NCBI RefSeq assembly: GCF_024223415.1
Contig: NZ_CP100500.1
From: Escherichia coli
GTDB lineage: Bacteria > Pseudomonadota > Gammaproteobacteria > Enterobacterales > Enterobacteriaceae
DNA: 64,000 bases
Reading direction: 5' to 3' (one strand)
In this document: positions 1 to 64,000 of the stretch, one piece after another
Layout of the letters: each line of letters starts with the position of its first letter
Numbering within the stretch: position 1 is the stretch's first letter
Made by a program: the position numbers and the translations under genes
Notes under the pieces: generated by a model
Told to the model about the DNA's origin: nothing
The model's input: the letters and a program-made list of their open reading frames with translations, nothing else
Database searches by the model: none

Positions 1-207
1 ACGGTTCGACGAAAGAGGGCTTCCACAACTTGAGTGAAAGAAAATGTATGAGGCTTACCAGTGAAGCCGTTTTAAGTTATGGGTAACTTAATACACTCAC
101 TTAAGAGATTTCTACGGTTACTTTGCTGATGGCAATACGGTCAAGAAGTTATTAGCTCTGACGGTATATAACCCTCCATCTCCCCGGAAAATGCAAAACA
201 GCACTAT

Positions 208-1335
208 GTGTTGAATACCTTAAGCACAGCTACTCAGTTCATAGATGCCATCGCCTCCAGATACAGCACTTACCCTGCTCAGCCCAGACGCATCTTACTC
301 TGGTGCTGCCATAACCCTTGCCTGTTAACGAAAAATTTTGCCGAGTCTCAGCCTCCCTTCACAGTTCACATCAGCAGTATTCACAGGCGTTACAAAATTT
401 ACAACGTCAACTGGGATTAATAGCCGGAGGTGAGGCCGGGAAACAGGCAGCAACGGCAGTGGGGCTACGTTGCAGTGCTGATACTCTTCTTCGCAGGGTT
501 ATTAATACCCCGGAGACGAAACAGTCGGGCGCGCCTCATGTCGGTATTGATGAGTGGGCGTGGCATCGGGGCCACCATTACGGCACGTTAATCGTCAATC
601 TTGATACTCACCGTCCCCTCGTCCTGCTTCCCGGTTGCGATCAGAGTACGCTGGCGACCTGGTTCAGAAAATATCCGGAAATACAGGTTGTCTCACGTGA
701 CCGTGGCGGAGTCTATGCGACAGCAGCACGTGAAGGTGCACCTCAGGCCAGACAGATAGCTGATCGATGGCACCTGCTAAAAAATATTGGCGATGCGCCT
801 GAACGAATGATGTACAGACAGATGCCTCTGATACGTCTTGTTGCCAGTGGGTTGTCACCAAAGAAATCACCTAAGCCAGTACTGTCTGTGCCTGTAGCAT
901 CGCTCCGTCGTCCGGAACGCCTTAAACAGCAAACCCGCCAAAAACGGCATCAGCGTTGGACAGAGGTTATGGCACTACATAACAAGGGATGTGGGTTCAG
1001 GGGAAATATCCCGTATTACAGGCTTATCACGTGTGACAGTCAGTCTCTGGGTGTGTTCAGGAACATTCCCTGAAATGTCAACCCGGCCTCCAGAGCGAGG
1101 ACTTCTGGACCCATGGAGGGAGTGGTTAAAAGAGCAACGAGAAAGTGGTAACTTCGGCGCGTGGCTGCAAGGATGGCAGCTGATGCTGCGGCTATATGTG
1201 AGGCAATCAGCAGTCGCTGGAATAATGGGGGTTGTCGAAAGTCATGTAAATCGACTAAAAATGCTGAAAGGCCAGATGTATGGTCGAGCCGGATTTGAAC
1301 TACTCAGGCAGAGGGTCATGAGTCCACTGGCATGA
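208..1335 (+). pseudogene. ISL3-family transposase remnant, split over several frames
   Basis: ORF 318-1073 has the ISL3 transposase core (GIDEWAWHRGHHYGT...VVSRDRGGVYA...ADRWHLLKNIGD); the C-terminal part continues in another frame (991-1335) and an N-terminal-like piece lies in a third (208-420). Confidence 0.6.
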
Positions 1336-1378
1336 AAATCTCCATCCAGGTTGCGTAAGAGCCACTTTTCATCCGTCG

Positions 1379-1870
1379 TTGACATTTGTATGCCGTCACT
1401 GTGGCACTTCTCGGCCCACATTGTGTAAATGGTGGCGCAGATATCTGGCTCAGGGCATCGCTGGTCTGGAAAGCTACAGCCGTCGCTCCAAGCGTTCACC
1501 ATCAACGAAAACCAGCACTTGCGAAGTCGCTCTGATTCTGGAAGTTACGTTCTCAGCGAAATCTGGGTGCAAGACGTATTCAAAGCGAGTTAAAACGACT
1601 TCATTCAATCTCACTGGCAATAGTGCGTATTACCGTGAAGGAGATCGGTGAGTAACGGCGTTTTTCAAGGTAGTTGTCGCCTGATGTAATAAAGGTTGGA
1701 CGTTCCCAAAAGACAGACAAAGCTGAGTTTTACGCTACCGTAGATCTTTCTGCTGATGACCTGAAGGGATTGCTAGCAGAATGGTAGCATTACTATAACA
1801 GGGAACGTCCTCATAGCGCTCACAACGGTAAAACTCCGATGGAACGCTACTTTGAACTTGCTGAGAAAAC
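1379..1870 (+). pseudogene. IS481-family transposase remnant
   Basis: ORF 1379-1651 has a transposase-type HTH N-terminus; around 1790-1870 an unlinked frame encodes ...YYNRERPHSAHNGKTPMERYFELAEK, a typical integrase-core C-terminus. The middle of the gene is missing. Confidence 0.5.
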
Positions 1871-2175
1871 ACCATACTCCGATGCCGTTCATGCAAACTA
1901 TCAGCCCAATGAAGAGCATATACAGGAACAGAATTACAAGCCTGAACTTGAACTGAGAAAATTGAAACGATGTCTATGAATCACACATTTTATTACAAGG
2001 CAACAACTACCTTGAAGCTCTATGTTGAGCCTGTTTACCATTCTGTGTAATATGCATTTTCTTTAAAGTGACCGTCAGGACGGTCACTGATTACCCATTC
2101 TGAAGAGACTGTAATTAAAATTGTGTAATTGCCTGTTTTTGATATGTTCACTCCAACAACGGAGACAGGCAAACG

Positions 2176-3336
2176 ATGGACGAAAAGAAACTTAAAGTCC
2201 TTGCGGCTGAACTGGCCAAAGGCCTTAAAACCGAAGCCGACCTCAACCAGTTTTCACGCATGTTGACAAAGCTTACCGTCGAAACGGCGCTCAATGCAGA
2301 ACTGACTGACCATCTAGGTCATGAGAAAAATGCTCCTAAATCAGGCTCTAATACCCGTAATGGCTACTCGTCAAAAACGGTATTGTGCGATGATGGCGAG
2401 ATCGAACTTAACACGCCGCGTGACCGTGAAAATACCTTCGAACCACAACTGGTGAAGAAAAATCAGACCCGCATTACCGGCATGGACAACCAGATCCTGG
2501 CGCTGTATGCCAGAGGGATGACTACCCGCGAAATTACCTCAGCCTTCAAAGAAATGTACGACGCCGATGTCTCGCCCACGCTGATATCCAAAGTGACCGA
2601 TGCGGTTAAAGAACAGGTCTCTGAATGGCAAAACCGACCGTTGGATGCACTGTATCCCATTGTTTATCTTGACTGTATTGTGGTTAAGGTTCGTCACAGC
2701 GGGAGTGTCATTAACAAAGCGGTGTTCCTCGCGCTGGGCATCAATACCGACGGTCAGAAAGAGCTGCTGGATATGTGGCTGGCCGAAAATGAAGGTGCAA
2801 AGTTCTGGCTGAATGTACTGACGGAACTGAAAAATCGCGGCCTGAACGATATCCTTATCGCCTTCGTGGACGGCCTGAAAGGCTTCCCGGAAGCGATAAA
2901 TAGCGTGTACCCGCAGACGCATATTCAGCTCTGCATCATCCATATGGTGCGCAACAGCCTGAAATTCGTGTCGTGGAAGGATTACAAAGCCGTCACCAGC
3001 GGGCTGAAAGCGGTATATCAGGCCCCGACAGAGGAAGCGGCGTTGATGGCGTTGGATAAGTTTGCAGGCGTCTGGGATGAAAAATACCCGCAAATCAGCA
3101 AGAGCTGGCGCACACACTGGGAAAATCTCAACACCTTCTTCGGTTACCCACCGGATATCCGCAAGGCCATCTACACGACGAATGCCATCGAATCGCTGAA
3201 CAGTGTCATTCGGCAGGCGATAAAGAAGCGCAAGGTGTTCCCAACGGACGACTCGGTGCGAAAAGTGATTTATCTGGCGATACAGTCGGCGTCAAAAAAT
3301 GGAGTATGCCAATCCAGAACTGGCGGCTGGCAATGA
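2176..3336 (+). CDS. IS256-family transposase with C-terminal frameshift
   Basis: 386-aa ORF with IS256/mutator-type transposase similarity. The frame breaks in an A-run near 3295-3300; the +1 frame continues KKWSMPIQNWRLAMSRFIIEFGDRLSEHL to a stop at 3381-3383, the expected transposase C-terminus. Confidence 0.85.
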   Translation: MDEKKLKVLAAELAKGLKTEADLNQFSRMLTKLTVETALNAELTDHLGHEKNAPKSGSNTRNGYSSKTVLCDDGEIELNTPRDRENTFEPQLVKKNQTRITGMDNQILALYARGMTTREITSAFKEMYDADVSPTLISKVTDAVKEQVSEWQNRPLDALYPIVYLDCIVVKVRHSGSVINKAVFLALGINTDGQKELLDMWLAENEGAKFWLNVLTELKNRGLNDILIAFVDGLKGFPEAINSVYPQTHIQLCIIHMVRNSLKFVSWKDYKAVTSGLKAVYQAPTEEAALMALDKFAGVWDEKYPQISKSWRTHWENLNTFFGYPPDIRKAIYTTNAIESLNSVIRQAIKKRKVFPTDDSVRKVIYLAIQSASKNGVCQSRTGGWQ

Positions 3337-3699
3337 GCCGTTTTATTATCGAGTTCGGTGACCGCCTTAGCGAGCACCTTTAATACGGCGGCAGTTACAC
3401 AGAATTATTTACAGGGTCATTCTGAATTCAGTGCAGAATTAAAACATGTGTGCAAAATAATTTAATTCAGACAGATTTTTATTTCACTATGGCTATCCCA
3501 GAACAATCAGTACAAATAATAAAAGACATATCACAGCAACACTCCACACTGACAGCGCAAAAATAAATGCCGCCTTTGTTATCTTCATATACAAGCAACC
3601 TGTCCTGATAATCACCAACTCATGTTTTATTCTTAACCATTCGTCACAAATACAACAAAAAATAACAGCAGCAGCACCGATATCACAATATAAGATACA

Positions 3700-4155
3700 T
3701 TATTCAACACCTGAATCCCCCGCAGCTTCTCTCCCCTTTATAAAACGCCCCTTCCGGAATCCAGACCGCTGCAGTGCACGACGAAGATGACCGTATACCG
3801 TCTTGTCATTCTGCCCCGTCTCTTCTGTAATCTCCGCAATACTTAAACCTCTGTAATACCGGTTCAGTACCGCTCTGCGCTCTTCCAGCGTCAACACACC
3901 TCCGGCCGCTCTCAGATTCAGCATCGACTTATTCAGAATACAGCAGGCCTCTCCGGTAAAAAGAATACGAACAATATCTGTATACTCATCATCACAGAAT
4001 ACAAAATAATATCTGAATGACCTGCCTGACTGCACCCTTCTTCTGTCTGATATGGCATCTTCTATATATCTGATTCGACTGCTTACGGTTCCAAATATCT
4101 CTCGCAGGGCTTTTTCAAAATAAATATCTCTCGTCGCCAGGATTATATCCAGCAT
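3700..4155 (-). CDS. small HTH protein with sigma-70 region-4-like C-terminus
   Basis: 151-aa ORF directly downstream of the adhesin on the same strand; C-terminal LTLEERRAVLNRYYRGLSIAEITEETGQNDKTVYGHLRRAL resembles a sigma-70 region 4 / LuxR-type HTH. Family unassigned. Confidence 0.5.
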   Translation of the reverse strand: MLDIILATRDIYFEKALREIFGTVSSRIRYIEDAISDRRRVQSGRSFRYYFVFCDDEYTDIVRILFTGEACCILNKSMLNLRAAGGVLTLEERRAVLNRYYRGLSIAEITEETGQNDKTVYGHLRRALQRSGFRKGRFIKGREAAGDSGVE

Positions 4156-4215
4156 CTCTGTACCTCATTATATCCCGGGGGACTCCCCCGGGACAGATAT
4201 CTAAATCCTGACCTG

Positions 4216-5358
4216 TCAGAACTCAAAATTCACACCAGCATTCCACGATGCGGATGACCCACCTGCAGCAACTGCAACTTTTCCTGCCACATTCTCTGTG
4301 AAACGGTAGCCCACGCCCACCGCAATGGCCTGCTCATCACGGTAACCACCAACGGCTGCTGTCGCGTTAAATTTTCCAACACTGTATGGCTGGAAAAGAC
4401 CGGCCAGTGCCGCGCTCTGGGCTGCACTCTCCCTTAACTCCTTCCGGTTCTCTTTAATCTGCTCCTGCATATTATTCATTCTCTCTGTCGCCATCTTCTG
4501 CCAGGCTTCCGTCAAATCCAGACGATGACTGTTATTCCTTATCGCTGCTGTATTTGAGGCTATTGCTGCATCCGTCTGCGCCCTGTTCTTCACAAGCACA
4601 TCGCTGAGATGTTCTGCCTGGCTTTTCGCTTCTTTACGGACATCCCGTACACTTTTATCTGTATAAGCCCGGGAAACCTGAACTGTTTCATCCGCTTTTT
4701 CTTTTATTTCATCCTGAAGAGCAAGAGAAGATGCATCCGTATACGCCACCGCTGCCGATGTGCCTGCAATAATATCCCTGCTGAGTTCATCACGTACTGC
4801 TGTAACCTGACTGTCAGTATGAGCACGGGCATCTCTGTATACACCACCTATCTCACCACGCAGACTGTCTCCCGACACCCGTACAGCATCTGCAATGGCG
4901 TTGTCCATCTGTCCTTTTGTGGCCGCATCACTATCCTTAACACCATCTGAAACATTTATAATCCGGCGGGTTTCCGGTGCACCATCAACTGAAACTCCAT
5001 ATCCTGAAGGACCGGCCCCTACAGAAAGTACATTGTTTTCTCCATTCACCTGAGAGCCATACCCCAGAGCGACACTGTTGTCTGCATTAAAAACAGCTGT
5101 CTTATTTCCCACTGCCATGGATTTATCCGCATCCAGAATTGCTGCACCACTACCTACGGCAAAATTATATCCTGTATCATTTAGTTGACGGTCAATCACA
5201 GCTACTTTTTCAACTGACTGACCGCCACCATCAATCCAGATAATACCCGCCGATGACTCAGTAAGTGTTTTATGAGCCAAAGCCTGAGATGAGAGCAGCA
5301 GGGCCACACTCACTGCCAGCGCGCTTTTCTTTAAAAAAGCATCACGTCTTTTAAGCAT
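4216..5358 (-). CDS. YadA-like trimeric autotransporter adhesin (Eib/YadA type)
   Basis: Start taken at the internal Met (MLKRRD...) followed by a signal-peptide-like stretch; repetitive head/stalk motifs, coiled-coil-like region, and C-terminal beta-barrel anchor ending ...[16 protein letters not shown]. Confidence 0.75.
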
Positions 5359-5844
5359 TCTGTTATTCTCCTGTATTATTACTTCACCAGCCAGAACGGT
5401 AGTGCGGAGCAAAAATACAGTGATAAGAATCCTCTTTTATTAATTTAATAATGCCAGGAATATTATTGTGTATAATATGCGCCCTCAATTTAAGCAGCAG
5501 AAAAGCAATGACGCGAAAATCATTAAAATACATACAGATAAAACATCATAACTATAATTATAATAAGCGCGCTTATTTTAGCATCTGAACATTTAAAGTA
5601 CTGCTATCACAAAACAATAAAAATCCTGGTTAATATCTCTGATGATTGAATGAGAAATTCACGATGTCTGGTGAGAATTCTGTTCAAAACGAGGAATGCA
5701 GACGTACACGTGGCAGGTATGGACTTCCACCGATTTAACTTTTTTCCTTCCTTGTATTTACACATCACACATTTTGCGCTACAAAAATTTCACGTGGCAC
5801 GCACCACGTGATCCGTAGAAAAGCCTCTTGTTACGAATTTCGTA

Positions 5845-5879
5845 AACCGCACGTCTGTCTGGTCGTGCGGATTTTTTAT
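5845..5879 (+). terminator. intrinsic-terminator-like hairpin
   Basis: Stem ccgcacg/cgtgcgg with a 10-nt loop, followed by attttttat; no plus-strand ORF of 60 aa or more upstream. Confidence 0.4.
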
Positions 5880-6072
5880 CCGTCAACTTCACATGAAACC
5901 CGCCAGAGCACTGTTTCCGGATTCAGACATCAGGCATATTATCATCCACGATGTCGTGAACAAGATCACACTTTTGCAATTCCTTTATTGATCGAAAGCA
6001 GTTAATCACGGAAATTAATTACCGGAGTGAAAGCATTACTGCATCGTAAATATCTACCATTTTTGACTACAC

Positions 6073-6101
6073 CCTCTGACAGAATTTTCAGAGGGTTTTT
6101 T
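6073..6101 (+). terminator. intrinsic-terminator-like hairpin
   Basis: Perfect 8-bp stem ccctctga/tcagaggg with a 7-nt loop, followed by tttttt. Confidence 0.5.
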
Positions 6102-6185
6102 ATCAGTTTCACCATCCAACCCTGTACGCCAGAATGGTTTCACTGTCACTCAGTTCTGCTATTGCCTTTTTCATCTCCCTTTACC

Positions 6186-6400
6186 TTACGTTCTGCCAGA
6201 GTCTGAGCCATTTGAACAGGAGGTTATCATTGATATCGTGTTCCCGGGCAATACGGGCAACAGAGGCTCCTGGTTGCAAAGCCAGTTTAACCATTTGAAG
6301 TTTAACTCATTTGAAAATGATCTGCGGGGTTCTGCGGATAATGTTTTTGCTCCATAACAGGCGCCCACCAGTTTGAAAAGGTGGGCACCTACGTTACCAA
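6186..6400 (-). pseudogene. IS3-family orfA-like remnant (frameshifted)
   Basis: Minus-strand frames encode ...RRSFSNELNFKW... and MVKLALQPGASVARIAREHDINDNLLFKW..., resembling the HTH region of IS2/IS3-type OrfA; split across frames. Confidence 0.4.
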
Positions 6401-6556
6401 TACTGGCTTAATGGATACATACGGCGGTCGGTTCTTACGGTAAAACGACACAACCAAACGCTTCTTATCCTGCAATGAACTGCTTTATTACCGAGTTTAG
6501 TGACCGCACAGACACTCACTTTTAAGAAAAACAGAATGGTAAACAAACTCCATGAA

Positions 6557-6745
6557 TTACAATAGCTCTCTGGCTGCCGCCACAATAGCTTGCGCGGTTA
6601 ACCCGTACTCTCTCTGTAAAAAGTCCTGAGTTTCAACCTGGCCATACCGCTCTTTAACCCCCACCCGACGCATGGGCACAGGACAAGTTTCTACAAGCAC
6701 TTCAGCAACTGCTGAACCTAATCCATTATGAATACGGTAATGACT
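6557..6745 (-). pseudogene. 3' fragment of a transketolase-like (TPP enzyme) C-terminal-subunit gene, truncated at the IS1 end
   Basis: Minus-strand translation ...HNGLGSAVAEVLVETCPVPMRRVGVKERYGQVETQDFLQREYGLTAQAIVAAARELL then stop (6557-6559); the frame runs straight into the IS1-like inverted repeat at 6745. Confidence 0.5.
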
Positions 6746-6812
6746 CCAATTAGTTGAATTAGGAGTATAATAGCCACTTTTAAGGTTCTTTCATGGTCAC
6801 AGTTAACCTTCA

Positions 6813-7064
6813 TTGCTCCTGTTGCCAGTCCGTTCAGGTTTACCGTCACGGGAAGAACCCAAAGGACATGATCGATTTCGCTGCCGTGACTGTCATCGAG
6901 TGCTTCAGCTCACTTACCGTTACGAGGCCCGTAAACCGGGAGTTAAAGAGCAAATCACTGAAATGGCTTTCAACGGTGCCGGAGTTCGCGATACTGCCCG
7001 TACGCTGAAAATCGGCATTAATACTGTCATCCGGACTTTAAAAAACTCTCGCCACGAAGAATAA
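6813..7064 (+). CDS. insA: IS1-family InsA-like protein
   Basis: 83-aa ORF with Cys-rich N-terminus (CRDCHRVLQL) and InsA-like HTH (ITEMAFNGAGVRDTARTLKIGINTVIRTLKNS); divergent from canonical IS1 InsA. Confidence 0.7.
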   Translation: MLLLPVRSGLPSREEPKGHDRFRCRDCHRVLQLTYRYEARKPGVKEQITEMAFNGAGVRDTARTLKIGINTVIRTLKNSRHEE

Positions 7065-7082
7065 CGTCATACCCGGTCGCTC

Positions 7083-7377
7083 ATGCTGATATGGCACTCA
7101 TCTGCGAACTTGATGAGCAATGGAGTTTTGTCGGCAGTAAAGCGCGACAGCACTGGCTCTGGTACACGTACAACACGAAAACTGGTGGCGTTCTGGCCTA
7201 CACTTTTGGCCTACGGACTGATTAAACCTGTCGTGAATTGCTGGCGCTGCTTGCCCTTTTACCATCGGTATGTTGACCACTGACGAATGGGGTAGTTACA
7301 CCAGAGAGTTACCGAAGGAGAAGCATCTGACTGGTAAGATTTTTACTCAGCGCATTGAGCGCAACATCTACCTCTGA
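7083..7377 (+). pseudogene. insB: IS1-family InsB-like transposase, interrupted
   Basis: Pieces ...DEQWSFVGSKARQHWLWYTYNTKTGGVLAYTFG... and ...DEWGSYTRELPKEKHLTGKIFTQRIERN... match InsB but lie in different frames with stops. Confidence 0.6.
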
Positions 7378-8019
7378 GAACCCGAATCAAACGTCTGGCC
7401 CGCAGAACTATCTGTTTCTCGCGCTCTGTAGAACTTCATGAAAAAGTCATCGGTGCCTTTATCGAAAAATATATGTTCTACTAATTGGAGTCACCACCTT
7501 CGTTTGTTTAAAGAACCTGCTGGTCCTGCCATTAATATTACCTGCTGATTGCTTCACATCCGGATTCCTCGCACTGCGCGCGGGTTATTGTTTCGTTTTC
7601 GGCCACGGGGTCGCCAGGGCTCTGTTTGCAGGCCATGATGGCCTGACCTGTACTGTTTCTCAGGCACTGAGATGTCCGTTTACGCCATTTGTTCCCTGCC
7701 CCTCTGTCTGATAACGAATACGCTCACAACGCACAGTACTGAACAATACCGACAACAACATGTCTTACATGAAATTCGCTGTAACATCCACCGGAAAACA
7801 TTTTCAGATATCGGATGAGGTACTACTTCCATTGACAGCGCGAGGTAACAAAATTGATGGTAACTCTGACCATTAACCGTAAACCGCAGGGTATTTTCAG
7901 TAAATCACCGGCAACGCCGCTGCAGGATAAAACGGACACAGCATACAAAATGAAGGCCGGTGACCAGATACCACAGTTGAACGATAAACAGAAACCTGCT
8001 GATAAAACACCGTGGCGAC

Positions 8020-8365
8020 ATGACAAAACGCCAGAGCAAAAACCGTAAGCGCATTATTCGTCTTGTGGAACTCTGGCCTGAGTCATTCAACCGGGAAAAA
8101 AACAAAACCACTTAAAGTGGGGATACCTGACGACCTGATACAGGATATCGCCATCCGAGAACTGGCGTTTGGCGCTGGTACATTACATGCAGCAGTGGCG
8201 TCTTATGTGCAGTCTCCGCGCTATTACCGTGCGTTAATAGCAGGTGGCGCCCGTTACAACCTGAACGGTCAGCCGTGCGGGGAAGTGACACCACAGGAAC
8301 AGAAAGAGGCAGAGACCCGTTTAATGATGCTGAATGACCGACGAAAAGACAGAAAACCTCGTTGA
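8020..8365 (+). CDS. FinO/ProQ-domain RNA-binding protein, frameshifted in an A7 run
   Basis: Frame from ATG 8020 gives MTKRQSKNRKRIIRLVELWPESFNREK then a stop; the next frame continues KPLKVGIPDDLIQDIAIRELAFGAGTLHAAVASYVQSPRYYRALIAGGARYNLNGQPCGEVTPQEQKEAE, matching the ProQ N-terminal/FinO domain signature. The frames join if the A7 run at 8096-8102 is A6. Confidence 0.6.
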
Positions 8366-8382
8366 CTGCACAACAGCGCTGT

Positions 8383-9135
8383 TCACTGAGCTGTAATCAA
8401 TGTACAGCGCTGTACCGGGCGATGGGTAATACCGGTCACAACCGGTAACCCCAGAGACAATGCAACTGTTTTTAACGCAATATACTGGCCGGATGTATCA
8501 CCCCGGGCAGCCTGAAAACACCTTTCCACCCGGCATTGTCCGTCAGCACTTATCACCCGCCATGTCTGTTGCAATAAATCCACCCGTTGCGAACATTCTT
8601 CATCAACCGTGGCACTGACCCGTGGATGGCAAATGCTCGTCTGGCTGAGCAGCAACAGGCATCGCATTGTTGCTCCTCCATGTTGTTCCCGCAACCAGCG
8701 TAATACCACCGGTGGTGCTGGACTGGCCGTGTGATTACGTTCAGTAATACGCTCGTGCACCTGTCGGTAAAAGGAAGTACAGAATGCATGAATCTGTTGT
8801 CCGTTGATGTTTCCTTCTGCCGAATGGAGTGTGAAGTGGACGGCCAGCAGACGCGGCCAGTGATCCACCGCCTGCTGAATAAAACGCCGGATTTCCACCG
8901 GCTCTGAAAGTACGGTTTCGGTTATTTGCACGATTTGATCCCCTTGAATGTTGCTGAACCGGTGTCGGTACGCAGGAAAGCACGCCGAGACCGGTACGAT
9001 GCCTGTTACAGCGAAGAACGAGGAATGACAGACGGGGGCAGCAGGTCGCCAGCACCAGGGACAGGGCTGATTTCCACAATACCAACGCTGGTATTTTGCA
9101 CATTGCCAGCGTACCGGCATTACAACACGTTTCAT
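8383..9135 (-). CDS. Gp2-family (YagK/YfjJ-like) island protein, third paralog, possibly degenerate
   Basis: Shares a motif pattern with the two upstream paralogs (LLAVHFTLHS..., VLRWLREQHGG...MRCLLLLS). Start uncertain; the Met at 9135 would overlap the alpA stop in an ATGA arrangement. The N-terminal region is low-complexity. Confidence 0.45.
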   Translation of the reverse strand: MKRVVMPVRWQCAKYQRWYCGNQPCPWCWRPAAPVCHSSFFAVTGIVPVSACFPAYRHRFSNIQGDQIVQITETVLSEPVEIRRFIQQAVDHWPRLLAVHFTLHSAEGNINGQQIHAFCTSFYRQVHERITERNHTASPAPPVVLRWLREQHGGATMRCLLLLSQTSICHPRVSATVDEECSQRVDLLQQTWRVISADGQCRVERCFQAARGDTSGQYIALKTVALSLGLPVVTGITHRPVQRCTLITAQ

Positions 9136-9368
9136 GCTGCTGCCCCTCGTGATGCCTCGATTCGTTGCTGCATCCACTGCTCCACTTCACTTTTGTACCA
9201 GCGGCTGCTGCGCCCCAGTTTGATGGGTTTAGGGAAATGGCCTTCACTGATCAGCTTGTAAAACCATTTGTCGGTCATACCAGTGAAGCTGGTGATGTAG
9301 TTCATGTCGATCAGGGGATCGTCGGCACGCAGCAATACGCTGTCGTGACCTGTCATTGAGGTCAACAT
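9132..9368 (-). CDS. alpA: AlpA-family phage/island transcriptional regulator
   Basis: Small ORF with the AlpA-type HTH (MTDKWFYKLISEGHFPKPIKLGRSSRWYKSEVEQW); the true start may be an internal Met. Confidence 0.75.
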   Translation of the reverse strand: MLTSMTGHDSVLLRADDPLIDMNYITSFTGMTDKWFYKLISEGHFPKPIKLGRSSRWYKSEVEQWMQQRIEASRGAAA

Positions 9369-9436
9369 GGTCAGAATGTCCTCTGTGAGATTTATGAATG
9401 TTGGGCAAATGCGGGTGAATCTGCTGAGCTGAGCTT

Positions 9437-10039
9437 TCAGAGCTGGCCTGCTACGGGATACCAGGGATTACCGGCGAGGTAACGGGCTTCCGGATCGCGC
9501 ACACCACGACGATCGCGGGCGAAATCACTGAACGCCCATATCAGCTCTTTGAGTCTCTCTTCGCAGTCCGGTGAACAACTGTCCAGCGCCACATCCCGGG
9601 TTATCTGTTTCTGGTACGGTGCCGCTTCACCCGGTGACGCGAAGCCCAGTACGTTGCTCCAGGCATCCAGAATCAGCCGATCCAGTTCAGGGCCGTCGAA
9701 ATACTCCTGTCTGACGCACAGCACCACGTGGTATTCCGGTTTTTCAGGATGACGAGTCAGGAGCCAGCAGAGGTCACGTCCGGGTGTTGCATTCATCAGC
9801 GCACTGACGGTTTCGATAAAGGCCATACCGAACCAGGTTTTTCTGTCGCTGAAGATGTTGCCATGTTCCCCCGGCAGACGAAGCAGGATCCGCCGTATTC
9901 GGGAGCAGGACTGCTCGCGCAACACACGGTTGAGAACGCCGATGATTTTGTTCTGATAAGATGGCCAGAAGGGCGCCATGCTATAGTCGAAATAAGGGAT
10001 AGCATTCATAAGATATGTTCCGTTATACGCAGCCCACAA
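9437..10039 (-). CDS. Gp2-family (YagK/YfjJ-like) island protein
   Basis: 200-aa ORF paralogous to 10366-11097 (e.g. ...KPEYHVVLCVRQEYFDGPELDRLILDAWSNVLG); belongs to the family common in CP4-type islands. Confidence 0.6.
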   Translation of the reverse strand: MWAAYNGTYLMNAIPYFDYSMAPFWPSYQNKIIGVLNRVLREQSCSRIRRILLRLPGEHGNIFSDRKTWFGMAFIETVSALMNATPGRDLCWLLTRHPEKPEYHVVLCVRQEYFDGPELDRLILDAWSNVLGFASPGEAAPYQKQITRDVALDSCSPDCEERLKELIWAFSDFARDRRGVRDPEARYLAGNPWYPVAGQL

Positions 10040-10365
10040 CGCGTCCTGCCCGTGGATGCGCTGACGTGTTATGGCTTGCGTATGGGGTTGATGGAATAAG
10101 TGAAAAACCGCGGCAGAACGGGAAGATCAGGTAACCGACAAGGGACAGAACACCGGATGCAGGTTCAGAATGAATGATCTCCGTTGACTTCGGTTCACAT
10201 CATTAAGCAGGACAGTAAGGTTTTACCGACGGAGTGTTTCCAGGAGCGAAAGCAGAGAAAAATACCGTTGCATGACTTCAGGACGACTTTTTCAGAAAAC
10301 GAGCTAAGGGCGTCAGCCAACGTCCTGTAGCATAAGCTCAGGCACCGGATGTCGTTTTACAGGGC

Positions 10366-11097
10366 TCACCTGCCATCCAGCAGACGCCCCGGCCCACGAC
10401 TGCAACCATAATTACGTTGCCCGGAACCGTCATGCTGCTTCGTCTCATATTTCACGAGATAACTGGCTCTGTTCCGGGCTTTCTGCAGCGCTTCCACATC
10501 ACCACGCTTGATCCAGAGAACAGCGGCTTCACCCGGCTTTTTTTCTGAAGCCTTCCTGGTATCAGAACATCCACCCGACAAAGGCGTGTCATCGGAAGAA
10601 GGGCGAGCATCAGACGATGCTGGTTTACGGGAAGGCGTCCACCTGGAAAAATGGGCCAGGCCATCGCCTTGCCAGGCCTCAAGATGCAGGGCGCTGCACC
10701 ATGCCTCCAGGATCATCGTCGCCAGCGAAGATGGTTCGCTGAAATCCCCTGGCGAGCACCAGGTATCTTTGTTGAGCAGCAATATCACGTGATAATGTTT
10801 CCTGCCTTTTTCCTTGCCAAACTCCCGACACCAGAAATAACGCAGAGTGGTTGCACGCACACGCTTGTTGGCACGTCGTTTTTTCCGCTGGTAAGCCTGG
10901 ATTTTGGCTTTCAGGGATTCGAAAAAACGAGAAATCACCGCTGAATCCGGATCGGGATCCATGATGGTGACAGGCATATACTCAGGGAAACGTAAATCCA
11001 CCCGGATTAACGAGACGGCACGGTGCTGCGACAGGGCACTGTCGAGAAGGCTGTCAAAACGGGATAACCAGTAAGCATTGTGTATTGGTTGATTCAT
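10366..11097 (-). CDS. Gp2-family (YagK/YfjJ-like) island protein
   Basis: 243-aa ORF (...RKHYHVILLLNKDTWCSPGDFSEPSSLATMILEAWCSAL...); its upstream leader shares a motif with the leader of 9437-10039. Confidence 0.6.
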   Translation of the reverse strand: MNQPIHNAYWLSRFDSLLDSALSQHRAVSLIRVDLRFPEYMPVTIMDPDPDSAVISRFFESLKAKIQAYQRKKRRANKRVRATTLRYFWCREFGKEKGRKHYHVILLLNKDTWCSPGDFSEPSSLATMILEAWCSALHLEAWQGDGLAHFSRWTPSRKPASSDARPSSDDTPLSGGCSDTRKASEKKPGEAAVLWIKRGDVEALQKARNRASYLVKYETKQHDGSGQRNYGCSRGPGRLLDGR

Positions 11098-12755
11098 GAT
11101 GAGAGATCTCCGTTGATTTGGATTGACTTCACATCATTAATCACCGCGGTAAAACTTTACGGCATCATGTCATTAAGCAATGCTACAACTCTCTGATTAA
11201 GAGTGATTGAAACGGAACAAACCATCCCGGAACGAAAAGATAATCCTGCACACAGCAGCAAAACACGCAACAACAGCATGAATGGATTTAAAAACGACAT
11301 GGACGACGAGAAAAGCCTGAAGGGAAAAGGATCCACAGAACATTCGAACAAAACACCAGAAACGCAACCAGAACGCTTCCTGGCAATGCAAATCAACAAC
11401 AACGCCAAAACCTACAGCTTAATCACACAACTCAATCACGAATGCGAATGACACGTTTAAAACCTGTTTACAGATAACGCCGTAACACGATCATCCCCAT
11501 CACCATCAGAATCGATTTTCTCATCCCGAAAATGTTACGTTTCACTACTCACCATAAAAACGATTAACCATCGATAACGTAAATCTCATCTGAATCAAAA
11601 AACCAAAACCAATCATCACACTTTCGCAATGCAAGAAGAAAAACCACATCATGACGAAAACAATGACCTTACATGAAAAAGCAAAACGTCAGGAATCGTT
11701 AATGCCTCAATCTGATTGTTATCAAAACATCCAGAAAGTCGTTTAACAGAATCGTCGTAAGCACATCGAAAAGAACGTCAGATCACCTCAGGAAAGTTCG
11801 GGTTGATTTAGCGTAAAGATACTTTTCTCAGCTTAACGTCGAAACACAAACCAAAAACCACAAACAACCAAAGCTCAGGAAAGGTTAAACGTCACATCAG
11901 TAAAATCGAATAGCAGATTGATTGCTTAAACAGGAAGGATTGTTTTACAGCAGCATTAAACTGATTTAGTTAACGTAAAATCAGAACTGACAGGTTTACT
12001 AACTTGGATGTGTATCAGTTCAAAAATGTGTACAGCAATGCGTAATGAAACACATTTAAAGGAGATTAATGGGAAAAGTGTGTAAATGCGTAAACAGGCA
12101 CTAATGAATCACTGGAGGAATACATACAAAACGACTTAATGAAAACATAAAAGGACCTAATGGAAAAGGTGTATATAATACCATATCCGACATTCTCAAC
12201 ATCTTAAGACATCCATGCAGACTGAATGTTGGTTTCAGTTTTTCACGGTAAGCATGAATCTTTTCTGTTCAAAAGCAGAGCAGATTTACTCTGGAATTAT
12301 TTTTCTTACTCCGTATTCTGTACAGCAAAAACTTGTGCTAACTTTACAGCAAACCATCATAATCAGCGTCTGTAGTCCCATCGCTTTACCCCATGAAAGT
12401 GAATCCATATGATGTGAGAGAGATAAGTCATCGTATCCGGTAAACACTGCTTACTATAACATAAGATCATTCAGTCAGTTTTATCTCTGAACTGACGATT
12501 ATGGCATGCTCATTTATATGGCTCACAGAGGAGTGTTATTATCCGTAAGCTTTAATCATCAAATCACATGACCATACCAAACTGGCGCTATATCAGCTCA
12601 TTTGACGCTCATTCCCTTTAGATTTCTTTATGTGTTTTTTGTCGATAATTAAAATGTAATATAAATTTAATATTTTCACATCATAAACACCATTTAAAAC
12701 CATCATCCTGAACATCATACAACAATATATTTTTACTAAAGCATGAATTGTATAT

Positions 12756-13904
12756 TTATATTAATTCAGGAAAATTATCAGGATTCACCTTTAAATTCAA
12801 CTGAATGTTACACTTAATTTCACTCAGCAGTTCTTCATGCGTGGATTTTATTATCCCTTTATCATAATCTATAAATACACACATGTTTTTCATGAATTCA
12901 AACCCTTTTCCTGTATACAGTTTGATGAATGCCACAAGAGCAAACATTTCAAGATGCAGCCATAATGCCACGTGAGTTTTTCGCAAAGTATAAAAAATTG
13001 AATTCGCCACTTTTTTACTTATTGCTCTTTTGTACTGTGAGTGCGCCAGATTCAGTAGTGGCAATTCTCTCTCGATAAATGAAAGTGAAAAAGGCGGGTA
13101 AATTGATGTCGGAAATATTTCAGGTCTTATGATATTTTCGATTTCCACCATAAATCTATCCATAGAACGAAAATCATTTTCTTTTTTTATTCTGGTATAG
13201 AGACCGCCTTTATTCCTTACTGCGACTTTTTTTCGTGCTATCCCCCCCAACATTTCCTCTAATTGTTTATTTATCTTCGTATCATTAAATACAACCATTC
13301 TTCTTATCATCCTGGGAAGGATGATAATATCAGAGCTTGAATCACTTGAACGGCAATTATTATTGATCCATGCAACTTCAAGTTGAAGTATCGGAACATT
13401 AAATTCTCTGGGGTTAATAACTCTCTGATATTGTTTTTTGTATGCGTTTTCATTAAGATATTCTCTGCTGTAGAGAAACTTATAGCAATATAATCTGACA
13501 ATATCCTTTATGTAAGATTTAAATGAGTCACCTGTAACAGATATATTTTTTCTTCTCAGTAACTCCTGTGTATTGAGCCATTCCCGTGACCGGAGTACTC
13601 CATTATGAAGACTTTTTCTTACTTGCTTTGAATTGCGCAATTGATGTAATATTTTTGCGTCCTCAACAATTCTCTTTCCCGTTTGATTTCTTGCAGCATC
13701 TATTACTCTGTCAAATATCTCCCGGTCCAGACTTTTGTCATATTTACTGATTATACGACAAATATTCCTGACCCGACGGTTCTCTTTATTTCGTTTCCAT
13801 AACTGATAATGATCATCACATAACCTCAGGGCATTTGCCTCATCAAATTCTGAAACAGGATTGCTGCATTTTTTATTCCGACAGATACCTTTGTTTTTAG
13901 CCAT
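12756..13904 (-). CDS. hypothetical protein, orphan AT-rich island cargo gene, function unknown
   Basis: Uninterrupted 382-aa ORF, visibly AT-rich against the flanking genes; N-terminal Cys/His cluster (CRNKKCSN...LCDDHYQLW), K/R-rich, no long hydrophobic segments. No family recognised by me. Divergent from the YeeP-like gene across a 100-bp intergenic region. Confidence 0.6.
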   Translation of the reverse strand: MAKNKGICRNKKCSNPVSEFDEANALRLCDDHYQLWKRNKENRRVRNICRIISKYDKSLDREIFDRVIDAARNQTGKRIVEDAKILHQLRNSKQVRKSLHNGVLRSREWLNTQELLRRKNISVTGDSFKSYIKDIVRLYCYKFLYSREYLNENAYKKQYQRVINPREFNVPILQLEVAWINNNCRSSDSSSDIIILPRMIRRMVVFNDTKINKQLEEMLGGIARKKVAVRNKGGLYTRIKKENDFRSMDRFMVEIENIIRPEIFPTSIYPPFSLSFIERELPLLNLAHSQYKRAISKKVANSIFYTLRKTHVALWLHLEMFALVAFIKLYTGKGFEFMKNMCVFIDYDKGIIKSTHEELLSEIKCNIQLNLKVNPDNFPELI

Positions 13905-14004
13905 ACTCTTCTTCCCGTCAATGGAAAAATTTTCACGTCCATATTACCTGACTGATAGGCCGGATTAATGTGATCCGGTTCAGTGAAATCAACAGGATAA
14001 CGGT

Positions 14005-14889
14005 ATGTCATTCAGCCATTCTTCCCTCTCCGCACACGTAAAGTCACATCTGACCTTTCTTCCTGAAGAAATTCGCCAGAAAATCCTTGAACATCTTCGC
14101 AGCGTCATTCAGTACGAACCCGTTATTGGCATTATGGGTAAATCCGGTGCCGGAAAAAGCAGCCTGTGCAATGCCATTTTTCAGTCCCGTGTCTGCGCCA
14201 CGCATCCGCTGAACGGCTGCACCCGTCAGGCTCATCGTCTTACCTTTCAGCCCGGTGAACGAAGAATGACGCTGGTCGATCTGCCCGGCACTGGCGAAAC
14301 ACCACAGCATGATCAGGAATACCGGGCACTTTACAGTCAGTTACTGCCCGAACTGGATCTGATTATCTGGATCCTGCGGGCTGATGAACGTGCGTATGCT
14401 GCCGACATCGCCATGCATCAGTTTTTACTGAATGAAGGTGCCGATCCCTCGCGTTTTCTGTTTGTTCTCAGCCATGCCGATCGCATCCACCCGGCTGAAG
14501 AATGGAACAACCAGAGCAGCACGCCATCCCGTCAGCAGGAACTCTCACTGGCGACGGTGACAGCCCGGGTGGCAACCCTGTTCCCTTCATCATTTCCGGT
14601 ACTCCCCATAGCCGCCCCTGCCGGCTGGAATCTTCCGGCATTTGTGTCTCTGATGATCCACGCCCTGCCACCACAGGCAACCAGCGCGGTTTATTCGCAT
14701 ATCCGGAATGAAAAGCGCACTGCGCAGGATCAGCAACACGCACAGCAGGCTTTTGGTGACGCCATCGGCCAGAGTTTTGACGCTGCCATTGCCCGGTTCA
14801 GCTTTCCGGCCTGGATGCTGCAGCTTCTGCGCAAAGCCCGTGATCGCATTATCCGCCTGCTGATCACACTGTGGGATCGCCTGTTCTGA
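14005..14889 (+). CDS. YeeP/YfjP/YkfA-family GTPase
   Basis: 294-aa ORF with P-loop GIMGKSGAGKSSLCNAIF and DLPGTGE motif; typical first gene of the CP4-type conserved module. Confidence 0.8.
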   Translation: MSFSHSSLSAHVKSHLTFLPEEIRQKILEHLRSVIQYEPVIGIMGKSGAGKSSLCNAIFQSRVCATHPLNGCTRQAHRLTFQPGERRMTLVDLPGTGETPQHDQEYRALYSQLLPELDLIIWILRADERAYAADIAMHQFLLNEGADPSRFLFVLSHADRIHPAEEWNNQSSTPSRQQELSLATVTARVATLFPSSFPVLPIAAPAGWNLPAFVSLMIHALPPQATSAVYSHIRNEKRTAQDQQHAQQAFGDAIGQSFDAAIARFSFPAWMLQLLRKARDRIIRLLITLWDRLF

Positions 14890-15074
14890 ATGTCCCCGCT
14901 TTTTGACCGGCCCCGGCGATAACCAGGAAACGCATTTCCGGTTGCGTCACCACAATGCTGAAGGGCTTCGGTAAACCCTCATTCATTTCATCCATCAGGC
15001 CGCGTCTTCTCCGTGAGACGCGGCTTTTTCATTGATTACGTCATTCAGTCTTAACCACTGATAAGGAGCAAAGT

Positions 15075-15893
15075 ATGCGATTAGCCAGTCGTTTTGGTTA
15101 TGCGAACCAGATACGCCGTGACCGTCCGCTGACCCGTGAAGAGCTGATGCACCATGTGCCCGGGATTTTCGGGGAAGATAAACACACCTCCCGGAGCCGG
15201 AACTATACATACATCCCCACCATCACCGTGCTGGAAAGCCTGCAGCGGGAAGGCTTTCAGCCATTCTTCGCCTGCCAGACCCGCGTACGTGACCCGGGCC
15301 GCCGGGGGTATACCAAACACATGCTGCGTCTGCGCCGTGACGGGGAGATAAACGGACAACATGTCCCTGAAATTATTCTGCTCAACTCTCATGACGGTAC
15401 CTCCAGCTACCAGATGCTGCCGGGTTACTTCAGGTTCGTCTGCCAGAACGGATGCGTCTGCGGTCAGTCTCTGGGGGAAGTGCGTGTTCCGCACCGGGGA
15501 AATGTGGTGGACAGAGTCATTGAAGGGGCTTACGAGGTGGTGGGCGTGTTTGACCGGATAGAGGAGAAGCGTGATGCCATGCAGTCGCTGGTCCTGCCGC
15601 CACCGGCACGCCAGGCGCTGGCACAGGCGGCACTGACTTACCGTTATGGTGACGAACATCAGCCCGTCACCACCGCCGACATTCTGACGCCGCGACGCCG
15701 GGAGGATTACGGTAAGGACCTGTGGAGCGCATATCAGACCATCCAGGAGAATATGCTGAAAGGCGGGATTTCCGGTCGCAGTGCAAAAGGAAAACGTATC
15801 CATACCCGGGCCATTCACAGCATTGATACCGACATTAAGCTCAATCGCGCATTGTGGGTGATGGCAGAAACGATGCTGGAGAGCCTGCGCTGA
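15075..15893 (+). CDS. DUF932-family protein (YfjQ/YafZ-like)
   Basis: 272-aa ORF closely resembling remembered YfjQ/YafZ sequences (MRLASRFGY...ILLNSHDGTSSYQ...). Confidence 0.8.
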   Translation: MRLASRFGYANQIRRDRPLTREELMHHVPGIFGEDKHTSRSRNYTYIPTITVLESLQREGFQPFFACQTRVRDPGRRGYTKHMLRLRRDGEINGQHVPEIILLNSHDGTSSYQMLPGYFRFVCQNGCVCGQSLGEVRVPHRGNVVDRVIEGAYEVVGVFDRIEEKRDAMQSLVLPPPARQALAQAALTYRYGDEHQPVTTADILTPRRREDYGKDLWSAYQTIQENMLKGGISGRSAKGKRIHTRAIHSIDTDIKLNRALWVMAETMLESLR

Positions 15894-15974
15894 TGCCGTT
15901 TCCCTGAGTGAGGGAATCATTCAGCTTTCGTTCCTGAAAAACACACATTTATTTGTTATTTAAGGAGTTATCTC

Positions 15975-16454
15975 ATGAAAACCGTTTCTCAGAATACCCC
16001 CACAATTTATTCAGCTACAACACCAGAGAATAATCCGCCTCAGTTGGTTGCCAGCCTCGTCCCTGATGAACAGCGCATCAGCTTCTGGCCGCAGCACTTT
16101 GGCCTCATTCCACAGTGGGTGGCCCTGGAGCCCCGTGTCTTCGGCTGGATGGACCGTCTGTGTGAAGACTACTGCGGTGGTATCTGGAATCTGTACACCC
16201 TGAACAACGGCGGGGCATTTATGGCACCCGAACCGGATGACGATGATGACGAAACATGGGTACTGTTCAATGCCATGAACGGTAACCGCGCTGAAATGAG
16301 TCCGGAAGCTGCCGGCATTGCTGCCTGTCTGATGACGTACAGTCATCACGCCTGTCGTACGGAGTGTTATGCCATGACGGTCCATTATTACCGGCTGCGG
16401 GATTACGCCCTGCAGCATCCGGAATGCAGCGCCATTATGCGCATCATCGACTGA
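15975..16454 (+). CDS. antirestriction protein, KlcA/ArdB-like (YfjX/YafX family)
   Basis: 159-aa ORF with an acidic stretch (PEPDDDDDE), position and sequence typical of the island antirestriction proteins. Confidence 0.75.
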   Translation: MKTVSQNTPTIYSATTPENNPPQLVASLVPDEQRISFWPQHFGLIPQWVALEPRVFGWMDRLCEDYCGGIWNLYTLNNGGAFMAPEPDDDDDETWVLFNAMNGNRAEMSPEAAGIAACLMTYSHHACRTECYAMTVHYYRLRDYALQHPECSAIMRIID

Positions 16455-16946
16455 ATGGAGGCAGGGACAATGCAGCAGCTTTCCTTTCTGCCCGGAGAGA
16501 TGACGCCCGGCGAGCGCAGTCTCATTCTGCGGGCCCTGAAAACTCTGGACCGCCATCTTCATGAACCCGGCGTGGCCTTCACCTCCACCCGTGCGGCACG
16601 GGAATGGCTGATTCTGAACATGGCGGGACTGGAGCGTGAAGAATTCCGGGTGCTGTATCTGAATAACCAGAATCAACTGATTGCCGGTGAAACCCTCTTC
16701 ACCGGCACCATCAACCGCACGGAAGTCCATCCCCGGGAAGTGATTAAACGCGCCCTGTACCACAATGCCGCTGCCGTGGTGCTGGCGCACAATCACCCGT
16801 CCGGTGAAGTCACACCCAGCAAGGCAGACCGCCTTATCACGGAACGTCTGGTACAGGCACTGGGCCTGGTGGATATCCGGGTGCCGGACCATCTGATAGT
16901 CGGTGGCAACCAGGTTTTCTCCTTTGCCGAACATGGTCTGCTTTAA
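16455..16946 (+). CDS. RadC-like JAB-domain protein (YeeS/YfjY/YkfG family)
   Basis: JAB/MPN motif HNHPSGEVTPSKADRLITERL; start may be the internal Met (MQQLSF..., 16470). Confidence 0.8.
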   Translation: MEAGTMQQLSFLPGEMTPGERSLILRALKTLDRHLHEPGVAFTSTRAAREWLILNMAGLEREEFRVLYLNNQNQLIAGETLFTGTINRTEVHPREVIKRALYHNAAAVVLAHNHPSGEVTPSKADRLITERLVQALGLVDIRVPDHLIVGGNQVFSFAEHGLL

Positions 16947-17008
16947 CCCGTCACAACCACATCACGCTTGTTTGCACTTTTATCTTCTGTCTTCAGAGGT
17001 ATCACACT

Positions 17009-17230
17009 ATGAAAATCATCACCCGTGGTGAAGCCATGCGTATTCACCAACAACATCCGGCATCCCGTCTTTTTCCTTTCTGTACCGGCAAATACCGCTG
17101 GCACGGCAGTGCTGAGGCGTATACCGGTCGTGAAGTGCAGGATATTCCCGGTGTGCTGGCCGTGTTTGCTGAACGCCGTAAGGACAGTTTTGGCCCGTAT
17201 GTCCGGCTGATGAACGTCACTCTGAACTGA
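17009..17230 (+). CDS. yeeT: DUF987 protein (YeeT/YkfH-like)
   Basis: 73-aa ORF, near-identical to remembered YeeT (MKIITRGEAMRIHQQHP...). Confidence 0.8.
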   Translation: MKIITRGEAMRIHQQHPASRLFPFCTGKYRWHGSAEAYTGREVQDIPGVLAVFAERRKDSFGPYVRLMNVTLN

Positions 17231-17248
17231 GTCAGTAAGGGCACTCTG

Positions 17249-17880
17249 ATGAGCAGAATTATCACCATCACAGTGTATACGCTGGATGAACTTTCCTGCC
17301 CGGCACGGGAAAAAGCCCGCGACGGGTACCGTCAGCATCATGCTGACAGCAACTGGTATGAAAACGTGTATGAGGACGTCAGGGAGGTCTGTGGCATTTT
17401 CGGAATTGACCTCTGCCAGCGTGTTATCCGTCTCAGCAACGGCAGGTTTATGGAAGAGCCGTGCATCTGGTTCAGCGGATTCTGCAGCCAGGGACGGAGC
17501 CTGTTTTGAAGGACGCTGGCACTGGCAGTCAGCAACAACCAGGAGAGTCCGGGAGTATGCCCCGCAGAACCGTGAGCTTCATCGTATCGCGGATGCCCTG
17601 CAGGCGGTGCAGAAACGTAACTTCTGGCAACTGCAGGCTGAAATCCACCACCGGGGACGTTACTGCCATCCGTTATCACTGTTACCCGGAACAGTCCGAC
17701 TGGTCAGGCTATGACAGCCGATGCGGAAGCCGCTGTCAGCGAAGCCCTGCGCGACCTGGCCTTCTGGCTGTACCGTCAACTGGAAAACGAGTACGACCAG
17801 ATGACCTCAGACGCCGCTGTGGATGAGGCCATTCTCATCAATGCATACATCTTCACCGAAACCGGTCAGCGCACCGGCTG
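17249..17880 (+). pseudogene. island ORF split across frames, family unknown
   Basis: Protein-like translation runs in one frame (17249-17509), shifts to a second (to 17714), then returns to the first (ATG 17711 to stop 17878-17880, ...AVSEALRDLAFWLYRQLENEYDQ...). Two frame changes would be needed for a single product. Confidence 0.45.
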
Positions 17881-17930
17881 ACCTGTCATCGTTAAACCAT
17901 TCTTAACCACTTTTCAGAGAGGATTTTATC

Positions 17931-18299
17931 GTGTCAGACACACTCTCCGGGATAACTCATCCCGACGACAATCACGACCGCCCCTGGTGGGGGCTTCCCT
18001 GCACAGTGAGGCCCTGTTTTGGCGCCCGTCTGGTGCAGGAGGGTAACCGCCTGCATTACCTTGCCGACCGCGCCGGCATCAGAGGCCGGTTCAGCGATGC
18101 GGATGCATACCATCTGGACCAGGCCTTTCCGCTGCTGATGAAACAACTGGAACTCATGCTCACCAGCGGTGAACTGAATCCCCGCCATCAGCATACCGTC
18201 ACGCTGTATGCAAAAGGGCTGACCTGCGAAGCCGACACCCTCGGCAGTTGTGGTTACGTTTATCTGGCTGTTTATCCGACGCCCGAAACGAAAAAGTAA
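17931..18299 (+). CDS. cbeA: type IV toxin-antitoxin antitoxin CbeA (YeeU family)
   Basis: 122-aa ORF near-identical to remembered CbeA/YeeU (MSDTL...NHDRPWWGLPCTV...). Confidence 0.85.
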   Translation: MSDTLSGITHPDDNHDRPWWGLPCTVRPCFGARLVQEGNRLHYLADRAGIRGRFSDADAYHLDQAFPLLMKQLELMLTSGELNPRHQHTVTLYAKGLTCEADTLGSCGYVYLAVYPTPETKK

Positions 18300-18389
18300 A
18301 CCACCGGAATAACCTTCTGCTCCGGCCAGGTGTTTTCACCACGCCACTCTCCCCATAATTTAATCTCTCATATCAGGAAAATCTTCAGT

Positions 18390-18800
18390 ATGAAATTATT
18401 ACCCGACACACATGTACGGGAGGCATCGTGCTGCCCGTCTCCCGTCACCATCTGGCAGACACTGCTCATCCGTCTGCTGGACCAGCACTATGGCCTCACA
18501 CTGAATGACACACCGTTCGCTGATGAACGTGTGATTGAGCAGCATATTGAGGCCGGCATTTCACTGTGCGATGCGGTGAACTTTCTCGTTGAAAAATACG
18601 CACTGGTACGTACCGACCAGCCGGGATTCAGCGCAGGAGCCCCGTCGCAGTTAATCAACAGCATCGATATTCTCCGGGCCCGCCGGGCAACAGGCCTGAT
18701 GACACGTAATAACTACAGAATGGTAAATAACATTACCCTGGGTAGCATCCGGGGGCGAAACGATGAAACTTTCCCTGACGCTGGAAGCCGACAGCGTTAA
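18390..18800 (+). CDS. cbtA: type IV toxin-antitoxin toxin CbtA (YeeV family), divergent extended C-terminus
   Basis: From the internal Met MKLLPD..., strong match to CbtA through ...MVNNITLG, then a different 18-residue tail that overlaps the next ORF by 38 nt. Confidence 0.75.
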
Positions 18801-19185
18801 CGTACAGGCGCTGAACATGGGGCGAATTGTCGTTGACATTGATGGTGTTGAGCTCACTGAACTGATTAACAAGGTCGCTGAAAACGGTTATTCACTCCGC
18901 GTGGTGGATGAACGTGACGCTACCGAAACACCGGCGACTTCTGCCAGCTCTCATCAGTTGCCGGAAGACAATACAGTGATACAGAGCGTGATGCCATTAA
19001 CCACTGAAACAGCGCTGGATATCCTCATTGCGTGGCTGCAGGACAATATCGACTGCGGGTCCGGAATTATTTTCGACAACGATGAGGATAAAACGGATTC
19101 GGCAGCACTGCTGCCCTGTATTGAACAGGCCAGGGAGGATATCCGTACCCTGCACCAACTGCAACTTCTGCACCAGAACCGGTGA
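18763..19185 (+). CDS. YeeW-like protein
   Basis: 140-aa ORF immediately after cbtA, as in CP4-type islands; identity is from recollection of yeeW-like genes, moderate certainty. Confidence 0.5.
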
Positions 19186-19269
19186 ATCTCACTCACCAGA
19201 CTTCATTCTCCTGACGCCAGCCTGAACAGAGCTGGCGTTTTCGTTTATAAACAGAAAGGAAACCCCATA

Positions 19270-19833
19270 ATGTCATATATCACAATCCCCCACCCGAACG
19301 CGGTCAACGGACATACAGCCGTTATCTGTTCCACAAGTATCCGCCACATTCTGGCTGTACGAAAGAGTACACTGCTGCAAATCGACACACTTATCCGGCA
19401 ACTGGCTGAAATATCAGCAATGACAGAAAGTATTGGCGGTAAAGCCGCCCCGGGCTGGGCCATGAAACAGGATTTTCGCTGCGGCTGCTGGCTGATGGAG
19501 AAACCGGAAACCGCAATGAAAGCCATCACACGCAATCTCGATCGCGAAATCTGGCGTGACCTGATGCAACGTTCAGGGATGCTTTCCTTAATGGATGCAC
19601 AGGCCCGTGATACATGGTACCGGTCACTGGAGTACGATAATTTTCCGGAAATCAGCGAAGCGAACATTCTGAGCACATTTAAACAACTGCACCAGAATAA
19701 GGATGAGCTGTTTGAGCGGGGGGAGATCAACGTCTTCAGAGGACTGAGCCGGGATTACAAAACCAGGTCGCCCTGCAAATTTAGTAATAAAATTATCATC
19801 AACAACCTGGTGAGGTGGGACCAGTGGGGATAA
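19270..19833 (+). CDS. hypothetical protein, terminal ORF of the island (possibly DUF4942-like)
   Basis: 187-aa ORF, last gene before the island boundary; family assignment uncertain. Confidence 0.45.
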   Translation: MSYITIPHPNAVNGHTAVICSTSIRHILAVRKSTLLQIDTLIRQLAEISAMTESIGGKAAPGWAMKQDFRCGCWLMEKPETAMKAITRNLDREIWRDLMQRSGMLSLMDAQARDTWYRSLEYDNFPEISEANILSTFKQLHQNKDELFERGEINVFRGLSRDYKTRSPCKFSNKIIINNLVRWDQWG

Positions 19834-20028
19834 TGAGATGGTTCCCCCCCACCTTAACAGCAGTACGCTGTTAAGGTGAATCCCTTTATGCTTCCCCCCT
19901 TTCACCTCATCTTCCAACACCCGGGTTTGATTCCTTTTTCACAGCAAAAGGGACTGAGGGTACAAAAGAGGGTATATTTTTCACCAAACCAAACAAAACA
20001 AACAAATATCAACATGATAGAAGAAATC

Positions 20029-20050
20029 TTCGATTCCGAGTCCGGCACCA
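20029..20050 (+). repeat. partial direct repeat of the tRNA-Phe 3' end (att site of the pheU island)
   Basis: ttcgattccgagtccggcacca matches the 3' end of E. coli tRNA-Phe (GGTTCGATTCCGAGTCCGGGCACCA) except for one missing G; no full tRNA gene is present, so this is the distal repeat. Confidence 0.75.
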
Positions 20051-20061
20051 AATTCATATAA

Positions 20062-20088
20062 ACGGACCTCCACGGAGGTCCGTTTTTC
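20062..20088 (+). terminator. intrinsic terminator (pheU-type) after the att repeat
   Basis: Hairpin acggacctcc/ggaggtccgt followed by a T-run. Confidence 0.6.
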
Positions 20089-20666
20089 GTTTCAGGACGC
20101 CACGATTTAAGCGTTCTGCCGCCAAATCAATTCTACCGAACTCAACCAGATTCTCCCCACATCACCAGCAATTTGCGGGCATATCCCAATTCGGGAAAAT
20201 TTGCTCCTTAGCTATAGCACTAACTGACGTGAAATGTCGTGCGGCCCCGTGATGCTGTTGAACGTCAAATGACGTCATCAGGAGCGTAACGCATCCATAA
20301 AGCACAACACCGGTCTGAACGGCGACTGATGAGATTTTCTGAATGAGAACAAAGAGAAATGTATCAGTCCGCTTGCTCATGCAAAGACTAACAATCCATT
20401 AAAATAGTAAGCGCTCCGGACAATTTTCCATGGATTATTTTCTGAACATTTTTCTTTGGCAAAGATGATGAATTTTGATGGTAAGGAATATTACTTCTGG
20501 TTCTCAGTAAAATCCTTTCGTAATACTATGTAATCAAGAAGTTTATGGCTGGTAAAAATAACGTCTTGCATCCACCAATAATATGTAAATAAACCCATCT
20601 ATAGATGGTAAAAATAGGTTGTGGCAATTATCATTGCATCATTCCCTTTTCGAATGAGTTTCTATT

Positions 20667-22205
20667 ATGCAACAACCTGTAGTTCGCGTTGGCGAATGGC
20701 TTGTTACTCCGTCCATAAACCAAATTAGCCGCAATGGGCGTCAACTTACCCTTGAGCCGAGATTAATCGATCTTCTGGTTTTCTTTGCTCAACACAGTGG
20801 CGAAGTACTTAGCAGGGATGAACTTATCGATAATGTCTGGAAGAGAAGTATTGTCACCAATCACGTTGTGACGCAGAGTATCTCAGAACTACGTAAGTCA
20901 TTAAAAGATAATGATGAAGATAGTCCTGTCTATATCGCTACTGTACCAAAGCGCGGCTATAAATTAATGGTGCCGGTTATCTGGTACAGCGAAGAAGAGG
21001 GAGAGGAAATAATGCTATCTTCGCCTCCCCCTATACCAGAGGCGGTTCCTGCCACAGATTCTCCCTCCCACAGTCTTAACATTCAAAACACCGCAACGCC
21101 ACCTGAACAATCCCCAGTTAAAAGCAAACGATTCACTACCTTTTGGGTATGGTTTTTTTTCCTGTTGTCCTTAGGTATCTGTGTAGCACTGGTAGCGTTT
21201 TCAAGTCTTGATACACGTCTTCCGATGAGCAAATCGCGTATTTTGCTCAATCCACGCGATATTGACATTAATATGGTAAATAAAAGTTGTAACAGCTGGA
21301 GTTCCCCGTATCAGCTCTCTTACGCGATAGGCGTGGGTGATTTGGTGGCGACATCACTTAACACCTTCTCCACCTTTATGGTGCATGACAAAATCAACTA
21401 CAACATTGATGAACCGAGCAGTTCCGGTAAAACATTATCTATTGCGTTTGTTAATCAGCGCCAATACCGTGCTCAACAATGCTTTATGTCGATAAAATTG
21501 GTAGACAATGCAGATGGTTCAACCATGCTGGATAAACGTTATGTCATCACTAACGGTAATCAGCTGGCGATTCAAAATGATTTACTGGAGAGTTTATCAA
21601 AAGCGTTAAACCAACCGTGGCCACAACGAATGCAGGAGACGCTCCAGCAAATTTTGCCTCATCGTGGTGCGTTATTAACTAATTTTTATCAGGCACATGA
21701 TTATTTACTGCATGGCGATGATAAATCATTGAACCGTGCGAGTGAATTATTAGGTGAGATTGTTCAATCATCCCCAGAATTTACCTACGCGAGAGCAGAA
21801 AAAGCATTAGTTGATATCGTGCGCCATTCTCAACACCCTTTAGATGAAAAACAATTAGCAGCACTGAACACAGAAATAGACAACATTGTTACACTACCGG
21901 AATTGAATAACCTGTCCATTATATATCAAATAAAAGCGGTCAGTGCTCTGGTAAAAGGTAAAACAGATGAGTCTTACCAGGCGATAAATACTGGTATTGA
22001 TCTTGAAATGTCCTGGCTAAATTATGTGTTGCTTGGCAAGGTTTATGAAATGAAGGGGATGAACCGGGAAGCAGCTGATGCATATCTCACCGCCTTTAAT
22101 TTACGCCCAGGGGCAAACACCCTTTACTGGATTGAAAATGGTATATTCCAGACTTCTGTTCCTTATGTTGTACCTTATCTCGACAAATTTCTCGCTTCAG
22201 AATAA
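20667..22205 (+). CDS. cadC: CadC, membrane-bound ToxR-like activator of cadBA
   Basis: 512-aa ORF matching CadC (N-terminal winged-helix DNA-binding domain, single TM segment, periplasmic sensor). Confidence 0.95.
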   Translation: MQQPVVRVGEWLVTPSINQISRNGRQLTLEPRLIDLLVFFAQHSGEVLSRDELIDNVWKRSIVTNHVVTQSISELRKSLKDNDEDSPVYIATVPKRGYKLMVPVIWYSEEEGEEIMLSSPPPIPEAVPATDSPSHSLNIQNTATPPEQSPVKSKRFTTFWVWFFFLLSLGICVALVAFSSLDTRLPMSKSRILLNPRDIDINMVNKSCNSWSSPYQLSYAIGVGDLVATSLNTFSTFMVHDKINYNIDEPSSSGKTLSIAFVNQRQYRAQQCFMSIKLVDNADGSTMLDKRYVITNGNQLAIQNDLLESLSKALNQPWPQRMQETLQQILPHRGALLTNFYQAHDYLLHGDDKSLNRASELLGEIVQSSPEFTYARAEKALVDIVRHSQHPLDEKQLAALNTEIDNIVTLPELNNLSIIYQIKAVSALVKGKTDESYQAINTGIDLEMSWLNYVLLGKVYEMKGMNREAADAYLTAFNLRPGANTLYWIENGIFQTSVPYVVPYLDKFLASE

Positions 22206-22570
22206 GTAACCCCCGGGTTGATTCATGCTCGGGAATATTTGTTGTTGAGTTTTTGTATGTTCCTGTTGGTATGATATGTTGCGGCAATTTATTTGCCGCA
22301 TAATTTTTATTACATAAATTTAACCAGAAGACGTCACGCAATCTATTGTAAACATTGAATGTTTATCTTTTCATGATATCAACTTGCGATCCTGATGTGT
22401 TAATAAAAAACCTCAAGTTCTCACTTACAGAAACTTTTGTGTTATTTCACCTAATCTTTAGGATTAATCCTTTTTTCGTGAGTAATCTTAGCGCCAGTTT
22501 GGTCTGGTCAGGAAATAGTTATACATCATGACCCGGACTCCAAATTCAAAAATGAAATTAGGAGAAGAGC
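22206..22570 (+). promoter_or_regulatory. cadC-cadB intergenic region containing the cadBA promoter (Pcad)
   Basis: Position inferred from the conserved cad operon organisation; specific binding sites not mapped here. Confidence 0.5.
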
Positions 22571-23905
22571 ATGAGTTCTGCCAAGAAGATCGGGCTATTT
22601 GCCTGTACCGGTGTTGTTGCCGGTAATATGATGGGGAGCGGTATTGCATTATTACCTGCGAACCTAGCAAGTATCGGTGGTATTGCTATCTGGGGTTGGA
22701 TTATCTCTATTATTGGTGCAATGTCGCTGGCGTATGTATATGCCCGACTGGCAACAAAAAACCCGCAACAAGGTGGCCCAATTGCTTATGCCGGAGAAAT
22801 TTCTCCTGCATTTGGTTTTCAGACAGGTGTTCTTTATTACCATGCTAACTGGATTGGTAACCTGGCGATTGGTATTACCGCTGTATCTTATCTTTCCACC
22901 TTCTTCCCAGTATTAAATGATCCTGTTCCGGCGGGTATCGCCTGTATTGCTATCGTCTGGGTATTTACCTTTGTAAATATGCTCGGCGGTACCTGGGTAA
23001 GCCGTTTAACCACTATTGGTCTGGTGCTGGTTCTTATTCCTGTGGTGATGACTGCTATTGTTGGCTGGCATTGGTTTGATGCGGCAACTTATGCAGCTAA
23101 CTGGAATACTGCGGATACCACTGATGGTCATGCGATCATTAAAAGTATTCTGCTCTGCCTGTGGGCCTTCGTGGGTGTTGAATCCGCAGCAGTAAGTACT
23201 GGTATGGTTAAAAACCCGAAACGTACCGTTCCGCTGGCAACCATGCTGGGTACTGGTTTAGCAGGTATTGTTTATATCGCTGCGACTCAGGTGCTTTCCG
23301 GTATGTATCCGTCTTCTGTTATGGCGGCTTCCGGTGCTCCGTTTGCAATCAGTGCTTCAACTATCCTCGGTAACTGGGCTGCGCCGCTGGTTTCTGCATT
23401 CACCGCCTTTGCGTGCCTGACTTCTCTGGGCTCCTGGATGATGTTGGTAGGCCAGGCAGGTGTACGTGCCGCTAACGACGGTAACTTCCCGAAAGTTTAT
23501 GGTGAAGTCGACAGCAACGGTATTCCGAAAAAAGGTCTGCTGCTGGCTGCAGTGAAAATGACTGCCCTGATGATCCTCATCACTCTGATGAACTCTGCCG
23601 GTGGTAAAGCATCTGACCTGTTCGGTGAACTGACCGGTATCGCAGTACTGCTGACTATGCTGCCGTACTTCTACTCTTGCGTTGACCTGATTCGTTTTGA
23701 AGGCGTTAACATCCGCAACTTTGTCAGCCTGATCTGCTCTGTACTGGGTTGCGTGTTCTGCTTCATCGCGCTGATGGGCGCAAGCTCCTTCGAGCTGGCA
23801 GGTACCTTCATCGTCAGCCTGATTATCCTGATGTTCTACGCTCGCAAAATGCACGAGCGCCAGAGCCACTCAATGGATAACCAAACAGCGTCTAACGCAC
23901 ATTAA
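22571..23905 (+). CDS. cadB: lysine/cadaverine antiporter
   Basis: 444-aa APC-family transporter matching CadB, upstream of cadA. Confidence 0.95.
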   Translation: MSSAKKIGLFACTGVVAGNMMGSGIALLPANLASIGGIAIWGWIISIIGAMSLAYVYARLATKNPQQGGPIAYAGEISPAFGFQTGVLYYHANWIGNLAIGITAVSYLSTFFPVLNDPVPAGIACIAIVWVFTFVNMLGGTWVSRLTTIGLVLVLIPVVMTAIVGWHWFDAATYAANWNTADTTDGHAIIKSILLCLWAFVGVESAAVSTGMVKNPKRTVPLATMLGTGLAGIVYIAATQVLSGMYPSSVMAASGAPFAISASTILGNWAAPLVSAFTAFACLTSLGSWMMLVGQAGVRAANDGNFPKVYGEVDSNGIPKKGLLLAAVKMTALMILITLMNSAGGKASDLFGELTGIAVLLTMLPYFYSCVDLIRFEGVNIRNFVSLICSVLGCVFCFIALMGASSFELAGTFIVSLIILMFYARKMHERQSHSMDNQTASNAH

Positions 23906-23984
23906 TTAAAAGTATTTTCCGAGGCTCCTCCTTTCATTTTGTCCCATGTGTTGGGAGGGGCCTTTTTTACCTGGAGATATGACT

Positions 23985-26132
23985 ATGAACGTTATTGCAA
24001 TATTGAATCACATGGGGGTTTATTTTAAAGAAGAACCCATCCGTGAACTTCATCGCGCGCTTGAACGTCTGAACTTCCAGATTGTTTACCCGAACGACCG
24101 TGACGACTTATTAAAACTGATCGAAAACAATGCGCGTCTGTGCGGCGTTATTTTTGACTGGGATAAATATAATCTCGAGCTGTGCGAAGAAATTAGCAAA
24201 ATGAATGAGAACCTGCCGTTGTACGCGTTCGCTAATACGTATTCCACTCTCGATGTAAGCCTGAATGACCTGCGTTTACAGATTAGCTTCTTTGAATATG
24301 CGCTAGGTGCTGCTGAAGATATTGCTAATAAGATCAAGCAGACCACTGACGAATATATCAACACTATTCTGCCTCCGCTGACTAAAGCACTGTTTAAATA
24401 TGTTCGTGAAGGTAAATATACTTTCTGTACTCCTGGTCACATGGGCGGTACTGCATTCCAGAAAAGCCCGGTAGGTAGCCTGTTCTATGATTTCTTTGGT
24501 CCGAATACCATGAAATCTGATATTTCCATTTCAGTATCTGAACTGGGTTCTCTGCTGGATCACAGTGGTCCACACAAAGAAGCAGAACAGTATATCGCTC
24601 GCGTCTTTAACGCAGACCGCAGCTACATGGTGACCAACGGTACTTCCACTGCGAACAAAATTGTTGGTATGTACTCTGCTCCGGCAGGCAGCACCATTCT
24701 GATTGACCGTAACTGCCATAAATCGCTGACCCACCTGATGATGATGAGCGATGTTACGCCAATCTATTTCCGCCCGACCCGTAACGCTTACGGTATTCTT
24801 GGTGGTATCCCACAGAGTGAATTCCAGCACGCTACCATTGCTAAGCGCGTGAAAGAAACACCAAACGCAACCTGGCCGGTACATGCTGTAATTACCAACT
24901 CTACCTATGATGGTCTGCTGTACAACACCGACTTCATCAAGAAAACACTGGATGTGAAATCCATCCACTTTGACTCCGCGTGGGTGCCTTACACCAACTT
25001 CTCACCGATTTACGAAGGTAAATGCGGTATGAGCGGTGGCCGTGTGGAAGGGAAAGTGATTTACGAAACCCAGTCCACTCACAAACTGCTGGCGGCGTTC
25101 TCTCAGGCTTCCATGATCCACGTTAAAGGTGACGTAAACGAAGAAACCTTTAACGAAGCCTACATGATGCACACCACCACTTCTCCGCACTACGGTATCG
25201 TGGCGTCCACTGAAACCGCTGCGGCGATGATGAAAGGCAATGCAGGTAAGCGTCTGATCAACGGTTCCATTGAACGTGCGATCAAATTCCGTAAAGAGAT
25301 CAAACGTCTGAGAACAGAATCTGATGGCTGGTTCTTTGATGTATGGCAGCCGGATCATATCGATACGACTGAATGCTGGCCGCTGCGTTCTGACAGCACC
25401 TGGCACGGCTTCAAAAACATCGATAACGAGCACATGTATCTTGACCCGATCAAAGTCACCCTGCTGACTCCGGGGATGGAAAAAGACGGCACCATGAGCG
25501 ACTTTGGTATTCCGGCCAGCATCGTGGCGAAATACCTCGACGAACATGGCATCGTTGTTGAGAAAACCGGTCCGTATAACCTGCTGTTCCTGTTCAGCAT
25601 CGGTATCGATAAGACCAAAGCACTGAGCCTGCTGCGTGCTCTGACTGACTTCAAACGTGCGTTCGACCTGAACCTGCGTGTGAAAAACATGCTGCCGTCT
25701 CTGTATCGTGAAGATCCTGAATTCTATGAAAACATGCGTATTCAGGAACTGGCTCAGAATATCCACAAACTGATTGTTCACCACAATCTGCCGGATCTGA
25801 TGTATCGCGCATTTGAAGTGCTGCCGACGATGGTAATGACTCCGTATGCTGCGTTCCAGAAAGAGCTGCACGGTATGACCGAAGAAGTTTACCTCGACGA
25901 AATGGTAGGTCGTATTAACGCCAATATGATCCTTCCATATCCGCCGGGAGTTCCTCTGGTAATGCCGGGTGAAATGATCACCGAAGAAAGCCGTCCGGTT
26001 CTGGAGTTCCTGCAGATGCTGTGTGAAATCGGCGCTCACTATCCGGGCTTTGAAACCGATATTCACGGTGCATACCGTCAGGCTGATGGCCGCTATACCG
26101 TTAAGGTATTGAAAGAAGAAAGCAAAAAATAA
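23985..26132 (+). CDS. cadA: inducible lysine decarboxylase
   Basis: Start taken at MNVIAILNHMG (715 aa), matching CadA; the listed ORF begins 13 codons upstream. Confidence 0.95.
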   Translation: MNVIAILNHMGVYFKEEPIRELHRALERLNFQIVYPNDRDDLLKLIENNARLCGVIFDWDKYNLELCEEISKMNENLPLYAFANTYSTLDVSLNDLRLQISFFEYALGAAEDIANKIKQTTDEYINTILPPLTKALFKYVREGKYTFCTPGHMGGTAFQKSPVGSLFYDFFGPNTMKSDISISVSELGSLLDHSGPHKEAEQYIARVFNADRSYMVTNGTSTANKIVGMYSAPAGSTILIDRNCHKSLTHLMMMSDVTPIYFRPTRNAYGILGGIPQSEFQHATIAKRVKETPNATWPVHAVITNSTYDGLLYNTDFIKKTLDVKSIHFDSAWVPYTNFSPIYEGKCGMSGGRVEGKVIYETQSTHKLLAAFSQASMIHVKGDVNEETFNEAYMMHTTTSPHYGIVASTETAAAMMKGNAGKRLINGSIERAIKFRKEIKRLRTESDGWFFDVWQPDHIDTTECWPLRSDSTWHGFKNIDNEHMYLDPIKVTLLTPGMEKDGTMSDFGIPASIVAKYLDEHGIVVEKTGPYNLLFLFSIGIDKTKALSLLRALTDFKRAFDLNLRVKNMLPSLYREDPEFYENMRIQELAQNIHKLIVHHNLPDLMYRAFEVLPTMVMTPYAAFQKELHGMTEEVYLDEMVGRINANMILPYPPGVPLVMPGEMITEESRPVLEFLQMLCEIGAHYPGFETDIHGAYRQADGRYTVKVLKEESKK

Positions 26133-26145
26133 TTAGCTCGTACAA

Positions 26146-26173
26146 GGGAAGTGGCTTGCCACTTCCCTTTTTT
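26146..26173 (+). terminator. intrinsic terminator after cadA
   Basis: Hairpin gggaagtggc/ccacttccc followed by a T-run. Confidence 0.7.
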
Positions 26174-26190
26174 GCTCATAAGGAGAACAC

Positions 26191-27648
26191 ATGAAAACAC
26201 CCTCACAGCCGCGCGCGATATACTATATCGTGGCGATCCAAATCTGGGAGTACTTCAGTTTTTACGGCATGCGTGCCTTACTCATTCTCTATCTCACCCA
26301 TCAGCTTGGTTTTGATGATAACCATGCCATCAGCCTGTTCAGCGCATATGCTTCTCTGGTTTACGTTACCCCTATTCTCGGCGGCTGGCTTGCCGACCGC
26401 CTGCTCGGCAACCGCACTGCAGTGATTGCCGGCGCGCTGTTAATGACCCTTGGCCATGTGGTGCTGGGCATTGATACAAATTCAACCTTTAGCCTGTATC
26501 TGGCGCTGGCAATCATTATTTGTGGCTACGGTTTATTCAAATCAAACATCAGCTGTTTGCTTGGCGAGCTCTACGACGAGAACGATCATCGACGTGATGG
26601 CGGTTTTTCGCTGCTGTATGCTGCGGGCAATATCGGTTCTATCGCCGCCCCCATCGCCTGCGGCCTGGCTGCTCAGTGGTATGGATGGCATGTTGGCTTT
26701 GCCCTTGCGGGTGGCGGCATGTTTATCGGTTTGTTGATTTTCTTAAGCGGTCATCGTCATTTCCAGTCCACGCGTAGTATGGATAAAAAAGCGCTCACTA
26801 GCGTGAAATTTGCCTTACCAGTATGGAGCTGGTTAGTGGTGATGCTCTGTTTAGCCCCAGTATTTTTTACCCTGCTGCTGGAGAACGACTGGTCCGGATA
26901 TTTGCTGGCGATCGTTTGCCTCATTGCCGCACAAATCATTGCCCGCATGATGATCAAATTCCCCGAACACCGCCGTGCTCTTTGGCAAATTGTATTGTTG
27001 ATGTTTGTCGGGACATTGTTCTGGGTACTGGCACAACAGGGCGGCAGTACCATCAGTCTGTTTATCGATCGCTTTGTGAATCGTCAGGCATTCAATATTG
27101 AAGTACCTACTGCACTATTCCAGTCGGTGAATGCAATTGCGGTGATGCTCGCTGGGGTTGTTCTGGCCTGGCTGGCGTCGCCAGAAAGCCACGGCAACTC
27201 AACATTGCGCGTCTGGCTGAAGTTTGCCTTTGGCTTACTGCTGATGGCTTGTGGCTTTATGTTGCTGGCATTTGATGCCCGACATGCAGCAGCTGACGGT
27301 CAAGCGTCAATGGGCGTGATGGTATCCGGGCTGGCGCTAATGGGCTTTGCCGAACTCTTTATTGACCCGGTGGCGATTGCGCAAATCACGCGTCTGAAAA
27401 TGTCTGGCGTATTAACCGGGATTTATATGCTGGCAACAGGCGCGGTCGCCAACTGGCTGGCAGGCGTAGTGGCACAGCAGACGACAGAGTCGCAAATTAG
27501 CGGTATGGCAATTGCAGCTTACCAGCGATTCTTTTCTCAGATGGGAGAGTGGACGTTGGCTTGTGTCGCGATCATCGTCGTATTGGCCTTTGCTACCCGT
27601 TTCCTGTTTAGCACGCCGACGAATATGGTACAGGAGAGCAACGATTAA
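26191..27648 (+). CDS. dtpC: dipeptide/tripeptide:H+ symporter DtpC (YjdL)
   Basis: 485-aa POT-family transporter matching YjdL; conserved position between cadA and lysU. Confidence 0.9.
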
Positions 27649-27884
27649 CTGTCGTAAAAACAATTGGTTATGAATAAATTAACTTTCAGTTTATCACACT
27701 AGTAAATCGAGATTAATAAGTCATTTAAACCATTTTGATGGTTATTTATTAGTGATATCAACTTGAGGTAAGCGTTAGTTTCGATAAGATAAACTGAGTT
27801 ATTAATAGTCGAGGCAGATAATACAGTGTACCGATCTGTCTCTTTATCTACGCTAAATTGAAAGCTGGATTTAGAGGAACCAAA

Positions 27885-29402
27885 ATGTCTGAACAAGAAA
27901 CACGGGGAGCCAATGAGGCTATTGATTTTAACGATGAACTGAGAAATCGCCGCGAAAAACTGGCGGCACTACGTCAGCAAGGTGTGGCGTTTCCCAATGA
28001 TTTTCGCCGCGACCATACCTCTGACCAGTTGCACGAAGAGTTTGATGCGAAGGATAACCAGGAACTGGAATCCTTAAACATTGAAGTCTCGGTTGCTGGC
28101 CGAATGATGACCCGTCGTATCATGGGGAAAGCCTCCTTTGTAACGTTGCAGGATGTCGGTGGCCGTATTCAACTGTACGTCGCACGAGATAGCCTGCCAG
28201 AAGGTGTTTATAACGATCAGTTTAAAAAATGGGATCTGGGTGACATTATCGGTGCCCGCGGTACGCTGTTTAAGACGCAAACGGGTGAGCTTTCCATTCA
28301 CTGTACTGAGTTGCGCCTGCTGACAAAAGCACTACGTCCTTTACCAGATAAATTCCATGGTCTGCAGGATCAGGAAGTCCGTTATCGTCAACGTTATCTG
28401 GACCTCATCGCTAACGATAAATCCCGTCAAACGTTTGTTATCCGTTCAAAAATTCTGGCCGCTATCCGCCAGTTCATGGTCGCGCGCGGCTTTATGGAAG
28501 TAGAAACCCCGATGATGCAGGTAATTCCAGGTGGGGCATCTGCTCGCCCGTTTATTACCCATCATAACGCTCTGGATTTAGATATGTATCTGCGTATCGC
28601 GCCGGAGCTGTATCTGAAACGTCTGGTTGTAGGCGGTTTTGAACGGGTATTCGAAATCAACCGTAACTTCCGTAATGAAGGTATTTCTGTTCGCCATAAT
28701 CCTGAGTTCACAATGATGGAACTCTACATGGCGTATGCGGATTACCACGATTTGATTGAACTGACAGAGTCCCTGTTCCGCACTCTGGCACAAGAGGTTC
28801 TGGGTACCACTAAAGTCACTTATGGCGAGCATGTGTTTGATTTCGGCAAACCGTTTGAAAAACTCACCATGCGCGAAGCAATCAAAAAATATCGTCCAGA
28901 AACCGATATGGCCGACCTGGATAATTTTGATGCTGCTAAAGCATTAGCTGAATCTATCGGTATTACGGTAGAGAAAAGCTGGGGGCTGGGACGTATTGTC
29001 ACGGAGATCTTTGATGAAGTGGCAGAAGCACATCTGATTCAGCCAACCTTTATTACGGAATATCCGGCAGAAGTGTCACCGCTGGCACGCCGTAATGATG
29101 TTAACCCGGAAATCACCGACCGTTTTGAATTCTTCATCGGTGGTCGTGAAATCGGTAATGGTTTTAGCGAATTAAACGACGCAGAAGATCAGGCTGAACG
29201 TTTCCAGGAACAGGTTAACGCTAAAGCTGCAGGTGACGACGAAGCCATGTTCTATGACGAAGATTACGTGACTGCGCTGGAATATGGTCTGCCGCCAACC
29301 GCTGGTCTGGGTATTGGTATCGACCGAATGATTATGCTGTTTACAAACAGTCATACTATTCGCGACGTTATTCTCTTCCCGGCGATGCGCCCACAGAAAT
29401 AA
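27885..29402 (+). CDS. lysU: lysyl-tRNA synthetase, inducible isoform
   Basis: Start at MSEQETRG (505 aa); class II aaRS motifs; the position next to the cad operon indicates lysU rather than lysS. Confidence 0.9.
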
Positions 29403-29414
29403 ATTTCACTTTAA

Positions 29415-29446
29415 TGAACGAAGCAGTCAGGCGACTGCTTCGTTCA
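29415..29446. terminator. hairpin between convergent lysU and ghoT (possible bidirectional terminator)
   Basis: 14-bp stem tgaacgaagcagtc/gactgcttcgttca with a 4-nt loop; no strong T-run on either side. Confidence 0.45.
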
Positions 29447-29520
29447 TCGATCCGCAAATCCAGTTTTGAGGAGAGACGCTTCGTTTCACGATAACCAGCG
29501 GGTCCACTCAACTACAGCTC

Positions 29521-29694
29521 CTAAAAGAGAGAAAAAAGTAATGCCACAGGCAGACTCATTGGCCAGGTTATTCCGACCAGGAATGCACTAAGTAAACGAA
29601 TATGTGTTTTCTCATGTGAGATAAACCAGATAATGACAAAGGATATGTTCACACCAATCACATAAAAAATTAATATTTTAGAGAATAGTGCCAT
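29521..29694 (-). CDS. ghoT: type V toxin-antitoxin small membrane toxin GhoT
   Basis: 57-aa ORF below the ORF-track cutoff, found by manual translation: MALFSKILIFYVIGVNISFVIIWFISHEKTHIRLLSAFLVGITWPMSLPVALLFSLF. Confidence 0.85.
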   Translation of the reverse strand: MALFSKILIFYVIGVNISFVIIWFISHEKTHIRLLSAFLVGITWPMSLPVALLFSLF

Positions 29695-29721
29695 TTTTTA
29701 TGTTCTTCTTATCCTTCCTGG

Positions 29722-30018
29722 CTACTTGTAAAACTGACGGAAATAGTCATCAACTGTCATAATGTTGAGGTCAAAGTCAATATCCGGTAAGTCTAAGCAT
29801 TTAAGCCTGATTAAATCTTCGATTTCACTTGCGGCTAACGATGTCGTTATTGCGAAGGAGTTTTCATTCAATTGTCGTGGTATCCCATATTCATCAGCCA
29901 CGATAGAGGAGAAATTCATATCATACATCAATGATCTTAACCTTAAGAACACTGAGGAATAAGATGATGGATAATCAAAAGAAACAACATAAGTATTGAA
30001 CTTGTTTTTACCTTCCAT
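29722..30018 (-). CDS. ghoS: type V toxin-antitoxin antitoxin GhoS (RNase)
   Basis: Start at MEGKNKFNTYVV (98 aa), matching GhoS; directly upstream of ghoT. Confidence 0.85.
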   Translation of the reverse strand: MEGKNKFNTYVVSFDYPSSYSSVFLRLRSLMYDMNFSSIVADEYGIPRQLNENSFAITTSLAASEIEDLIRLKCLDLPDIDFDLNIMTVDDYFRQFYK

Positions 30019-30244
30019 AATATGACTCCTATCAATATTGAACACTCTGGGGACGCAAAACTTATTAACCCCGATTGATGATTCTCATATAGGAGATATT
30101 CTTTTTTTTGCTCAGTAAAGGGGATGACTTGGGACAAAAAAACGCGCTCTCTGCCCATTCTTTGTGCATCCCCCTACCCTTCAGATGCTCTCCTGCATCA
30201 CACCGTGGAGAGCATGAAAAATATCGTGAATCTGTACTCTCCCA

Positions 30245-30517
30245 TCAACTGCGAATATCATCATACTCCCGCGTTTTATCAAATTCGTGTTTCGCAAATG
30301 GGCATAGTGGGATAATTTTTCGTTTTTCCCGACGCATTTTTTCCACGACTTTCGCAACCAGCTGTTTACCAATCCCTTGCCCTTTCAAGCTTTCATCGAC
30401 ATCGGTATGTTCGATAATTGCTAAATTCTCTCCGGTCGGTACAAAGACAATTTCAGCGATTTGCTTGCCTTGTTCGTCATTAATGTAAAATTTATTGTAG
30501 CCTTCGCGTATTTCCAT
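30245..30517 (-). CDS. yjdJ: GNAT-family acetyltransferase YjdJ
   Basis: 90-aa ORF in the conserved position; GNAT-like motif (QGIGKQLV). Confidence 0.8.
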
Positions 30518-30528
30518 TTTACCCTCGC

Positions 30529-30759
30529 TTATTTATGACGGTATTTCAGCGCGCCGCTCGGGCACGTATCAATCACTTTAACCACAGTGGCAACGTCGAC
30601 TTCATCCGGCATGATCCACGGCTTTCGTTTGAGATTAAATAACTTGCCGTTGCCACGTACGCAATTGCCAGAATGCTGACATATCGCAGTGTTGAAATAG
30701 ACATCGATCTTTTCGCCGGTATAACAGCGATAACCCCCGTCCAGTAGCGCCTGATCCAT
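30529..30759 (-). CDS. yjdI: small Cys-containing protein YjdI
   Basis: 76-aa ORF in the conserved position upstream of yjdJ. Confidence 0.75.
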
Positions 30760-30939
30760 GACCTTCCCTCTCTCATCAGTATGGTTTTCACTATAAGCAT
30801 AGCCCTGGAATCTTCATACAGCACTGGCAGTTTCCGTTGCCAGAGTCTCTTCCCCTATATAGCCAATCATTCTTACTCCCTTTGAATTACCCGCCTCATC
30901 AGAGATAATGCTTAAGAAATTTGTCACACAAGGAAGCTG

Positions 30940-32571
30940 ATGAGACATTCATTGCCCTACCGCATGTTACGCAAACGTCCGATGAAATTGAGTACCACAG
31001 TGATCTTAATGGTCAGCGCGGTACTGTTCTCGGTGCTATTGGTGGTGCATCTGATTTACTTCTCGCAAATCAGTGATATGACGCGAGACGGGCTAGCCAA
31101 CAAGGCACTGGCAGTGGCGCGTACTCTCGCCGACTCGCCGGAAATCCGTCAGGGCTTGCAGAAAAAACCGCAGGAGAGCGGCATCCAGGCCATCGCGGAA
31201 GCCGTGCGCAAACGCAACGATCTGCTGTTTATTGTCGTTACCGATATGCAAAGTCTTCGCTACTCGCATCCTGAAGCCCAGCGTATTGGTCAGCCATTTA
31301 AAGGTGATGACATCCTTAAAGCGCTGAAGGGCGAAGAAAATGTCGCTATCAATCGCGGTTTTCTGGCGCAGGCTTTACGCGTATTTACCCCCATCTATGA
31401 TGAAAATCATAAACAAATTGGCGTGGTGGCGATCGGCCTTGAGTTAAGCCGCGTGACCCAACAGATCAATGACAGTCGCTGGAGCATTATCTGGTCAGTA
31501 TTATTTGGCATGCTGGTCGGACTGATTGGCACCTGCATTCTGGTTAAAGTACTGAAAAAAATCCTTTTCGGCCTGGAACCCTACGAAATCTCCACGCTGT
31601 TTGAGCAACGCCAGGCCATGTTGCAGTCTATCAAAGAAGGCGTCGTTGCCGTGGACGATCGCGGCGAGGTCACGCTGATCAACGATGCCGCACAAGAATT
31701 GCTGAATTACCGTAAGTCGCAGGACGATGAGAAACTGTCGACGCTCAGCCACTCGTGGTCACAGGTGGTAGATGTCTCGGAAGTGTTACGCGACGGTACC
31801 CCGCGCCGCGACGAAGAGATTACGATTAAAGATCGGCTATTACTGATCAACACCGTTCCGGTGCGCAGTAATGGCGTTATCATCGGTGCCATTTCAACCT
31901 TCAGGGACAAAACTGAAGTACGTAAACTGATGCAGCGACTCGATGGTCTGGTCAACTATGCTGACGCACTTCGTGAACGATCCCACGAATTTATGAATAA
32001 ATTGCATGTGATTCTCGGATTATTGCATCTGAAGAGTTATAAGCAGTTGGAAGATTACATTCTCAAAACAGCCAATAACTATCAGGAAGAGATTGGCTCT
32101 CTGCTGGGTAAGATCAAATCTCCGGTTATCGCTGGTTTTTTAATCAGCAAGATTAACCGCGCGACCGATTTAGGCCATACGCTGATTTTAAACAGTGAAA
32201 GCCAGCTGCCAGACAGCGGCAGTGAGGACCAGGTCGCGACGCTGATTACCACATTGGGAAATCTGATAGAAAACGCGCTGGAAGCATTAGGGCCGGAACC
32301 CGGTGGCGAAATTAGCGTAACATTGCACTACCGTCACGGCTGGCTGCACTGCGAAGTTAACGATGATGGACCGGGGATCGCACCCGACAAAATCGATCAC
32401 ATTTTTGACAAAGGTGTCTCGACAAAAGGAAGCGAGCGAGGCGTCGGTTTAGCACTTGTCAAACAACAGGTAGAAAATCTCGGCGGCAGCATCGCCGTGG
32501 AATCGGAACCCGGGATTTTCACACAATTTTTTGTCCAGATACCCTGGGACGGGGAGAGGTCGAACAGATGA
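30940..32571 (+). CDS. dcuS: C4-dicarboxylate sensor histidine kinase
   Basis: 543-aa ORF matching DcuS (two TM segments, periplasmic domain, PAS and kinase domains); overlaps dcuR by 4 nt. Confidence 0.95.
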   Translation: MRHSLPYRMLRKRPMKLSTTVILMVSAVLFSVLLVVHLIYFSQISDMTRDGLANKALAVARTLADSPEIRQGLQKKPQESGIQAIAEAVRKRNDLLFIVVTDMQSLRYSHPEAQRIGQPFKGDDILKALKGEENVAINRGFLAQALRVFTPIYDENHKQIGVVAIGLELSRVTQQINDSRWSIIWSVLFGMLVGLIGTCILVKVLKKILFGLEPYEISTLFEQRQAMLQSIKEGVVAVDDRGEVTLINDAAQELLNYRKSQDDEKLSTLSHSWSQVVDVSEVLRDGTPRRDEEITIKDRLLLINTVPVRSNGVIIGAISTFRDKTEVRKLMQRLDGLVNYADALRERSHEFMNKLHVILGLLHLKSYKQLEDYILKTANNYQEEIGSLLGKIKSPVIAGFLISKINRATDLGHTLILNSESQLPDSGSEDQVATLITTLGNLIENALEALGPEPGGEISVTLHYRHGWLHCEVNDDGPGIAPDKIDHIFDKGVSTKGSERGVGLALVKQQVENLGGSIAVESEPGIFTQFFVQIPWDGERSNR

Positions 32572-33287
32572 TCAATGTATTAATTATCGATGACGACGCA
32601 ATGGTTGCGGAGCTGAATCGCCGATACGTAGCACAAATCCCAGGCTTTCAATGCTGTGGAACAGCCTCGACGCTGGAGAAAGCCAAAGAGATTATCTTCA
32701 ATAGCGATACGCCTATCGACCTGATATTGCTCGATATCTATATGCAAAAAGAGAACGGGCTCGATTTACTGCCTGTCCTGCATAACGCGCGTTGCAAAAG
32801 TGATGTGATTGTCATCTCCTCCGCAGCCGATGCGGCAACCATTAAAGATTCGCTGCATTACGGTGTCGTGGATTACCTGATCAAACCCTTCCAGGCTTCC
32901 CGCTTTGAAGAGGCGCTCACCGGCTGGCGGCAAAAGAAAATGGCGCTGGAAAAACATCAGTATTATGACCAGGCCGAGCTTGATCAGTTAATCCACGGCA
33001 GCAGCTCCAACGAGCAGGATCCTCGTCGCTTGCCAAAAGGCTTAACGCCGCAGACGTTACGCACGCTGTGCCAGTGGATTGACGCGCATCAGGACTATGA
33101 GTTTTCAACCGACGAGCTGGCTAACGAGGTTAACATCTCGCGTGTTTCCTGCCGTAAATACCTCATCTGGCTGGTCAACTGCCACATCTTGTTCACCAGT
33201 ATCCATTATGGCGTCACGGGGCGTCCGGTTTACCGTTACCGTATTCAGGCAGAACACTACTCACTACTGAAACAATATTGCCAATAA
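32568..33287 (+). CDS. dcuR: response regulator DcuR
   Basis: 239-aa CitB-family response regulator matching DcuR. Confidence 0.95.
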   Translation: MINVLIIDDDAMVAELNRRYVAQIPGFQCCGTASTLEKAKEIIFNSDTPIDLILLDIYMQKENGLDLLPVLHNARCKSDVIVISSAADAATIKDSLHYGVVDYLIKPFQASRFEEALTGWRQKKMALEKHQYYDQAELDQLIHGSSSNEQDPRRLPKGLTPQTLRTLCQWIDAHQDYEFSTDELANEVNISRVSCRKYLIWLVNCHILFTSIHYGVTGRPVYRYRIQAEHYSLLKQYCQ

Positions 33288-33857
33288 CGGATCGCTGGTT
33301 ATCTGTAAGTAATAATTATTACCGTAATGCAAAATACCCCTGGCACAAGTTACATCCTTCATCAGTAAAACTTGTGCCAGATCAAATATAATTATCCCTC
33401 CATCATCGCTAAAAATTAATATCTCTTCAGGTGAACGGTGTTTTTAATTTCAAAACGCTAACAAAAGTTAATTAACTATTATGTCACCCGCATTATGTGT
33501 ATTTTTACCCACAAATGGGTAGATCAGATTAATCTATAAACCTAATGACATCTGCCCTGAGAACAAAAAATAGACCGATAAATATCAATAAGATAACAGC
33601 AAACAAAACATTAACATCTGCGCAGTACAAACTATAAACCCATCGCCAGAGAGTCTTTCTCTCTGAAAAAGCCGCTTATCACAGTGCATAAATTTGCCGC
33701 TGCTTTAATCAGCCAATATTCACTGTGAGGTATTTGCTAAAGCCGGTAACGACCAAACGGATATTTAGTCAGGCTCTGAAAACAGTTCATACAAAACAGA
33801 ACGTGACTGTGATCTATTCAGCAAAAATTTAAATAGGATTATCGCGAGGGTTCACAC

Positions 33858-35198
33858 ATGTTATTTACTATCCAACTTATCATAATACTGATATGTCTGT
33901 TTTATGGTGCCAGAAAGGGTGGTATCGCGCTGGGTTTATTAGGCGGTATCGGTCTGGTCATTCTGGTCTTCGTCTTCCACCTTCAACCAGGTAAACCACC
34001 GGTTGATGTCATGCTGGTTATCATTGCGGTGGTTGCGGCATCGGCGACCTTGCAAGCTTCGGGCGGTCTTGATGTCATGCTGCAAATTGCCGAGAAGCTG
34101 CTGCGCCGCAACCCGAAATATGTCTCAATTGTCGCGCCGTTTGTGACCTGTACGCTGACCATTCTTTGCGGTACGGGTCATGTGGTTTACACCATTCTGC
34201 CGATCATCTACGACGTCGCCATTAAGAACAACATCCGTCCGGAACGTCCGATGGCGGCAAGTTCTATCGGTGCACAGATGGGGATTATCGCCAGTCCGGT
34301 GTCGGTTGCGGTCGTGTCTCTGGTTGCAATGCTGGGTAATGTCACCTTTGATGGTCGCCATCTTGAGTTCCTCGACCTGCTGGCAATCACCATTCCATCG
34401 ACGTTAATCGGTATCCTGGCGATCGGTATCTTCAGCTGGTTCCGCGGTAAAGATCTGGATAAAGACGAAGAGTTCCAGAAATTCATCTCAGTACCGGAAA
34501 ACCGTGAGTATGTTTACGGTGATACCGCGACGCTGCTCGATAAAAAACTGCCGAAAAGCAACTGGCTGGCAATGTGGATTTTCCTCGGTGCAATCGCTGT
34601 AGTCGCACTTCTTGGTGCTGATTCGGACCTGCGTCCATCCTTCGGCGGCAAACCGCTGTCGATGGTACTGGTTATTCAGATGTTTATGCTGCTGACGGGG
34701 GCGCTGATTATTATCCTGACCAAAACCAATCCCGCGTCTATCTCAAAAAACGAAGTCTTCCGTTCCGGTATGATCGCCATCGTGGCGGTGTACGGTATCG
34801 CATGGATGGCAGAAACCATGTTCGGTGCGCATATGTCTGAAATTCAGGGCGTACTGGGTGAAATGGTGAAAGAGTATCCGTGGGCCTATGCCATTGTTCT
34901 GCTGCTGGTTTCCAAGTTTGTAAACTCTCAGGCTGCGGCGCTGGCGGCGATTGTTCCGGTCGCGCTAGCGATCGGCGTTGATCCGGCATACATCGTGGCT
35001 TCAGCACCGGCTTGCTACGGTTATTACATCCTGCCGACTTATCCGAGCGATCTGGCAGCGATTCAGTTTGACCGTTCCGGCACCACCCACATCGGTCGCT
35101 TCGTCATCAACCACAGCTTTATTCTGCCGGGGTTGATTGGTGTGAGCGTATCGTGCGTCTTCGGCTGGATCTTCGCCGCGATGTACGGGTTCTTATAA
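33858..35198 (+). CDS. dcuB: anaerobic C4-dicarboxylate transporter
   Basis: 446-aa polytopic membrane protein matching DcuB; conserved position upstream of fumB. Confidence 0.95.
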
Positions 35199-35275
35199 AT
35201 GCACTTTGCGTGCCGCCCGTGACTACGCGGCACGCCATTTTCGAATAACAAATACAGAGTTACAGGCTGGAAGCT

Positions 35276-36922
35276 ATGTCAAACAAACCCTTTATCTACC
35301 AGGCACCTTTCCCGATGGGGAAAGACAATACCGAATACTATCTACTCACTTCCGATTACGTTAGCGTTGCCGACTTCGACGGCGAAACCATCCTGAAAGT
35401 GGAACCAGAAGCCCTGACCCTGCTGGCGCAGCAAGCCTTTCACGACGCTTCTTTCATGCTCCGTCCGGCACACCAGAAACAGGTTGCGGCTATTCTTCAC
35501 GATCCAGAAGCCAGCGAAAACGACAAGTACGTGGCACTGCAATTCTTAAGAAACTCCGAAATCGCCGCCAAAGGCGTGCTGCCGACCTGCCAGGATACCG
35601 GCACCGCGATCATCGTCGGTAAAAAAGGCCAGCGCGTGTGGACCGGTGGCGGTGATGAAGAAGCGCTGTCGAAAGGCGTCTATAACACCTATATCGAGGA
35701 TAACCTGCGCTACTCGCAAAACGCGGCGCTGGACATGTACAAAGAGGTCAACACCGGCACTAACCTGCCTGCACAAATCGACCTGTACGCGGTAGATGGC
35801 GATGAGTACAAATTCCTTTGCGTTGCGAAAGGCGGCGGCTCTGCCAACAAAACCTATCTCTACCAGGAAACCAAAGCCCTGCTGACTCCCGGCAAACTGA
35901 AAAACTTCCTCGTCGAGAAAATGCGTACCCTCGGTACTGCAGCCTGCCCGCCGTACCATATCGCGTTTGTGATTGGCGGTACGTCTGCGGAAACCAACCT
36001 GAAAACCGTCAAGTTAGCAAGCGCTCACTATTACGATGAACTGCCGACGGAAGGGAACGAACATGGTCAGGCGTTCCGCGATGTCCAGCTGGAACAGGAA
36101 CTGCTGGAAGAGGCCCAGAAACTCGGTCTTGGCGCGCAGTTTGGCGGTAAATACTTCGCGCACGACATTCGCGTTATCCGTCTGCCACGTCACGGCGCAT
36201 CCTGCCCGGTAGGCATGGGCGTCTCCTGCTCCGCTGACCGTAACATTAAAGCGAAAATCAACCGCGAAGGTATCTGGATCGAAAAACTGGAACACAATCC
36301 AGGTCAGTACATTCCACAAGAACTGCGCCAGGCCGGTGAAGGCGAAGCGGTGAAGGTCGATCTTAACCGCCCGATGAAAGAGATCCTCGCCCAGCTTTCG
36401 CAATATCCGGTTTCCACACGTTTGTCGCTCACCGGCACCATTATCGTGGGCCGAGATATTGCACACGCCAAGCTGAAAGAGCTGATTGACGCCGGTAAAG
36501 AACTTCCGCAGTACATCAAAGATCACCCGATCTACTACGCGGGTCCGGCGAAAACCCCTGCCGGTTATCCATCAGGTTCACTTGGCCCAACCACCGCAGG
36601 TCGTATGGACTCCTACGTGGATCTGCTGCAATCCCACGGCGGCAGCATGATCATGCTAGCGAAAGGTAACCGCAGTCAGCAGGTTACCGACGCGTGTCAT
36701 AAACACGGCGGCTTCTACCTCGGTAGCATCGGCGGTCCGGCGGCGGTACTGGCGCAGCAGAGCATCAAGCATCTGGAATGCGTCGCTTATCCGGAGCTGG
36801 GTATGGAAGCTATCTGGAAAATCGAAGTAGAAGATTTCCCGGCGTTTATCCTGGTCGATGACAAAGGTAACGACTTCTTCCAGCAAATCGTCAACAAACA
36901 GTGCGCGAACTGCACTAAGTAA
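35276..36922 (+). CDS. fumB: class I fumarate hydratase, anaerobic isoform
   Basis: 548-aa ORF matching the Fe-S class I fumarase; its position after dcuB indicates fumB. Confidence 0.95.
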
Positions 36923-37044
36923 CCTCTTCGGCCCAGCGCCTGGCAGCATGCTGCCAGGTGATCCCCCTGGGCCACCTCTTTTGCGATTGTAATTTCACGC
37001 TTGCTGGTGAATAGTCAGTATTTTCCCTGACTTGCGAACTCACC

Positions 37045-37674
37045 ATGACCCGCACACTCAAGCCGTTAATTCTTAACACCGGCGCACTGGCGCTAACGTT
37101 AATCCTGATTTATACCGGCATTTCGGCCCATGACAAACTCACCTGGCTGATGGAAGTGACACCGGTGATTATTGTCGTGCCGCTACTGCTTGCCACCGCG
37201 AAACGTTATCCGTTAACGCCGCTGCTCTATACGCTCATTTTCTTTCACGCCATCATCCTGATGGTCGGCGGGCAATACACCTACGCGAAAGTCCCCATCG
37301 GTTTTGAGGTGCAGGAATGGCTGGGGTTGAGCCGTAATCCGTATGACAAGCTGGGGCATTTTTTCCAGGGGCTGGTGCCTGCACTGGTGGCACGAGAGAT
37401 CCTTGTGCGCGGGATGTACGTGCGCGGACGTAAAATGGTGGCGTTTCTGGTCTGCTGCGTGGCGCTGGCGATAAGCGCGATGTATGAATTAATCGAGTGG
37501 TGGGCGGCGCTGGCAATGGGCCAGGGAGCGGATGATTTTCTCGGCACCCAGGGCGACCAGTGGGACACGCAATCCGATATGTTCTGCGCGCTGCTTGGCG
37601 CATTAACGACGGTGATATTCCTCGCTCGCTTTCATTGCCGCCAGCTACGGCGCTTTGGCTTGATAACCGGATAA
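37045..37674 (+). CDS. yjdF: inner-membrane protein YjdF
   Basis: 209-aa hydrophobic ORF in the conserved position. Confidence 0.85.
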   Translation: MTRTLKPLILNTGALALTLILIYTGISAHDKLTWLMEVTPVIIVVPLLLATAKRYPLTPLLYTLIFFHAIILMVGGQYTYAKVPIGFEVQEWLGLSRNPYDKLGHFFQGLVPALVAREILVRGMYVRGRKMVAFLVCCVALAISAMYELIEWWAALAMGQGADDFLGTQGDQWDTQSDMFCALLGALTTVIFLARFHCRQLRRFGLITG

Positions 37675-37690
37675 CAACGTGCACTTTGTT

Positions 37691-37789
37691 GATGCCGGAT
37701 GCGGCGTGAATTCCTTATCCGGTCTACAAAATTTGCAAATCCAAAGCATTACATTAAGACGTGGCCTGATAAACATATCGCATCAGGCC
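37691..37789. repeat. REP-type palindromic units between convergent yjdF and melB
   Basis: gatgccggatgcggcgtgaa...ccttatccggtctac and ggcctgat...atcaggcc palindromes typical of E. coli REP/BIME. Confidence 0.6.
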
Positions 37790-37812
37790 ATTTTCGTTAG
37801 CTATTGTCCACG

Positions 37813-39234
37813 TCAGGCTTTCACATCACTCACTGCACCGACCGGAATATCAGCATGAACAGGCTCGGGCGGTACTTTGCGATATTTATCCAGCAGATGA
37901 ATCTGGATCCTGCGCAGCGTGTCGCCATTGAGGCGATAGAAACGGAAGTAGAGAATCAGCGTTACCATGAAAAACAGAGTCGGTAGAGCAATCATAATAA
38001 ACTGCATACCTAATAGGGCTTGCGTAGACTGTTCAACATTCGGTACATAGCCAATCATCCCTAACACAACCGCAATGAAAAAAGCCGCAAAGGCTGAACC
38101 GCCCTTCACCACCATAGTCTGCACGGAGTAAGCGATGCTTTCACAGCGTACGTGCAGTTTATATTCACCGTAATCAACGGTATCTGCCACCATGATGACC
38201 TGTAATACCCAGAAAAGCGCCGTTCCCACATTCAGCAAAATACCCGCAATCACAATGAGGACGACGTTGTGATAGCTCATTAATGCCATTAACAGGAGAA
38301 CACCACAGCTTAACACCGGAAGAATAGATGCTCCGGCCCATAAAATGCGTCGGGATAATGATTTAACTAAGCGTGGGAAGAATACTAACGTCACCAGGTT
38401 AGCAGCTCCCGCATACGACAGATAATAGGGGAACAAATCCGCATCACCGATAACATATGAGAAATAATAGATAGCAAAGCCGGTAATAATGTTGCTGGCT
38501 ACATTATAAGCAAGAGCCATACCCAAGAGGCATGAAAGCTGATCGTTTTTATAAATAAGCGCAACGATGGCTTTAAGTGTCAGATGGCTTCCTTCAGCAG
38601 ACGGTTGATTGTCTGACGAAAAGACTTCATGCACATTGCGCAGAGTGATGATGGTTGAAACAATAAAAAAGGCGATCAGTACCAGTGTGAACATCTGAAA
38701 GCCAAATCCCCGATCGCCACCGCCGACATAATTAACAAATGGTAGCGTCACACCTGCCGTAACAAAGCCCGCCAGACTGGCAAAAAAACGCGGATAAGGA
38801 ACCAGTTGTTCACGCTCACGTTTATCGAGCGTGATGGTTGGAACCAGCGACCAGAAGGGAATATCCATAATGGTGTAAGTCATGCCCCAGAGGATGTAGG
38901 TCACGCAAACAAAGACAATCTGAGTAGTACCTTCAAACAGATGCGCACTAAAGAGGAGAAATAAGATTACAGAGTTTGCCAACGTACCGATCAGGATCCA
39001 GGGTTTGAACTTACCCCATCGCGATCGCGTAGCATTTACAATCCATCCCATAATCGGATCGTTAATAGCATCCCAGATCCTCGCCACCAGAAACAAAGTA
39101 CCGACCAAACCCACAGACAGCCCGACGACATCGGTGTAGTAATACATGAGGTACATATACACAATGCCGATCGCAAAATCCTTCCCGAACGCTCCAAATC
39201 CATAACTGAGTTTTGTAGTCATTGAAATGCTCAT
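37813..39234 (-). CDS. melB: melibiose:cation symporter
   Basis: Start at [20 protein letters not shown] (473 aa), matching MelB. Confidence 0.95.
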
Positions 39235-39336
39235 AGGGTATCGGGTCGCTGTTACCAACGCCCGCCTTCTGTTATTGGTATCGTCAGAGGTGTGCGCCGG
39301 AATAAATCCCCCGGCGCAGTAGCGTTTAGTCGCGTT

Positions 39337-40692
39337 TTAACGGTGCAACCAGCCTGGCAGCCAGTCGCCGTGGGCGGCAATCAGGTCGTCAACAAGAGCA
39401 TATATTTCGTCAATGCCCAGCACGGCGGCAGTATGCGGGTCCATCATCGCGGCGTGGTAAACACGGTCGCGATTTTCCGTAAGAATAGCTTCGGTCAGCA
39501 GCGTCTGTACGTTAATGTTGGTTTGCATCAGGGCGGCCAGATGCGAAGGTAGCGTACCGACTTTGGTCGGCTGAATGCCATTAGCATCAACCAGACAGGC
39601 TACTTCCACGCAACATCCTTGTGGCAGGTTATCAATCAAACCATCGTTACGGACGTTGCCGTAAATCACACTCGGCTCGCCCGTCCAGATAGCGTTCATG
39701 ATTGTGCTGGCATATTCCCGTGACGGTTTAATATCAATCCGGGAGGCGTTCTTATACTCCTCCAGCTCTTTATGCCAGTTCGCCAGCTGCTCGACGCAGC
39801 GTTTCGGGTACTCATCCAGCGGTACTTTATAACGCTCAATCAAATCCTCACGACCTGGCTTAATAAACCACGGTGTGTACTCAGCAAAATGTTCTGACGA
39901 TTCCGTGACGAAATAGCCCAGCTTTTTGAACATTTCATAGCGCACAATATTCTGGCAGCGAGTATTGCCGTGAATATTCGGCTTCGGTGCCTGCCCTGCG
40001 TCATAAGCCGCCAGCAGTTCCGGGTAGAGATTCACGTAACTGCCGTCGGCGGTTTTACGCTCCAGCTCCAGGTAAAACGCCATATGGTTGATACCTGCGC
40101 AACGGTAACGCAGCGTAGCCGGGTCGATATTGAGGTCACGCGCCAGCTCTTCCGCCGTTCCCTGCACCGAATGGCACAGCCCGACCTGTTTGATATGCGG
40201 ATAGCGGGCATACATCGCCCAGGTATTCATCGCCATTGGGTTAACATAGTTGAGCATGGTGGCATCGGGGCAGACTTCTGTCATGTCCTCGCAAATTTGC
40301 CACAGATGCGGAATGGTACGTAGCGCGCGCATAATACCGCCCGGCCCCAACGTATCGGCAATGGTTTGTTCCAGACCATGCCGCTTACAGACCTCGAAAT
40401 CAGTCACCGTGCAAGGTTCATAACCGCCAATCTGAAATGCCACCACGACAAAATCGGCATCCTGTAAGGCTTCTTTCTGTTGGGTGTGGCAGGTGATTTT
40501 GCCGCTGGCCCCTGCTGAATCCATCAGCTTACGCACCACAATATGCGACTCTTCCAGGCGGGTGGGGTCAATGTCCATCAGGGCAATATGCGCCGTTTTC
40601 AGCGCCTCGCGATGGAACACATCACCAAGAATATTTTTAACGAAAATCGTCGAACCAGCGCCGATAAATGTAATTTTGGGTGCAGACATCAT
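39337..40692 (-). CDS. melA: alpha-galactosidase (NAD/Mn-dependent, GH4)
   Basis: 451-aa ORF matching MelA (MMSAPKITFIGAGSTIF...). Confidence 0.95.
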   Translation of the reverse strand: MMSAPKITFIGAGSTIFVKNILGDVFHREALKTAHIALMDIDPTRLEESHIVVRKLMDSAGASGKITCHTQQKEALQDADFVVVAFQIGGYEPCTVTDFEVCKRHGLEQTIADTLGPGGIMRALRTIPHLWQICEDMTEVCPDATMLNYVNPMAMNTWAMYARYPHIKQVGLCHSVQGTAEELARDLNIDPATLRYRCAGINHMAFYLELERKTADGSYVNLYPELLAAYDAGQAPKPNIHGNTRCQNIVRYEMFKKLGYFVTESSEHFAEYTPWFIKPGREDLIERYKVPLDEYPKRCVEQLANWHKELEEYKNASRIDIKPSREYASTIMNAIWTGEPSVIYGNVRNDGLIDNLPQGCCVEVACLVDANGIQPTKVGTLPSHLAALMQTNINVQTLLTEAILTENRDRVYHAAMMDPHTAAVLGIDEIYALVDDLIAAHGDWLPGWLHR

Positions 40693-40974
40693 GCAGATCT
40701 CCTGGCTTGCTTGAATAACTTCATCATGGCAGGCGAATCTGCAGAAAACCTCCGGCTTCCAGGTTGAGCATTCCCATAAACTCAGATCCTGCGTGAAGCA
40801 GCAGTAAATCTGAATTTATGGGAATAATTTACCTGAAAAGCAGAGTTTTCGGCCTCATGATGCTCGGACACTCCCCTCGCCCCTCTGGGAAGAGGGTGAA
40901 AACCGTGCTCCCACTCGCAGTCATCCTCCCTCACTCCTGCCATAATTCTGATATTCCAGGAAAGAGAGCCATCC

Positions 40975-41883
40975 ATGAATACAGATACGTTTATGTGCAG
41001 CAGCGACGAAAAACAGACCCGCAGCCCGCTGTCGCTGTATTCGGAATACCAGCGGATGGAGATTGAGTTTCGCGCACCGCATATCATGCCCACCAGCCAC
41101 TGGCATGGTCAGGTCGAAGTGAATGTGCCTTTCGATGGCGATGTGGAATACCTGATCAACAATGAAAAAGTGAATATCAATCAGGGACATATCACGCTGT
41201 TCTGGGCCTGTACACCGCACCAACTAACAGATACCGGAACCTGTCAGAGCATGGCGATTTTTAATCTGCCGATGCATCTGTTTCTCTCCTGGCCGCTGGA
41301 TAAAGACCTGATTAACCACGTCACTCACGGCATGGTGATCAAATCACTGGCTACACAGCAACTTAGCCCGTTTGAAGTGCGCCGCTGGCAGCAGGAATTG
41401 AACAGTCCGAATGAGCAAATTCGCCAGCTCGCCATTGATGAAATTGGCCTGATGCTCAAGCGATTTAGCCTCTCTGGCTGGGAACCGATTCTGGTCAATA
41501 AAACCTCGCGCACACACAAAAACAGCGTCTCGCGCCATGCGCAATTTTATGTTAGCCAGATGCTGGGCTTTATTGCCGAAAACTATGACCAGGCGCTGAC
41601 CATCAACGATGTGGCTGAGCACGTCAAACTTAACGCCAACTATGCAATGGGGATATTCCAGCGGGTCATGCAATTGACGATGAAACAGTACATTACCGCG
41701 ATGCGCATCAACCACGTTCGCGCGTTACTGAGCGATACCGATAAAAGTATTCTCGATATTGCCCTGACGGCAGGCTTTCGTTCAAGTAGTCGTTTTTACA
41801 GCACGTTCGGCAAATATGTCGGCATGTCGCCGCAACAATACCGCAAACTTAGCCAACAGCGCCGCCAGACGTTTCCCGGCTAA
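40975..41883 (+). CDS. melR: AraC-family activator of melAB
   Basis: 302-aa ORF matching MelR; divergent from melA. Confidence 0.95.
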   Translation: MNTDTFMCSSDEKQTRSPLSLYSEYQRMEIEFRAPHIMPTSHWHGQVEVNVPFDGDVEYLINNEKVNINQGHITLFWACTPHQLTDTGTCQSMAIFNLPMHLFLSWPLDKDLINHVTHGMVIKSLATQQLSPFEVRRWQQELNSPNEQIRQLAIDEIGLMLKRFSLSGWEPILVNKTSRTHKNSVSRHAQFYVSQMLGFIAENYDQALTINDVAEHVKLNANYAMGIFQRVMQLTMKQYITAMRINHVRALLSDTDKSILDIALTAGFRSSSRFYSTFGKYVGMSPQQYRKLSQQRRQTFPG

Positions 41884-42081
41884 AGACGATATCAGTATCA
41901 GCCAAAAAAATAGTTTAGCCGTCGATAATAAGCAGTGAAAATAATTTAAAATAATCACATAACATATTGTTTATAAAAACAAATATTTCAAAAATGTTTG
42001 TTTTTCACGCGCTTTACAGCCCGAAAAGGCCGGAAGATACTTGCCCGCAACGAAGATTCCTTCATAACCGGGTAAGCAATG

Positions 42082-44349
42082 ATGAAAGTATTAATTGTTG
42101 AAAGCGAGTTTCTCCATCAAGACACCTGGGTCGGTAACGCCGTTGAGCGTCTGGCAGATGCTTTAAGCCAGCAAAATGTTACCGTGATTAAATCCACCTC
42201 CTTTGATGATGGTTTTGCCATTCTCTCTTCAAACGAAGCCATTGACTGCCTGATGTTCAGCTATCAAATGGAACATCCGGACGAACATCAAAACGTCAGA
42301 CAATTGATCGGTAAGCTTCATGAGCGCCAACAAAACGTGCCGGTCTTCCTGTTGGGTGATCGGGAAAAAGCCCTCGCCGCAATGGATCGCGACCTGCTGG
42401 AGCTTGTCGATGAATTCGCCTGGATTCTGGAAGATACCGCCGACTTTATCGCCGGACGCGCCGTTGCCGCGATGACCCGCTACCGCCAGCAGCTGTTGCC
42501 GCCACTGTTCAGCGCGCTGATGAAATATAGCGACATCCATGAATATTCCTGGGCTGCGCCAGGCCACCAGGGCGGCGTTGGTTTTACCAAAACACCCGCC
42601 GGACGTTTCTACCATGACTACTATGGTGAAAATCTGTTCCGCACCGACATGGGCATCGAACGAACTTCCCTCGGTTCTTTGCTTGACCATACTGGCGCAT
42701 TTGGCGAAAGCGAAAAATATGCCGCACGCGTATTTGGTGCCGATCGCTCCTGGTCGGTAGTCGTCGGTACTTCCGGCTCTAACCGCACCATCATGCAGGC
42801 TTGCATGACCGATAACGATGTCGTGGTCGTTGACCGTAACTGCCATAAATCCATCGAACAAGGTTTGATGCTGACAGGCGCGAAACCGGTCTACATGGTG
42901 CCAAGCCGCAACCGCTATGGCATTATCGGGCCAATCTATCCGCAGGAAATACAACCTGAAACCTTGCAGAAGAAAATCAGTGAAAGCCCGCTGACCAAAG
43001 ACAAAGCCGGACAAAAACCGTCTTACTGCGTGGTGACCAACTGCACCTATGACGGCGTGTGTTATAACGCTAAAGAAGCGCAGGATCTGCTGGAAAAAAC
43101 CTCCGATCGTCTGCACTTTGACGAAGCCTGGTACGGCTATGCACGTTTCAACCCGATCTATGCCGATCACTATGCCATGCGCGGCGAACCTGGCGATCAC
43201 AACGGTCCTACTGTTTTCGCCACCCACTCCACCCACAAACTGCTGAATGCGCTTTCACAGGCTTCTTATATTCATGTACGTGAAGGTCGTGGGGCGATTA
43301 ACTTCTCCCGCTTCAACCAGGCCTACATGATGCATGCCACCACCTCCCCGCTGTATGCCATCTGCGCATCCAACGACGTGGCGGTGTCGATGATGGACGG
43401 CAACAGCGGCCTGTCACTGACGCAGGAAGTGATCGACGAAGCGGTTGATTTCCGTCAGGCGATGGCGCGGCTGTATAAAGAGTTCACCGCTGACGGTAGC
43501 TGGTTCTTCAAACCGTGGAACAAAGAAGTCGTCACCGACCCACAAACCGGCAAAACCTATGACTTTGCTGACGCACCAACCAAACTGCTGACCACCGTTC
43601 AGGACTGCTGGGTAATGCATCCGGGCGAAAGCTGGCACGGCTTCAAAGATATTCCGGATAACTGGAGTATGCTCGACCCGATTAAAGTCAGCATCCTTGC
43701 TCCGGGAATGGGTGAAGATGGTGAACTGGAAGAAACCGGTGTTCCGGCGGCGCTGGTCACTGCCTGGCTTGGTCGCCACGGCATTGTGCCTACCCGCACC
43801 ACTGACTTCCAAATTATGTTCCTGTTCTCTATGGGCGTAACCCGTGGGAAATGGGGGACTCTGGTTAACACCCTTTGCTCCTTCAAACGCCACTATGACG
43901 CCAACACACCGCTGGCGCAGGTGATGCCGGAACTTGTTGAACAATATCCTGACACTTATGCGAACATGGGGATTCACGATCTGGGTGACACTATGTTTGC
44001 CTGGCTGAAAGAAAACAACCCTGGCGCACGGTTGAACGAAGCCTATTCCGGCCTGCCGGTGGCGGAAATCACCCCGCGTGAAGCGTACAACGCGATTGTC
44101 GACAACAATGTCGAACTGGTATCCATTGAAAATCTGCCAGGACGTATCGCGGCAAACTCAGTTATCCCGTATCCGCCAGGAATCCCGATGCTGCTGTCTG
44201 GTGAAAACTTCGGCGATAAAAACAGTCCGCAAGTAAGTTATTTACGCTCGCTGCAATCCTGGGATCATCATTTCCCTGGATTTGAACACGAAACTGAAGG
44301 GACTGAAATTATTGACGGTATTTACCACGTTATGTGTGTGAAAGCGTAA
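42082..44349 (+). CDS. adiA: biodegradative arginine decarboxylase
   Basis: 755 aa from the second Met (MKVLIVESEF...); PLP-dependent fold I decarboxylase matching AdiA. Confidence 0.95.
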   Translation: MKVLIVESEFLHQDTWVGNAVERLADALSQQNVTVIKSTSFDDGFAILSSNEAIDCLMFSYQMEHPDEHQNVRQLIGKLHERQQNVPVFLLGDREKALAAMDRDLLELVDEFAWILEDTADFIAGRAVAAMTRYRQQLLPPLFSALMKYSDIHEYSWAAPGHQGGVGFTKTPAGRFYHDYYGENLFRTDMGIERTSLGSLLDHTGAFGESEKYAARVFGADRSWSVVVGTSGSNRTIMQACMTDNDVVVVDRNCHKSIEQGLMLTGAKPVYMVPSRNRYGIIGPIYPQEIQPETLQKKISESPLTKDKAGQKPSYCVVTNCTYDGVCYNAKEAQDLLEKTSDRLHFDEAWYGYARFNPIYADHYAMRGEPGDHNGPTVFATHSTHKLLNALSQASYIHVREGRGAINFSRFNQAYMMHATTSPLYAICASNDVAVSMMDGNSGLSLTQEVIDEAVDFRQAMARLYKEFTADGSWFFKPWNKEVVTDPQTGKTYDFADAPTKLLTTVQDCWVMHPGESWHGFKDIPDNWSMLDPIKVSILAPGMGEDGELEETGVPAALVTAWLGRHGIVPTRTTDFQIMFLFSMGVTRGKWGTLVNTLCSFKRHYDANTPLAQVMPELVEQYPDTYANMGIHDLGDTMFAWLKENNPGARLNEAYSGLPVAEITPREAYNAIVDNNVELVSIENLPGRIAANSVIPYPPGIPMLLSGENFGDKNSPQVSYLRSLQSWDHHFPGFEHETEGTEIIDGIYHVMCVKA

Positions 44350-44466
44350 CCACTATTCCGCTGAAGGCGTAATTGTTTAAATAACATTACGCCGCCTGGC
44401 CTTAGGCCTTTTGAGTATGGCAACGTTTTCATAAAAATTGCTGCAAACAAAAATGTCATACTTTTT

Positions 44467-44493
44467 GCGCGGCCCCACCCCGCGCTTTTTTTT
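44467..44493 (+). terminator. intrinsic terminator after adiA
   Basis: GC-rich stem gcgcgg/ccgcgc, 7-nt loop, then an 8-T run. Confidence 0.7.
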
Positions 44494-44673
44494 GCCTGTT
44501 ATTTACCCTGTAAAAAAATATGTACATGAGAAATTACTATAAAAATTTGTAATATTAGTAAAACTCGTTATTTTTATGCATGTTTATATTCATCATACAA
44601 TTATATAACCATTTCCCGGTATCGCTTTGCTTTAGCGAGAACTGGTCTTTTATTCGCACTCAGGAGTACATGT

Positions 44674-45435
44674 ATGAGGATTTGCAGCGACCAACCTTGT
44701 ATTGTTTTATTGACTGAAAAAGATGTCTGGATAAGGGTGAATGGGAAAGAACCTATTAGCCTTAAAGCTAACCATATGGCGTTATTAAATTGTGAAAATA
44801 ATATTATCGACGTCTCCTCTCTTAACAACACTTTGGTTGCTCATATTAGTCACGACATCATCAAAGATTACCTCCGGTTTCTGAATAAAGATCTCTCGCA
44901 AATACCAGTATGGCAACGTAGCGCTACGCCCATTCTCACCCTGCCATGCCTGACACCAGACGTCTTTCGCGTTGCCGCGCAACACAGCATGATGCCCGCA
45001 GAAACTGAGTCAGAAAAGGAACGAACACGCGCATTATTATTCACTGTGCTATCCCGTTTTCTCGACAGTAAAAAATTCCTTTCATTAATGATGTATATGT
45101 TACGTAATTGTGTAAGTGACAGCGTTTATCAAATTATTGAAAGCGATATTCACAAAGACTGGAATCTTAGTATGGTAGCCAGTTGTTTATGTCTTAGCCC
45201 AAGTCTGTTAAAGAAAAAGCTGAAAAGCGAAAACACCAGTTATAGCCAAATAATCACCACCTGCCGCATGCGTTATGCCGTAAATGAATTAATGATGGAC
45301 GGTAAAAATATCTCTCAGGTATCACAGTCCTGCGGCTACAACAGTACGTCGTACTTTATTTCTGTCTTTAAAGACTTCTACGGTATGACGCCGCTGCATT
45401 ATGTTAGTCAGCACAGAGAACGCACTGTCGCCTGA
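44674..45435 (+). CDS. adiY: AraC-family regulator AdiY
   Basis: 253-aa ORF matching AdiY between adiA and adiC. Confidence 0.9.
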   Translation: MRICSDQPCIVLLTEKDVWIRVNGKEPISLKANHMALLNCENNIIDVSSLNNTLVAHISHDIIKDYLRFLNKDLSQIPVWQRSATPILTLPCLTPDVFRVAAQHSMMPAETESEKERTRALLFTVLSRFLDSKKFLSLMMYMLRNCVSDSVYQIIESDIHKDWNLSMVASCLCLSPSLLKKKLKSENTSYSQIITTCRMRYAVNELMMDGKNISQVSQSCGYNSTSYFISVFKDFYGMTPLHYVSQHRERTVA

Positions 45436-45571
45436 TTTTTAACCTTAACGAAGAGCTATATTAATAACGGCATCAGCGATAACCCGGTCGATAATAATTC
45501 AACTATCGAATGCAGGCGTATGATATGACGTAATTTATTGTCACGAAGCTCGCCTTCGCAGGAGTTTAATT

Positions 45572-46909
45572 ATGTCTTCGGATGCTGATGCTCACAAAGT
45601 GGGCTTAATCCCCGTCACCCTGATGGTGTCGGGGAATATTATGGGGTCAGGTGTTTTTCTGTTACCTGCAAACCTGGCCTCCACTGGCGGGATTGCCATT
45701 TATGGATGGTTGGTGACGATTATCGGTGCGCTGGGGCTCTCGATGGTATACGCCAAAATGTCGTTCCTCGACCCAAGCCCTGGTGGTTCTTACGCTTACG
45801 CCCGCCGCTGCTTTGGCCCGTTTCTCGGTTATCAAACCAACGTCCTCTACTGGCTGGCCTGCTGGATCGGCAATATCGCCATGGTGGTCATTGGCGTAGG
45901 ATATTTAAGTTACTTCTTCCCGATTCTGAAAGATCCATTGGTATTAACCATCACCTGCGTCGTGGTGCTGTGGATCTTCGTCCTGCTGAACATTGTCGGT
46001 CCGAAAATGATCACCCGTGTGCAGGCCGTTGCCACCGTGCTGGCGCTGATCCCCATCGTCGGGATTGCCGTATTTGGCTGGTTCTGGTTCCGTGGTGAAA
46101 CCTATATGGCGGCATGGAACGTCAGCGGCCTGGGCACTTTCGGTGCAATTCAAAGTACCCTTAACGTTACGCTGTGGTCGTTCATCGGTGTGGAAAGTGC
46201 CTCCGTTGCCGCAGGTGTGGTGAAAAACCCGAAACGCAATGTCCCTATCGCCACCATCGGTGGGGTATTGATTGCCGCCGTTTGCTATGTGCTCTCCACC
46301 ACCGCGATTATGGGGATGATCCCTAATGCCGCACTGCGCGTTTCTGCCTCGCCATTCGGTGATGCCGCACGGATGGCGTTGGGTGACACCGCCGGGGCCA
46401 TTGTTTCCTTCTGCGCAGCTGCGGGTTGCTTAGGTTCACTGGGCGGCTGGACATTGCTGGCGGGTCAAACGGCGAAAGCGGCTGCCGATGACGGACTGTT
46501 CCCACCGATTTTTGCCCGTGTAAATAAAGCGGGTACGCCAGTGGCGGGGCTGATTATCGTCGGTATTTTGATGACCATCTTCCAGCTCAGCAGCATTTCA
46601 CCAAACGCGACCAAAGAATTCGGTCTGGTGTCTTCCGTCTCGGTCATCTTTACACTGGTGCCATATCTTTACACCTGTGCGGCGTTACTGCTGCTCGGAC
46701 ACGGTCACTTTGGTAAAGCACGCCCGGCATATCTGGCAGTTACTACCATTGCCTTCCTCTACTGCATCTGGGCCGTGGTGGGGTCCGGGGCGAAAGAGGT
46801 TATGTGGTCATTTGTCACCCTGATGGTCATCACCGCCATGTATGCGCTGAATTACAACCGGCTGCATAAAAACCCGTATCCCTTAGATGCACCAATAAGC
46901 AAAGATTAA
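45572..46909 (+). CDS. adiC: arginine:agmatine antiporter
   Basis: 445-aa APC-family transporter matching AdiC. Confidence 0.95.
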
Positions 46910-47012
46910 TTCCCCTTAATCCAGCAAAGATAAAAGCCAACCTTAAGAACTTAAGGTTGGCTTAATTTTGCTTTGCGAGCATATGCGCACTTTGTTCGAT
47001 GGAAACACCGTG

Positions 47013-48656
47013 ATGTTGAAGCGCCTACTAAAAAGACCCTCTTTGAATTTACTCGCCTGGCTATTGTTGGCCGCTTTTTATATCTCTATCTGCCTGAATA
47101 TTGCCTTTTTTAAACAGGTGTTGCAGACGCTGCCGCTGGACTCGCTGCATAACGTACTGGTTTTCTTGTCGATGCCGGTCGTCGCCTTCAGCGTGATTAA
47201 TATTGTCCTGACACTAAGCTCTTTCTTATGGCTTAATCGACCGCTGGCCTGCCTGTTTATTCTGGTTGGCGCGGCTGCACAATATTTCATAATGACTTAC
47301 GGCATCGTCATCGACCGCTCGATGATTGCCAATATTATTGATACCACTCCGGCAGAAAGCTATGCGCTGATGACACCGCAAATGTTATTAACGCTGGGAT
47401 TCAGCGGCGTGCTTGCTGCGCTGATTGCCTGCTGGATTAAAATCAAACCTGCCACCTCGCGTCTGCGCAGTGTTCTTTTCCGTGGAGCCAATATTCTGGT
47501 TTCTGTACTGCTGATTTTGCTGGTCGCCGCACTATTTTATAAAGACTACGCCTCGTTGTTCCGCAACAACAAAGAGCTGGTGAAGTCCTTAAGCCCCTCT
47601 AACAGCATTGTTGCCAGCTGGTCATGGTACTCCCATCAGCGACTGGCAAATCTGCCGCTGGTGCGAATTGGTGAAGACGCGCACCGCAACCCATTAATGC
47701 AGAACGAAAAACGTAAAAATTTGACCATCTTGATTGTCGGCGAAACCTCGCGGGCGGAGAACTTCTCCCTCAACGGCTACCCGCGTGAAACTAACCCGCG
47801 GCTGGCGAAAGATAACGTGGTCTATTTCCCTAATACCGCATCTTGCGGCACGGCAACGGCAGTTTCAGTACCGTGCATGTTCTCGGATATGCCGCGAGAG
47901 CACTACAAAGAAGAGCTGGCACAGCACCAGGAAGGCGTGCTGGATATCATTCAGCGAGCGGGCATCAACGTGCTGTGGAATGACAACGATGGCGGCTGTA
48001 AAGGTGCCTGCGACCGCGTGCCTCACCAGAATGTCACCGCGCTGAATCTGCCTGATCAGTGCATCAACGGCGAATGCTATGACGAAGTGTTGTTCCACGG
48101 GCTGGAAGAGTACGTCAATAACCTGCAGGGTGATGGCGTGATTGTCTTACACACCATCGGCAGCCACGGTCCGACCTATTACAACCGCTATCCGCCGCAG
48201 TTCAGGAAATTTACCCCAACCTGCGACACCAATGAGATCCAGACCTGTACCAAAGAGCAACTGGTGAACACTTACGACAACACGCTGGTTTACGTCGACT
48301 ATATTGTTGATAAAGCGATTAATCTGCTGAAAGAACATCAGGATAAATTTACCACCAGCCTGGTTTATCTTTCTGACCACGGTGAATCGTTAGGTGAAAA
48401 TGGCATCTATCTGCACGGTCTGCCTTATGCCATCGCCCCGGATAGCCAAAAACAGGTGCCGATGCTGCTGTGGCTGTCGGAGGATTATCAAAAACGGTAT
48501 CAGGTTGACCAGAACTGCCTGCAAAAACAGGCGCAAACGCAACACTATTCACAAGACAATTTATTCTCCACGCTATTGGGATTAACTGGCGTTGAGACGA
48601 AGTATTACCAGGCTGCGGATGATATTCTGCAAACTTGCAGGAGAGTGAGTGAATGA
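47013..48656 (+). CDS. eptA: lipid A phosphoethanolamine transferase EptA (PmrC)
   Basis: Start at [18 protein letters not shown] (547 aa); sulfatase-type domain; overlaps basR by 4 nt. Confidence 0.9.
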
Positions 48657-49321
48657 AAATTCTGATTGTTGAAGACGATACGCTGTTATTGCAGGGACTG
48701 ATTCTGGCGGCGCAAACCGAAGGCTACGCGTGCGATGGCGTGACAACCGCGCGGATGGCGGAACAAAGCCTTGAGGCAGGTCATTACAGCCTGGTGGTAC
48801 TGGATTTAGGGTTACCCGACGAAGATGGACTGCATTTTCTCGCCCGTATCCGGCAGAAAAAATATACCCTGCCGGTACTGATCCTCACCGCTCGCGATAC
48901 GCTGACCGACAAAATCGCCGGGCTGGATGTCGGTGCCGATGACTATCTGGTGAAGCCTTTTGCGCTGGAAGAGTTACACGCCCGTATCCGCGCCCTGCTA
49001 CGACGCCATAATAATCAGGGCGAAAGTGAGCTGATTGTTGGCAATCTGACGCTGAATATGGGTCGCCGTCAGGTATGGATGGGCGGTGAAGAGTTGATTC
49101 TGACGCCCAAAGAATATGCTCTGCTGTCACGGTTAATGCTCAAAGCAGGCAGTCCGGTGCATCGGGAAATTCTCTACAACGACATCTATAACTGGGACAA
49201 TGAACCCTCGACCAACACCCTGGAAGTGCATATCCACAATCTGCGCGACAAAGTGGGCAAAGCCCGTATCCGCACCGTGCGCGGCTTTGGCTATATGCTT
49301 GTCGCGAATGAGGAAAACTAA
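48653..49321 (+). CDS. basR: response regulator BasR (PmrA)
   Basis: 222-aa OmpR-family regulator matching BasR. Confidence 0.95.
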
Positions 49322-49330
49322 TTGAATCTG

Positions 49331-50422
49331 ATGCGTTTTCTGCGCCGACCAATATCGCTGCGCCAACGGCTGATATTGACCATCGGGGCCATTTTGTTGG
49401 TGTTTGAGCTGATTAGCGTCTTCTGGCTATGGCATGAAAGTACCGAGCAGATTCAGCTGTTTGAGCAGGCGCTACGCGACAATCGCAACAACGATCGCCA
49501 CATCATGCGTGAGATCCGCGAGGCGGTCGCCAGCCTGATTGTCCCCGGCGTCTTTATGGTCAGCCTGACGCTATTTATCTGCTATCAGGCGGTACGCCGC
49601 ATCACCCGCCCGCTGGCGGAGCTGCAAAAAGAGCTGGAAGCGCGCACCGCCGACAACTTAACGCCCATTGCCATTCACAGCGCCACCCTCGAAATCGAAG
49701 CGGTGGTTTCGGCGTTGAACGATCTGGTCAGTCGCCTGACCAGCACGCTGGATAACGAAAGGTTATTTACCGCTGACGTCGCGCACGAACTGCGAACGCC
49801 ACTGGCGGGGGTGCGTTTGCATCTGGAACTGCTGGCGAAAACGCATCACATTGATGTAGCACCGTTAGTGGCACGGCTTGATCAGATGATGGAGAGCGTC
49901 TCCCAGCTGCTGCAACTGGCGCGTGCCGGACAGTCATTTTCTTCCGGTAATTATCAACATGTAAAACTGCTGGAAGATGTCATTCTCCCCTCGTATGACG
50001 AACTCAGTACCATGCTCGACCAGCGACAGCAAACCCTGCTATTGCCAGAGAGCGCCGCCGACATCACCGTTCAGGGTGATGCAACCCTGCTGCGGATGTT
50101 ATTGCGAAACCTGGTAGAAAACGCCCATCGTTACAGCCCGCAAGGCAGCAACATTATGATTAAGCTGCAAGAAGATGGCGGAGCGGTCATGGCCGTTGAA
50201 GATGAAGGACCAGGTATTGATGAGAGTAAATGCGGGGAGTTGAGTAAAGCGTTTGTACGTATGGACAGCCGTTATGGCGGGATTGGTCTGGGGTTAAGTA
50301 TTGTCAGCCGCATTACACAGTTGCATCACGGGCAGTTTTTCCTGCAAAACCGGCAAGAGACTTCCGGCACGCGGGCCTGGGTACGGCTGAAGAAAGATCA
50401 GTACGTGGCAAACCAGATATAA
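49331..50422 (+). CDS. basS: sensor kinase BasS (PmrB)
   Basis: Start at ATG 49331 (MRFLRRPISL..., 363 aa) matching BasS; the ORF track begins at an upstream TTG. Confidence 0.9.
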   Translation: MRFLRRPISLRQRLILTIGAILLVFELISVFWLWHESTEQIQLFEQALRDNRNNDRHIMREIREAVASLIVPGVFMVSLTLFICYQAVRRITRPLAELQKELEARTADNLTPIAIHSATLEIEAVVSALNDLVSRLTSTLDNERLFTADVAHELRTPLAGVRLHLELLAKTHHIDVAPLVARLDQMMESVSQLLQLARAGQSFSSGNYQHVKLLEDVILPSYDELSTMLDQRQQTLLLPESAADITVQGDATLLRMLLRNLVENAHRYSPQGSNIMIKLQEDGGAVMAVEDEGPGIDESKCGELSKAFVRMDSRYGGIGLGLSIVSRITQLHHGQFFLQNRQETSGTRAWVRLKKDQYVANQI

Positions 50423-50487
50423 AGAAAGCTGCTGACCACCAGCACGCTGAACACGGTAGTTAAACTTTCATAAACACGGTTTTTCAT
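50398..50487 (-). CDS. pmrR: small membrane protein PmrR
   Basis: 29-aa ORF found manually: MKNRVYESLTTVFSVLVVSSFLYIWFATY, with a GGAGG Shine-Dalgarno upstream; overlaps the 3' end of basS on the opposite strand. Confidence 0.6.
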   Translation of the reverse strand: MKNRVYESLTTVFSVLVVSSFLYIWFATY

Positions 50488-50601
50488 TGCACTCTCCTCC
50501 GTTAATCTGGAGGAGAGTATGCGCGGCAGAGATTAAGTGAACCTTAAGAGTTCAATTGTTGGTCTGATAAGACAGCGTCACATCAGGCCATCCGTTTCAG
50601 C

Positions 50602-52104
50602 TTATTCATCAATTCGCGGATGTTGCTGCACCAGGCGGGTACGTTTCGCCTGCAAATCGGCAATCTCGTGGTCAATATCATCGATTTTCTGCTCGATATT
50701 ATCGTAATGCTCGACGAGAATTTCCTTCGCTTCCTGTATATCTGACGCCGCCGGTGTCGCACCTTTCAACGGACGATTTGCCGTCTCTTTCATGGTTACG
50801 CCGGTGATTAAACCAATCACCGCCACTACCATCAGGTAATAGGCAGGCATCATCAGATTCTGCGAGCTTTCGACCAGCCAGGCCGCCAGTGTTGGCGTCA
50901 GACCGGCAACCAGCACCGAAATATTAAATGCCGCCGCCAGCGCGCTGTATCGGATATGCGTCGGGAACATCGCTGGCAAGGTAGAAGCCATAACGCCCGT
51001 AAAGCAGTTAAGGATCACCGCCAGCATCAGTAACCCGGCAAAAATCAGGCCGATGACGTTACTGTTAATCAGAATAAACGCCGGGATCGCCAACACAAAC
51101 AGTGCAACACTACCAAGTAGCACAAACGGACGACGGCCAAAACGGTCACTCAGCAAGCCCATCACCGGCTGGACAAACAGCATACCGATCATAATGGCGA
51201 TAATAATCAGCACCCCGTGGTCTTCGGAGTAATGCAGGTTATGCGACAAATAACTCGGCATATAGGTCAGCAACATGTAGTAAGTCACGTTGGTGGCAAT
51301 TACCAGACCAATACATGTCAACAGGCTGCGCCAGTATTTAGTGGCAATCTCTTTAAACGAGACTTTCGGGCCATCCTGCAAACCTTCGCGGTCGCCCTGT
51401 TCCAGTTTATCAACATGCTGCTGGAACGCCGGAGTTTCTTCCAGCGCATGGCGCAGGTAAAGCCCGATAATCCCTAACGGCAGAGCAATAAAGAACGGAA
51501 TACGCCAGCCCCAGTCGAGGAAGTTCGCTTCGCCGACAATGGTCGAAATTAACACCACCACGCCCGCACCCAGCACAAACCCGGCAATAGAACCGAAGTC
51601 CAGCCAGCTGCCCATAAAGCCACGTTTACGGTCAGGGGAGTATTCCGCAACAAATATCGACGCCCCGGTATATTCACCGCCGACCGAGAAACCTTGTGCC
51701 ATCTTACAGATCAACAGCAGAATCGGTGCCCAAATACCAATCGTGTCGTAGGACGGTATTAAGCCAATACAGAACGTACTGATCGACATAATCACAATAG
51801 TGATAGCGAGGATCTTCTGGCGACCATATTTATCGCCCAACATACCAAAGAAGAGTCCGCCAAGCGGTCGAATCAGAAAGGGAACGGAGAACGTGGCAAG
51901 TGCAGCAACCATCTGCACGCTGGGGTCAGCCCCCGGGAAAAAAACTTTACCTAATGCGTAAGCAACAAAACCATAAACACCAAAATCAAACCATTCCATT
52001 GCATTACCCAGTGATGCTGCGGTAATGGCTTTACGCAGTTTACCGTCATCAATAATGGTGACATCACGAAGGGTAATCGGTTTTACTTTTTTCCTTTTCA
52101 GCAT
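50602..52104 (-). CDS. proP: proline/glycine betaine:H+ symporter
   Basis: Start at MLKRKKVKPITL (500 aa); MFS transporter with C-terminal coiled-coil (IDDIDHEIADLQAKRTRL). Confidence 0.95.
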   Translation of the reverse strand: MLKRKKVKPITLRDVTIIDDGKLRKAITAASLGNAMEWFDFGVYGFVAYALGKVFFPGADPSVQMVAALATFSVPFLIRPLGGLFFGMLGDKYGRQKILAITIVIMSISTFCIGLIPSYDTIGIWAPILLLICKMAQGFSVGGEYTGASIFVAEYSPDRKRGFMGSWLDFGSIAGFVLGAGVVVLISTIVGEANFLDWGWRIPFFIALPLGIIGLYLRHALEETPAFQQHVDKLEQGDREGLQDGPKVSFKEIATKYWRSLLTCIGLVIATNVTYYMLLTYMPSYLSHNLHYSEDHGVLIIIAIMIGMLFVQPVMGLLSDRFGRRPFVLLGSVALFVLAIPAFILINSNVIGLIFAGLLMLAVILNCFTGVMASTLPAMFPTHIRYSALAAAFNISVLVAGLTPTLAAWLVESSQNLMMPAYYLMVVAVIGLITGVTMKETANRPLKGATPAASDIQEAKEILVEHYDNIEQKIDDIDHEIADLQAKRTRLVQQHPRIDE

Positions 52105-52367
52105 AGCTTTCCTCGCAGAGTTGGCCCATTTCCGCAAACGCCAGAAAAATCAGCGCGACGGCCGCAAAAGGGGAGCGGGAATTGCAGGATGCAATCTCTG
52201 TAACAAGCGTAGCGGGTTTGCTTACACCCTCCGGTTAAGGAATGTACAATCAAACCAGTTGACGCCTGAATTGGGCAGTTAATGACCTTTTTACCCTACC
52301 AGCGTTTAAATTTGTGATCAACTTCACACATGAATTTCGTTTAGGACTCATTGATGTAACTGATTAT

Positions 52368-53246
52368 TTACACCAAATTTACAGAGAAGATTTCCTCGAG
52401 CATTGCCCCCGCCAGACGCTGCGCTGAACAGAGTCGTGGCATCCCCAGCGCGACAGTTTGCCAGCGTTGGGTCACTGACCAGCAAACGGGTTGTTTATCT
52501 GCCGTGGACCACTTTCCCAGCCAACTTAAAAAATCAGCATGATCCCCGCCCGTCGGAACGGTCGAAGAGGCAAACCACTGATGGTAATAGTGACGCGTGG
52601 TCGGGGCCGCATTGATACTCTCTGCCAGATGTTGTGTCGCTTTCACGCGCAAATCACCCAGCAACAACGCCACCGCTTGCGGGCTTCCCAGACGGCAGGC
52701 ATCGCCAAATGCACCCCAACGCAACTCTTCGAGAACGATAAAACAGCGCCCAGGCAACGACCAGGCGTTATACGCCCCAGCACGCCAGCGGGTAAAAATT
52801 TGCTCGCTCTGTTCACCTGCCTGCACCAGTAGGCCCCGTTGCGTTAACGCCTTTTCCTTCCAGCGACAACGGGCTGAAAACCACTCATACAAGGCGGCAA
52901 TTTGCTGGGGGAGCTCCGGGAAAGCAGAGTGCTGGCGGTGATCCATTTTTTGCAGCAGCGCCAGATGTTGCGCGATCTGCATCAGTGCCAGATGACCGGG
53001 ATCCAGCATCGACGCCAGTTTTTCCACCAATGTCAAACGCAGGCTAAGCGGCGCATTTAACATTCCGCCGTTCGTCCATGTCTGAAGCTGCACGCGCGCA
53101 AGAAGTTCCTGCATCAGTCGTTCACGAAACTGCTGCTGATGGGCTTGTGGAAGGCGGGCATCATCGCCCTGCGCCAGATCCACTAAAAAGCGCGGATGAA
53201 CCGACTCCAGCACGCGACCGGGGCCGTCCAGTAACGTCTTGGTCAA
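52368..53246 (-). CDS. yjcZ: YjcZ, partner of CrfC
   Basis: 292-aa ORF overlapping the crfC stop by 4 nt; conserved crfC-yjcZ arrangement. Confidence 0.85.
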   Translation of the reverse strand: MTKTLLDGPGRVLESVHPRFLVDLAQGDDARLPQAHQQQFRERLMQELLARVQLQTWTNGGMLNAPLSLRLTLVEKLASMLDPGHLALMQIAQHLALLQKMDHRQHSAFPELPQQIAALYEWFSARCRWKEKALTQRGLLVQAGEQSEQIFTRWRAGAYNAWSLPGRCFIVLEELRWGAFGDACRLGSPQAVALLLGDLRVKATQHLAESINAAPTTRHYYHQWFASSTVPTGGDHADFLSWLGKWSTADKQPVCWSVTQRWQTVALGMPRLCSAQRLAGAMLEEIFSVNLV

Positions 53247-55471
53247 TATCGTTCTGCCGTGAAAAGTGTTTGAATATCATCGCGTAACAGCTGGGCGTCG
53301 GTGTAAATCCAGCCGTGAGTCATCACAGTCTGCTGCAATTGCTGCTGCATCAGCCTGACCACCGATTCATTTTGTTGACGCAGAGCCAGACTTTCGCGTA
53401 AACGCGTCTGTAATTCCGTCAAACATGAAGCGAACTCAGCGAAAAAAGTATTCATGCCTGCCGTAACAGATTCATCGACCTGCTCTGCCAGAACTTTAGC
53501 CATTTGTTGGCAATAGAGATCGACTTCTGCGCTTAATGCTCGTTGCAACACACTGTAATCAACCGTTTCTGTCGGGGATTTCTCATTCCCCCGTCCCCAG
53601 TCGGGCTGATTCAACCAGCGCGAAAAAGTCTCACGCACAACGCCTAAACGCGTGCTCTGCTCGTCCGTTGCTTCCTGGCGCGAAATGACTTCACTGAACA
53701 GCTGGCGAGTGTTGAAGTGGGGAACTACGCCGTGAAAAACAGGAAAATGAAACCCAAGACGAAACCCTGACTCGCTCAATTCCATTTTGACTTGTTGCTC
53801 AATGGGGCGAATAACATCGGTTAACACCCGGCAAAGGGTGGATTCAAGCTCGGCAAAACGCAGCGTAAAGTCGCGACTGATGGTGTTCTGCGCCGTCTGT
53901 AACAGTGTCTCACAGCGGGTACGAATCTCGCTTAATGACCCCGAATCATCCTGAAACAACGCGGCTAACTGCGCATTCAGCGCATCTTGCTGTTGACGCA
54001 GAAAGTGGTTGGCGGAGGTCAGGGCCAGCTCGATTTCATGTTTAATCTCGCCGCTCACCTGCGCCTGATTGAGTTGCAATAGCTGCAAACTTTCTTCGAC
54101 CTGATGGATATTTTGCCGCAATTGTTCACAAGCGACGTTTAACCCGTGCGCACGAAAATCCAGGTATTCCCGCGCCTGCTGCGCGTAATTCAACAGTTTA
54201 TGCGCGGCAGATCGCAGAGCATACAACGAGGCGTTAGCGTAAGCGGCATGAAGCAACGCCTGAATTGGCTGGGCGAACAGCGAATCTTCCCACAACTGAT
54301 CGGCAGCATGACGAATATGTTCGAGGTCCGCCAGATCGGCATGACGCCAGCGCCTGCCGAGCGCGGCATGGGCAAAATCTTCCACCCAGCGTTGTTGCTC
54401 TGGCGGTGGTAACTTACCGTTGTTGGCTAACTCATGGCGCGCCCGATTCGCCAGGTAGCCCCACATCGACGACACCGGAAATATCTGCTGTGGCGTAATA
54501 CAGCCTTTCATCAGCGTCCCGGAAATCAGTGCCCGCACCTGGTCGGCGTCGTCACTGTTACGATCCTGTTGATCGAACTTATTGACCAGCACATACAGCG
54601 GCACCGATTGCCCCACCGCCAAAATCGCCTCACGGACCTCTTCATCGGAGATCGATTTCAGTTGCGTATAATCCAGCACCGCCAGTACCGCCGAGGCGCG
54701 TGCCAGCTGCTGGTTAAGCATTTTTTGCAGATGCGGTTGCCCGGCTTCATTTGGCCCGGGGGTATCCAGTAACGTCAACTGACCGGGATAACTCTCCAGC
54801 CCCGCCAGATGGACAAACTCCACTTCAATCACGGGAATATGCTCAATGGCGGCGTAAGCAGAAAAAGGAAAATCGACGTCCAGCGCCTTCGCCAGTCGCA
54901 CCAAATCATTCAAACTTTTCAGACAATGAAAAATAGGCTGGGCACCCAGATAATATTTTTCGAAAGCGACGCCATTTTCGATCCGCTGCATAAGCGCACG
55001 CATATCTTTATCTATTTCCAGCACATCGGTCAGATGCTTAATATCGCAATCACGCAGGCGCTGTTGTAATTTTTGAATTAAACAATCGATTGGCGCGACA
55101 TGTGAAAAATGCAGTACCGGTTCTTTTTGCCCGGGTGTATGGCGAATAAGCGTCGGCAGCGCAGTCATTGGGCGATTGCGATTAGGCAGTACCTCCGTAC
55201 CAACAATGGCATTAATGGTGGTTGATTTCCCTGCTTTCATGGTACCGACAATCGCCAGCACCATTTCCAGTCGGGAAATTTTACGCAACTCATTATTCAG
55301 CATCGCGTGACGTTCGGCGATATTAGGCTGACTCCAGGGTAAAGCCCGTTGTGGCGCATCGTCTCCGGGTACAGAGAGAGGCATTTTTTCCAGTAACTGC
55401 AACTGTTGGCGAGAAAGCTGTAACAGGCGTTCAGCCTCCTGACTTAACTCATACAGGGTCTGTGTGTACAT
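53243..55471 (-). CDS. crfC: dynamin-like GTPase CrfC (YjdA)
   Basis: 742-aa ORF matching CrfC/YjdA, with dynamin-type GTPase N-terminal region. Confidence 0.9.
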   Translation of the reverse strand: MYTQTLYELSQEAERLLQLSRQQLQLLEKMPLSVPGDDAPQRALPWSQPNIAERHAMLNNELRKISRLEMVLAIVGTMKAGKSTTINAIVGTEVLPNRNRPMTALPTLIRHTPGQKEPVLHFSHVAPIDCLIQKLQQRLRDCDIKHLTDVLEIDKDMRALMQRIENGVAFEKYYLGAQPIFHCLKSLNDLVRLAKALDVDFPFSAYAAIEHIPVIEVEFVHLAGLESYPGQLTLLDTPGPNEAGQPHLQKMLNQQLARASAVLAVLDYTQLKSISDEEVREAILAVGQSVPLYVLVNKFDQQDRNSDDADQVRALISGTLMKGCITPQQIFPVSSMWGYLANRARHELANNGKLPPPEQQRWVEDFAHAALGRRWRHADLADLEHIRHAADQLWEDSLFAQPIQALLHAAYANASLYALRSAAHKLLNYAQQAREYLDFRAHGLNVACEQLRQNIHQVEESLQLLQLNQAQVSGEIKHEIELALTSANHFLRQQQDALNAQLAALFQDDSGSLSEIRTRCETLLQTAQNTISRDFTLRFAELESTLCRVLTDVIRPIEQQVKMELSESGFRLGFHFPVFHGVVPHFNTRQLFSEVISRQEATDEQSTRLGVVRETFSRWLNQPDWGRGNEKSPTETVDYSVLQRALSAEVDLYCQQMAKVLAEQVDESVTAGMNTFFAEFASCLTELQTRLRESLALRQQNESVVRLMQQQLQQTVMTHGWIYTDAQLLRDDIQTLFTAERY

Positions 55472-55872
55472 AGAAAATTCTTCCTTAAAGCAAATTTTAT
55501 TACTTTTATTTAGCCAGATTGTTTTTGAGTTCTGTTTTCGGCTTTTATAATTACTGCAAGAAATAATTTTATATTTAGAGTGTTGTTTTTTATTAGAATA
55601 AATAACATCTTCCGATACGTTTAAAACGTCAGAAAGATAAAAATATCATGTGAATAAAAAAAAGAACAAGTAGAGCATTAACCTTATCTTAAATAATAAA
55701 TGGAGGCAAAAAGATTATTTTCTTTTTGCGTTTCCTTTCAAATGAAAACGATCGTCGTCTAAAATCAGCAGTACCCCCGACAAACTCAGGGATTTTGTGT
55801 ATAATTGCGGCCTTTTTCGGCAATCTGCCGTTTTTTGGCGCTTTTGCCCTGCTGACTTTTGAGGAAATCCAC

Positions 55873-56208
55873 ATGTCATTACCACACTGCCCAAAATGCA
55901 ACTCCGAATACACCTACGAAGATAACGGCATGTACATCTGCCCGGAATGTGCCTACGAATGGAACGACGCAGAACCTGCACAGGAAAGCGACGAGCTGAT
56001 CGTTAAAGATGCTAACGGCAATCTGCTGGCTGACGGCGACAGCGTTACCATCATTAAAGATCTGAAGGTGAAAGGTAGCTCTTCGATGCTGAAAATTGGC
56101 ACCAAAGTGAAAAACATCCGCCTGGTTGAAGGCGACCATAACATCGATTGCAAAATCGACGGTTTTGGTCCGATGAAACTGAAATCTGAGTTTGTGAAAA
56201 AGAACTGA
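55873..56208 (+). CDS. phnA: PhnA (YjdM), zinc-ribbon protein
   Basis: Start at [13 protein letters not shown] (111 aa); two CxxC motifs. Confidence 0.9.
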
Positions 56209-56221
56209 TTGTATTGTGATC

Positions 56222-56287
56222 GGTAAGCCGGATAAGGCGCTCGCGCCGCATCCGGCAACGGTGCCAGATGCCTGATGCGACGCTTGC
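56222..56287. repeat. REP palindromic unit abutting the IS left end
   Basis: gccggataaggcgctcgcgccgcatccggc and gcctgatgcgacgc, typical REP sequences. Confidence 0.65.
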
Positions 56288-57146
<859 letters not shown>

Positions 57147-57150
<4 letters not shown>

Positions 57151-57677
57151 GCTCTGGATGACTTTCGTTTTTTCTCCAGCTCCTGGCGCTTTTTTTCCAG
57201 GAGATGCTCCTGCATGGCTTTCAGATATGCATTTTCTGCGCGAAGATAACGCAGCTCATTCTTCATCTCTTCCGGCGTCATGTTTGCCTCGTTTTCATGG
57301 GTATCATCAGAACGGGTCATGCTTTTCTCCTTCCTGCGCCTGATAAAGGCCTCATTACCAGATTTGCGGTAGCCTTTTATCCAGTTTTTAACCATGTTGT
57401 GGCTGGGAATGTTAAACCGGGCAGCTACCCGGGGTAGAGACTCAGAATGCCCGAGAGCATAAAGAACCACGCAAAGTTTATCTTCAGGAGAATAGCTACG
57501 CTTGTGTCTGCAATCCAGTGCCTGAGGACCGTGAAGAAGAAAAAGATTAATCCAGTGTGAGAGGCTGGTGTGAGAAAGTTGAAAGAGTTTTGCCGTAGAA
57601 ATGATGCCTGCATGACCGGCCAGGTAATGATTTACAGCGGCAAGTTTTACTTCAAATGAATGTTTCATAAACTGCAC
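57147..57677 (-). CDS. IS3-family transposase OrfA (HTH, leucine-zipper-like C-terminus)
   Basis: 176-aa ORF with HTH and a K/E/L-rich C-terminal region; A-rich slippery stretches near the 3' end. Confidence 0.8.
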
Positions 57678-57719
57678 CTTCAGATGTCAGATTATGTCCA
57701 ACATTTGGGGTGCAGTTCA

Positions 57720-57850
57720 TGGTGCGTCTTATCAGGCCTACGTCAGACAGCGCAATAGCCTGATTTAGCGTGATTTTGTAGGTCGGATAAGGCGTTTACG
57801 CCGCATCCGACATCAACGCCTGATGCGACGCTTAACGCGTCTTATCAGGC
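57720..57850. repeat. REP/BIME cluster on the right of the IS, downstream of yjcO
   Basis: Several palindromic units (gcgtcttatcaggcctac; aggtcggataaggcgtttacgccgcatccgaca; gcctgatgcgacgcttaacgcgtcttatcaggcctac). Confidence 0.65.
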
Positions 57851-57855
57851 CTACC

Positions 57856-58545
57856 TTAACCGTTAGTTAATTTTTCAAACTCTTCACACCCGGTATCAAA
57901 CCCTTCCATACAGCTCAGGTTCAACCAGTGCAGCGCCTTTTGCTTGTTCTTCTCGATAAAACCTTCTTCACCGTTTAAGAACATCATTCCCGCCCAGTAC
58001 TCGGAATAACCGGTTCGGGAAATTGCAGAGCTGCGTTTGAAATACCAGGTTGCCTTGTCATCGTCGGCCTTAATGCCCACGCCGTTGGCGTAAATCAAAC
58101 CAAGCAGCATTTGGGCATCGACGGCAGAGTCGTTCTCCAGATCTTCCGAGGCGTTTTCTAACAGCGAAATCGCCTTTGGATAATCCGGTTTACCCGCTTG
58201 AGTATTTACCAGAATATGCGCCAGCGTTACTTCACCTTCTTTACTGCCCGCTTGCGCCGCTTTCTCTGCAAGAACTTTTGCTTGTGGATAGTCCAGACTG
58301 ACCGGATTGGTGATTTTGATCTACGCCAACAGCGCGCAGGCATCAGCATCACCGCTGTCGGCGGCTTTCTGTGCCCAATATTCGGCTTTGCTCAAATCGC
58401 CGGAGCTAAACCAGCTGTCGGCAAGAAAATATTGTGCGCGTCGGTCCCCGGCCTCTGCTGCCTTTAAATACTGGCTGCCAGGCTCGGAGTCGTTGGCGTG
58501 GGCAAAGAATGTCAAAAACAACATCAATGCGATAATTTTTTTCAT
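57856..58545 (-). pseudogene. yjcO: yjcO (Sel1-repeat protein) with an in-frame amber stop at 58320-58322
   Basis: N-terminal ORF 58321-58545 and C-terminal ORF 57856-58110 are in the same frame; the intervening sequence reads ...ACALLA-TAG-IKITNPVSLDY where remembered YjcO has Gln (ACALLAQIKITNPV). Confidence 0.7.
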
Positions 58546-58638
58546 TTTGATAATACGATTGGGTAGGGAGTAACCAGTATAAAGAGTTCGAATGGATAAA
58601 AAAACAGCCTCCGAAAGGAGGCTGTAGAAAGGACTGTA

Positions 58639-60786
58639 TTACGCCAGTGCCGCTTCGCGCAGGCGAGTTTTCAACTTGTTGTACTCGTCAATCACGTACT
58701 GCTCGGCGGCGCGCTGATCGGCGATCGGCTCGACGCGCACGGCGCAGTATTTGTATTCCGGCGTTTTCGTAATCGGGCTTAAGTTTTCGGTAACCAGCTC
58801 GTTACAGGCACCAATCCACCACTGGTAGGTCATATAAATCGCCCCTTTGTTCGGACGATCGCTGACCTGCGCACGGGTGATAATTTTGCCTTTACGCGAG
58901 TGCACCCAAACCAATGCCTCATCTTCAATACCCAGACGTTTGGCGTCTTCGGTATTGATTTGTGCGTAGCCAGGTTCATCCGCCAGCGCCGCCAGTGCCG
59001 CACAGTTACCGGTCATCGAACGGCAAGAGTAGTGACCAACTTCACGCACCGTTGACAGTACCATCGGGTACTCGTCGGTGAGTTTGTCGATTGGCGCTAC
59101 CCAGTCGCAGGTGAAGAACTGCGCCAGACCGTTCGGGGTATCAAACTTCTCTTTAAACAGATAAGAAGTCCCCTGATCGGCATCTGAAGTATCGCGGCAA
59201 GGCCACTGAATGAAGCCCAGTTCGCCCATTTTCTCGTAAGTCGCACCGTAGAAATCCGGGCACAGATGACGCAACTCATCCCAGATCTCCTGGGTGTTGT
59301 TGTAGTGCATCGGATAACCCATACGGGTGGCGATTTCACTGATGATTTGCCAGTCCGTTTTCAGATCCCATTTCGGTTCAACTGCTTTGAAGAAACGCTG
59401 GAAGCCACGGTCAGCCGCAGTAAACACGCCTTCATGCTCGCCCCACGACGTTGACGGTAAAATAACATCCGCCGCCGACGCGGTTTTGGTCATAAAGATG
59501 TCCTGAACGATAACCAGTTCCAGATCTTCAAAGGCTTTACGTACTGCCGACAGCTCCGCGTCAGTTTGTAGCGGATCTTCGCCCATAATGTACGCGGCAC
59601 GCACTTCGCCATGCGCTGCGCGGTGCGGCAGCTCGCTGATGCGATAACCGGTATGAGCAGGCAGGCTTTCCACGCCCCAGGCTTTGGCGAATTTCTCGCG
59701 GTTAGCCGGATCTTTCACGTACTGGTATCCCGGATACGTATCCGGCAGCGCGCCCATATCGCAGGCACCCTGCACGTTGTTCTGACCACGAACCGGGTTT
59801 ACACCCGCATGCGGCTTACCGAGGTTACCGGTCAGCATCGCGAGGCTGGTCAGAGAACGCACGGTTTCCACGCCCTGGTAGAACTGGGTTACACCCATGC
59901 CCCACAGGATGGCGGCGCTTTTCGCCTGGGCATACATCCGTGCCGCCTGACGAATCTCACTGGCGCTGACGCCGGTGATATCTTCAACCGACTCCGGCGT
60001 GTAGCCTTCAACGATTTTACGATACTCTTCAAAGCCTTCTGTACGTGAAGCGACGAACGCTTTGTCGTACAGATTTTCTTCAATAATGACATGGCCCATC
60101 GCATTCAACAGCGCGATGTTCGAGCCGTTTTTCAGTGCAATGTGCATGTCAGCAATGCGCGCGGTTTCAATTTTGCGCGGATCGCAGACGATAATTTTCG
60201 CCCCGTTACGTTTAGCGTTAATTACGTGATTCGCCACGATTGGGTGGGAATCCGCCGGGTTGTACCCGAAAACGAACACTAAATCGGTATTATCAATTTC
60301 GTTAATAGCATTGCTCATTGCGCCATTACCGACCGATTGGTGCAGACCTGCAACCGATGGGCCGTGTCAGACACGAGCGCAGCAGTCAACGTTATTGGTA
60401 CCAATAACGGCGCGCGCAAATTTTTGCATTACATAGTTGGTTTCGTTACCCGTACCACGCGAGGAGCCGGTCGTCTGGATGGCATCCGGACCGTACTTCT
60501 CTTTGATGGCGCTCAGGCGCTCGGCAACGTAATTCAGTGCCTCATCCCAGGAAACAGGTTCGAGTTTGCCGCCACGCTGGCGACGGATCATGGGGGTTTT
60601 CAGGCGCGGGGTCAGGATCTGGGTATCGTTAATGAAATCCCAGCCATAATAACCCTTCAGACACAGGGTACCCTGGTTGGTTTTCCCCTGCGCTGCCTCC
60701 GCCCGGACGATTTTGCCGTTATCGACGACCAGGTTGATTTTGCAACCTGATGCGCAATAGGGGCAAACCGTGACGACTTTTTTCAT
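58639..60786 (-). CDS. fdhF: formate dehydrogenase H, selenocysteine-containing (UGA-Sec at 60367-60369)
   Basis: ORFs 60367-60786 and 58639-60318 are in the same frame separated only by TGA; the junction reads ...VDCCARV-U-HGPSVAGLHQSVGNG as in FdhF Sec140. Total 715 codons. Confidence 0.9.
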
Positions 60787-60983
60787 CGGTCTCGCTCCAG
60801 TTAATCAAATCACGCATACGCGCTCTCGACTACAGTATGCATCTTTTATGCCACATTTTATTTGGGGTCATTCCCTGATATTACGGGCACTATTTATTCA
60901 AAACTCTGACGAAAAACAGGCTGTCGTCAGTTTTGACGTGACGAAACGAAATACCGCGTGACGGCCATCACGCGGCAGACATT

Positions 60984-62450
60984 TTATTTTTTCTCGACGA
61001 CGGGAGCCGCCTGATACCCGCCGCCCAGCGATTTCATCAACTGAATGCTTTGGATCACCCGGCGGCTGTCCAGCATCAGTAATGACATCTCTTCGGCAAG
61101 CACCGGCAACCGGGCTTCGGTAGCCTGTAAGCGGCTGGTTAAGCCGCGCTGATAGGCGGCCTCGGCAGCGCGCTGGGTGAAGCGCGTTGCTTCCACGCGT
61201 TCAGCCTGCATCTCTCGCTCGTCGTTGAGCGTTTGCAGACGCGTGCCGTTGACGGCAACGTCACGCACCGCGTTCAGTACTGACTGGTTGTAACGTTCAA
61301 TCATCATGTTGCTGGCGGCGCGCGTGCCTTCGAGATTGGCATTCAACCGTCCACCGTCAAACAGCGGCAATTTCAGACCCGGGATAAAGTTGAACTGGCG
61401 ACTGGTTTTTTTGAATAAGGTATCCAGGTGGATGGCATCAAGGCCGAAAAACGCTTTGATATCAAAGCTCGGGTAGAACAGCGCCCGCGCGGAATCCACC
61501 TGATCTAATGACGCCTGAACATACCAGCGCATGGCTTGCAGATCCGGGCGTCTGGCGAGCAACTCATAAGAGAGCGTCGCCGGAATGCCGGTCTGTACTT
61601 GCGGTAATGCCACCGCTTTGATCTCCGGCATATCGCTGGCTCCCGCGCCAATCAATGCACGCAGGGATTCTCGCGTTTCGGTGATTTGCCCTTTAACGGC
61701 AGCAATTTGTTTATCGACCGCCAGAATCTGTGCCCGCGCGCCGTGGAAAGGCACTTGCGCTTCCAGACCGTGCGCCACTTTACTTTGGTGCGCTTTCACC
61801 GCGTAATCAATCACATCGCGAGTTTGTTCTAACAGATCGAGCATCTGATAGCTGGCCTGCATACTGTAATAAAGCTGCGCTACGCCCGTGGTCAGCGATA
61901 GCTCTACTGCTGCGGTTTCTGCCAGCGCGGCATTATGCGCGCCAATGGCGGCGGCAACCGCTGAGCGATGCACACCCCACAAATCAAGATCCAGTCCGGC
62001 AAACAAACCTACTGTGGCTTCCGTATAGTACGGCCCGTCCATACCCAGTGCTGGCGCATCCATCGCATAAGGGCTTAAAAAGCCGTTCGCCGAGACGCGT
62101 TGGCGGTTGAGCATCCCTAACGCTGCGACCTGTAATTGTGAACCGGCATCTAACAAATCGGCCTGGGACTGCGCTTTTTCTTCCCGCAGTTTCGCTTCGG
62201 CGAGGGTGTGTGAACCACTTAGCGTCCGTTGGATCAGCGCATCCAGCTGCGGGTCATTGAGTTGTTTCCACCACTGCGCCTGCGGCCAGCCGGAGCTGGC
62301 AAGATGAATATCATCGGCCAGTTTGATTTGTTCCGGTTTGAGCTGTTGATTAGGCGCAGAATCCTTGCGTACCAGGGCACAGCCGGAAATCAGCGTCGTG
62401 CTGCCGAGAATGCTGCACAACAGCAGACGTGAAAGTTGACGATTGATCAT
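60984..62450 (-). CDS. mdtP: outer-membrane efflux factor MdtP (YjcP)
   Basis: 488-aa OMF-family lipoprotein (lipobox LISGC) matching MdtP; overlaps the mdtO stop by 4 nt. Confidence 0.9.
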   Translation of the reverse strand: MINRQLSRLLLCSILGSTTLISGCALVRKDSAPNQQLKPEQIKLADDIHLASSGWPQAQWWKQLNDPQLDALIQRTLSGSHTLAEAKLREEKAQSQADLLDAGSQLQVAALGMLNRQRVSANGFLSPYAMDAPALGMDGPYYTEATVGLFAGLDLDLWGVHRSAVAAAIGAHNAALAETAAVELSLTTGVAQLYYSMQASYQMLDLLEQTRDVIDYAVKAHQSKVAHGLEAQVPFHGARAQILAVDKQIAAVKGQITETRESLRALIGAGASDMPEIKAVALPQVQTGIPATLSYELLARRPDLQAMRWYVQASLDQVDSARALFYPSFDIKAFFGLDAIHLDTLFKKTSRQFNFIPGLKLPLFDGGRLNANLEGTRAASNMMIERYNQSVLNAVRDVAVNGTRLQTLNDEREMQAERVEATRFTQRAAEAAYQRGLTSRLQATEARLPVLAEEMSLLMLDSRRVIQSIQLMKSLGGGYQAAPVVEKK

Positions 62451-64000
62451 TGCGTGGCTCCTTGTGCCTGTTCCGTGGCGGGCGTTAATGCCGGGGCTGT
62501 CCAGTCTGGCAAGCGGGCGAAAAGCTGGCAGACGTGTTGCTCCTGTTTTAATAAGGTGGGCAGGATGGCCTGCGAGGCGGGTGTCTCTTCAAGCGTTATT
62601 TGAGGAGAACGGCTGAGTGCGGTTGCCAGACCGGCAGCGTATTTTTCCAGAGCGTCGGCAAACTGACCTGCTCTGTCCGGCTGTAGTGCGTTATCCAGCG
62701 CCTGCGCCGAGTTCCAGGTGGCATCCCAGGCGTGAAGAAGATCGCGGCCCTGACGAATAACCGTTTGCGAACGTTCAATCAGTAAGGCGCGTTCTTCGCT
62801 GTCCAGTTGACGCTCCAGCGCCACGCGTTGGCACATCTCTTCACAGGCATTAAACGCCGCATGCAGACCTATACGAATTTGCAGATAAGTGCGCAGAGCC
62901 GTGACTTCCTGCTGGCGTGGGATCCGCATTACTTTACTTAGCATACCCAGCGCACCGGCCAGTTTTTGCGGCAGCGTGCGCGCTTCACTTTCAGGCCAGA
63001 CAAAGGTGTAAATCACCGCAGACACCACGGTACCAATGATGATACCCAGGGCGCGATCGCGAATTTCCACCAGGTCGTACACCGGACCAAAAACGTTTTC
63101 GAGCGTGGCGAGCGCGAAGGTGACCACCATCTGTGTGCCGATATAAGAAGAGCGTTCAGAGCTGGTGGCAATCCATGCGCCCAACAGGAAAATCGGTGCC
63201 AGCACAAACAGCAATTCGACAATATTGTCCAGCCAGGGCATGACCAGTAGCGTGAATAACAGCGCCAGAATCGCGCCGCAAAAGGCCCCGCCAAAACGCA
63301 GCACCATCTTCTGGTACGATGAACCGACATTCGGATTAGCGACGATCACGCAGGTCAGCATACAGGTGTGAATGCCTTCCCAGTCCACGCCGCTGTAGAA
63401 GGTGTAACAGATCAAACAGGCGAGCAGCGTTTTTACCGCGTAGCGCATATAGTCTGGATTGGTAAAAGCATCGGCGGCCATTGATGGCGGTTTGGCTGCG
63501 GGCGTTGGCGGCGTATTCGGGTCCATCTGACCCAGTTGTAACAACGTCTGGCAGATATTCTCCAGGTTACATTCCCGTGCCGCCATCGCTTCACTTTCAC
63601 TGATCCGCCAGTCGCTTTGCCAGCACTGACCTTCGGTAATGGCATGCTGCAGCTTGTTGATTTCTGAAGCTAATTTTTGTCGGAATTCAATAATTGCCTG
63701 AGAATCAGCAAAAGAGGTGGGATCGTAGCGATTCAGTGTCGAGTAAATGTAGGTTACCGTTGCCACGCAGCTTTGCCACCATGCACTCTGGGTTCGCCAG
63801 TTGGCATCGTCCGCGAGGCAAAAGACATTGAGTTTTTGCAGCGCCAGCGCCTCTCTTTCAATCCGCGTTTCGGGTAGCGGTGCGAGGCTGTCCGTCAGGT
63901 GGCTAATGGCATCATCAAGCCGATCATTAAGCACCTGATGCATTTGCGTAATGGCACGACTGGGAAACCACAGTACGCCGATTAACGTCATTAATAACGT
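62447..64000 (-). CDS. mdtO: efflux system membrane protein MdtO (YjcQ), 5' end beyond the window
   Basis: Frame open to the window edge; matches the C-terminal region of MdtO; conserved mdtO-mdtP order. Confidence 0.85.
   Translation of the reverse strand, partial: TLLMTLIGVLWFPSRAITQMHQVLNDRLDDAISHLTDSLAPLPETRIEREALALQKLNVFCLADDANWRTQSAWWQSCVATVTYIYSTLNRYDPTSFADSQAIIEFRQKLASEINKLQHAITEGQCWQSDWRISESEAMAARECNLENICQTLLQLGQMDPNTPPTPAAKPPSMAADAFTNPDYMRYAVKTLLACLICYTFYSGVDWEGIHTCMLTCVIVANPNVGSSYQKMVLRFGGAFCGAILALLFTLLVMPWLDNIVELLFVLAPIFLLGAWIATSSERSSYIGTQMVVTFALATLENVFGPVYDLVEIRDRALGIIIGTVVSAVIYTFVWPESEARTLPQKLAGALGMLSKVMRIPRQQEVTALRTYLQIRIGLHAAFNACEEMCQRVALERQLDSEERALLIERSQTVIRQGRDLLHAWDATWNSAQALDNALQPDRAGQFADALEKYAAGLATALSRSPQITLEETPASQAILPTLLKQEQHVCQLFARLPDWTAPALTPATEQAQGATQ

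Follow-up and report, generated by a model that had tools for sequence, protein, structure and literature searches.

Comparative analysis of a 1658-nt tract (positions 11098-12755) in a 64-kb stretch of Escherichia coli DNA, hereafter termed the window, suggested that the tract is a long control or leader region next to a replication-type gene, and neither a dead gene nor a gene for an RNA. Its conserved part belongs to the backbone of a mobile CP4/tmRNA-type genomic island, and we tentatively favor, with somewhat less than even confidence, its interpretation as an expanded divergent control region, whose body serves as a spacer and is probably the C-poor untranslated leader of a Gp2-alpA operon. 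The following features were delineated:

10366-11097, minus strand: gene of a Gp2/YagK-YfjJ family HUH Rep-like protein of 243 aa, its start codon always at the tract edge
11098-11165: near-invariant Gp2-proximal block of about 70 bp
11103-11110: palindrome GAGATCTC with a GATC site, inside the Gp2-proximal block
11108-11111: Shine-Dalgarno sequence CTCC, read on the minus strand, inside the Gp2-proximal block
11148-11161: opL, a 14-bp palindrome GGTAAAACTTTACG, inside the Gp2-proximal block
11166-11994: A+C-rich, G-poor low-complexity spacer, indel-rich and mosaic, with its peak at 11200-11900
11203-11451, plus strand: spurious 82-aa ORF
11995-12171: copy-number-variable array of degenerate 12-13-nt repeats, with units such as ATGCTTAGTAAAA and ATACGTGTAT
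12172-12193: M1, a TATA-like block followed by CCGACAT, TATATAATACCATATCCGACAT, a candidate divergent promoter
12194-12287: M1-M2 segment conserved in E. coli, without conserved RNA structure
12288-12300, plus strand: M2, the 13-nt box ACTCTGGAATTAT followed by a T-run, the last element common to all islands before the cargo
12306-12680: 3' flank of the cargo module, outside the conserved tract
12681-12755: former C-terminal coding sequence of an orphan gene, outside the conserved tract

The initial annotation had described an ORF-poor, strand-skewed tract reaching from 11100 to 12755. Comparison of homologues supported this extent for 11098 to about 12305, the conserved tract proper of about 1.2 kb, whereas homology between islands stops at about 12305, beyond which identity falls to 16-48% except in islands carrying the same orphan gene. 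The interval 11452-12214, reported to lack ORFs of at least 60 aa, contained not a single ORF of at least 40 aa; with 763 nt it is the longest run of the window without ORFs of at least 60 aa, and 11098-12755 ranks second-longest in the window for the absence of ORFs of at least 100 aa. The A+C richness attributed to the plus strand at 11200-11900 was confirmed by a value of 0.663 (A 0.415, C 0.248, G 0.154, T 0.183), effectively the top 700 nt of the window, across which 700-nt segments showed a mean of 0.512 (sd 0.035) and a maximum of 0.669, starting at 11210. The strand is T-poor as claimed, but it is equally poor in G. The reiterated motifs quoted for this stretch were found, with TCAGGAA occurring three times versus 0.13 expected, but GGA overall was not enriched (20 copies in the 1208-nt tract versus 14.4 ± 3.6 expected, P = 0.08). 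Tandem and dispersed repeat finders applied to the window copy returned chance-level pairs only, and a tRNA/tmRNA scan of the window found none.

The tract was detected in 1877 of 5426 complete E. coli genomes, about a third, in a fixed order of Gp2 start, tract, small variable cargo slot and YeeP-type GTPase gene. Gp2 adjoins it in all 65 loci, with the gene start 430-456 nt from the scan motif in each of them, and the GTPase gene comes after it in 33 of 34. The leftward module consists of Gp2-alpA, the rightward one of the cargo slot followed by YeeP GTPase, DUF932 and antirestriction genes. Alignment of the homologues confirmed conservation across related islands: a length of 1.1-1.25 kb is maintained in all 61 unique homologues, which also retain the skew (A+C 0.619-0.663) across about 285 variable sites. 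The tract had no match in the phage collection, its matches in the plasmid collection were four E. coli records, and a Gp2-protein scan of species-representative genomes gave two loci only, both E. coli-like. P4 and CP4-57 of K-12 belong to the same broad island family (alpA, Gp2/YfjJ, YfjP/YeeP GTPase), and the yfjJ-yfjP interval of K-12 is likewise a cargo slot, since it holds the defense systems abpAB and rnlAB. In CP4-57, unlike here, yfjJ is co-directional with yfjP, and homologues of neither the tract nor M2 are present. Gp2-like genes form part of the core of such islands (PMC12595487); literature searches on Gp2/YfjJ/YagK genes and CP4-type islands turned up no account of the tract or of a function of Gp2.

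The Gp2 protein matched the Pfam families YagK_YfjJ_C (E = 1e-35) and REP_ORF2-G2P (E = 6e-9), and gave weak matches to replication-initiation families in PHROGs. Its alignment with homologues of 41-62% identity contains the HUH motif KHYHV and an invariant Tyr213, so that an HUH nuclease gene lies directly beside the tract, as is expected of a rolling-circle origin or oriT. Nucleotide diversity in the adjoining Gp2-proximal block is as low as 0.012-0.035, versus 0.10 at the third codon positions of Gp2. The opL palindrome in this block recurs in Providencia with 13 of 14 matches, located between Gp2 and alpA, and a degenerate copy was found at window position 10227, upstream of a decayed Gp2-like paralogue.

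The body of the tract evolves differently: diversity is 0.09-0.21 in the spacer and 0.09-0.23 over most of the tract, set against the same third-position value of 0.10, and most of the tract thus changes at or above the synonymous rate of the neighboring gene. Conserved blocks are embedded in the spacer (e.g. 11456-11475, 11505-11620, 11741-11770 and 11880-11985) and carry GTAAA/TTTAC half-sites, of which the whole tract contains 12 copies (11149-12285), eight of them at an identity of at least 0.93 versus a tract mean of 0.77. Identity in mosaic blocks points to recombination between islands. E. coli 55989 carries 1.15 kb with a 176-aa plus-strand gene in place of tract positions 188-487. In this strain the locus lies at about 4,992,357-4,995,175 of NC_011748.1, and in SF-166, another strain with the island, at 843,463-844,626 of NZ_CP012633.1.

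Between fixed anchors, the adjacent repeat array varies from 125 to 244 nt among homologues and is the most gap-rich part of the alignment; it becomes apparent only through comparison of homologues. The window's copy is a divergent version containing tiny ORFs preceded by Shine-Dalgarno-like sequences. Such ORFs, noted earlier at about 12060-12240, do exist, but they sit in the array, which differs in all but three unique homologues.

On every test applied, the tract is non-coding, and its description as unusual for its length, strand-skewed and truly without coding capacity was upheld. The 82-aa ORF at 11203-11451, already suspected to be spurious, showed flat diversity by codon position (0.150/0.127/0.124) and was intact in 18 of 61 homologues, and its length is expected because the composition is T-poor (P = 0.17). 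Minus-strand ORFs of 64-93 aa were rejected as genes, being as poorly conserved as the overlapping 82-aa ORF. The RefSeq annotation carries a 'hypothetical protein' call for 11203-11451. For annotation in general, the recurrent 'hypothetical protein' calls within the tract are to be regarded as artefacts.

The initial annotation had also raised the possibility of decayed remnants of a known gene. We consider it very improbable that a gene decayed here, such as one for a membrane protein encoded by the G+T-rich minus strand, even though minus-strand frames yield hydrophobic peptides and many homologues contain open frames of 75-95 codons. Such open frames are predicted by composition alone, they vary by lineage, and diversity by codon position is flat. 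A six-frame NCBIfam search came back empty, and comparison of the three minus-strand frames with 1.84 billion proteins resulted in 18 matches (40-182 aa, mostly 55-95% identity), all of them short ORFs called in this tract itself. With values of 0.2-1.5, the period-3 signal remained under the window median of 2.8, and 53 of 67 indel events were not multiples of 3. The decayed-gene explanation is hence already largely refuted by family, protein, codon-position, periodicity and indel evidence.

A structured non-coding RNA, likewise proposed earlier, was not supported by Rfam, folding energy or compensatory changes. The covariance-model search with Rfam 15 (window positions 9000-15000, both strands, permissive mode) identified no family, its only three matches having E = 2.4-4.8 and 14-21 bits versus gathering scores of 45-52. 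In 150-nt windows of either strand, folding-energy z-scores lay between −1.95 and +2.06, and RNAalifold applied to 16 diverse sequences of the M1-M2 segment, the best-conserved part, gave −5.5 kcal/mol with none of 15 pairs compensatory. Unlike the immunity leader of the satellite P4 (CI RNA; Rfam C4), the tract revealed no C4/CI-like RNA. Several specific candidates were rejected as well. A CsrA-sequestering RNA of the CsrB/CsrC type was dismissed, as GGA is not enriched and 16 of the 20 copies are kept in at most 62% of homologues (0.03-0.6 for most copies, with seven kept in at most 5%). The stems of the putative minus-strand intrinsic terminators at 11358-11380 and 11264-11280 are disrupted in variants, with no compensating changes, and for the hairpin with T-run at 12276-12306 the stem is weak and lost in L006-type variants; in other genera the T-run after M2 is absent. 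Primer sequences (PMC4546395) for PapR, an island sRNA of ExPEC, EHEC and Shigella with a similar strain distribution, were unmatched in the window.

The tract may possibly give rise to an unstructured transcript or leader. One form of this idea, which we regard as improbable, is a long non-coding RNA read from the plus strand, rich in A and C and without structure. It would start close to the Gp2 divergent region, end at the weak hairpin with its T-run (12276-12306), and serve, for instance, as a sponge that titrates Hfq or GU-rich sRNAs of the GcvB kind, or as a CsrA decoy. The end of conserved homology at this plus-strand hairpin, the CA-rich motifs together with the three TCAGGAA copies, and the plus-strand gene inside the tract of E. 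coli 55989, which makes plus-strand transcription conceivable there, are consistent with such an RNA. It would, however, have neither an Rfam match nor structure, a conserved plus-strand promoter at the Gp2 end is missing, and its GGA motifs are not enriched and mostly unconserved. The presumed terminator is weak, not kept in L006-type variants and missing after M2 in other genera, the sequence evolves roughly as fast as synonymous sites, PapR, an island sRNA already known, was not located here, and the RNA itself would make an ideal Rho target. The remaining proposal of the initial annotation, that the tract is a long leader of the orphan gene downstream, cannot hold because the orphan gene lies on the minus strand with its 3' end toward the tract; the sole gene that has the tract upstream is Gp2.

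At the distal end, comparison across genera suggests that M1 and M2 are the sole conserved pieces. M1 is conserved in E. coli homologues and recognizable in Providencia (TATATTACTATATCCGACAT), in the distant islands L086 and L089 (TATATTACCAATCAGACA) and in Brenneria, where it lies 75-105 nt from M2 toward Gp2. It carries a −10-like hexamer with at least 5/6 matches on the plus strand and, on the minus strand, a −10-like motif with a TGn extension, each in 60 of 60 sequences. The M2 box ACTCTGGARTTAT also precedes Gp2 genes of distant islands, among them those of Providencia and Brenneria; 45 of 91 loci hold a single exact copy each, and the window holds a single copy. M2 lies 260-900 nt upstream of Gp2 without change of orientation in Providencia, L086 and L089, and likewise, with one mismatch, in Brenneria, L095 and L098. 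Gp2 is only 33-43% identical in the distant islands where M1, M2 and opL persist with constant side and orientation. The equivalent spacer in other genera measures 150-450 nt only. In Providencia, the 449-bp gap between Gp2 and the GTPase gene holds equivalent elements and shows a skew of the same sign, with 5-7% G on the corresponding strand. The skew is missing from other distant islands (Brenneria, L089, L091 and L092-L100) and is thus not a general requirement of the Gp2 module.

According to the interpretation we favor, an expanded divergent control region, the functional sites would lie at the two ends of the tract, namely the Gp2-proximal 70 bp with the ribosome-binding site and opL, and the distal M1 and M2. 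The stretch from Gp2 to M1 would have expanded to about 1.07 kb in E. coli, with cargo genes inserted just past M2. If Gp2 is transcribed leftward from M1, the tract would constitute a long untranslated Gp2 leader; in agreement with this, most of the 61 sequences gave no predicted sigma-70-like promoter within 150 nt of the Gp2 start. M2 would then lie outside the leader, being on the far side of M1 from Gp2, which counts against this reading. The minus-sense RNA would be C-poor (about 15% C; 5-7% in Providencia) and hence a poor Rho substrate, while any rightward transcript would be unstructured with C exceeding G, an ideal Rho substrate, so that transcription could pass through the spacer one way. 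The spacer may additionally provide homology for swapping adjacent cargo. On the plus strand, C/G exceeds 1.5 in 36 of 113 78-nt windows and reaches 2-3 over 11338-11640, and folding energy is merely −11 to −15 kcal/mol per 150 nt; this strand has the composition of a rut region (untranslated, unstructured, C-rich and G-poor over at least about 80 nt). It resembles enterobacterial rut sites and long leaders in being untranslated and unstructured with C exceeding G over about 300-700 nt, and the complementary RNA resembles Rho-resistant leaders in being C-poor, a likeness of composition alone.

Existence and direction of the transcript were deduced from consensus matches in AT-rich DNA, which easily arise by chance. 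A complete −35/−10 pair was conserved in no more than 26 of 61 sequences, and a promoter scan of the window returned fewer sites than its shuffles (4 versus 6.3). The lack of a conserved full −35/−10 promoter speaks against a leader, and a leader of 1.07 kb would be unusually long. Near-neutral diversity over most of the tract fits a functionless spacer equally well.

The main rival explanation, which we consider unlikely, is a replication or transfer origin, at which the HUH protein Gp2 would nick or bind M2, perhaps together with M1, and the repeat array and AT-rich DNA would act as iteron or unwinding elements. The skew (T > A and G > C on the minus strand) would then have arisen because the Gp2-sense strand is repeatedly exposed in single-stranded form as the excised island replicates by rolling circle or is mobilized. 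This explanation draws on the Rep_ORF2-G2P domain of Gp2 with its conserved HUH and Tyr motifs and weak replication-initiator matches, and on M2, which no other non-coding sequence in the vicinity of Gp2 matches in conservation between genera. M2 goes with Gp2 and not with the GTPase gene, since L084, L086 and L089 have M2 without the GTPase. Furthermore, a variable iteron-like array adjoins M2, and cargo variation starts about 5-25 nt from it. In contrast, neither M2 nor M1 is surrounded by a conserved stem or hairpin, M2 is single-copy without a second ter-like site in the window, and its distance to Gp2 ranges from 260 to 1190 nt. The skew is limited to the spacer instead of being island-wide, other Gp2 islands lack it, and mutation pressure in a mostly passively replicated element would not account for its strength. 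A literature search for this protein family yielded the core-gene statement only (PMC12595487), and nothing on nicking or replication.

The layout resembles that of known origins, in keeping with this rival. The Ff phages (f1/M13/fd) carry an intergenic origin upstream of gene II and a viral-strand bias, and oriT regions are situated between relaxase and leading-region operons. Like the Ff origin, the tract is non-coding, AT-rich and directly upstream of a G2P-type HUH Rep-domain gene, contains short sequence-specific sites, and has a strand bias that agrees in sign with that of the phage viral strand, the Rep-sense strand being T-rich and C-poor. Unlike it, the tract is chromosomal, exceeds it two- to threefold in length and lacks strong hairpins such as those of the Ff origin and packaging signal, and the match of Gp2 to REP_ORF2-G2P is weak. 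Compared with oriT and divergent regions of conjugative plasmids (e.g. RP4 traJ-traK), an HUH gene and genes of early-entry type (GTPase, DUF932, antirestriction, RadC/JAB, toxin-antitoxin) similarly diverge from a shared non-coding region containing short, highly conserved boxes. Plasmid oriT regions, however, typically span 250-350 bp; in the tract no match to a known nic consensus could be verified, and Gp2 belongs to no recognized MOB relaxase family. A more far-reaching version, which we judge decidedly unlikely, is that M2 (ACTCTGGARTTAT), M1 and the array could form the origin or nick site of an uncharacterized YagK/YfjJ-Gp2 HUH Rep system that replicates by rolling circle, or mobilizes, excised islands; the skew would be a record of single-stranded DNA, and the cargo slot would be filled by Rep-mediated or origin-proximal recombination. 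Such a system would explain how very common islands exchange orphan, possibly defense, genes.

It is also unlikely, in our estimation, that everything between the two ends of the tract is filler without function, made of low-complexity DNA that grew by slippage and insertion and persists only because the islands are young and often recombine. Diversity that equals or exceeds the synonymous level agrees with this, as do the numerous indels, the mosaic blocks, the replacement of a segment by unrelated DNA in 55989, the short spacers of other genera, and the absence of all coding, structure and family signals. Mere filler is nevertheless difficult to reconcile with a length of 1.1-1.25 kb kept in every homologue despite bacterial deletion bias, with a skew that survives all the variable sites and has the same sign in Providencia, and with internal blocks and GTAAA half-sites conserved well over the tract mean. 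If the spacer is filler, the finding would be ordinary, whereas a Rho-proof leader or a Rep origin would explain the unusually strong local strand skew.

The elements opL, M1 and M2 provide a testable set of cis-elements, with M2 kept from E. coli to Providencia and Brenneria and linked to Gp2. Islands of this type often occur in several copies per genome, and their cargo includes adhesins, toxin-antitoxin pairs and genes of no known family. The exact boundary of the small cargo slot is now set; its genes match no known family, and a comparison of the cargo proteins with PADLOC, PHROGs and NCBIfam gave zero matches. In the window, the orphan gene carries a nonsense codon (TAA, 12756-12758), beyond which the homologues L001 and L011 continue to 407 aa.

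Megablast comparison with complete Escherichia coli genomes revealed that the ORF-poor, strand-skewed tract beginning at 11098 is present in 1877 of 5426 genomes, at up to seven places per genome, with homology usually spanning query positions 1 to ~1219 or less (11100 to ~12318 of the window). Scanning metagenome contigs for a motif brought in 67 further loci, and 61 unique full-length homologues were obtained in all, so that the alignment check suggested in the initial annotation returned conservation across related islands. Gene order was identical in eleven annotated loci, namely Gp2 (minus strand), a gap of 1.45–1.9 kb without credible gene, one or two variable cargo genes and the YeeP/YfjP-type GTPase gene (plus strand). 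The Gp2 start lay 430–456 nt from the scan motif in 65/65 loci with enough sequence, and the GTPase gene 2.36–3.46 kb rightward in 33 of 34 loci. Past ~12305–12330, homology was kept only among islands sharing cargo. The tract was found neither in K-12 CP4-57 nor in the phage collection, while the plasmid collection held only four records with it, all from E. coli. We conclude that the tract belongs to the island backbone as a non-coding element, widespread and unannotated.

Its reported poverty in ORFs and its A+C-rich, T-poor composition were both borne out. In the ORF listing, with the sequence read over 10800–13200, no ORF of at least 40 aa fell between 11452 and 12214. Among stretches without ORFs of at least 60 aa, this gap of 763 nt is the longest in the 64-kb window, and among those without ORFs of at least 100 aa, 11098–12755 ranks second. 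The longest of the latter, 5413–8062, is annotated with IS1, other transposase fragments and pseudogenes in a near-identical RefSeq locus. Base fractions at 11200–11900 are A 0.415, C 0.248, G 0.154 and T 0.183, with G depletion equalling T depletion, and the A+C content of 0.663 lies at the extreme of the window (700-nt windows: mean 0.512, sd 0.035). This skew is held in every homologue (0.619–0.663) across ~285 biallelic sites. The most T-poor 700 nt (T = 0.173, start 50899) lie within a 511-aa minus-strand ORF (50602–52137) and thus reflect coding composition unrelated to the tract.

Six-frame translations of the tract gave no NCBIfam match, and the three minus-strand frames of 11166–11990, searched against 1.84 billion representative proteins, retrieved only 18 short proteins (40–182 aa), which were mostly 55–95% identical and stem from ORFs called within the tract of other genomes. 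The annotated 82-aa ORF (11203–11451) is spurious, as had been suspected: its diversity is flat over codon positions (0.150/0.127/0.124), it is uninterrupted in 18 of 61 homologues, and its length is within expectation for a T-poor composition (P = 0.17). Minus-strand ORFs displayed no third-position excess and their reading frame shifts between lineages. The tiny ORFs preceded by Shine-Dalgarno-like sequences do exist, but they are sited in a variable repeat array whose window version recurs in only two other unique sequences. The proposal of a decayed known gene was contradicted by the missing NCBIfam match, the absent period-3 signal (0.2–1.5 vs. a window median of 2.8) and indels of which 53 of 67 distinct events were not multiples of three; we regard a decayed gene as highly improbable.

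The suggestion of a non-coding RNA fared similarly. Rfam in permissive mode returned three matches, all at chance level, and folding-energy z-scores ranged from −1.95 to +2.06 (150-nt windows, both strands). Applied to 16 diverse copies of the best-conserved stretch at the distal end, RNAalifold yielded −5.5 kcal/mol with zero compensatory pairs. Folding of the plus strand at 11275–11650 is weak (−11 to −15 kcal/mol per 150 nt), and an unstructured non-coding RNA from this strand appears quite unlikely. We regard the tract as neither an RNA gene nor a pseudogene. A CsrB-like decoy was rejected, GGA motifs being neither enriched (20 vs. 14.4 ± 3.6 expected) nor mostly conserved, and PapR, an island sRNA with similar strain distribution, was absent from the tract.

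The tract is composed of the following elements:

11098–11165: nearly invariant block with a Shine-Dalgarno sequence, a GAGATCTC palindrome with GATC site, and opL
11148–11161: opL, 14-bp palindrome GGTAAAACTTTACG
11166–11994: skewed, low-complexity spacer, rich in indels, with several conserved blocks
11995–12171: repeat array of degenerate 12–13-nt units, 125–244 nt long among homologues, divergent in the window
12172–12193: M1, TATA-like block, then CCGACAT
12288–12300: M2, 13-nt box ACTCTGGAATTAT, then a T-run

Nucleotide diversity over most of the tract is 0.09–0.23, at or above synonymous-like level, and falls to 0.012–0.035 in the Gp2-proximal 70 bp; at codon positions 1/2/3 of Gp2 it is 0.065/0.042/0.100. 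The near-neutral diversity would suit functionless filler between two tract ends, a reading rendered doubtful by the maintained length, the maintained skew and the conserved internal blocks. GTAAA/TTTAC half-sites occur in 12 copies over the whole tract (11149–12285), eight of them conserved at 0.93 or more (tract mean 0.77), and plus-strand CGTAAA in four copies vs. 0.47 expected. Along the tract, homologues match the window in a mosaic of identity levels, indicative of recombination between islands. In E. coli 55989 (locus L082 5175–6330, NC_011748.1) and two further fetched loci (L087, L088), tract positions 188–487 are swapped for ~1.15 kb encoding a 176-aa plus-strand protein of unknown family (WP_000778605.1). 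The invariant GAGATCTC palindrome (11103–11110), with its internal Dam GATC site, overlaps the Gp2 Shine-Dalgarno sequence; many strains carry Dam/OxyR-regulated antigen 43 on islands of this family.

On the left, the tract adjoins the start codon of a 243-aa minus-strand Gp2 gene, whose product matches Pfam YagK_YfjJ_C (E = 1e-35) and REP_ORF2-G2P (E = 6e-9), weakly matches PHROG replication-initiator families and, in alignment with homologues of 41–62% identity, carries an HUH motif (KHYHV) and an invariant tyrosine. Farther left follow a decayed Gp2-like paralogue, alpA and a UCP030791 gene. On the right, a 382-aa minus-strand orphan gene precedes the plus-strand GTPase gene and points its 3' end toward the tract, which rules out the proposed long leader for this orphan.

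For distant comparison, contigs carrying Gp2 homologues of 33–43% identity were fetched. The Providencia island has a spacer of only 449 nt from which Gp2 and the GTPase gene diverge; counted from the Gp2 start, M1 (TATATTACTATATCCGACAT) occupies 243–264 and M2 (ACTCTGGAGTTAT) 339–351. Over the initial 300 nt of this spacer, A+C is 0.65 and G is 5–7%, with the skew sign of E. coli. opL recurs in Providencia between Gp2 and alpA with 13/14 matches. A single M2 in the same orientation lies 260–900 nt upstream of Gp2 in Brenneria (one mismatch), the fetched loci L086 and L089, and the IMG/VR loci L095 and L098 (one mismatch each), where we estimate that chance would yield fewer than one 13-mer match, one mismatch allowed, in the whole set. 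The position and orientation of M2 are consistent in every one of these loci, each with an M1-like block 75–105 nt to its Gp2 side. Islands without the GTPase gene still have M2, which therefore goes with Gp2/alpA. Strong skew was not observed in Brenneria, L089, the IMG/VR loci or the fetched locus L091.

Within HUH-type systems, the best-conserved non-coding sequence is usually the nick site. The conservation of M2 and M1 would thus fit an origin for the HUH protein formed by M2/M1 and the repeat array, and cargo variation begins beside M2; this main rival, with no conserved hairpin and no match to a known nic consensus, is in our view unlikely. Should M2 turn out to be a Rep origin, the finding would gain interest.

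From its sequence, the tract is instead best taken for a control region, a leader or a spacer, with a few well-defined cis elements, the simplest model being an expanded form of a compact divergent control region. Functional sites would lie at either end, with opL and the ribosome-binding site beside Gp2 and with M1 and M2 distally, while the E. coli lineage would have enlarged the middle and received cargo directly past M2. No sigma-70-like promoter was predicted near the Gp2 start in most homologues, whereas M1 contains, in 60/60 sequences, a plus-strand −10-like hexamer (at least 5/6) and a minus-strand TGn-extended −10-like motif. Judging by consensus matches in AT-rich DNA, Gp2-alpA may thus be transcribed from M1, in which case the tract would form a ~1.07-kb leader. 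By composition, this C-poor leader RNA would be a poor Rho substrate and the rightward transcript, unstructured with C>G, an ideal one, which would rationalize the skew.

No description of the tract, nor a function for YagK/YfjJ-Gp2 proteins, was found in the literature. In tmRNA-linked islands of Pseudomonas, according to a 2025 study (PMC12595487), the core functions probably comprise intY, alpA, an inovirus Gp2-like gene, RadC and an HTH protein, with roles unassigned; this places the present island within a broad, poorly understood class.

Several observations concern neighbouring genes. E. coli Gp2 contains a ~45-aa low-complexity Ser/Pro/Asp-rich insertion (residues ~151–195) absent in Providencia, Brenneria and other homologues. 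The second 'Gp2 gene' (9437–10365) has marginal Gp2 similarity (25% over 48 aa, E = 0.003) and ahead of it, at 10170–10230, a degenerate Gp2 5' region (Shine-Dalgarno, opL-like GGTAAAACCTTACT) without start codon, and therefore resembles a decayed duplicate. A ProQ/FinO-family gene 3 kb left of the tract (~7857–8365; 2758–3266 in the fetched locus L001) is frameshifted according to the annotation of the identical RefSeq locus; an RNA chaperone encoded by the island might have a partner among island RNAs. The orphan (12756–13904) has a TAA at 12756–12758 where its homologues in L001 and L011 have a Glu/Asp codon and continue to 407 aa, with their stop at the equivalent of 12681, leaving the window orphan 25 residues short; its protein had no match in NCBIfam, PADLOC or PHROGs. 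The cargo slot between M2 (12300) and the GTPase gene (14005) holds alternative gene sets in L002, L005, L006 and L009–L013, either a 376–407-aa minus-strand orphan or pairs of 262/316 or 284/320 aa, none with a family match. In K-12 CP4-57, the equivalent yfjJ–yfjP interval is occupied by the defence systems abpAB and rnlAB, which makes the cargo-slot orphans candidate defence genes.

Follow-up and report, generated by a model that had tools for sequence, protein, structure and literature searches.

What does an AT-rich gene do that lies between the Gp2-like and GTPase genes of an Escherichia coli genomic island, and does it belong to that island? The question is raised by an open reading frame at positions 12756..13904 of the window, i.e., the whole stretch of 64,000 nucleotides of E. 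coli DNA analyzed here. A preliminary description had presented it as an orphan of recent foreign origin in a slot for strain-specific cargo. The features needed to follow the analysis are given below.

10366..11097, minus strand: Inovirus Gp2 / YagK-YfjJ-type (HUH Rep-like) gene, conserved, bordering the cassette on the side away from the GTPase gene
11098..12680, no strand: tract with a GC content of 37%, AT-rich and apparently non-coding, that separates the gene from the Gp2-like Rep gene; part of the cassette
12681..12755, minus strand: untranslated remainder of the gene, 24 sense codons and the original stop, encoding IYNSCFSKNILLYDVQDDGFKWCL
12756..12758, minus strand: premature stop TAA (GAA, Glu383, in the common allele), a single-base difference at 12758 vs. 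locus L001
12756..13904, minus strand: AT-rich open reading frame, ATG start, 382 aa, uninterrupted; E383* allele of a 407-aa protein
12759..13244, minus strand: predicted family-specific helical C-terminal domain, residues ~221-382 as retained, with GGLY, LPL..LA..Y.R and E319 conserved
13293..13388, minus strand: putative HNH-derived beta-beta-alpha block, residues 173-204, LQLEVAWINNNCRSSDSSSDIIILPRMIRRMV, placed by motif table, P0038 alignment and AF2
13806..13883, minus strand: N-terminal zinc knuckle, residues 8-33, CRNKKCSNPVSEFDEANALRLCDDHY, C-x4-C-x15-C-x2-H
13905..14004, no strand: 100-bp divergent intergenic region, with the box ATATTACC at 13941-13948 (plus strand) and an inverted repeat, CCGGAT/ATCCGG, at 13960-13978
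14005..14889, plus strand: YeeP/YfjP-type (MMR_HSR1) GTPase gene, divergent neighbor and first gene of a DUF932 / antirestriction / RadC / CbeA-CbtA operon

The open reading frame and its premature stop

The ORF is a real gene under purifying selection. An uninterrupted, very likely real ORF had been proposed before, and the numbers bear this out: 382 codons without a stop would arise by chance with P ~7e-15, computed on the ORF's own base composition. Between the two E. coli lineages dN/dS was 0.28, uniform along the gene and with no sign of positive selection, compared with 0.21 for the GTPase and 0.48 for Gp2 in the same lineage comparison. The composition is indeed unlike that of the neighbors, with a GC content of 0.344 vs. 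0.491 for the whole window and 0.52-0.58 for the flanking genes. Yet the recent foreign origin deduced from it does not follow, because all relatives are equally AT-rich; in the syntenic ones GC is 28-37% vs. 47-52% in their flanks, and the gene has co-diverged with its neighbors. The AT-rich region is also wider than the ORF, extending over ~11100-14000 with a 1.6-kb non-coding stretch.

The protein is basic, as had been described, with 72 K+R vs. 47 D+E and a pI of 9.6 that recurs in all three of its segments. The statement that it has no obvious transmembrane segments holds roughly: the Kyte-Doolittle mean over 19 residues rises to 1.68 in the helix at residues 312-330, but this helix has an invariant Glu inside and is packed within a helical domain in the predicted model.

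The ORF of the window is an uncommon nonsense allele of a longer protein, with TAA in place of GAA (E383*). In strain E41 codon 383 is GAA and the gene continues for 25 codons to 12681, which gives the 407-aa protein WP_045147348.1. This exact protein was found in 786 contigs vs. 7 contigs for the 382-aa allele, and the sequence of the window at this place has no 100% match among complete genomes (best 99.9%). As the 382-aa allele is, stop aside, the common form in protein sequence, the nonsense mutation is recent. Y385 and N386, both invariant, and a conserved motif, YN(S)xFS, lie in the lost IYNSCFSKNILLYDVQDDGFKWCL, and in the AF2 model residues 381-407 are predicted, at pLDDT 76-92, to form a helix end and a beta-hairpin. 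The truncated copy is probably impaired. We regard it as quite improbable that the stop inactivates the gene here altogether, leaving a non-functional relic whatever the family does. The rarity and recency of the allele and the removal of 25 residues, with the invariant pair and the confidently modeled hairpin, point to such a relic; against it, 382 of the 407 residues are intact, both N-terminal modules included, and a partial or altered function is possible. This reading is limited to the copy in the window and is compatible with the explanation favored below for the family. The preliminary description had missed the truncation. A second, seemingly independent nonsense allele in the other lineage (P0004, 382 aa) was rejected, as the contigs merely end 0-2 nt past codon 382.

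Distribution of the family and its place in the islands

The gene is present in 975 of the 5,426 complete E. coli genomes (18%), at 1,066 places, and Klebsiella, Citrobacter and further Enterobacterales have relatives of 28-37% identity at the equivalent place; the term orphan is thus no longer apt. There were 26 matches among 1.84 billion cluster representatives, and AFDB50 neighbors were Enterobacterales without exception. A profile search of a 5.8-billion-protein set found no further distant members, and tblastn against phages (50,697 records) and plasmids gave no match; one member, P0038, is a singleton. The scan of GTDB species representatives with strict peptide patterns returned two loci only. 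One of them comes from a mislabeled ‘Chryseobacterium’ assembly, which has a GC content of 48% and shares 97.7% identity with a contig of Enterobacteriaceae. Taken together, the searches point to a small unannotated family that appears restricted to Enterobacterales.

No known family had been recognized from the letters alone, and this assessment stands, with the function undescribed: Pfam, NCBIfam, PADLOC and PDB gave nothing significant with the protein, the family profile or individual distant members. Fifteen family members hit no Pfam family at E <= 0.001. In PADLOC-DB v2 the window protein matched 0 families at E up to 1, the 310-aa paralogue described below had no match, and six relatives searched at E up to 10 yielded only P0025 vs. 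DpdJ at a chance-level E = 0.031. An IS transposase or a known Abi protein had been named as identities to be checked, and Pfam, NCBIfam, PHROGs and PADLOC contained no match to either. The name ‘HNH endonuclease’ is carried, by automated annotation, by three AFDB relatives. ‘Reverse transcriptase’, the name given in UniRef to P0016 (A0AAX3CP38), a relative from K. michiganensis, is an apparent mis-annotation, there being no RT (RVT) domain. Literature searches on the accession, on YeeP/YfjP/YkfA, on YagK/YfjJ and on inactive HNH proteins found no description of the gene.

Position and AT-richness of the gene are conserved across genera. The divergent arrangement with the GTPase gene across 100 bp, recognized from the start, is intact in 970 of the 975 genomes; it recurs with a gap of 97-106 bp in loci L002, L004, L007 and L008 as well as in the E. 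coli lineages, and loci including those of Klebsiella michiganensis, Citrobacter and metagenomic origin have the same arrangement at 28-37% partner identity, so that strain-specific cargo is not a fitting label. In the syntenic loci AlpA and Gp2 lie on the other side of the gene, and recognizable defense cargo is located elsewhere, beyond AlpA and Rep. The idea of a variable slot between Gp2/AlpA and the GTPase gene was correct in that this interval varies in the wider island superfamily, but the gene itself is neither strain-specific nor recent. Across genera, identity was 29-37% for the partner, 51-68% for the GTPase, 59-68% for AlpA, 72-73% for DUF932 and 25-36% for Rep. The partner therefore tracks the backbone but falls faster, similarly to Rep, and these two are the fastest-evolving backbone proteins.

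The gene is not present in all islands of the AlpA / Gp2-Rep / GTPase-‘moron’ (CP4-like) class. It is absent from K-12 CP4-57, and in loci L009 and L010 it occurs without the GTPase. The 1,066 places, together with 822 for the paralogue, compare with 2,539 close GTPase loci; a count of 8,608 places was obtained with a probe that also catches more distant GTPase relatives.

Within E. coli the gene is part of a 2.3-3.3 kb segment that is swapped as a cassette while its flanks are conserved; the nucleotide identity of the Gp2-like flank is 90-95% whichever cassette an island has. The alternative cassette, present in other islands of E. coli, encodes hypothetical proteins of 310/316 aa (WP_023155730.1 and WP_000157734.1), found at 822 places in 743 genomes in the same divergent position and with the same gap, next to a GTPase gene that is 94-96% identical. 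These proteins scored 33.6 and 24.8 bits, respectively, against the family HMM (2,000 shuffles gave <= 7.3 bits) and were collinear over HMM positions 91-370; what this cassette brings is a remote member of the gene's own family and not unrelated cargo. The 310-aa form is < 20% identical to the 407-aa form. Its HNH block is likewise degenerate; unlike the 407-aa form, this form has no counterpart of the first ~90 residues and no zinc knuckle, its C-terminus is different, and its cassette has an extra convergent 269-aa gene. The tract at 11098-12680 has no ORF > 83 aa, and its identity between the E. coli lineages is ~76% vs. ~90% for genes. Searches of the 1.6-kb gap by tblastx, blastn and tblastn found no remnants of a decayed AlpA or other-cassette gene. 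Rfam gave no match over 10900-14200, and simple promoter and terminator scans showed no enrichment over shuffles.

In the divergent intergenic region the ATATTACC box is invariant across all syntenic loci; it also occurs elsewhere in some of them. The inverted repeat was found in 5/6 distant loci, with compensatory change in 4/8 pairs, this covariation coming from six independent sequences only. The GTPase-proximal 80 nt are common to islands with either partner form, and the box and the inverted repeat are identical in those with the 407-aa form and those with the 310-aa form, which argues against their being a partner-specific operator.

Zinc knuckle, HNH-derived block and C-terminal domain

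The N-terminal Cys/His cluster pointed out in the preliminary description is real, and C8, C13, C29 and H32 are invariant in 15/15 family members. In P0038 and P0034 the zinc-knuckle region matches phrog_1271 (‘HNH endonuclease’), and the AF2 model has a pLDDT of 89 over residues 11-40.

For the second module, HNH profiles of Pfam, NCBIfam and PHROG did not match the E. coli protein itself, and fold searches recovered no HNH structure. The HNH link is transitive, running via two distant members, P0038 and P0034, that keep the motif (E-x-S-H...PNxKGG...N...N). Their matches to PHROG 8660/1271 had E-values of 8.8e-7 (P0038 vs. phrog_8660, ‘HNH endonuclease’), 1.5e-4 (P0038 vs. phrog_1271) and 0.073, P0034 matching weakly; P0038 also aligned with a Cas9d model at E = 0.019 over residues 143-189. 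The E. coli protein and P0038 align end to end at E = 1e-13 with collinear HNH blocks, in which P0038 has H-N-N. The AF2 model predicts strands at 175-179 and 193-197 and a helix at 198-219, coinciding with the HNH-derived block.

At the H, N and N positions of this block the E. coli protein has W179, D192 and R201. The position of the general-base His is occupied by W (W179 in E. coli), F, Y or K in 13/15 members, His being found only in P0034 and P0038, and by Q in the 310-aa paralogue; as different residues stand there in different branches, it seems unconstrained to any catalytic one. The structural Asn is replaced by D192 and the metal-binding Asn by R201 in 13/15 members, and the PNxKGG loop is gone. 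Within the block, E176 and P197 do not vary, and D192 is conserved as well. As judged from these aligned residues, the HNH catalytic triad is absent from the protein.

Phage-type HNH (His-Me finger) endonucleases with zinc knuckles (PHROG 8660, 1271) thus appear homologous to the N-terminal half, and the E. coli protein has kept the knuckle, E176, P197 and, as far as the predicted model shows, apparently also the beta-beta-alpha topology. Unlike these enzymes, it has W, D and R in place of the catalytic His, structural Asn and metal-binding Asn and carries ~190 extra C-terminal residues without a match anywhere, and its gene resides in chromosomal islands and in none of the 50,697 phage records. 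For the helical C-terminal domain, fold searches found no structural neighbor outside the family.

Candidate functions of the protein

With moderate confidence, we favor a role in the service of the island: a non-catalytic protein that binds DNA and either regulates the divergent GTPase operon or assists in processing the DNA of the island. The 407-aa protein would combine a CCCH zinc knuckle, a phage-type HNH-derived domain, in which the predicted beta-beta-alpha scaffold is kept and W/D/R replace the catalytic H/N/N, and a family-specific helical C-terminal domain. Its gene would be the fixed partner of the GTPase gene that heads the antirestriction/RadC/CbtA operon in tRNA-targeting AlpA/Rep islands, and both genes would be transcribed divergently out of the conserved 100-bp control region. 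The protein may bind DNA in a sequence- or structure-specific manner for the island itself; the invariant zinc knuckle and the pI of 9.6 make DNA binding plausible. Its fast evolution and cassette swapping would be due to a specificity that the protein carries. Against this reading, the partner does not accompany every GTPase of the wider superfamily (K-12 CP4-57), L009 and L010 have the gene but no GTPase, and conflict (defense/anti-defense) genes, too, diverge fast, are AT-rich and are exchanged as cassettes.

Such a conflict gene, a defense or anti-defense (establishment) factor that acts by itself or forms a two-gene module together with the GTPase, we consider doubtful. One example would be a dead nuclease that binds DNA and detects or inhibits nucleic-acid enzymes, either foreign or of the host. 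Apart from the gene's AT-richness and HNH ancestry, the adjacent operon with antirestriction, RadC and a toxin-antitoxin pair, the divergence faster than that of the neighbors and the exchange for a remote paralogue would suit this role. The C-terminus of the GTPase matches PADLOC LeoBC (a dynamin-like defense candidate) at E = 3.8e-7, but the match covers part of the GTPase only and is not system-level. In the related island CP4-57 of K-12, the anti-phage systems AbpAB and RnlAB lie in this interval, flanked by yfjJ (Gp2-like) and yfjP (GTPase). These are, however, not homologous to the gene studied here, are multi-gene systems with recognizable enzymatic domains and have no fixed junction with the promoter region of the GTPase gene. 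A search of the K-12 interval with the family HMM gave no hit, and yfjM or another CP4-57 ORF was rejected as a family remnant. Seven family members and the paralogue are without a PADLOC match, the catalytic residues are gone, positive selection is not indicated, and the geometry beside the GTPase is fixed across genera, while recognizable defense systems vary elsewhere in the islands. The suggestion of an anti-phage or toxin-like function, made earlier, has gained no positive evidence.

An accessory to the HUH-type Gp2-like Rep, which would recognize a rolling-circle/transfer origin in the ORF-GTPase intergenic region or redirect helper-phage packaging as phage HNH proteins assist terminases, seems to us distinctly improbable. 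Both an HUH Rep and AlpA are encoded in the islands, which were proposed to be phage-satellite-like (PMC12458937; 10.1101/2024.08.29.610337). The ATATTAC box is invariant over a greater length than a -10 hexamer needs, the box adjoins the covarying inverted repeat, and partner and Rep share their rapid evolution. The core of the box is shared by HUH Rep nick sites, e.g., geminivirus TAATATT/AC, although this resemblance is tentative. Against such a role, box and hairpin stay with the GTPase gene whichever partner form is present, and the box, plausible as a -10 element on either strand, is found elsewhere in some loci; the covariation comes from few sequences. Highly improbable, finally, is an active nuclease, homing-type or other HNH endonuclease, with a non-canonical active site. 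HNH ancestry, the retention of E176, P197 and D192 in the block and the automated name on three relatives are in line with it; the substitution of the general-base His by branch, the change of the metal-ligand Asn to Arg, the loss of the PNxKGG loop and the members without an HNH-model match argue against it.

A bolder form of the favored DNA-binding role, which we hold to be rather improbable, would make the protein, together with the 310-aa paralogue, a master switch that determines specificity in a large class of satellite-like Enterobacterales islands. The dead-HNH binder would restrain the GTPase/antirestriction/toxin-antitoxin operon or the Rep origin and respond to a helper-phage or transfer signal. 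If this were true, cassette exchange would re-tune the signal that mobilizes the island, and the protein would be a Gram-negative functional counterpart of SaPI Stl on a nuclease scaffold. Like SaPI Stl-type master repressors, with which the analogy would be functional only, the gene is divergent from the main operon of the island over a short control region, differs highly between similar islands and has alternative versions exchanged between conserved flanks. Unlike them, the protein has no detected sequence or fold relationship to Stl and no HTH domain, its repressor role is putative only, and the candidate operator is the same whichever partner form is present. Gram-negative PICIs use AlpA and are not known to use an Stl-like repressor.

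Islands with the GTPase, DUF932, antirestriction, RadC and CbtA genes are among the commonest E. coli accessory elements and carry virulence and defense cargo. In two recent preprints (PMC12458937; 10.1101/2024.08.29.610337) islands of this general kind, with their regulation and mobilization, were still called uncharacterized. The gene is a concrete candidate for a control or DNA-processing step of these islands, although its value is lower for this particular window because the copy is truncated. It appears to be an HNH nuclease turned probable non-catalytic binder, placed in no curated family, and it marks a cassette-exchange point with two alternative forms.

The ORF, its AT-rich setting and the truncated copy in the window

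The open reading frame (ORF) described as an AT-rich gene starts with ATG and stays open for 382 codons. Given the ORF's own composition, the chance of so long a stretch without stops is about 7e-15 which, together with a dN/dS of 0.28, bears out that the gene is real. Its divergence in base composition from every neighbour was also confirmed (GC 0.344 vs. 0.52–0.58 for neighbouring genes and 0.491 for the window), as was its divergent orientation relative to the YeeP/YfjP-type GTPase gene.

12756–13904, minus strand: ORF, ATG start, 382 codons, divergent from the GTPase gene
14005–14889, plus strand: GTPase gene, 100 bp from the ORF
11098–12680: AT-rich tract between the gene and the Gp2 gene, 1.6 kb, 37% GC, strong A-skew on the plus strand
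11278–11451, plus strand: 57-aa hypothetical protein (RefSeq annotation) inside the AT-rich tract

The AT-rich DNA exceeds the ORF and spans about 11100–14000. ORFs within 11098–12680 do not exceed 83 aa, and we found neither an Rfam match nor gene remnants there, including those of AlpA and of the genes of the alternative cassette described below. Between E. coli lineages, identity is approximately 76% in this tract and approximately 90% in the flanking genes.

The window holds a truncated allele. In strain E41, which is 99.8% identical over a 3.1-kb region, the gene is annotated with 407 aa (WP_045147348.1), and the single base difference within the gene (position 12758) turns GAA (Glu383) into TAA in the window. 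Exact copies of the 407-aa protein were found on 786 contigs, those of the 382-aa protein on 7; the window sequence at this place has no perfect match among complete genomes (best 99.9%). The 25 lost residues are confidently structured in the AlphaFold model (pLDDT 76–92) and include Y385 and N386, invariant in all 15 aligned members and located inside a conserved YN(S)xFS motif.

P0004, a 382-aa protein of the other E. coli lineage, was considered as a second nonsense allele and ruled out as a contig-end artefact. At least 16 independent assemblies (L012–L014, the P0004 contigs) break 0–2 nt after codon 382, where the window has its stop. The codon at the break is hypervariable (E, D, N or stop). 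As island copies diverging there would give a branch point in the assembly graph, the breaks probably reflect multi-copy islands that differ at this codon.

Distribution and neighbourhood of the gene

The gene was detected in 975 of 5,426 complete E. coli genomes (1,066 places), and a junction-spanning probe showed the ORF–GTPase junction to be intact in 970 genomes. A lineage approximately 90.8% identical in DNA is present in 932 genomes and the window's own lineage in 35. Between the two, the gene has a dN/dS of 0.28 (uniform along its length) and its neighbours 0.21 (GTPase) and 0.48 (Gp2); protein identities of the gene product, GTPase and Gp2 are 86, 87.5, and 90%, respectively. The gene has thus co-diverged with its neighbours under purifying selection.

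Relatives with 28–37% identity occupy the same position in K. michiganensis, Citrobacter and metagenomic contigs. There they diverge from an MMR_HSR1 GTPase gene over 97–106 bp and have on the other side AlpA followed by a Gp2/YagK-YfjJ-type gene; defence cargo of known types (type I R-M, TIR, BrxR, others) lies farther off. Across genera the partner of the GTPase (29–37% identity) diverges faster than the GTPase (51–68%), AlpA (59–68%) and DUF932 (72–73%), at a rate similar to that of Rep (25–36%). The family is very small outside E. coli, with 26 matches (about 10 full-length) in 1.84 billion cluster representatives and 18 structural neighbours in AFDB50, all from Enterobacterales (Klebsiella, Salmonella, Serratia, Providencia, Lelliottia). 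No relatives encoded by phage or plasmid records were found. Every syntenic relative is as AT-rich as the window's gene (28–37% GC vs. 47–52% for the flanks), and AT-richness is thus a lasting trait of the family, not a sign of recent import. The preliminary description of an orphan of recent foreign origin, carried as strain-specific cargo, does not agree with these results; the gene is a common backbone partner, ancient within these islands, and its family is undescribed.

There are grounds for the proposed variable slot. In the related K-12 island CP4-57, the interval from yfjJ (Gp2-like) to yfjP (GTPase) contains AbpAB, yfjM, and RnlAB, and no trace of the family was found there. Other E. 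coli islands, with GTPase and Gp2 94–96% and 90–95% identical to those of 407-aa-type islands, have a 310- or 316-aa hypothetical protein (WP_023155730.1, WP_000157734.1) in the same divergent position.

L015:3962–4894 and L016:3945–4895 (two such islands), minus strand: 310/316-aa remote paralogue, adjoining the 94–96% identical GTPase gene

The DNA of the two island types ceases to be homologous about 75 nt upstream of the GTPase start codon (ATG) and is homologous again near Gp2. The family HMM scored these proteins at 33.6 and 24.8 bits, collinear over positions 91–370, vs. at most 7.3 bits in 2,000 shuffles. They are remote paralogues in which the zinc knuckle is missing and the HNH block is likewise degenerate. 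The paralogue was found at 822 places in 743 genomes, with GTPase adjacency confirmed in the sampled loci. The 407-aa form and the paralogue together cover about 1,890 of the 2,539 GTPase loci that megablast can detect; 8,608 places were found with a junction probe of higher sensitivity, which includes part-length matches to more distant GTPase relatives. The paralogue cassette also holds a convergent, unannotated 269-aa gene, whose C-terminus gave weak RHH/RepB-regulator hints (E about 0.08–0.27).

Tandem Gp2/YagK-YfjJ-like genes (9437–10039 and 10366–11097, minus strand) lie between AlpA (9132–9368) and the AT-rich gap. The order in E. coli is partner, gap, Gp2, Gp2-like, AlpA, and in other genera partner, AlpA, Gp2. 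In Enterobacteriaceae bacterium RIT691 and relatives (L009/L010, L019/L020) a family member is followed by a 665-bp gap and a WYL protein and has no GTPase neighbour, showing that the pairing can be lost. One of these contigs (L020, CACSKA010000007.1, "Chryseobacterium sp. 18061"), with a GC content of 48%, shares 97.7% identity with an Enterobacteriaceae contig, and mislabelling or contamination of the assembly is probable.

Zinc knuckle and HNH ancestry of the protein

Searches of Pfam, NCBIfam, PADLOC, and PDB sequences gave no match for the protein or the family profile, consistent with the initial failure to place it in a known family. The N-terminal Cys/His cluster proved to be a zinc knuckle (C8/C13/C29/H32) invariant in the alignment, and the protein, proposed to be basic, is so throughout (pI 9.6).

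In the most distant members, P0034 and P0038, the central block of the family alignment reads LEVSHRYPNSKGG..N..N..I.P..INRM. P0038 matched PHROG 8660 "HNH endonuclease" (E = 8.8e-7, residues 31–201) and, in the knuckle region, PHROG 1271 "HNH endonuclease" (1.5e-4; 0.073 for P0034). Its residues 143–189 weakly matched a Cas9d model (0.019) in a stretch that, judged from its position in the model, is taken to be the HNH domain. The E. coli protein is collinear with P0038 over residues 8–390 (E = 1e-13 pairwise; 4.9e-4 against the 1.84-billion library), and W179, D192, and R201 occupy the H, N, and N positions. In 13 of 15 members the His position is W, F, Y or K, the first Asn is D, the second is R, and the PNxKGG loop is gone.

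Judged from these alignments, the protein is a zinc-knuckle derivative of a phage-type HNH endonuclease that has lost its catalytic residues and bears a novel C-terminal domain. We regard this identity, and the evolutionary status of the gene, as very probable, and the loss of catalysis as likely. As the catalytic features are absent, the protein does not qualify as an HNH nuclease and is classed as HNH-derived; pseudo-nuclease of HNH descent is the most fitting description.

The number of knuckles varies: the N-terminal one is duplicated in P0018, and P0034 and P0038 have a second knuckle (C-x2-C...C-x3-H) that the E. coli subgroup lacks. Three other members bear the automated name "HNH endonuclease". 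The name "Reverse transcriptase" given to the K. michiganensis member (P0016, A0AAX3CP38) in UniRef/UniProt was rejected, as no domain match supports it.

Control region and possible role

The intergenic region (13905–14004) contains two conserved elements.

13941–13948: invariant box ATATTACC, in all syntenic loci
13960–13978: inverted repeat CCGGAT/ATCCGG, beyond the box, in five of six distant loci

The box gives a -10-like hexamer whichever strand is read, and may resemble the nick-site cores of HUH Rep proteins. The repeat shows compensatory change in four of eight pairs between genera, with folding z-scores of -2 to -2.9. An 80-nt segment with both elements is common to islands of either partner form and hence belongs to the GTPase operon, probably as its promoter and a 5′UTR hairpin.

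The results show a real gene that is under selection and firmly joined to the promoter region of the GTPase; its HNH-derived product is basic, with a conserved zinc knuckle and no catalytic triad. We propose that it may be a non-catalytic DNA-binding factor serving the island, either by regulating the divergent operon or by assisting in DNA processing; the specificity of the partner would then drive its fast divergence and the cassette exchange. Such a regulatory or accessory role is put forward tentatively, and the composite explanation, which joins it to the identity and the lost catalysis, has about even chances. The chief alternative is a conflict function, in defence or anti-defence, which the protein may exert together with the GTPase. 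It fits the defence genes in the same K-12 slot, the cassette behaviour and the partial match of the GTPase, whose C-terminal part (residues 183–284), following an Era/Der-like MMR_HSR1 domain (gene at 14005–14889), resembles the PADLOC model LeoBC, a dynamin-like candidate defence protein (E = 3.8e-7). Yet a conflict function has no positive match and would need to act without a catalytic site, and we consider it unlikely.

Two recent preprints (PMC12458937, section 11; 10.1101/2024.08.29.610337) deal with islands of this general class, in which an integrase and AlpA occur with an HUH or Gp2-like Rep, defence cargo and a RadC/ArdB/CbtA "moron" module, and treat them as uncharacterised and possibly satellite-like. 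The gene is not mentioned in section 11 of the former or in keyword passages of the latter, in which the terms "HNH" and "GTPase" do not occur, and we found no paper citing the gene's accessions. Despite an inferred function and a truncated window copy, the gene offers a concrete handle on the control of a very common island class. The left part of the window (318–5412), with ISL3 and IS256 transposase genes and the gene listed below, resembles strain E41, so that the island is rich in IS elements.

4216–5412, minus strand: YadA-like trimeric autotransporter gene

Follow-up and report, generated by a model that had tools for sequence, protein, structure and literature searches.

Genes of the module

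Positions 14005-19833 of the 64-kb stretch of DNA analysed here (the window) hold a series of genes that all lie on the plus strand: genes for a GTPase, a DUF932 protein, an ArdB/KlcA protein, a RadC protein and YeeT, a disrupted gene for a 214-aa protein, cbeA, cbtA, a yeeW-like ORF and a truncated DUF4942 gene. Gene families were assigned with Pfam, with E-values far beyond chance. The first gene (14005-14889) is intact and encodes a 294-aa small GTPase of the YeeP/YfjP/YkfA kind (MMR_HSR1, 2e-14; Dynamin_N, 7e-10). Its product is only 31-35% identical to K-12 YeeP, YfjP and YkfA (~31% to YeeP of CP4-44), is 68% and 53% identical to copies in Citrobacter and Klebsiella, and was found in 1,883 of 5,426 E. 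coli genomes. Judged by its sequence, it is a divergent, distinct subtype. In PADLOC the GTPase had a single, weak match, between its C-terminal region and LeoBC (3.8e-7), and a literature search on the YfjP/YkfA/YeeP GTPases returned no functional study.

The next four genes are intact as well. The 272-aa DUF932 protein (15075-15893; Pfam, 6e-52) is a homologue of YfjQ and YafZ, with ~75% identity to each, and is 97% identical to the CFT073 copy. The 159-aa ArdB/KlcA-fold antirestriction protein (15975-16454; Pfam Antirestrict, 2e-37) matched its family over the full length, is near-identical to the solved ArdB-type structure 2WJ9 (5e-101), matched KlcA (2KMG) at 4e-21 and shares 67-70% identity with the CP4-57 and CP4-6 proteins. 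It is followed by a 158-aa RadC-like JAB protein (16470-16946, the ORF being called from 16455 or 16470; Pfam RadC, 8e-45). This YeeS homologue is 99% identical to YeeS, 100% to the CFT073 copy and 78-82% to the CP4-57 and CP4-6 proteins; a paralogous RadC, LfgB, is reported to act as a protease (PMC10846083). YeeT (DUF987; 17009-17230; Pfam, 5e-40) has 73 residues and is 97% identical to CP4-44 YeeT. Beyond it lies a pseudogene of a 214-aa island protein (17249-17881). Aligned to the intact CFT073 gene, it lacks 2 nt in the G-run at 17491-17493 and 10 nt after 17673. The NCBI annotation pipeline PGAP names the protein 'antitoxin of toxin-antitoxin stability system' and finds it frameshifted in the related islands of E41 and B771; it had no match in Pfam, NCBIfam or PDB. 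Sequence searches of PDB with the DUF932, 214-aa and DUF4942 proteins yielded nothing meaningful.

cbeA (yeeU; 17931-18299) is intact and encodes a 122-aa type IV antitoxin that matched Pfam CbeA_antitoxin over profile positions 1-100 of 101 (8e-55), is 92% identical to K-12 CbeA and matched the YeeU structure 2H28 at 7e-77. The toxin gene cbtA (yeeV; 18390-18800) follows; its product matched CbtA_toxin over the entire profile, 1-112 of 112 (2e-59), and is 86% identical to CP4-44 CbtA. The locus has an antitoxin-then-toxin gene pair with full-length matches to both families. The preliminary description had called the pair apparently intact, which holds strictly only for cbeA; the frame of cbtA is interrupted by a 1-nt deletion at 18744. 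The deletion replaces the last 7 residues (KHPxAKR) with an 18-residue frameshifted tail, extending the ORF by 11 codons. In E41 and B771, where the allele recurs, PGAP labels it 'frameshifted'. However, core residues 1-118 are complete, and the alignment indicates that every family-invariant residue is kept, including F65, the FtsZ-contact residue of CbtA (PMC5624674). Because the frameshift is terminal and the core complete, the CbtA of the window is probably still toxic. Toxicity is seen in the shorter paralogues YpjF and YkfI and persists when GFP is fused to the C terminus of CbtA (PMC5624674); in the family alignment, both paralogues end before the altered tail. The frameshift could also destabilise the toxin. 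The deletion phenotypes reported for K-12 relate to oxidative stress and biofilm (PMC5371832).

The last two genes have lost sequence. In the 140-aa yeeW-like ORF (18763-19185; DUF5983_N, 8e-30), the N-terminal domain of DUF5983 is fused in frame to DUF957 and the C-terminal domain of DUF5983 (~280 nt) is missing, a deletion allele of the same type as K-12 yeeW. The DUF4942 gene (19270-19833; Pfam, 2.5e-32, profile 1-98 of 190) is cut off after residue 186 of 281, and the same truncation junction occurs in 141 genomes. In place of its 3' end is an 88-nt filler (19832-19919) that holds a perfect 12-bp hairpin, CACCTTAACAGC-AGTAC-GCTGTTAAGGTG. Two long antisense ORFs, 15081-15920 and 16011-16934, were not accepted as genes, since none of the relatives has them annotated and they overlap genes with good support.

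Boundaries and relatives of the island

The conserved block spans ~13930 to 20052. Its left edge lies ~75 nt before the GTPase start, where homology begins in genomes that carry this GTPase but another gene upstream of it. Its right edge is attR (20031-20052, plus strand), a 22-nt direct repeat of the tRNA-Phe 3' end (TTCGATTCCGAGTCCGGCACCA, with one G missing) that marks the right boundary of the island. With its 1-nt deletion, the repeat escaped searches for the tRNA-Phe 3' end that were exact or allowed 3 mismatches, and was recognised on direct inspection of the DNA. It is supported by an alignment that includes the pheU and pheV junctions of B771, Ec-050 and E41, and homology with E41 stops at 20058. 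Next comes pheU-specific flanking DNA with a hairpin on the plus strand (20060-20085), which we read as the chromosomal pheU terminator outside the island, then cadC (20667-22205) and cadB (22571-23905). GC content is 55% in the module and 33-42% in the flanks.

Positions 14005-19833 form one end of a genomic island of E. coli, an end that is partly decayed and lies at pheU beside cadC. The block from ~13930 to 20052 is very probably the conserved arm on the attR side of this island, which would be a large, IS-ridden, CP4-like (P4-integrase-type) element. ARAGORN found no tRNA gene in the window, pheU itself lying outside it, and no integrase was present among the ORFs of 1-14000; the island type therefore rests on the attR repeat and homology. 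The start of the window falls inside the island. A scan of 49 kb further into the island of the relative E41 did not reach the island end. We rejected a functional P4-like satellite prophage, since the island has no phage genes and is composed of insertion sequences and cargo in a mosaic. An Rfam scan of 1-24000 detected no RNA family match and no isrC-like sRNA.

Pfam calls on every named family member bore out the CP4-type gene order and coordinates that had been proposed, and tblastn and blastn comparisons with CP4-44, CP4-57 and CP4-6 revealed real synteny with all three, with the GTPase, DUF932, antirestriction, RadC, DUF987, CbeA-type and CbtA-type genes in collinear order. CP4-44 (yeeP-isrC-flu-yeeR-yeeS-yeeT-cbeA-cbtA-yeeW) shares the RadC-YeeT-CbeA-CbtA-YeeW order with the window, with nucleotide identities of 95.5% over radC-yeeT and 87% over cbeA-yeeW. 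By contrast, the window lacks flu, isrC and yeeR, and CP4-44 lacks DUF932 and ArdB; in the window, yeeT and cbeA are further separated by the extra 214-aa gene, and DUF957 and DUF4942 follow downstream. In CP4-57 (yfjP-yfjQ ... yfjX/lfgA-yfjY/lfgB-ypjJ-yfjZ-ypjF) and CP4-6 (ykfA-yafZ ... yafX-ykfG-ykfH-yafW-ykfI), as in the window, the antirestriction-RadC-DUF987-antitoxin-toxin series lies beside an att site, an arrangement conserved near the att sites of K-12 prophages (PMC5371832). These two elements differ in having only 35-82% protein identity to the window, a 3-6 kb block between DUF932 and the antirestriction gene, and shorter toxins (109 and 113 aa).

Closer relatives lie outside K-12. 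The right arm of the CFT073 pheV pathogenicity island (Ag43 ... IrmA-DUF905-DUF932-ArdB-RadC-DUF987-214 aa-YeeU-CbtA-DUF5983-DUF957-DUF4942) has the gene order of the window, with 88-100% protein identity for intact genes. However, that arm is at pheV, is intact and carries Ag43, IrmA and DUF905 upstream, whereas the window copy is at pheU, lacks Ag43 and bears five lesions. The pheV island of E41 (NZ_CP069707.1) is 99% identical over window positions 1-20058 and has the same lesions; it differs in its site, at pheV next to yghD/gsp, and in an extra IS421. The B771 island is 98% identical, likewise at pheU next to cadC, and keeps a longer, frameshifted DUF4942 gene.

Module-like DNA was present at 14,714 places in 5,048 of the 5,426 E. 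coli genomes, with a median of 3 copies, and 14,707 of these places were chromosomal and 7 on plasmids. DNA resembling flu occurred at only 7,763 places, and an Ag43 gene is possible in at most about half of the E. coli module copies. At least 80% of the module query was covered in 2,303 genomes, a count that says nothing about GTPase-DUF932 adjacency, since <20% of the query is GTPase sequence; the junction was searched separately.

The two sides of the GTPase gene

The module had been described as lacking Ag43, and searches of the whole 64-kb window confirmed this: tblastn with K-12 Flu, K-12 YeeR and CFT073 IrmA and blastn with the isrC/flu regulatory region gave no match anywhere in it. 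The Ag43-carrying arrangement of CP4-44, with flu downstream of the GTPase gene, is absent. The contrast drawn with CP4-44 was correct as to the absence but not in implying an oddity, since in CP4-57 (yfjP-yfjQ) and CP4-6 (ykfA-yafZ) the GTPase gene also leads directly to DUF932 without Ag43. Published pheU islands of STEC RF1a likewise contain YeeP, YeeS, YeeT, YeeU and YeeV and no Ag43 (PMC6174562, Table 3). Absence of Ag43 is thus a common state of the module, not an exception.

DUF932 does follow the GTPase gene directly, as the preliminary description had it, but the adjacency is a deletion scar. Relative to related islands, a segment is missing at 14890-14917, between the GTPase stop and the 3' end of a DUF905 gene. 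What is left of the latter is its last 18 codons and stop (14918-14974, plus strand), which translate as DNQETHFRLRHHNAEGLR; DUF905 of SEV4 ends in ...DDQGTHFRLRHHNAEGLR. A terminator-like hairpin with a 12-bp stem and a T run (14997-15026, plus strand) separates the remnant from DUF932, and the exact GTPase/DUF905-remnant junction is present in only 46 genomes. We examined the slot in two relatives with the same GTPase subtype. The missing segment amounts to ~0.9 kb in SEV4, which has a 225-aa gene and DUF905 there, and to ~2 kb in Ec-050, which has genes for a WYL-HTH regulator, a 225-aa hypothetical protein and DUF905; neither slot contains flu. The absence of Ag43 very probably reflects a variable GTPase-DUF932 slot that was emptied by deletion, leaving the DUF905 stub.

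Could the deletion have removed flu from an island that once carried Ag43 in this slot? The scar occupies the exact position of flu, which lies after yeeP in CP4-44 and upstream of DUF905/DUF932 in CFT073, and the DUF905 stub indicates that DNA was lost here. However, the cargo of the same-subtype relatives, together with the lack of any trace of flu, isrC, yeeR or irmA in the window, makes a lost Ag43 gene improbable.

On the other side of the GTPase gene, a 100-nt divergent intergenic region (13905-14004), within which the left block edge falls, separates it from an ORF for a 407-aa, low-GC, zinc-ribbon-like protein (12756-13904, minus strand). This ORF carries a nonsense mutation at codon 383 and its product had no match in PADLOC, NCBIfam or Pfam. 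An AlphaFold model based on an alignment of 9 sequences was poor (pLDDT 56, pTM 0.36). The DNA on this side had been taken for variable cargo. That view does not hold for the adjoining ORF, which more than one genus keeps as a divergent partner of the GTPase gene: in Escherichia, Citrobacter and Klebsiella the two genes stand head to head, ~95-100 nt apart, and the TATATTACC motif of the intergenic region recurs in the Citrobacter and Klebsiella loci. Across the three genera the 407-aa protein falls to 33-35% identity while the GTPase retains 53-68%. Neither yfjP nor ykfA of K-12, whose products are only ~35% identical to the GTPase, has a divergent gene immediately upstream. Tentatively, and with the odds against it, the 407-aa protein and the GTPase may form a conserved two-gene island unit, with a regulatory switch for the island or a defence-type pair as candidate roles.

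Proposed role and state of the copy

We infer the functional roles of these genes in this strain as follows. The arm most likely acts as an establishment-and-retention kit of the element, in which ArdB, with its KlcA fold, would block type I restriction of incoming island DNA, and the RadC-like JAB protein, DUF932, YeeT and the small GTPase are conserved companions. CbtA and CbeA would act as a type IV toxin-antitoxin pair, CbtA binding FtsZ and MreB and halting division and elongation, and CbeA counteracting it at the filament level, and the pair may impose a cost on losing the island.

A different origin for the module, for instance chromosomal capture of a leading region from a conjugative plasmid or ICE, is suggested by its content: the anti-defence islands of plasmid and ICE leading regions typically contain ArdB/KlcA, RadC, DUF932 and toxin-antitoxin pairs, and in those of plasmids antirestriction genes, methyltransferases and toxin-antitoxin pairs cluster (PMC11541004). 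The related E41 island also has remnants of ICE proteins. However, the gene-by-gene synteny with K-12 CP4-44 at nucleotide identities of up to 95%, the end of the module at a tRNA-Phe direct repeat and the rarity of plasmid-borne copies make this origin extremely unlikely, and an ancient origin in common with conjugative elements would not contradict a CP4-like island. A somewhat less improbable, though still unlikely, alternative is that nothing in the block still functions, all of it being inert pseudogene debris. The lesions in the 214-aa gene, cbtA, DUF5983 and DUF4942, the DUF905 stub, the nonsense codon in the 407-aa ORF and the defect in attR are consistent with such decay, as is a simple scan that found no sigma-70-like promoter upstream of the module genes. 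The 214-aa, DUF5983 and DUF4942 genes are indeed broken. Arguing against complete decay, six ORFs (GTPase, DUF932, ArdB, RadC, YeeT and CbeA) are full length and 89-100% identical to intact CFT073 proteins, and CbtA keeps its family-invariant residues.

As a partly decayed arm of a CP4-like island, the locus is of a kind already known: a module arm without Ag43 at pheU is ordinary, and the CbtA/CbeA pair and ArdB belong to well-studied families. The value of the analysis is mainly in correct annotation, with the island boundary placed at attR (20031-20052), pheU beside cadC, and in the record of which island genes remain intact and which have decayed. Only one loose thread has some value, the uncharacterised GTPase together with the conserved 407-aa protein encoded beside it.

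Gene content and relation to K-12 CP4 elements

We examined the module at 14005-19833 using an ORF list and Pfam scans, which bore out the gene order given in the preliminary description, with every gene on the + strand. The scans identified, at full length, a GTPase (MMR_HSR1/Dynamin_N; 14005-14889; Pfam 2e-14), DUF932 (15075-15893; 6e-52), an ArdB antirestriction protein (15975-16454; 2e-37), RadC (16470-16946; 8e-45), DUF987 (YeeT; 17009-17230; 5e-40) and CbeA (17931-18299; 8e-55), while CbtA (18390-18800; 2e-59) matched its full profile. A broken ORF, the 214-aa gene, lies between YeeT and CbeA (17249-17881) and had no Pfam match. The module ends with a DUF5983_N ORF (18763-19185; 8e-30) and a DUF4942 gene (19270-19833) that matches only the first half of its Pfam profile. 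PDB sequence searches matched the antirestriction protein near-identically to the solved ArdB-type protein 2WJ9 (5e-101), with KlcA 2KMG as a relative (4e-21), and CbeA to the YeeU structure 2H28. The GC content of the module is ~55%, compared to 33-36% on its left and ~41% across cadC. Two long antisense ORFs, 15081-15920 (-; 279 aa) and 16011-16934 (-; 307 aa), run opposite DUF932 and ArdB/RadC. No related genome has them annotated, and they probably represent shadow ORFs of GC-rich coding sequence.

Synteny comparison with the K-12 elements supported the proposed CP4-type assignment, and the alignments did not point to a different element family. Similar to CP4-44, the module encodes a RadC that is 99% identical to YeeS, a YeeT 97%, a CbeA 92% and a CbtA 86% identical to their counterparts, with 95.5% nucleotide identity across radC-yeeT. 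However, CP4-44 has flu, the Ag43 gene, and yeeR in place of DUF932 and ArdB. In CP4-57 (yfjP-yfjQ) and CP4-6 (ykfA-yafZ), the GTPase gene is joined directly to DUF932 without flu, and their proteins are ~75% (DUF932), 67-70% (ArdB) and 78-82% (RadC) identical to those of the window. With no more than 31-35% identity to YeeP, YfjP and YkfA, the window GTPase represents a distinct subtype. Collectively, these gene and identity matches argue that the module is CP4-type. The core of the preliminary interpretation stood; several of its details did not.

Insertion site and the surrounding island

The module is followed on its right by cadC (20667-22205) and then cadB (22571-23905). The sequence at 20031-20052, TTCGATTCCGAGTCCGGCACCA, is the 3' end of tRNA-Phe minus one G and precedes a hairpin taken as the pheU terminator; the window itself holds no tRNA genes. 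In junction alignments, the repeat was the same in related islands, with a pheU-type flank after it in the window and in the E. coli relative B771, and a pheV-type flank in the relatives E41 and Ec-050. Part of the E41 pheV island (NZ_CP069707.1) aligns collinearly with the first 20 kb of the window at 99%, the sole difference being an additional IS421 in E41. The E41 island spans more than 70 kb and includes aerobactin and sit genes. The cadC/cadB flank, the tRNA-Phe repeat and this collinearity together indicate that a big island occupies pheU, that the module forms its attR-proximal arm, and that the window starts inside the island.

Over 1-20058, the window and E41 share one island at 99% identity, gene lesions included, yet it is inserted at pheU here and at pheV in E41, implying transfer or recombination between two identical tRNA-Phe sites. 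Transposase genes of the ISL3 and IS256/Mutator families at 318-3336 fit the insertion-sequence-ridden mosaic of the E41 island. An AlpA-family regulator (9132-9368), within 8383-10039 (-), is flanked by 264-aa and 200-aa ORFs without a match in Pfam or PADLOC, and all three are island backbone genes. The AT-rich stretch at 11100-12750 (33-40% GC), between a YagK/YfjJ-like gene (10366-11097) and a 407-aa ORF, yielded neither a sizeable ORF nor an Rfam match.

Ag43 absence and the neighbors of the GTPase gene

The reported absence of Ag43 holds throughout the 64-kb window, in which no similarity to Flu, YeeR, IrmA or isrC was found. A module without Ag43 is not notable. Of 5,426 complete E. coli genomes, 5,048 contain module-like DNA, at 14,714 places in all (median 3 per genome); for flu-like DNA the figure is only 7,763 places, spread over 4,223 genomes. 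A published survey of STEC islands includes pheU islands with YeeP, YeeS, YeeT, YeeU and YeeV that lack antigen 43 (PMC6174562, Table 3). The island cargo includes a gene for a trimeric autotransporter adhesin of the YadA-like kind (398 aa; 4216-5412, -), and thus the island has an adhesin of another class despite lacking Ag43.

DUF932 does directly follow the GTPase gene, as first described, but this is not the original layout. The exact junction was found in only 46 genomes, while the GTPase subtype is present in 1,883 E. coli genomes. Relatives that share this GTPase carry an HTH-WYL regulator, a 225-aa hypothetical protein and DUF905 (Ec-050), or the latter two (SEV4), in the slot between the GTPase stop and the DUF932 start. 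The last 18 codons of DUF905 (DNQETHFRLRHHNAEGLR*) are still encoded at 14918-14974, upstream of a terminator-like hairpin at 14997-15026. The DUF905 remnant and the occupied slot in relatives therefore identify the adjacency as a deletion scar, and there is no sign that the slot ever held flu in the window's lineage. CFT073 has an intact copy of this arm, with Ag43, insertion sequences, an 838-aa protein, IrmA and DUF905 upstream of DUF932.

The widely shared block has its left edge at ~13930, and the low-GC, zinc-ribbon-like 407-aa ORF (12756-13904, -) is separated from the GTPase gene by an intergenic region at 13905-14004. The view that variable cargo lies here could not be maintained. This ORF and the GTPase subtype form a head-to-head pair in 967 E. 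coli genomes. Distant homologues, 33-35% identical to the ORF, occupy the same position beside the same subtype (53-68% identical to the window GTPase) in Klebsiella michiganensis and Citrobacter. A TATATTACC motif is common to the intergenic regions of the window, Citrobacter and Klebsiella loci. The 407-aa ORF is a conserved GTPase partner rather than free cargo. It had no family match in Pfam, NCBIfam or PADLOC, its AlphaFold model was too poor for use, and a nonsense codon at position 383 truncates the window copy.

Decay, toxin status and proposed function

Lesions were called against the intact copy in the right arm of the CFT073 pheV pathogenicity island. Two deletions disrupt the 214-aa gene, one of 2 nt in the G-run at 17491-17493 and one of 10 nt after 17673, and a 1-nt deletion at 18744 in cbtA exchanges the final 7 residues for an 18-residue tail; PGAP (NCBI) labels the same two alleles frameshifted in E41 and B771. 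DUF5983 lacks its C-terminal domain and its N-terminal domain is fused in frame with DUF957, an allele type shared with K-12 yeeW. DUF4942 ends at residue 186 of 281, with an 88-nt filler (19832-19919) in place of its 3' third. The filler holds a perfect 12-bp hairpin (CACCTTAACAGC...GCTGTTAAGGTG) and may be a trace left by a small mobile element; its junction with DUF4942 is common to 141 genomes. Finally, the attR repeat is one G short.

The CbtA/CbeA pair had been considered intact, which is correct for the full-length CbeA but needs qualifying for CbtA because of its terminal frameshift. In a family alignment, the window CbtA keeps every family-invariant residue, including the FtsZ-contact residue F65, and two toxic paralogues, YpjF (109 aa) and YkfI (113 aa), already end before the point at which the altered tail begins. 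Furthermore, C-terminal GFP fusions to CbtA are still toxic (PMC5624674). Taken together, these points suggest a toxin that has probably remained active.

The observation is confirmed and the module is an already known feature to which we attach little significance; the pairing of the 407-aa ORF with the GTPase is the only mildly novel thread. ArdB and KlcA, the subjects of structures 2WJ9 and 2KMG, reportedly relieve type I restriction in vivo. CbtA independently contacts FtsZ and MreB, blocking division and elongation, and is neutralised by CbeA-type antitoxins (PMC5624674, PMC5371832). The paralogous RadC protein YfjY/LfgB is reported to be a protease acting on the antitoxin MqsA (PMC10846083), and antirestriction genes, methyltransferases and toxin-antitoxin pairs cluster in the anti-defence islands of plasmid leading regions (PMC11541004). 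We infer that the arm would serve as the island's establishment-and-retention kit, by now partly decayed.

Follow-up and report, generated by a model that had tools for sequence, protein, structure and literature searches.

Within the 64,000-nucleotide stretch of Escherichia coli contig NZ_CP100500.1 analysed here (the window, from whose first base all positions are counted), the slot between yeeT and cbeA is very probably occupied by a genuine and inherited pseudogene, inactivated by two independent deletions of 2 bp (Δ2) and 10 bp (Δ10), whose parent is a conserved mobile-element gene encoding 214 aa. The pseudogene spans positions 17249–17881 of the plus strand and measures 633 bp, compared with 645 bp (214 codons) for the parent DUF8835 gene in end-to-end alignment with intact copies (L003:3050-3694 and L002:3050-3733). 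Its status is not new, as public annotation of identical copies already describes them as frameshifted, and RefSeq/PGAP labels the identical copy in strain AR_0085 (AM464_RS30715, NZ_CP029741.1) 'antitoxin of toxin-antitoxin stability system, frameshifted'. The locus is best annotated as one pseudogene; many assemblies split it into two or three short ORFs labelled 'hypothetical protein'.

Results

Three-frame translation and ORF listing of window positions 17200–17930 yielded three collinear pieces in the order frame A, frame B, frame A: frame A ends at 17490, frame B covers 17491–17673, and the reading returns to frame A at 17674. The corresponding ORFs lie at 17249–17509 (coordinate modulo 3 = 2), 17286–17714 (modulo 3 = 0) and 17711–17881 (modulo 3 = 2 again, in a frame that is open from 17642). 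The initial annotation had described this three-frame pattern for 17249–17880, and the pattern is present where it was placed, including the frame open from 17642. Its boundaries needed correction: the gene ends at 17881 (TGA at 17879–17881) rather than at 17880, and the first shift, put at 17509, falls at ~17491, position 17509 being the end of a stop codon. Alignment to intact homologues places all three pieces in collinear order along one protein of 214 aa, so the pattern is not due to chance. The N-terminal segment (17249–17490, plus strand) retains the original frame from the ATG at 17249 through codons 1–81 (MSRIITITVYTLDELS...FSGFCSQ, equivalent to intact residues 1–81). The middle segment (17491–17673, plus strand; approximately codons 83–142) can be read in the shifted frame alone, where it belongs to ORF 17286–17714 and ...GACFEGRWHWQSATTRRVREYAPQNRELHRIADALQAVQKRNFWQLQAEIHHRGRYCHP matches the intact protein. 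The C-terminal segment (17674–17881, plus strand) returns to the original frame with codons 147–214 and the terminal TGA, and holds a 56-aa ORF with an ATG start (17711–17881).

Alignment to intact copies located both lesions on the plus strand. Δ2 lies at 17491–17493, where the window reads GGG and intact copies read GGGGG, in the codons of the nearly invariant G82–D83 within the SQGDGA motif. At Δ10, ACAGCATGGA is missing between T17673 and T17674, taking out residues Y143–D146 just after the conserved Y139 and H141; no microhomology was found flanking the junction. The conserved motifs FSGFxSQGDGAxFxG and HxGxYxH are thus not preserved in the window copy, with Δ2 in the G82–D83 codons and Δ10 next to H141, and the two deletions leave no uninterrupted ORF of ~214 codons. 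Restoring 2 bp and 10 bp in silico gave a clean 214-codon ORF with no other stop, in which 193 of 214 residues (90%) were identical to the intact copy of E. coli LR-24. Alignment and repair together bear out the earlier suggestion of a single, genuinely decayed gene disrupted by two indels.

Five codons past Δ2, a premature TGA (17507–17509, plus strand; codon 87) is the first stop encountered in translation, giving a predicted product of 86 aa made up of 81 native residues followed by GRSLF, and three more stops occur in the same frame before Δ10. Δ2 by itself kills the gene, leaving an 86-aa fragment without most of the single compact domain of the parent protein. The two shifts had been described as compensating, and their lengths do sum to a multiple of three (2 + 10 = 12 bp), but they bring no rescue: with a TGA five codons after Δ2 and three further stops ahead of Δ10, no read-through product is expected, and the restoration of frame is a coincidence that exists on paper only. 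Estimates of dN/dS were ~0.40 for the repaired allele against the intact copies and 0.38 between two intact copies, and the absence of any increase over the intact pair suggests, at the low power afforded by few substitutions, that the lesions are recent relative to the divergence of the allele, with no sign of long-term relaxed constraint.

Two intact copies served as references, namely WP_113847078.1 (214 aa, E. coli LR-24, 'antitoxin of toxin-antitoxin stability system') and WP_000086768.1 (227 aa, strain 503025, 'hypothetical protein'), the latter reaching 227 aa through a stop-loss change of TGA to TGC (L002:3050-3733). The initial annotation could not assign the product to a family, yet one exists: besides the 'antitoxin' name, PGAP has the newer name 'DUF8835 domain-containing', and the intact copy matches PHROG 5162 (unknown function) with E = 9e-35. 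In several RefSeq annotations, the newer PGAP product name carries a typographical error ('DUF8835 domain-containing pootine'). Searches returned 1,866 hits in 90% clusters; at 50% identity there were 3,573 representatives, of which 337 scored below 1e-30. Members keep tightly to a length of ~214 aa, whether they come from E. coli, Salmonella and Klebsiella or from Tistrella and further Alphaproteobacteria, and are single proteins, which disposes of the possibility, raised with the initial annotation, that two separate small genes rather than one disrupted gene occupy the slot. Across a 120-member alignment, G77, F78, Q81, G82, D83, G84, A85, F87, G89, D108, Y139, H141, R172, W177 and Y179 are nearly invariant.

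An AlphaFold2 model of the intact protein showed one compact alpha/beta domain (pLDDT 96.6, pTM 0.89), with a sheet whose strands, at residues 53–92 and 129–151, lie to either side of the lesions. The intact protein had no match in scans of Pfam-A, NCBIfam or PADLOC, DUF8835 being absent from the Pfam-A copy searched, and a Pfam scan of the 120 alignment members gave scattered weak hits only (best E = 0.0017). Sequence searches of the PDB with phmmer and with a profile found nothing significant (best E = 0.77), and matches in BFVD were to uncharacterised phage proteins only. The fold is confidently predicted and appears to be without a solved structural relative. No literature on 'DUF8835' was found, and a search with the product-name phrase or yeeT returned nothing on the gene among the 15 best-ranked of 831 matches. 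A survey of polyvalent proteins (PMC5512222) discusses RadC and CbtA, and none of five terms searched in it led to a passage on the DUF8835 family.

The region was compared by megablast with 5,426 complete E. coli genomes, counting the gene as present at ≥80% coverage, and ~1,940 genomes were found to carry it. The DNA of the window copy is collinear with intact copies and 90–92% identical to them. Both lesions also occur separately: Δ2 alone in TUM9803 and ERP001, and Δ10 alone in Ch1 and GPEC1040. ACN002 combines Δ10 with a separate 5-bp deletion (Δ5), and EC0585 has no indel and a nonsense mutation (TAT>TAA) at codon 41. In a junction census with 60-nt queries, Δ2 was present in 34 genomes, Δ10 in 39 and both in 31. 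All four combinations of Δ2 and Δ10 therefore exist, which would call for recombination, gene conversion or recurrent mutation on at least one occasion. Except around Δ10, the window allele equals that of TUM9803 (Δ2 only); from alignment column 234, which lies shortly before Δ2, as far as the 3′ end, it also equals that of Ch1 (Δ10 only), Δ2 aside. With up to eight paralogous copies per genome, gene conversion between island copies is plausible. Counting a 538-bp deletion described below, loss of the gene has followed at least five distinct routes (Δ2, Δ10, Δ5, nonsense and the 538-bp deletion).

The initial annotation raised the possibility that the frame changes were homopolymer miscalls, that is, base-calling errors in a gene that is intact in the organism. 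The first lesion does fall in a homopolymer (G5 to G3), the kind of site prone to errors in long-read assemblies, although a 2-bp error in a five-base run would be atypical, and the second is a non-repetitive block of 10 bp for which there is no known error mode. The case against miscalling in this particular assembly is its identity with many independent ones. The 632-bp sequence of 17249–17880 occurs in 31 independent complete E. coli genomes, at 100% identity in 20 and at 99.8% identity and the same length in the other 11; equivalent pseudogene loci were thus found in 30 complete genomes besides AR_0085. Many carriers of the double-lesion allele came from poultry, and they derive from various laboratories and hosts. 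In a large protein collection, the exact 86-aa truncated product was present on 544 contigs and the exact product of the 56-aa ORF on 478. Each lesion is also found alone on related haplotypes. Taking these observations together, we consider a sequencing or assembly artefact extremely unlikely.

If the allele is real, its pieces might still be of use to the cell, with the 86-aa (17249–17509) and 56-aa (17711–17881) ORFs yielding two separate small proteins in which the function is wholly or partly preserved. Both have an ATG start, many assemblies call them as genes, and the allele has endured in a group of strains associated with poultry. Such a split is nevertheless highly improbable: family members are single chains of ~214 aa, the modelled sheet draws its strands from 53–92 and 129–151 into one compact domain, and a split would forgo the middle 60 residues, among them the conserved D108, Y139 and H141. 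The ATG at 17711 is preceded only by an AGG at poor spacing, and related alleles with other lesions (Δ5, nonsense at codon 41, Δ10 only) do not fit a conserved split architecture. A gene kept functional by programmed recoding (+1 near 17491 and −1 near 17673), or switched by slippage in the G-run as in phase variation, would accommodate the shifts summing to a multiple of three and the position of the first in a run of G. However, no X XXY YYZ slippery heptamer occurs in 17441–17720, the stop comes five codons past the first site, intact homologues are read in a single frame throughout the family, and single-lesion and nonsense alleles exist. An Rfam scan of 16900–18400 gave one chance-level hit and no element. 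The run comprises only 3–5 G, whereas typical contingency tracts are longer, typically of seven or more units, and the exact 60-nt G3 junction, the one run length counted, was found in only 34 of 1,870 genomes. The hallmarks of programmed frameshifting (as in prfB, dnaX and IS3-type elements) and of phase-variable loci are accordingly not those of the window copy, and recoding or phase variation is scarcely credible. An inherited pseudogene remains our reading of the locus.

The right arm of a CP4-type island, adjacent to cadC, harbours the pseudogene; this arm is decaying, and several other genes in it are damaged. The immediate neighbours of the pseudogene, both on the plus strand, are intact: yeeT (DUF987) upstream at 17009–17230 (Pfam PF06174, E = 5e-40), and the type IV antitoxin gene cbeA/yeeU downstream at 17931–18299, a 122-aa ORF whose AR_0085 equivalent is a YeeU family antitoxin. 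Gene order along the arm is GTPase, DUF932, antirestriction, RadC, DUF987, pseudogene, CbeA, CbtA, DUF5983, DUF957 and DUF4942, after which comes cadC (20667–22205). Lesions in the neighbours were called by comparison with an intact reference island. In cbtA (18390–18800), a 1-bp deletion near the 3′ end (GGGTAAG to GGGTAG) changes the last few residues and runs the ORF into the next; the lesion is common to AR_0085, Ch1, TUM9803 and others, where cbtA is flagged 'frameshifted' and cbeA is intact. A hybrid ORF at 18763–19185 joins the N-terminus of DUF5983 to the C-terminal part of DUF957, as ~366 bp of the reference in the DUF5983–DUF957 interval are replaced by 85 bp (junction ~18909–18995). 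DUF4942 (19270–19833) is truncated, with homology ending at 19831, and is followed by an interval at 19834–20666. The near-identical AR_0085 locus has a C-terminal integrase fragment between DUF4942 and cadC, and matching PGAP damage flags. Over the 6.8-kb island segment 13900–20700, the best match in a complete genome was 97.6–97.9% identical, though the pseudogene itself is 100% identical in 20 genomes.

ARAGORN identified no tRNA or tmRNA genes in the 64-kb window, though the CP4-type island abuts cadC, which in K-12 has pheU, a tRNA gene, in its neighbourhood; the tRNA that served the island as attachment site must either be located beyond the window or have been lost. No sigma-70-like promoter was found in 16950–18000, and two terminator-like hits in the same interval, both on the minus strand, were within the expectation from shuffled sequence. 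On the minus strand, opposite DUF932 and antirestriction/radC, there are also two long antisense ORFs (15081–15920 and 16011–16934; 279 and 307 aa), which are probably non-coding by-products of codon composition.

Intact members of the family are widespread on conjugative elements, islands and phages. In ICE-like regions, the DUF8835 gene follows genes for ParB-like, DUF6878 and DUF6915 proteins and precedes those for a 1,400-aa methylase/AAA_34/Helicase_C_4 protein and YAcAr; other ICE-like copies lie near ArdC, DUF2958, relaxase and T4CP. One copy is located between N6-methylase and PDDEXK/UvrD genes, and another in a phage-like run of small ORFs. Enterobacterial islands with the gene carry an antirestriction gene, RadC, DUF987 and CbeA/CbtA. 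In Klebsiella (L016:4610-5996) and Salmonella (L017:4630-6081) the order is DUF987–CbeA–DUF8835–CbtA, unlike in E. coli, where the gene lies upstream of cbeA, and in the Salmonella locus the DUF8835 gene overlaps the upstream cbeA by 4 nt. Natural in-frame DUF8835–CbeA fusions of 342–343 aa, with the linker ...AGLPEDFIVSD..., occur in some E. coli (P0019 and ~15 others).

Discussion

From the alignments, the likely course of inactivation can be outlined. Δ2 probably arose by replication slippage in the G5 run, and Δ10 is a block deletion without microhomology, independent of Δ2; each strikes one of the most conserved motifs of the family. Given that the two lesions circulate separately, the double-lesion allele would have one of two origins: either an allele already inactivated by one lesion acquired the other, or paralogous copies in the islands recombined or underwent gene conversion.

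Genomic context offers a tentative suggestion as to what was lost: the intact protein may be an accessory factor that serves mobile elements in establishment or anti-defence, recruited next to CbeA/CbtA in enterobacterial islands. Once an island had been immobilised, such a factor, or alternatively a third member of the toxin–antitoxin module, might have been costly to keep, and its repeated independent inactivation in E. coli islands might then stem from selection for its loss. We regard selection of this kind as doubtful, the alternative being neutral decay. The window copy itself is an ordinary pseudogene in a decaying cryptic island and matters little. Its parent family is large, structurally unassigned and borne on mobile elements, and may merit experimental study, for which the broken window copy is not the one to choose.

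Comparison with known systems separates this gene from its best-known neighbour and ties it to its own relatives. CbeA/YeeU (PF06154) adjoins the DUF8835 gene in the same operon-like block, and in some E. coli is fused to the DUF8835 protein, but the two share no sequence similarity, and distant DUF8835 members reside in ICEs and phages with neither CbeA nor CbtA nearby. Neither the intact homologues nor the window fragments matched PF06154 in Pfam at E ≤ 0.1, and the true cbeA is the ORF at 17931–18299. With no such match, and with distant members lacking these neighbours, neither sequence nor context outside the enterobacteria supports the former product name, 'antitoxin of toxin-antitoxin stability system'. 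WP_113847078.1 and WP_000086768.1, in contrast, are homologous to the window copy over their full length and come from the same E. coli slot; they are intact, whereas the window copy, lacking 2 + 10 bp, cannot encode the full protein.

The slot itself had been described in the initial annotation as usually empty or holding a small DUF gene. It is not usually empty: the gene fills it in the ~1,940 carriers, and in O157:H7 E32511, the one such genome examined, the 'empty' slot proved to be a scar of the same gene: the yeeT stop (~17230 in window coordinates) is joined directly to ~17769 by a deletion of 538 bp, and the sole part kept, equivalent to 17769–17930 of the plus strand, comprises the last 112 bp of the gene and the spacer before cbeA. 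The locus is thus the same as in the window, with the gene removed by a 538-bp deletion and not by small indels. The closest counterpart is the AR_0085 pseudogene AM464_RS30715, which is 100% identical over 17249–17880, has both deletions, is flanked by DUF987 and YeeU-family antitoxin genes and lies in an island next to cadC. The two copies do not differ within the gene, yet the 6.8 kb around them are only 97.6% identical, which indicates that these islands are mosaic.

Follow-up and report, generated by a model that had tools for sequence, protein, structure and literature searches.

Why should a toxin that otherwise belongs to the CbtA family end in an 18-residue tail that runs into the next gene, and is this tail a functional feature or an accident of the reading frame? 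This question is raised by a locus in a stretch of 64,000 nucleotides from Escherichia coli (contig NZ_CP100500.1), referred to here as the window, to which all coordinates apply. A first-pass annotation, made from the letters alone, had reported that the protein matches CbtA as far as NNITLG and then carries the tail, that the frame overlaps a yeeW-like start by 38 nt, and that a small indel near the normal stop was the likely origin. These statements are borne out by the translation and by DNA alignments. The annotation had also suggested that such a natural tail variant might differ in activity, and this part does not stand, for reasons given below. We consider it very well supported that this type IV toxin gene, cbtA, has lost a single base in codon 119 of about 125, that the deletion is fixed, and that the tail is its by-product. 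Nothing was found that contradicts the frameshift reading.

A CbtA-family toxin gene

The CbtA-family (YeeV-like) type IV toxin ORF (18390..18800, + strand) starts with the ATG at 18390, stops with the TAA at 18798-18800, and is 411 nt long, encoding 136 aa in a frame that is shifted at codon 119. An automated ORF listing extends it mechanically back to a GTG at 18330. Pfam model PF06755 (CbtA_toxin) scores 199.1 bits against a cut-off of 25, with model positions 1-112 of 112 aligned to residues 1-112, and since the full model is covered at such a score the gene is not a chance ORF. In NCBIfam, no family was found for the toxin, for the antitoxin or for the downstream ORF. In the translation the CbtA-like stretch runs to RMVNNITLG118, so that the frameshift lies six residues past the end of the Pfam toxin domain, and the 18-residue tail follows G118.

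The best known counterpart is the CbtA (YeeV)/CbeA (YeeU) pair of the K-12 cryptic prophage CP4-44. The toxins share 81% protein identity, the full-length PF06755 match and phenylalanine at residue 65, the FtsZ-contact residue, and both loci have the order radC/yeeS, yeeT, cbeA, cbtA and a yeeW-like gene. As is usual in this family, the antitoxin gene lies just upstream on the same strand, cbeA being located 90 nt 5' of cbtA, and the module of radC/yeeS, DUF987/yeeT, cbeA, cbtA and DUF5983/yeeW is present, with the DUF5983 gene truncated. What is missing is a frame that ends at the native stop in the ATGA overlap, as the TGA at 18764-18766 is read through. The window thus differs from K-12 in that the toxin stop no longer overlaps the downstream start, and also in having an extra (broken) gene between yeeT and cbeA. 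The related pairs YkfI/YafW (CP4-6) and YpjF/YfjZ (CP4-57) belong to the same family (58-62% identity).

In its N-terminal 15 residues the window toxin is YkfI/YpjF-like, as it has cysteine at position 15, where K-12 CbtA has arginine. Position 14 is also cysteine (codons 14-15, 18429-18434; motif SCCP), where the residue is R, G or H in most close relatives, and the substitutions in the window toxin include T3L, R14C and T27I. In K-12 CbtA the exchange R15C abolishes MreB binding, and C15R is without effect in YkfI/YpjF (PMC5624674). R14C/C15 was considered as a special change in MreB binding and was rejected, as YkfI and YpjF have C15 natively and the SCCP motif is also present in the intact allele of strain SCEC020023.

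A single-base deletion in codon 119

The DNA was aligned with five intact alleles (HS13-1, CFIAFB20190157, K-12, EC0585 and SCEC020023). One A of the Lys119 codon AAG has been lost (GGTAAGC to GGTAGC, 18743..18745, + strand), and GGT AAG CAT CC thereby becomes GGT AGC ATC C. The intact alleles read CTGGGTAAG(C/T)ATCCGG(A/G)GGCGAAA(C/T)GATGA, while the window at the same site reads CTGGGT-AGCATCCGGGGGCGAAACGATGA. All intact alleles stop at the TGA equivalent to 18764-18766, which overlaps the downstream start, and in silico repair by re-insertion of one A gives a protein that continues ...GKHPGAKR and ends at the TGA of the ATGA overlap. All long-form relatives in the alignment share G118-K119, and the lysine is the residue lost in the window toxin. 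The first-pass annotation had given K-12 CbtA a short tail, correctly so: the K-12 protein has 124 aa and its C-terminal end is ...NNITLGKYPEAK. Its last six residues (KYPEAK) are replaced by 18 out-of-frame residues in the window toxin, which likewise take the place of the ending KHP[E/G]AKR of the nearest intact alleles.

The loss of one nucleotide shifts the last 6-7 codons of cbtA into the +1 frame, so that the native TGA is skipped and translation would stop at the first stop codon of the new frame, a TAA 34 nt on and inside the downstream gene. The 18 tail codons (18744..18797, + strand) are accordingly a +1-frame reading of the old 3' end of cbtA together with the first 12 codons of the downstream gene, and the stop in use (18798..18800, + strand) lies inside GTTAAC, formed by downstream codons 12-13 (GTT AAC). 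From its start at ATG 18763 this gene overlaps the cbtA ORF over positions 18763-18800, that is 38 nt. The native TGA (18764..18766, + strand), still in its ATGA overlap with the downstream start, is vestigial and out of frame, and it is there, at window position 18766 (3386 in locus L001), that PGAP ends its pseudogene. As the deletion drops the native TGA from the frame, the 18-residue tail is an out-of-frame by-product and not a conserved feature.

In the intact gene, a TAA at codons 113/114 (GG TAA AT) blocks the alternative frame, which is open only after this stop, and for that reason any -1 shift in the last ~36 nt (~12 codons) gives this tail. Several other database alleles fit this expectation. 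P0020 (E. coli) lacks a T in codon 117 and P0021 (E. fergusonii) a G in codon 122, and after these different frameshift positions both enter the tail with the consensus …RN[DN]ET[FG]PD[AT]GSRQ[RH]. P0003 and P0006 (E. coli), seen at the protein level only, have the same tail after G118 in other backgrounds. These four alleles are each found on one to a few contigs. P0101 from Salmonella (15 contigs), also at the protein level only, shifts after GKYSG into the related tail GPDETVSDCGS. All five resemble the window allele in having a late frameshift into the same alternative frame and a tail of the same kind; they differ from it in the deleted base (codon 117 or 122) or in the genetic background. 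In the source assembly of P0020 the neighbouring genes also look frameshifted. The recurrence of the tail needs no selective explanation, because the frame structure predicts it. The tail also varies with the DUF5983 start region between carriers (R136H, D125N, F128G, A131T). For a codon-position test of the overlap region, DUF5983 frame against tail frame, the data were too few, as they comprised six distinct sequences with six variable sites.

Frequency of the allele

The allele was searched for in 5,426 complete RefSeq E. coli genomes. The exact 65-nt junction occurs in 43 records. Over the 520-nt segment 18381-18900, 19 complete RefSeq chromosomes of E. coli are 100% identical to the window, and 45 exceed 95% identity. 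When the A was put back into the query, 42 records were found at 99.0% (a single gap) together with two more deletion carriers, and the repaired junction itself was found at 100% in none of the 5,426 genomes, the best intact junction being 91% identical. There are about 12,700 cbtA-like places in 4,899 of the 5,426 genomes, and the tail allele makes up about 0.35% of these copies, being present in about 0.8% of the genomes. The idea that the tail is simply the common allele, which had been put forward as the counter-case to a variant, therefore fails for the family as a whole (43-45 of 5,426 genomes, among about 12,700 copies), but it does apply within the allele's own haplotype (>95% identity), where the frameshifted form is the main form. 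The sole intact gene found in this haplotype is the EC0585 allele, a mosaic with 96.8% identity over cbeA-cbtA and a K-12-like 3' third. The tail allele is thus rare in the CbtA family, and is fixed in its own haplotype apart from the EC0585 mosaic.

The allele is already known, as it has been deposited, and flagged by PGAP, in dozens of complete E. coli genomes. The PGAP label is "TA system toxin CbtA family protein, frameshifted" in every one of the seven carriers inspected (AR_0085, ACN002, GPEC389, GF60, strain 135, APEC E19035 and PSS-08-1); the frame is broken relative to the aligned family proteins, which makes the gene a pseudogene in the PGAP sense. The exact 136-aa protein is found on at least 999 public contigs, under source names that include "toxin" and as UniProt A0A1M1ISH3. 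This entry and the copies in AR_0085 (AM464_RS14445) and GPEC389 (ACYX38_RS21235) are 100% identical to the window in protein and DNA and represent the same allele; public carriers differ only in the chromosomal site (cadC, glnP, fabI or kps). The same ORF is therefore a 136-aa "toxin" in some pipelines (A0A1M1ISH3) and a frameshifted pseudogene in PGAP, and as it is called differently, counts of "intact" CbtA toxins per genome depend on the pipeline.

The hosts of the deletion carriers (44 complete genomes) are chicken or other poultry in ~23 cases and humans in ~12; two carriers were from black kites and one from a pig. Several of the poultry carriers are labelled APEC, with serotypes O78:H51 and O2:K1:H5. 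The hosts suggest an enrichment in poultry-associated lineages.

Mobility and mosaic structure of the haplotype

An 830-nt cbeA-cbtA core (17931-18762) is 100% identical beside cadC, glnP (GF60), fabI (strain 135) and kps (APEC E19035), while the flanks of this core differ by tens to hundreds of substitutions between carriers. EC0585 is identical to the haplotype through cbeA, the spacer and the initial ~240 nt of cbtA, then changes to a K-12-like intact 3' third and afterwards back; the K-12-like patch takes the place of exactly that 3' third of cbtA in which the haplotype is frameshifted. In PSS-08-1, the frameshifted cbtA is joined to a different intact cbeA allele that is ~6% divergent. 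EC0585 and PSS-08-1 are recombinants. In strain 135 (NZ_CP080260.1), one of two haplotype copies has a 1-nt deletion in cbeA, equivalent to window position 18216, and PGAP marks this cbeA copy as frameshifted; the antitoxin beside the frameshifted toxin may really have been lost here, or the assembly may be in error. The strain also carries the second haplotype copy and other paralogues.

Recombination among paralogous island modules is a well-known phenomenon. Here it has moved the haplotype to several chromosomal sites, and the observed mosaics point to frequent recombination or gene conversion between such modules. As recombination among paralogous modules carries the allele around, its spread is not evidence for selection on the tail. 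An identical 830-nt core at four sites with mosaic flanks is in itself a tidy example of paralogous-module recombination.

Neighbouring genes and island context

The cbtA gene is part of the decayed distal yeeS-yeeT-cbeA-cbtA-yeeW module of a degraded integrative island beside cadC, a module of the kind usual at the ends of E. coli islands. All genes of the module are on the + strand. The radC/yeeS-like JAB gene (16455/16470-16946; Pfam RadC) and the yeeT-like DUF987 gene (17009-17230; Pfam DUF987) form part of the conserved upstream module (16455..17230) and match the PGAP annotation of the collinear GPEC389 locus. They are followed by a pseudogene annotated as 'antitoxin of toxin-antitoxin stability system' (17249..17881), which PGAP calls 'frameshifted'. 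Relative to the intact 214-aa copy of GF60 it has suffered deletions of 2 nt and 10 nt; as these total 12 nt, the frame is regained after the second and a middle part of ~200 nt is out of frame. No Pfam match was obtained for this gene. The cognate antitoxin gene cbeA/yeeU (17931..18299, 122 aa) is intact, with a PF06154 match of 184 bits, and is named WP_039023579.1, 'type IV toxin-antitoxin system YeeU family antitoxin', by PGAP.

Downstream of cbtA, a 140-aa ORF (18763..19185) is a fusion of a DUF5983 (yeeW-like) gene with a DUF957 gene. It consists of ~50 N-terminal amino acids of DUF5983 (Pfam DUF5983_N matches on residues 4-57 only), a short unrelated linker and a complete DUF957, all in frame. 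Alignment with the intact gene pairs of HS13-1 and CFIAFB20190157 shows that the join results from the loss of about 280 nt, and PGAP describes the gene as 'DUF5983 ... incomplete; missing C-terminus'. The fusion is common to all frameshift carriers inspected and to EC0585, in which cbtA is intact. The next gene (19270..19833, 187 aa) is a truncated DUF4942 gene that covers Pfam profile positions 1-98 of 190, and PGAP marks its equivalents as 'incomplete' or 'frameshifted'. Three neighbours of cbtA are thus damaged, namely the 17249-17881 gene, DUF5983 and DUF4942.

The window is collinear with the cadC-side end of the island in GPEC389 and other genomes. In GPEC389 the module is followed by an integrase remnant, cadC, cadB, cadA, dtpC, lysS and ghoST. 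No tRNA gene was found within the window. By the same collinearity with GPEC389, the region at ~6000-15000 of the window holds pseudogenes of an IS1 transposase and of a ProQ/FinO-family protein, transposase and transketolase fragments, and YfjJ/YagK-like, inovirus Gp2-family, GTPase and DUF932 genes. This island interior is consistent with an old, decaying integrative element.

Is the product still a toxin?

The product, if made, probably still inhibits FtsZ/MreB and would be held in check by the intact CbeA encoded upstream, although we hold this with much less confidence than the deletion itself. Retained activity is plausible because the frameshift lies past the toxin domain and paralogues without the affected region are toxic. 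The mapped determinants of CbtA are R15 for MreB and F65 for FtsZ (Heller et al. 2017, PMC5624674), and F65 is needed for the interaction with FtsZ in CbtA, YkfI and YpjF alike (PMC5624674). YkfI and YpjF are toxic, and the C-terminal fusions His6-CbtA-GFP, His6-YkfI-GFP and His6-YpjF-GFP are fully toxic and cause the same morphologies as the untagged proteins (PMC5624674). In the alignment, YkfI (113 aa) and YpjF (109 aa) end upstream of the region that is altered in the window toxin; unlike the latter they do so at ordinary stops and have no frameshift. As YkfI and YpjF show, natural differences in C-terminal length, with proteins of 109 to 127 aa in the family, leave toxicity intact. It is on these grounds that the suggestion of a noteworthy functional tail variant is not upheld. 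It had been coupled to the statement that CbtA C-termini affect toxicity and targeting, and no such statement was found in the accessible literature, including Heller et al. 2017 (PMC5624674).

When the toxin was compared with the sequences in the PDB, no relative of solved structure was found, so that no structural argument on the C-terminus is available from that side. The AlphaFold2 model, computed from a 29-sequence alignment, is too poor to locate the tail (mean pLDDT 59, pTM 0.42), with the tail (119-136) below 50 and without secondary structure. Since the carriers compared do not differ in the core haplotype, it offers no variation for a selection test. The window allele, its repaired form and the short YkfI/YpjF proteins constitute a ready natural series on the CbtA C-terminus.

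Alternative explanations

Retained toxicity has to be weighed against the possibility that the frameshift, perhaps together with T3L, R14C and T27I, has inactivated the toxin, the ORF then being a dead pseudogene and a relic on its way to loss. We regard this as a serious but less probable explanation. It is in line with the PGAP call as a frameshifted pseudogene, with the loss of K119, which is conserved in long-form relatives, and with the decay of the surrounding module including the three degraded neighbours, all of which count against retained toxicity. So does the frameshifted cbeA in one carrier copy, that of strain 135: a broken antitoxin gene beside an active, expressed toxin would be unexpected, a point tempered by the second copy, by the paralogues and by the finding that antitoxins can also neutralise non-cognate toxins (PMC5371832). 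The full Pfam toxin domain and F65 are kept, however, and toxicity is seen both in paralogues without the whole C-terminal region and in C-terminal GFP fusions. Furthermore, cbeA is intact in 6 of 7 carrier copies inspected, and SCCP is shared by the intact allele of SCEC020023. A different proposal is that the base was dropped in the window only, by a sequencing or assembly error. Single-base indels are a common assembly error, and P0020, another 136-aa variant, comes from an assembly with frameshifted-looking neighbours. For the window allele we consider an artefact refuted, with practically no probability left, as 43 complete genomes, which stem from many unrelated projects and hosts, share the identical junction, with 19 records at 100% over 520 nt; moreover, the lost base is in a 2-base run, not in a long homopolymer, and the neighbouring 10-nt and ~280-nt deletions are common to the same genomes.

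It is also very unlikely that the 18-residue, Arg-rich tail has been selected because it changes stability, targeting or neutralisation of the toxin. One might point to the wide distribution of the allele (at least 999 contigs and four or more chromosomal sites), to its fixation in its own haplotype except for the mosaic EC0585, and to repeated frameshifts into the same frame. Yet recurrence is expected where any -1 shift in the last ~12 codons leads to the same tail, the other frameshift alleles have each been seen once or little more, and hitch-hiking on a recombining module with an 830-nt core that is identical everywhere accounts for the spread. The sequence of the tail is dictated by the overlapping start region of DUF5983 and varies with it between carriers, and literature support for a functional CbtA C-terminus was not found. 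Programmed recoding, by which ribosomes or RNA polymerase would compensate for the shift and the normal 125-aa protein would still be made, is extremely improbable. Nothing specific speaks for it, apart from a G-rich stretch (CCGGGGGCG) 3' of the site; the deletion site has neither a slippery heptamer nor a long homopolymer, an Rfam scan of window positions 15000-22000 gave no match, and the intact relatives have no such requirement. We thus favour a fixed single-base deletion with the tail as its by-product, an ordinary allele that matters little.

There is a slim chance, hardly greater than that of a selected tail, that the tail toxin is expressed and that its Arg-rich extension alters its behaviour, or that the read-through rewires expression of the DUF5983-DUF957 fusion. 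Altered behaviour could then concern, for example, proteolytic stability, the balance of FtsZ and MreB inhibition, or neutralisation by CbeA, and poultry-associated carrier lineages would have a functionally distinct type IV TA module.

Read-through into the downstream gene and a second toxin-antitoxin pair

Read-through over the downstream start probably weakens the coupling of termination and reinitiation to the truncated downstream gene. At 18750-18754 the window has GGGGG (A to G at 18752), where most intact alleles have a Shine-Dalgarno-like GGAGG 8-9 nt 5' of the downstream ATG; some intact alleles (with the tail KHPGAK[Q/R]) have the same G as at window position 18752. The GGGGG and the read-through may lower translation of the downstream fusion ORF. 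A promoter/terminator scan of 16900-19400 gave no more hits than shuffled sequence.

By collinearity, a ghoT/ghoS type V TA pair is located at ~29700-30200, about 11 kb downstream and past cadCBA, dtpC and lysS. With this pair, the window holds two unrelated TA systems.
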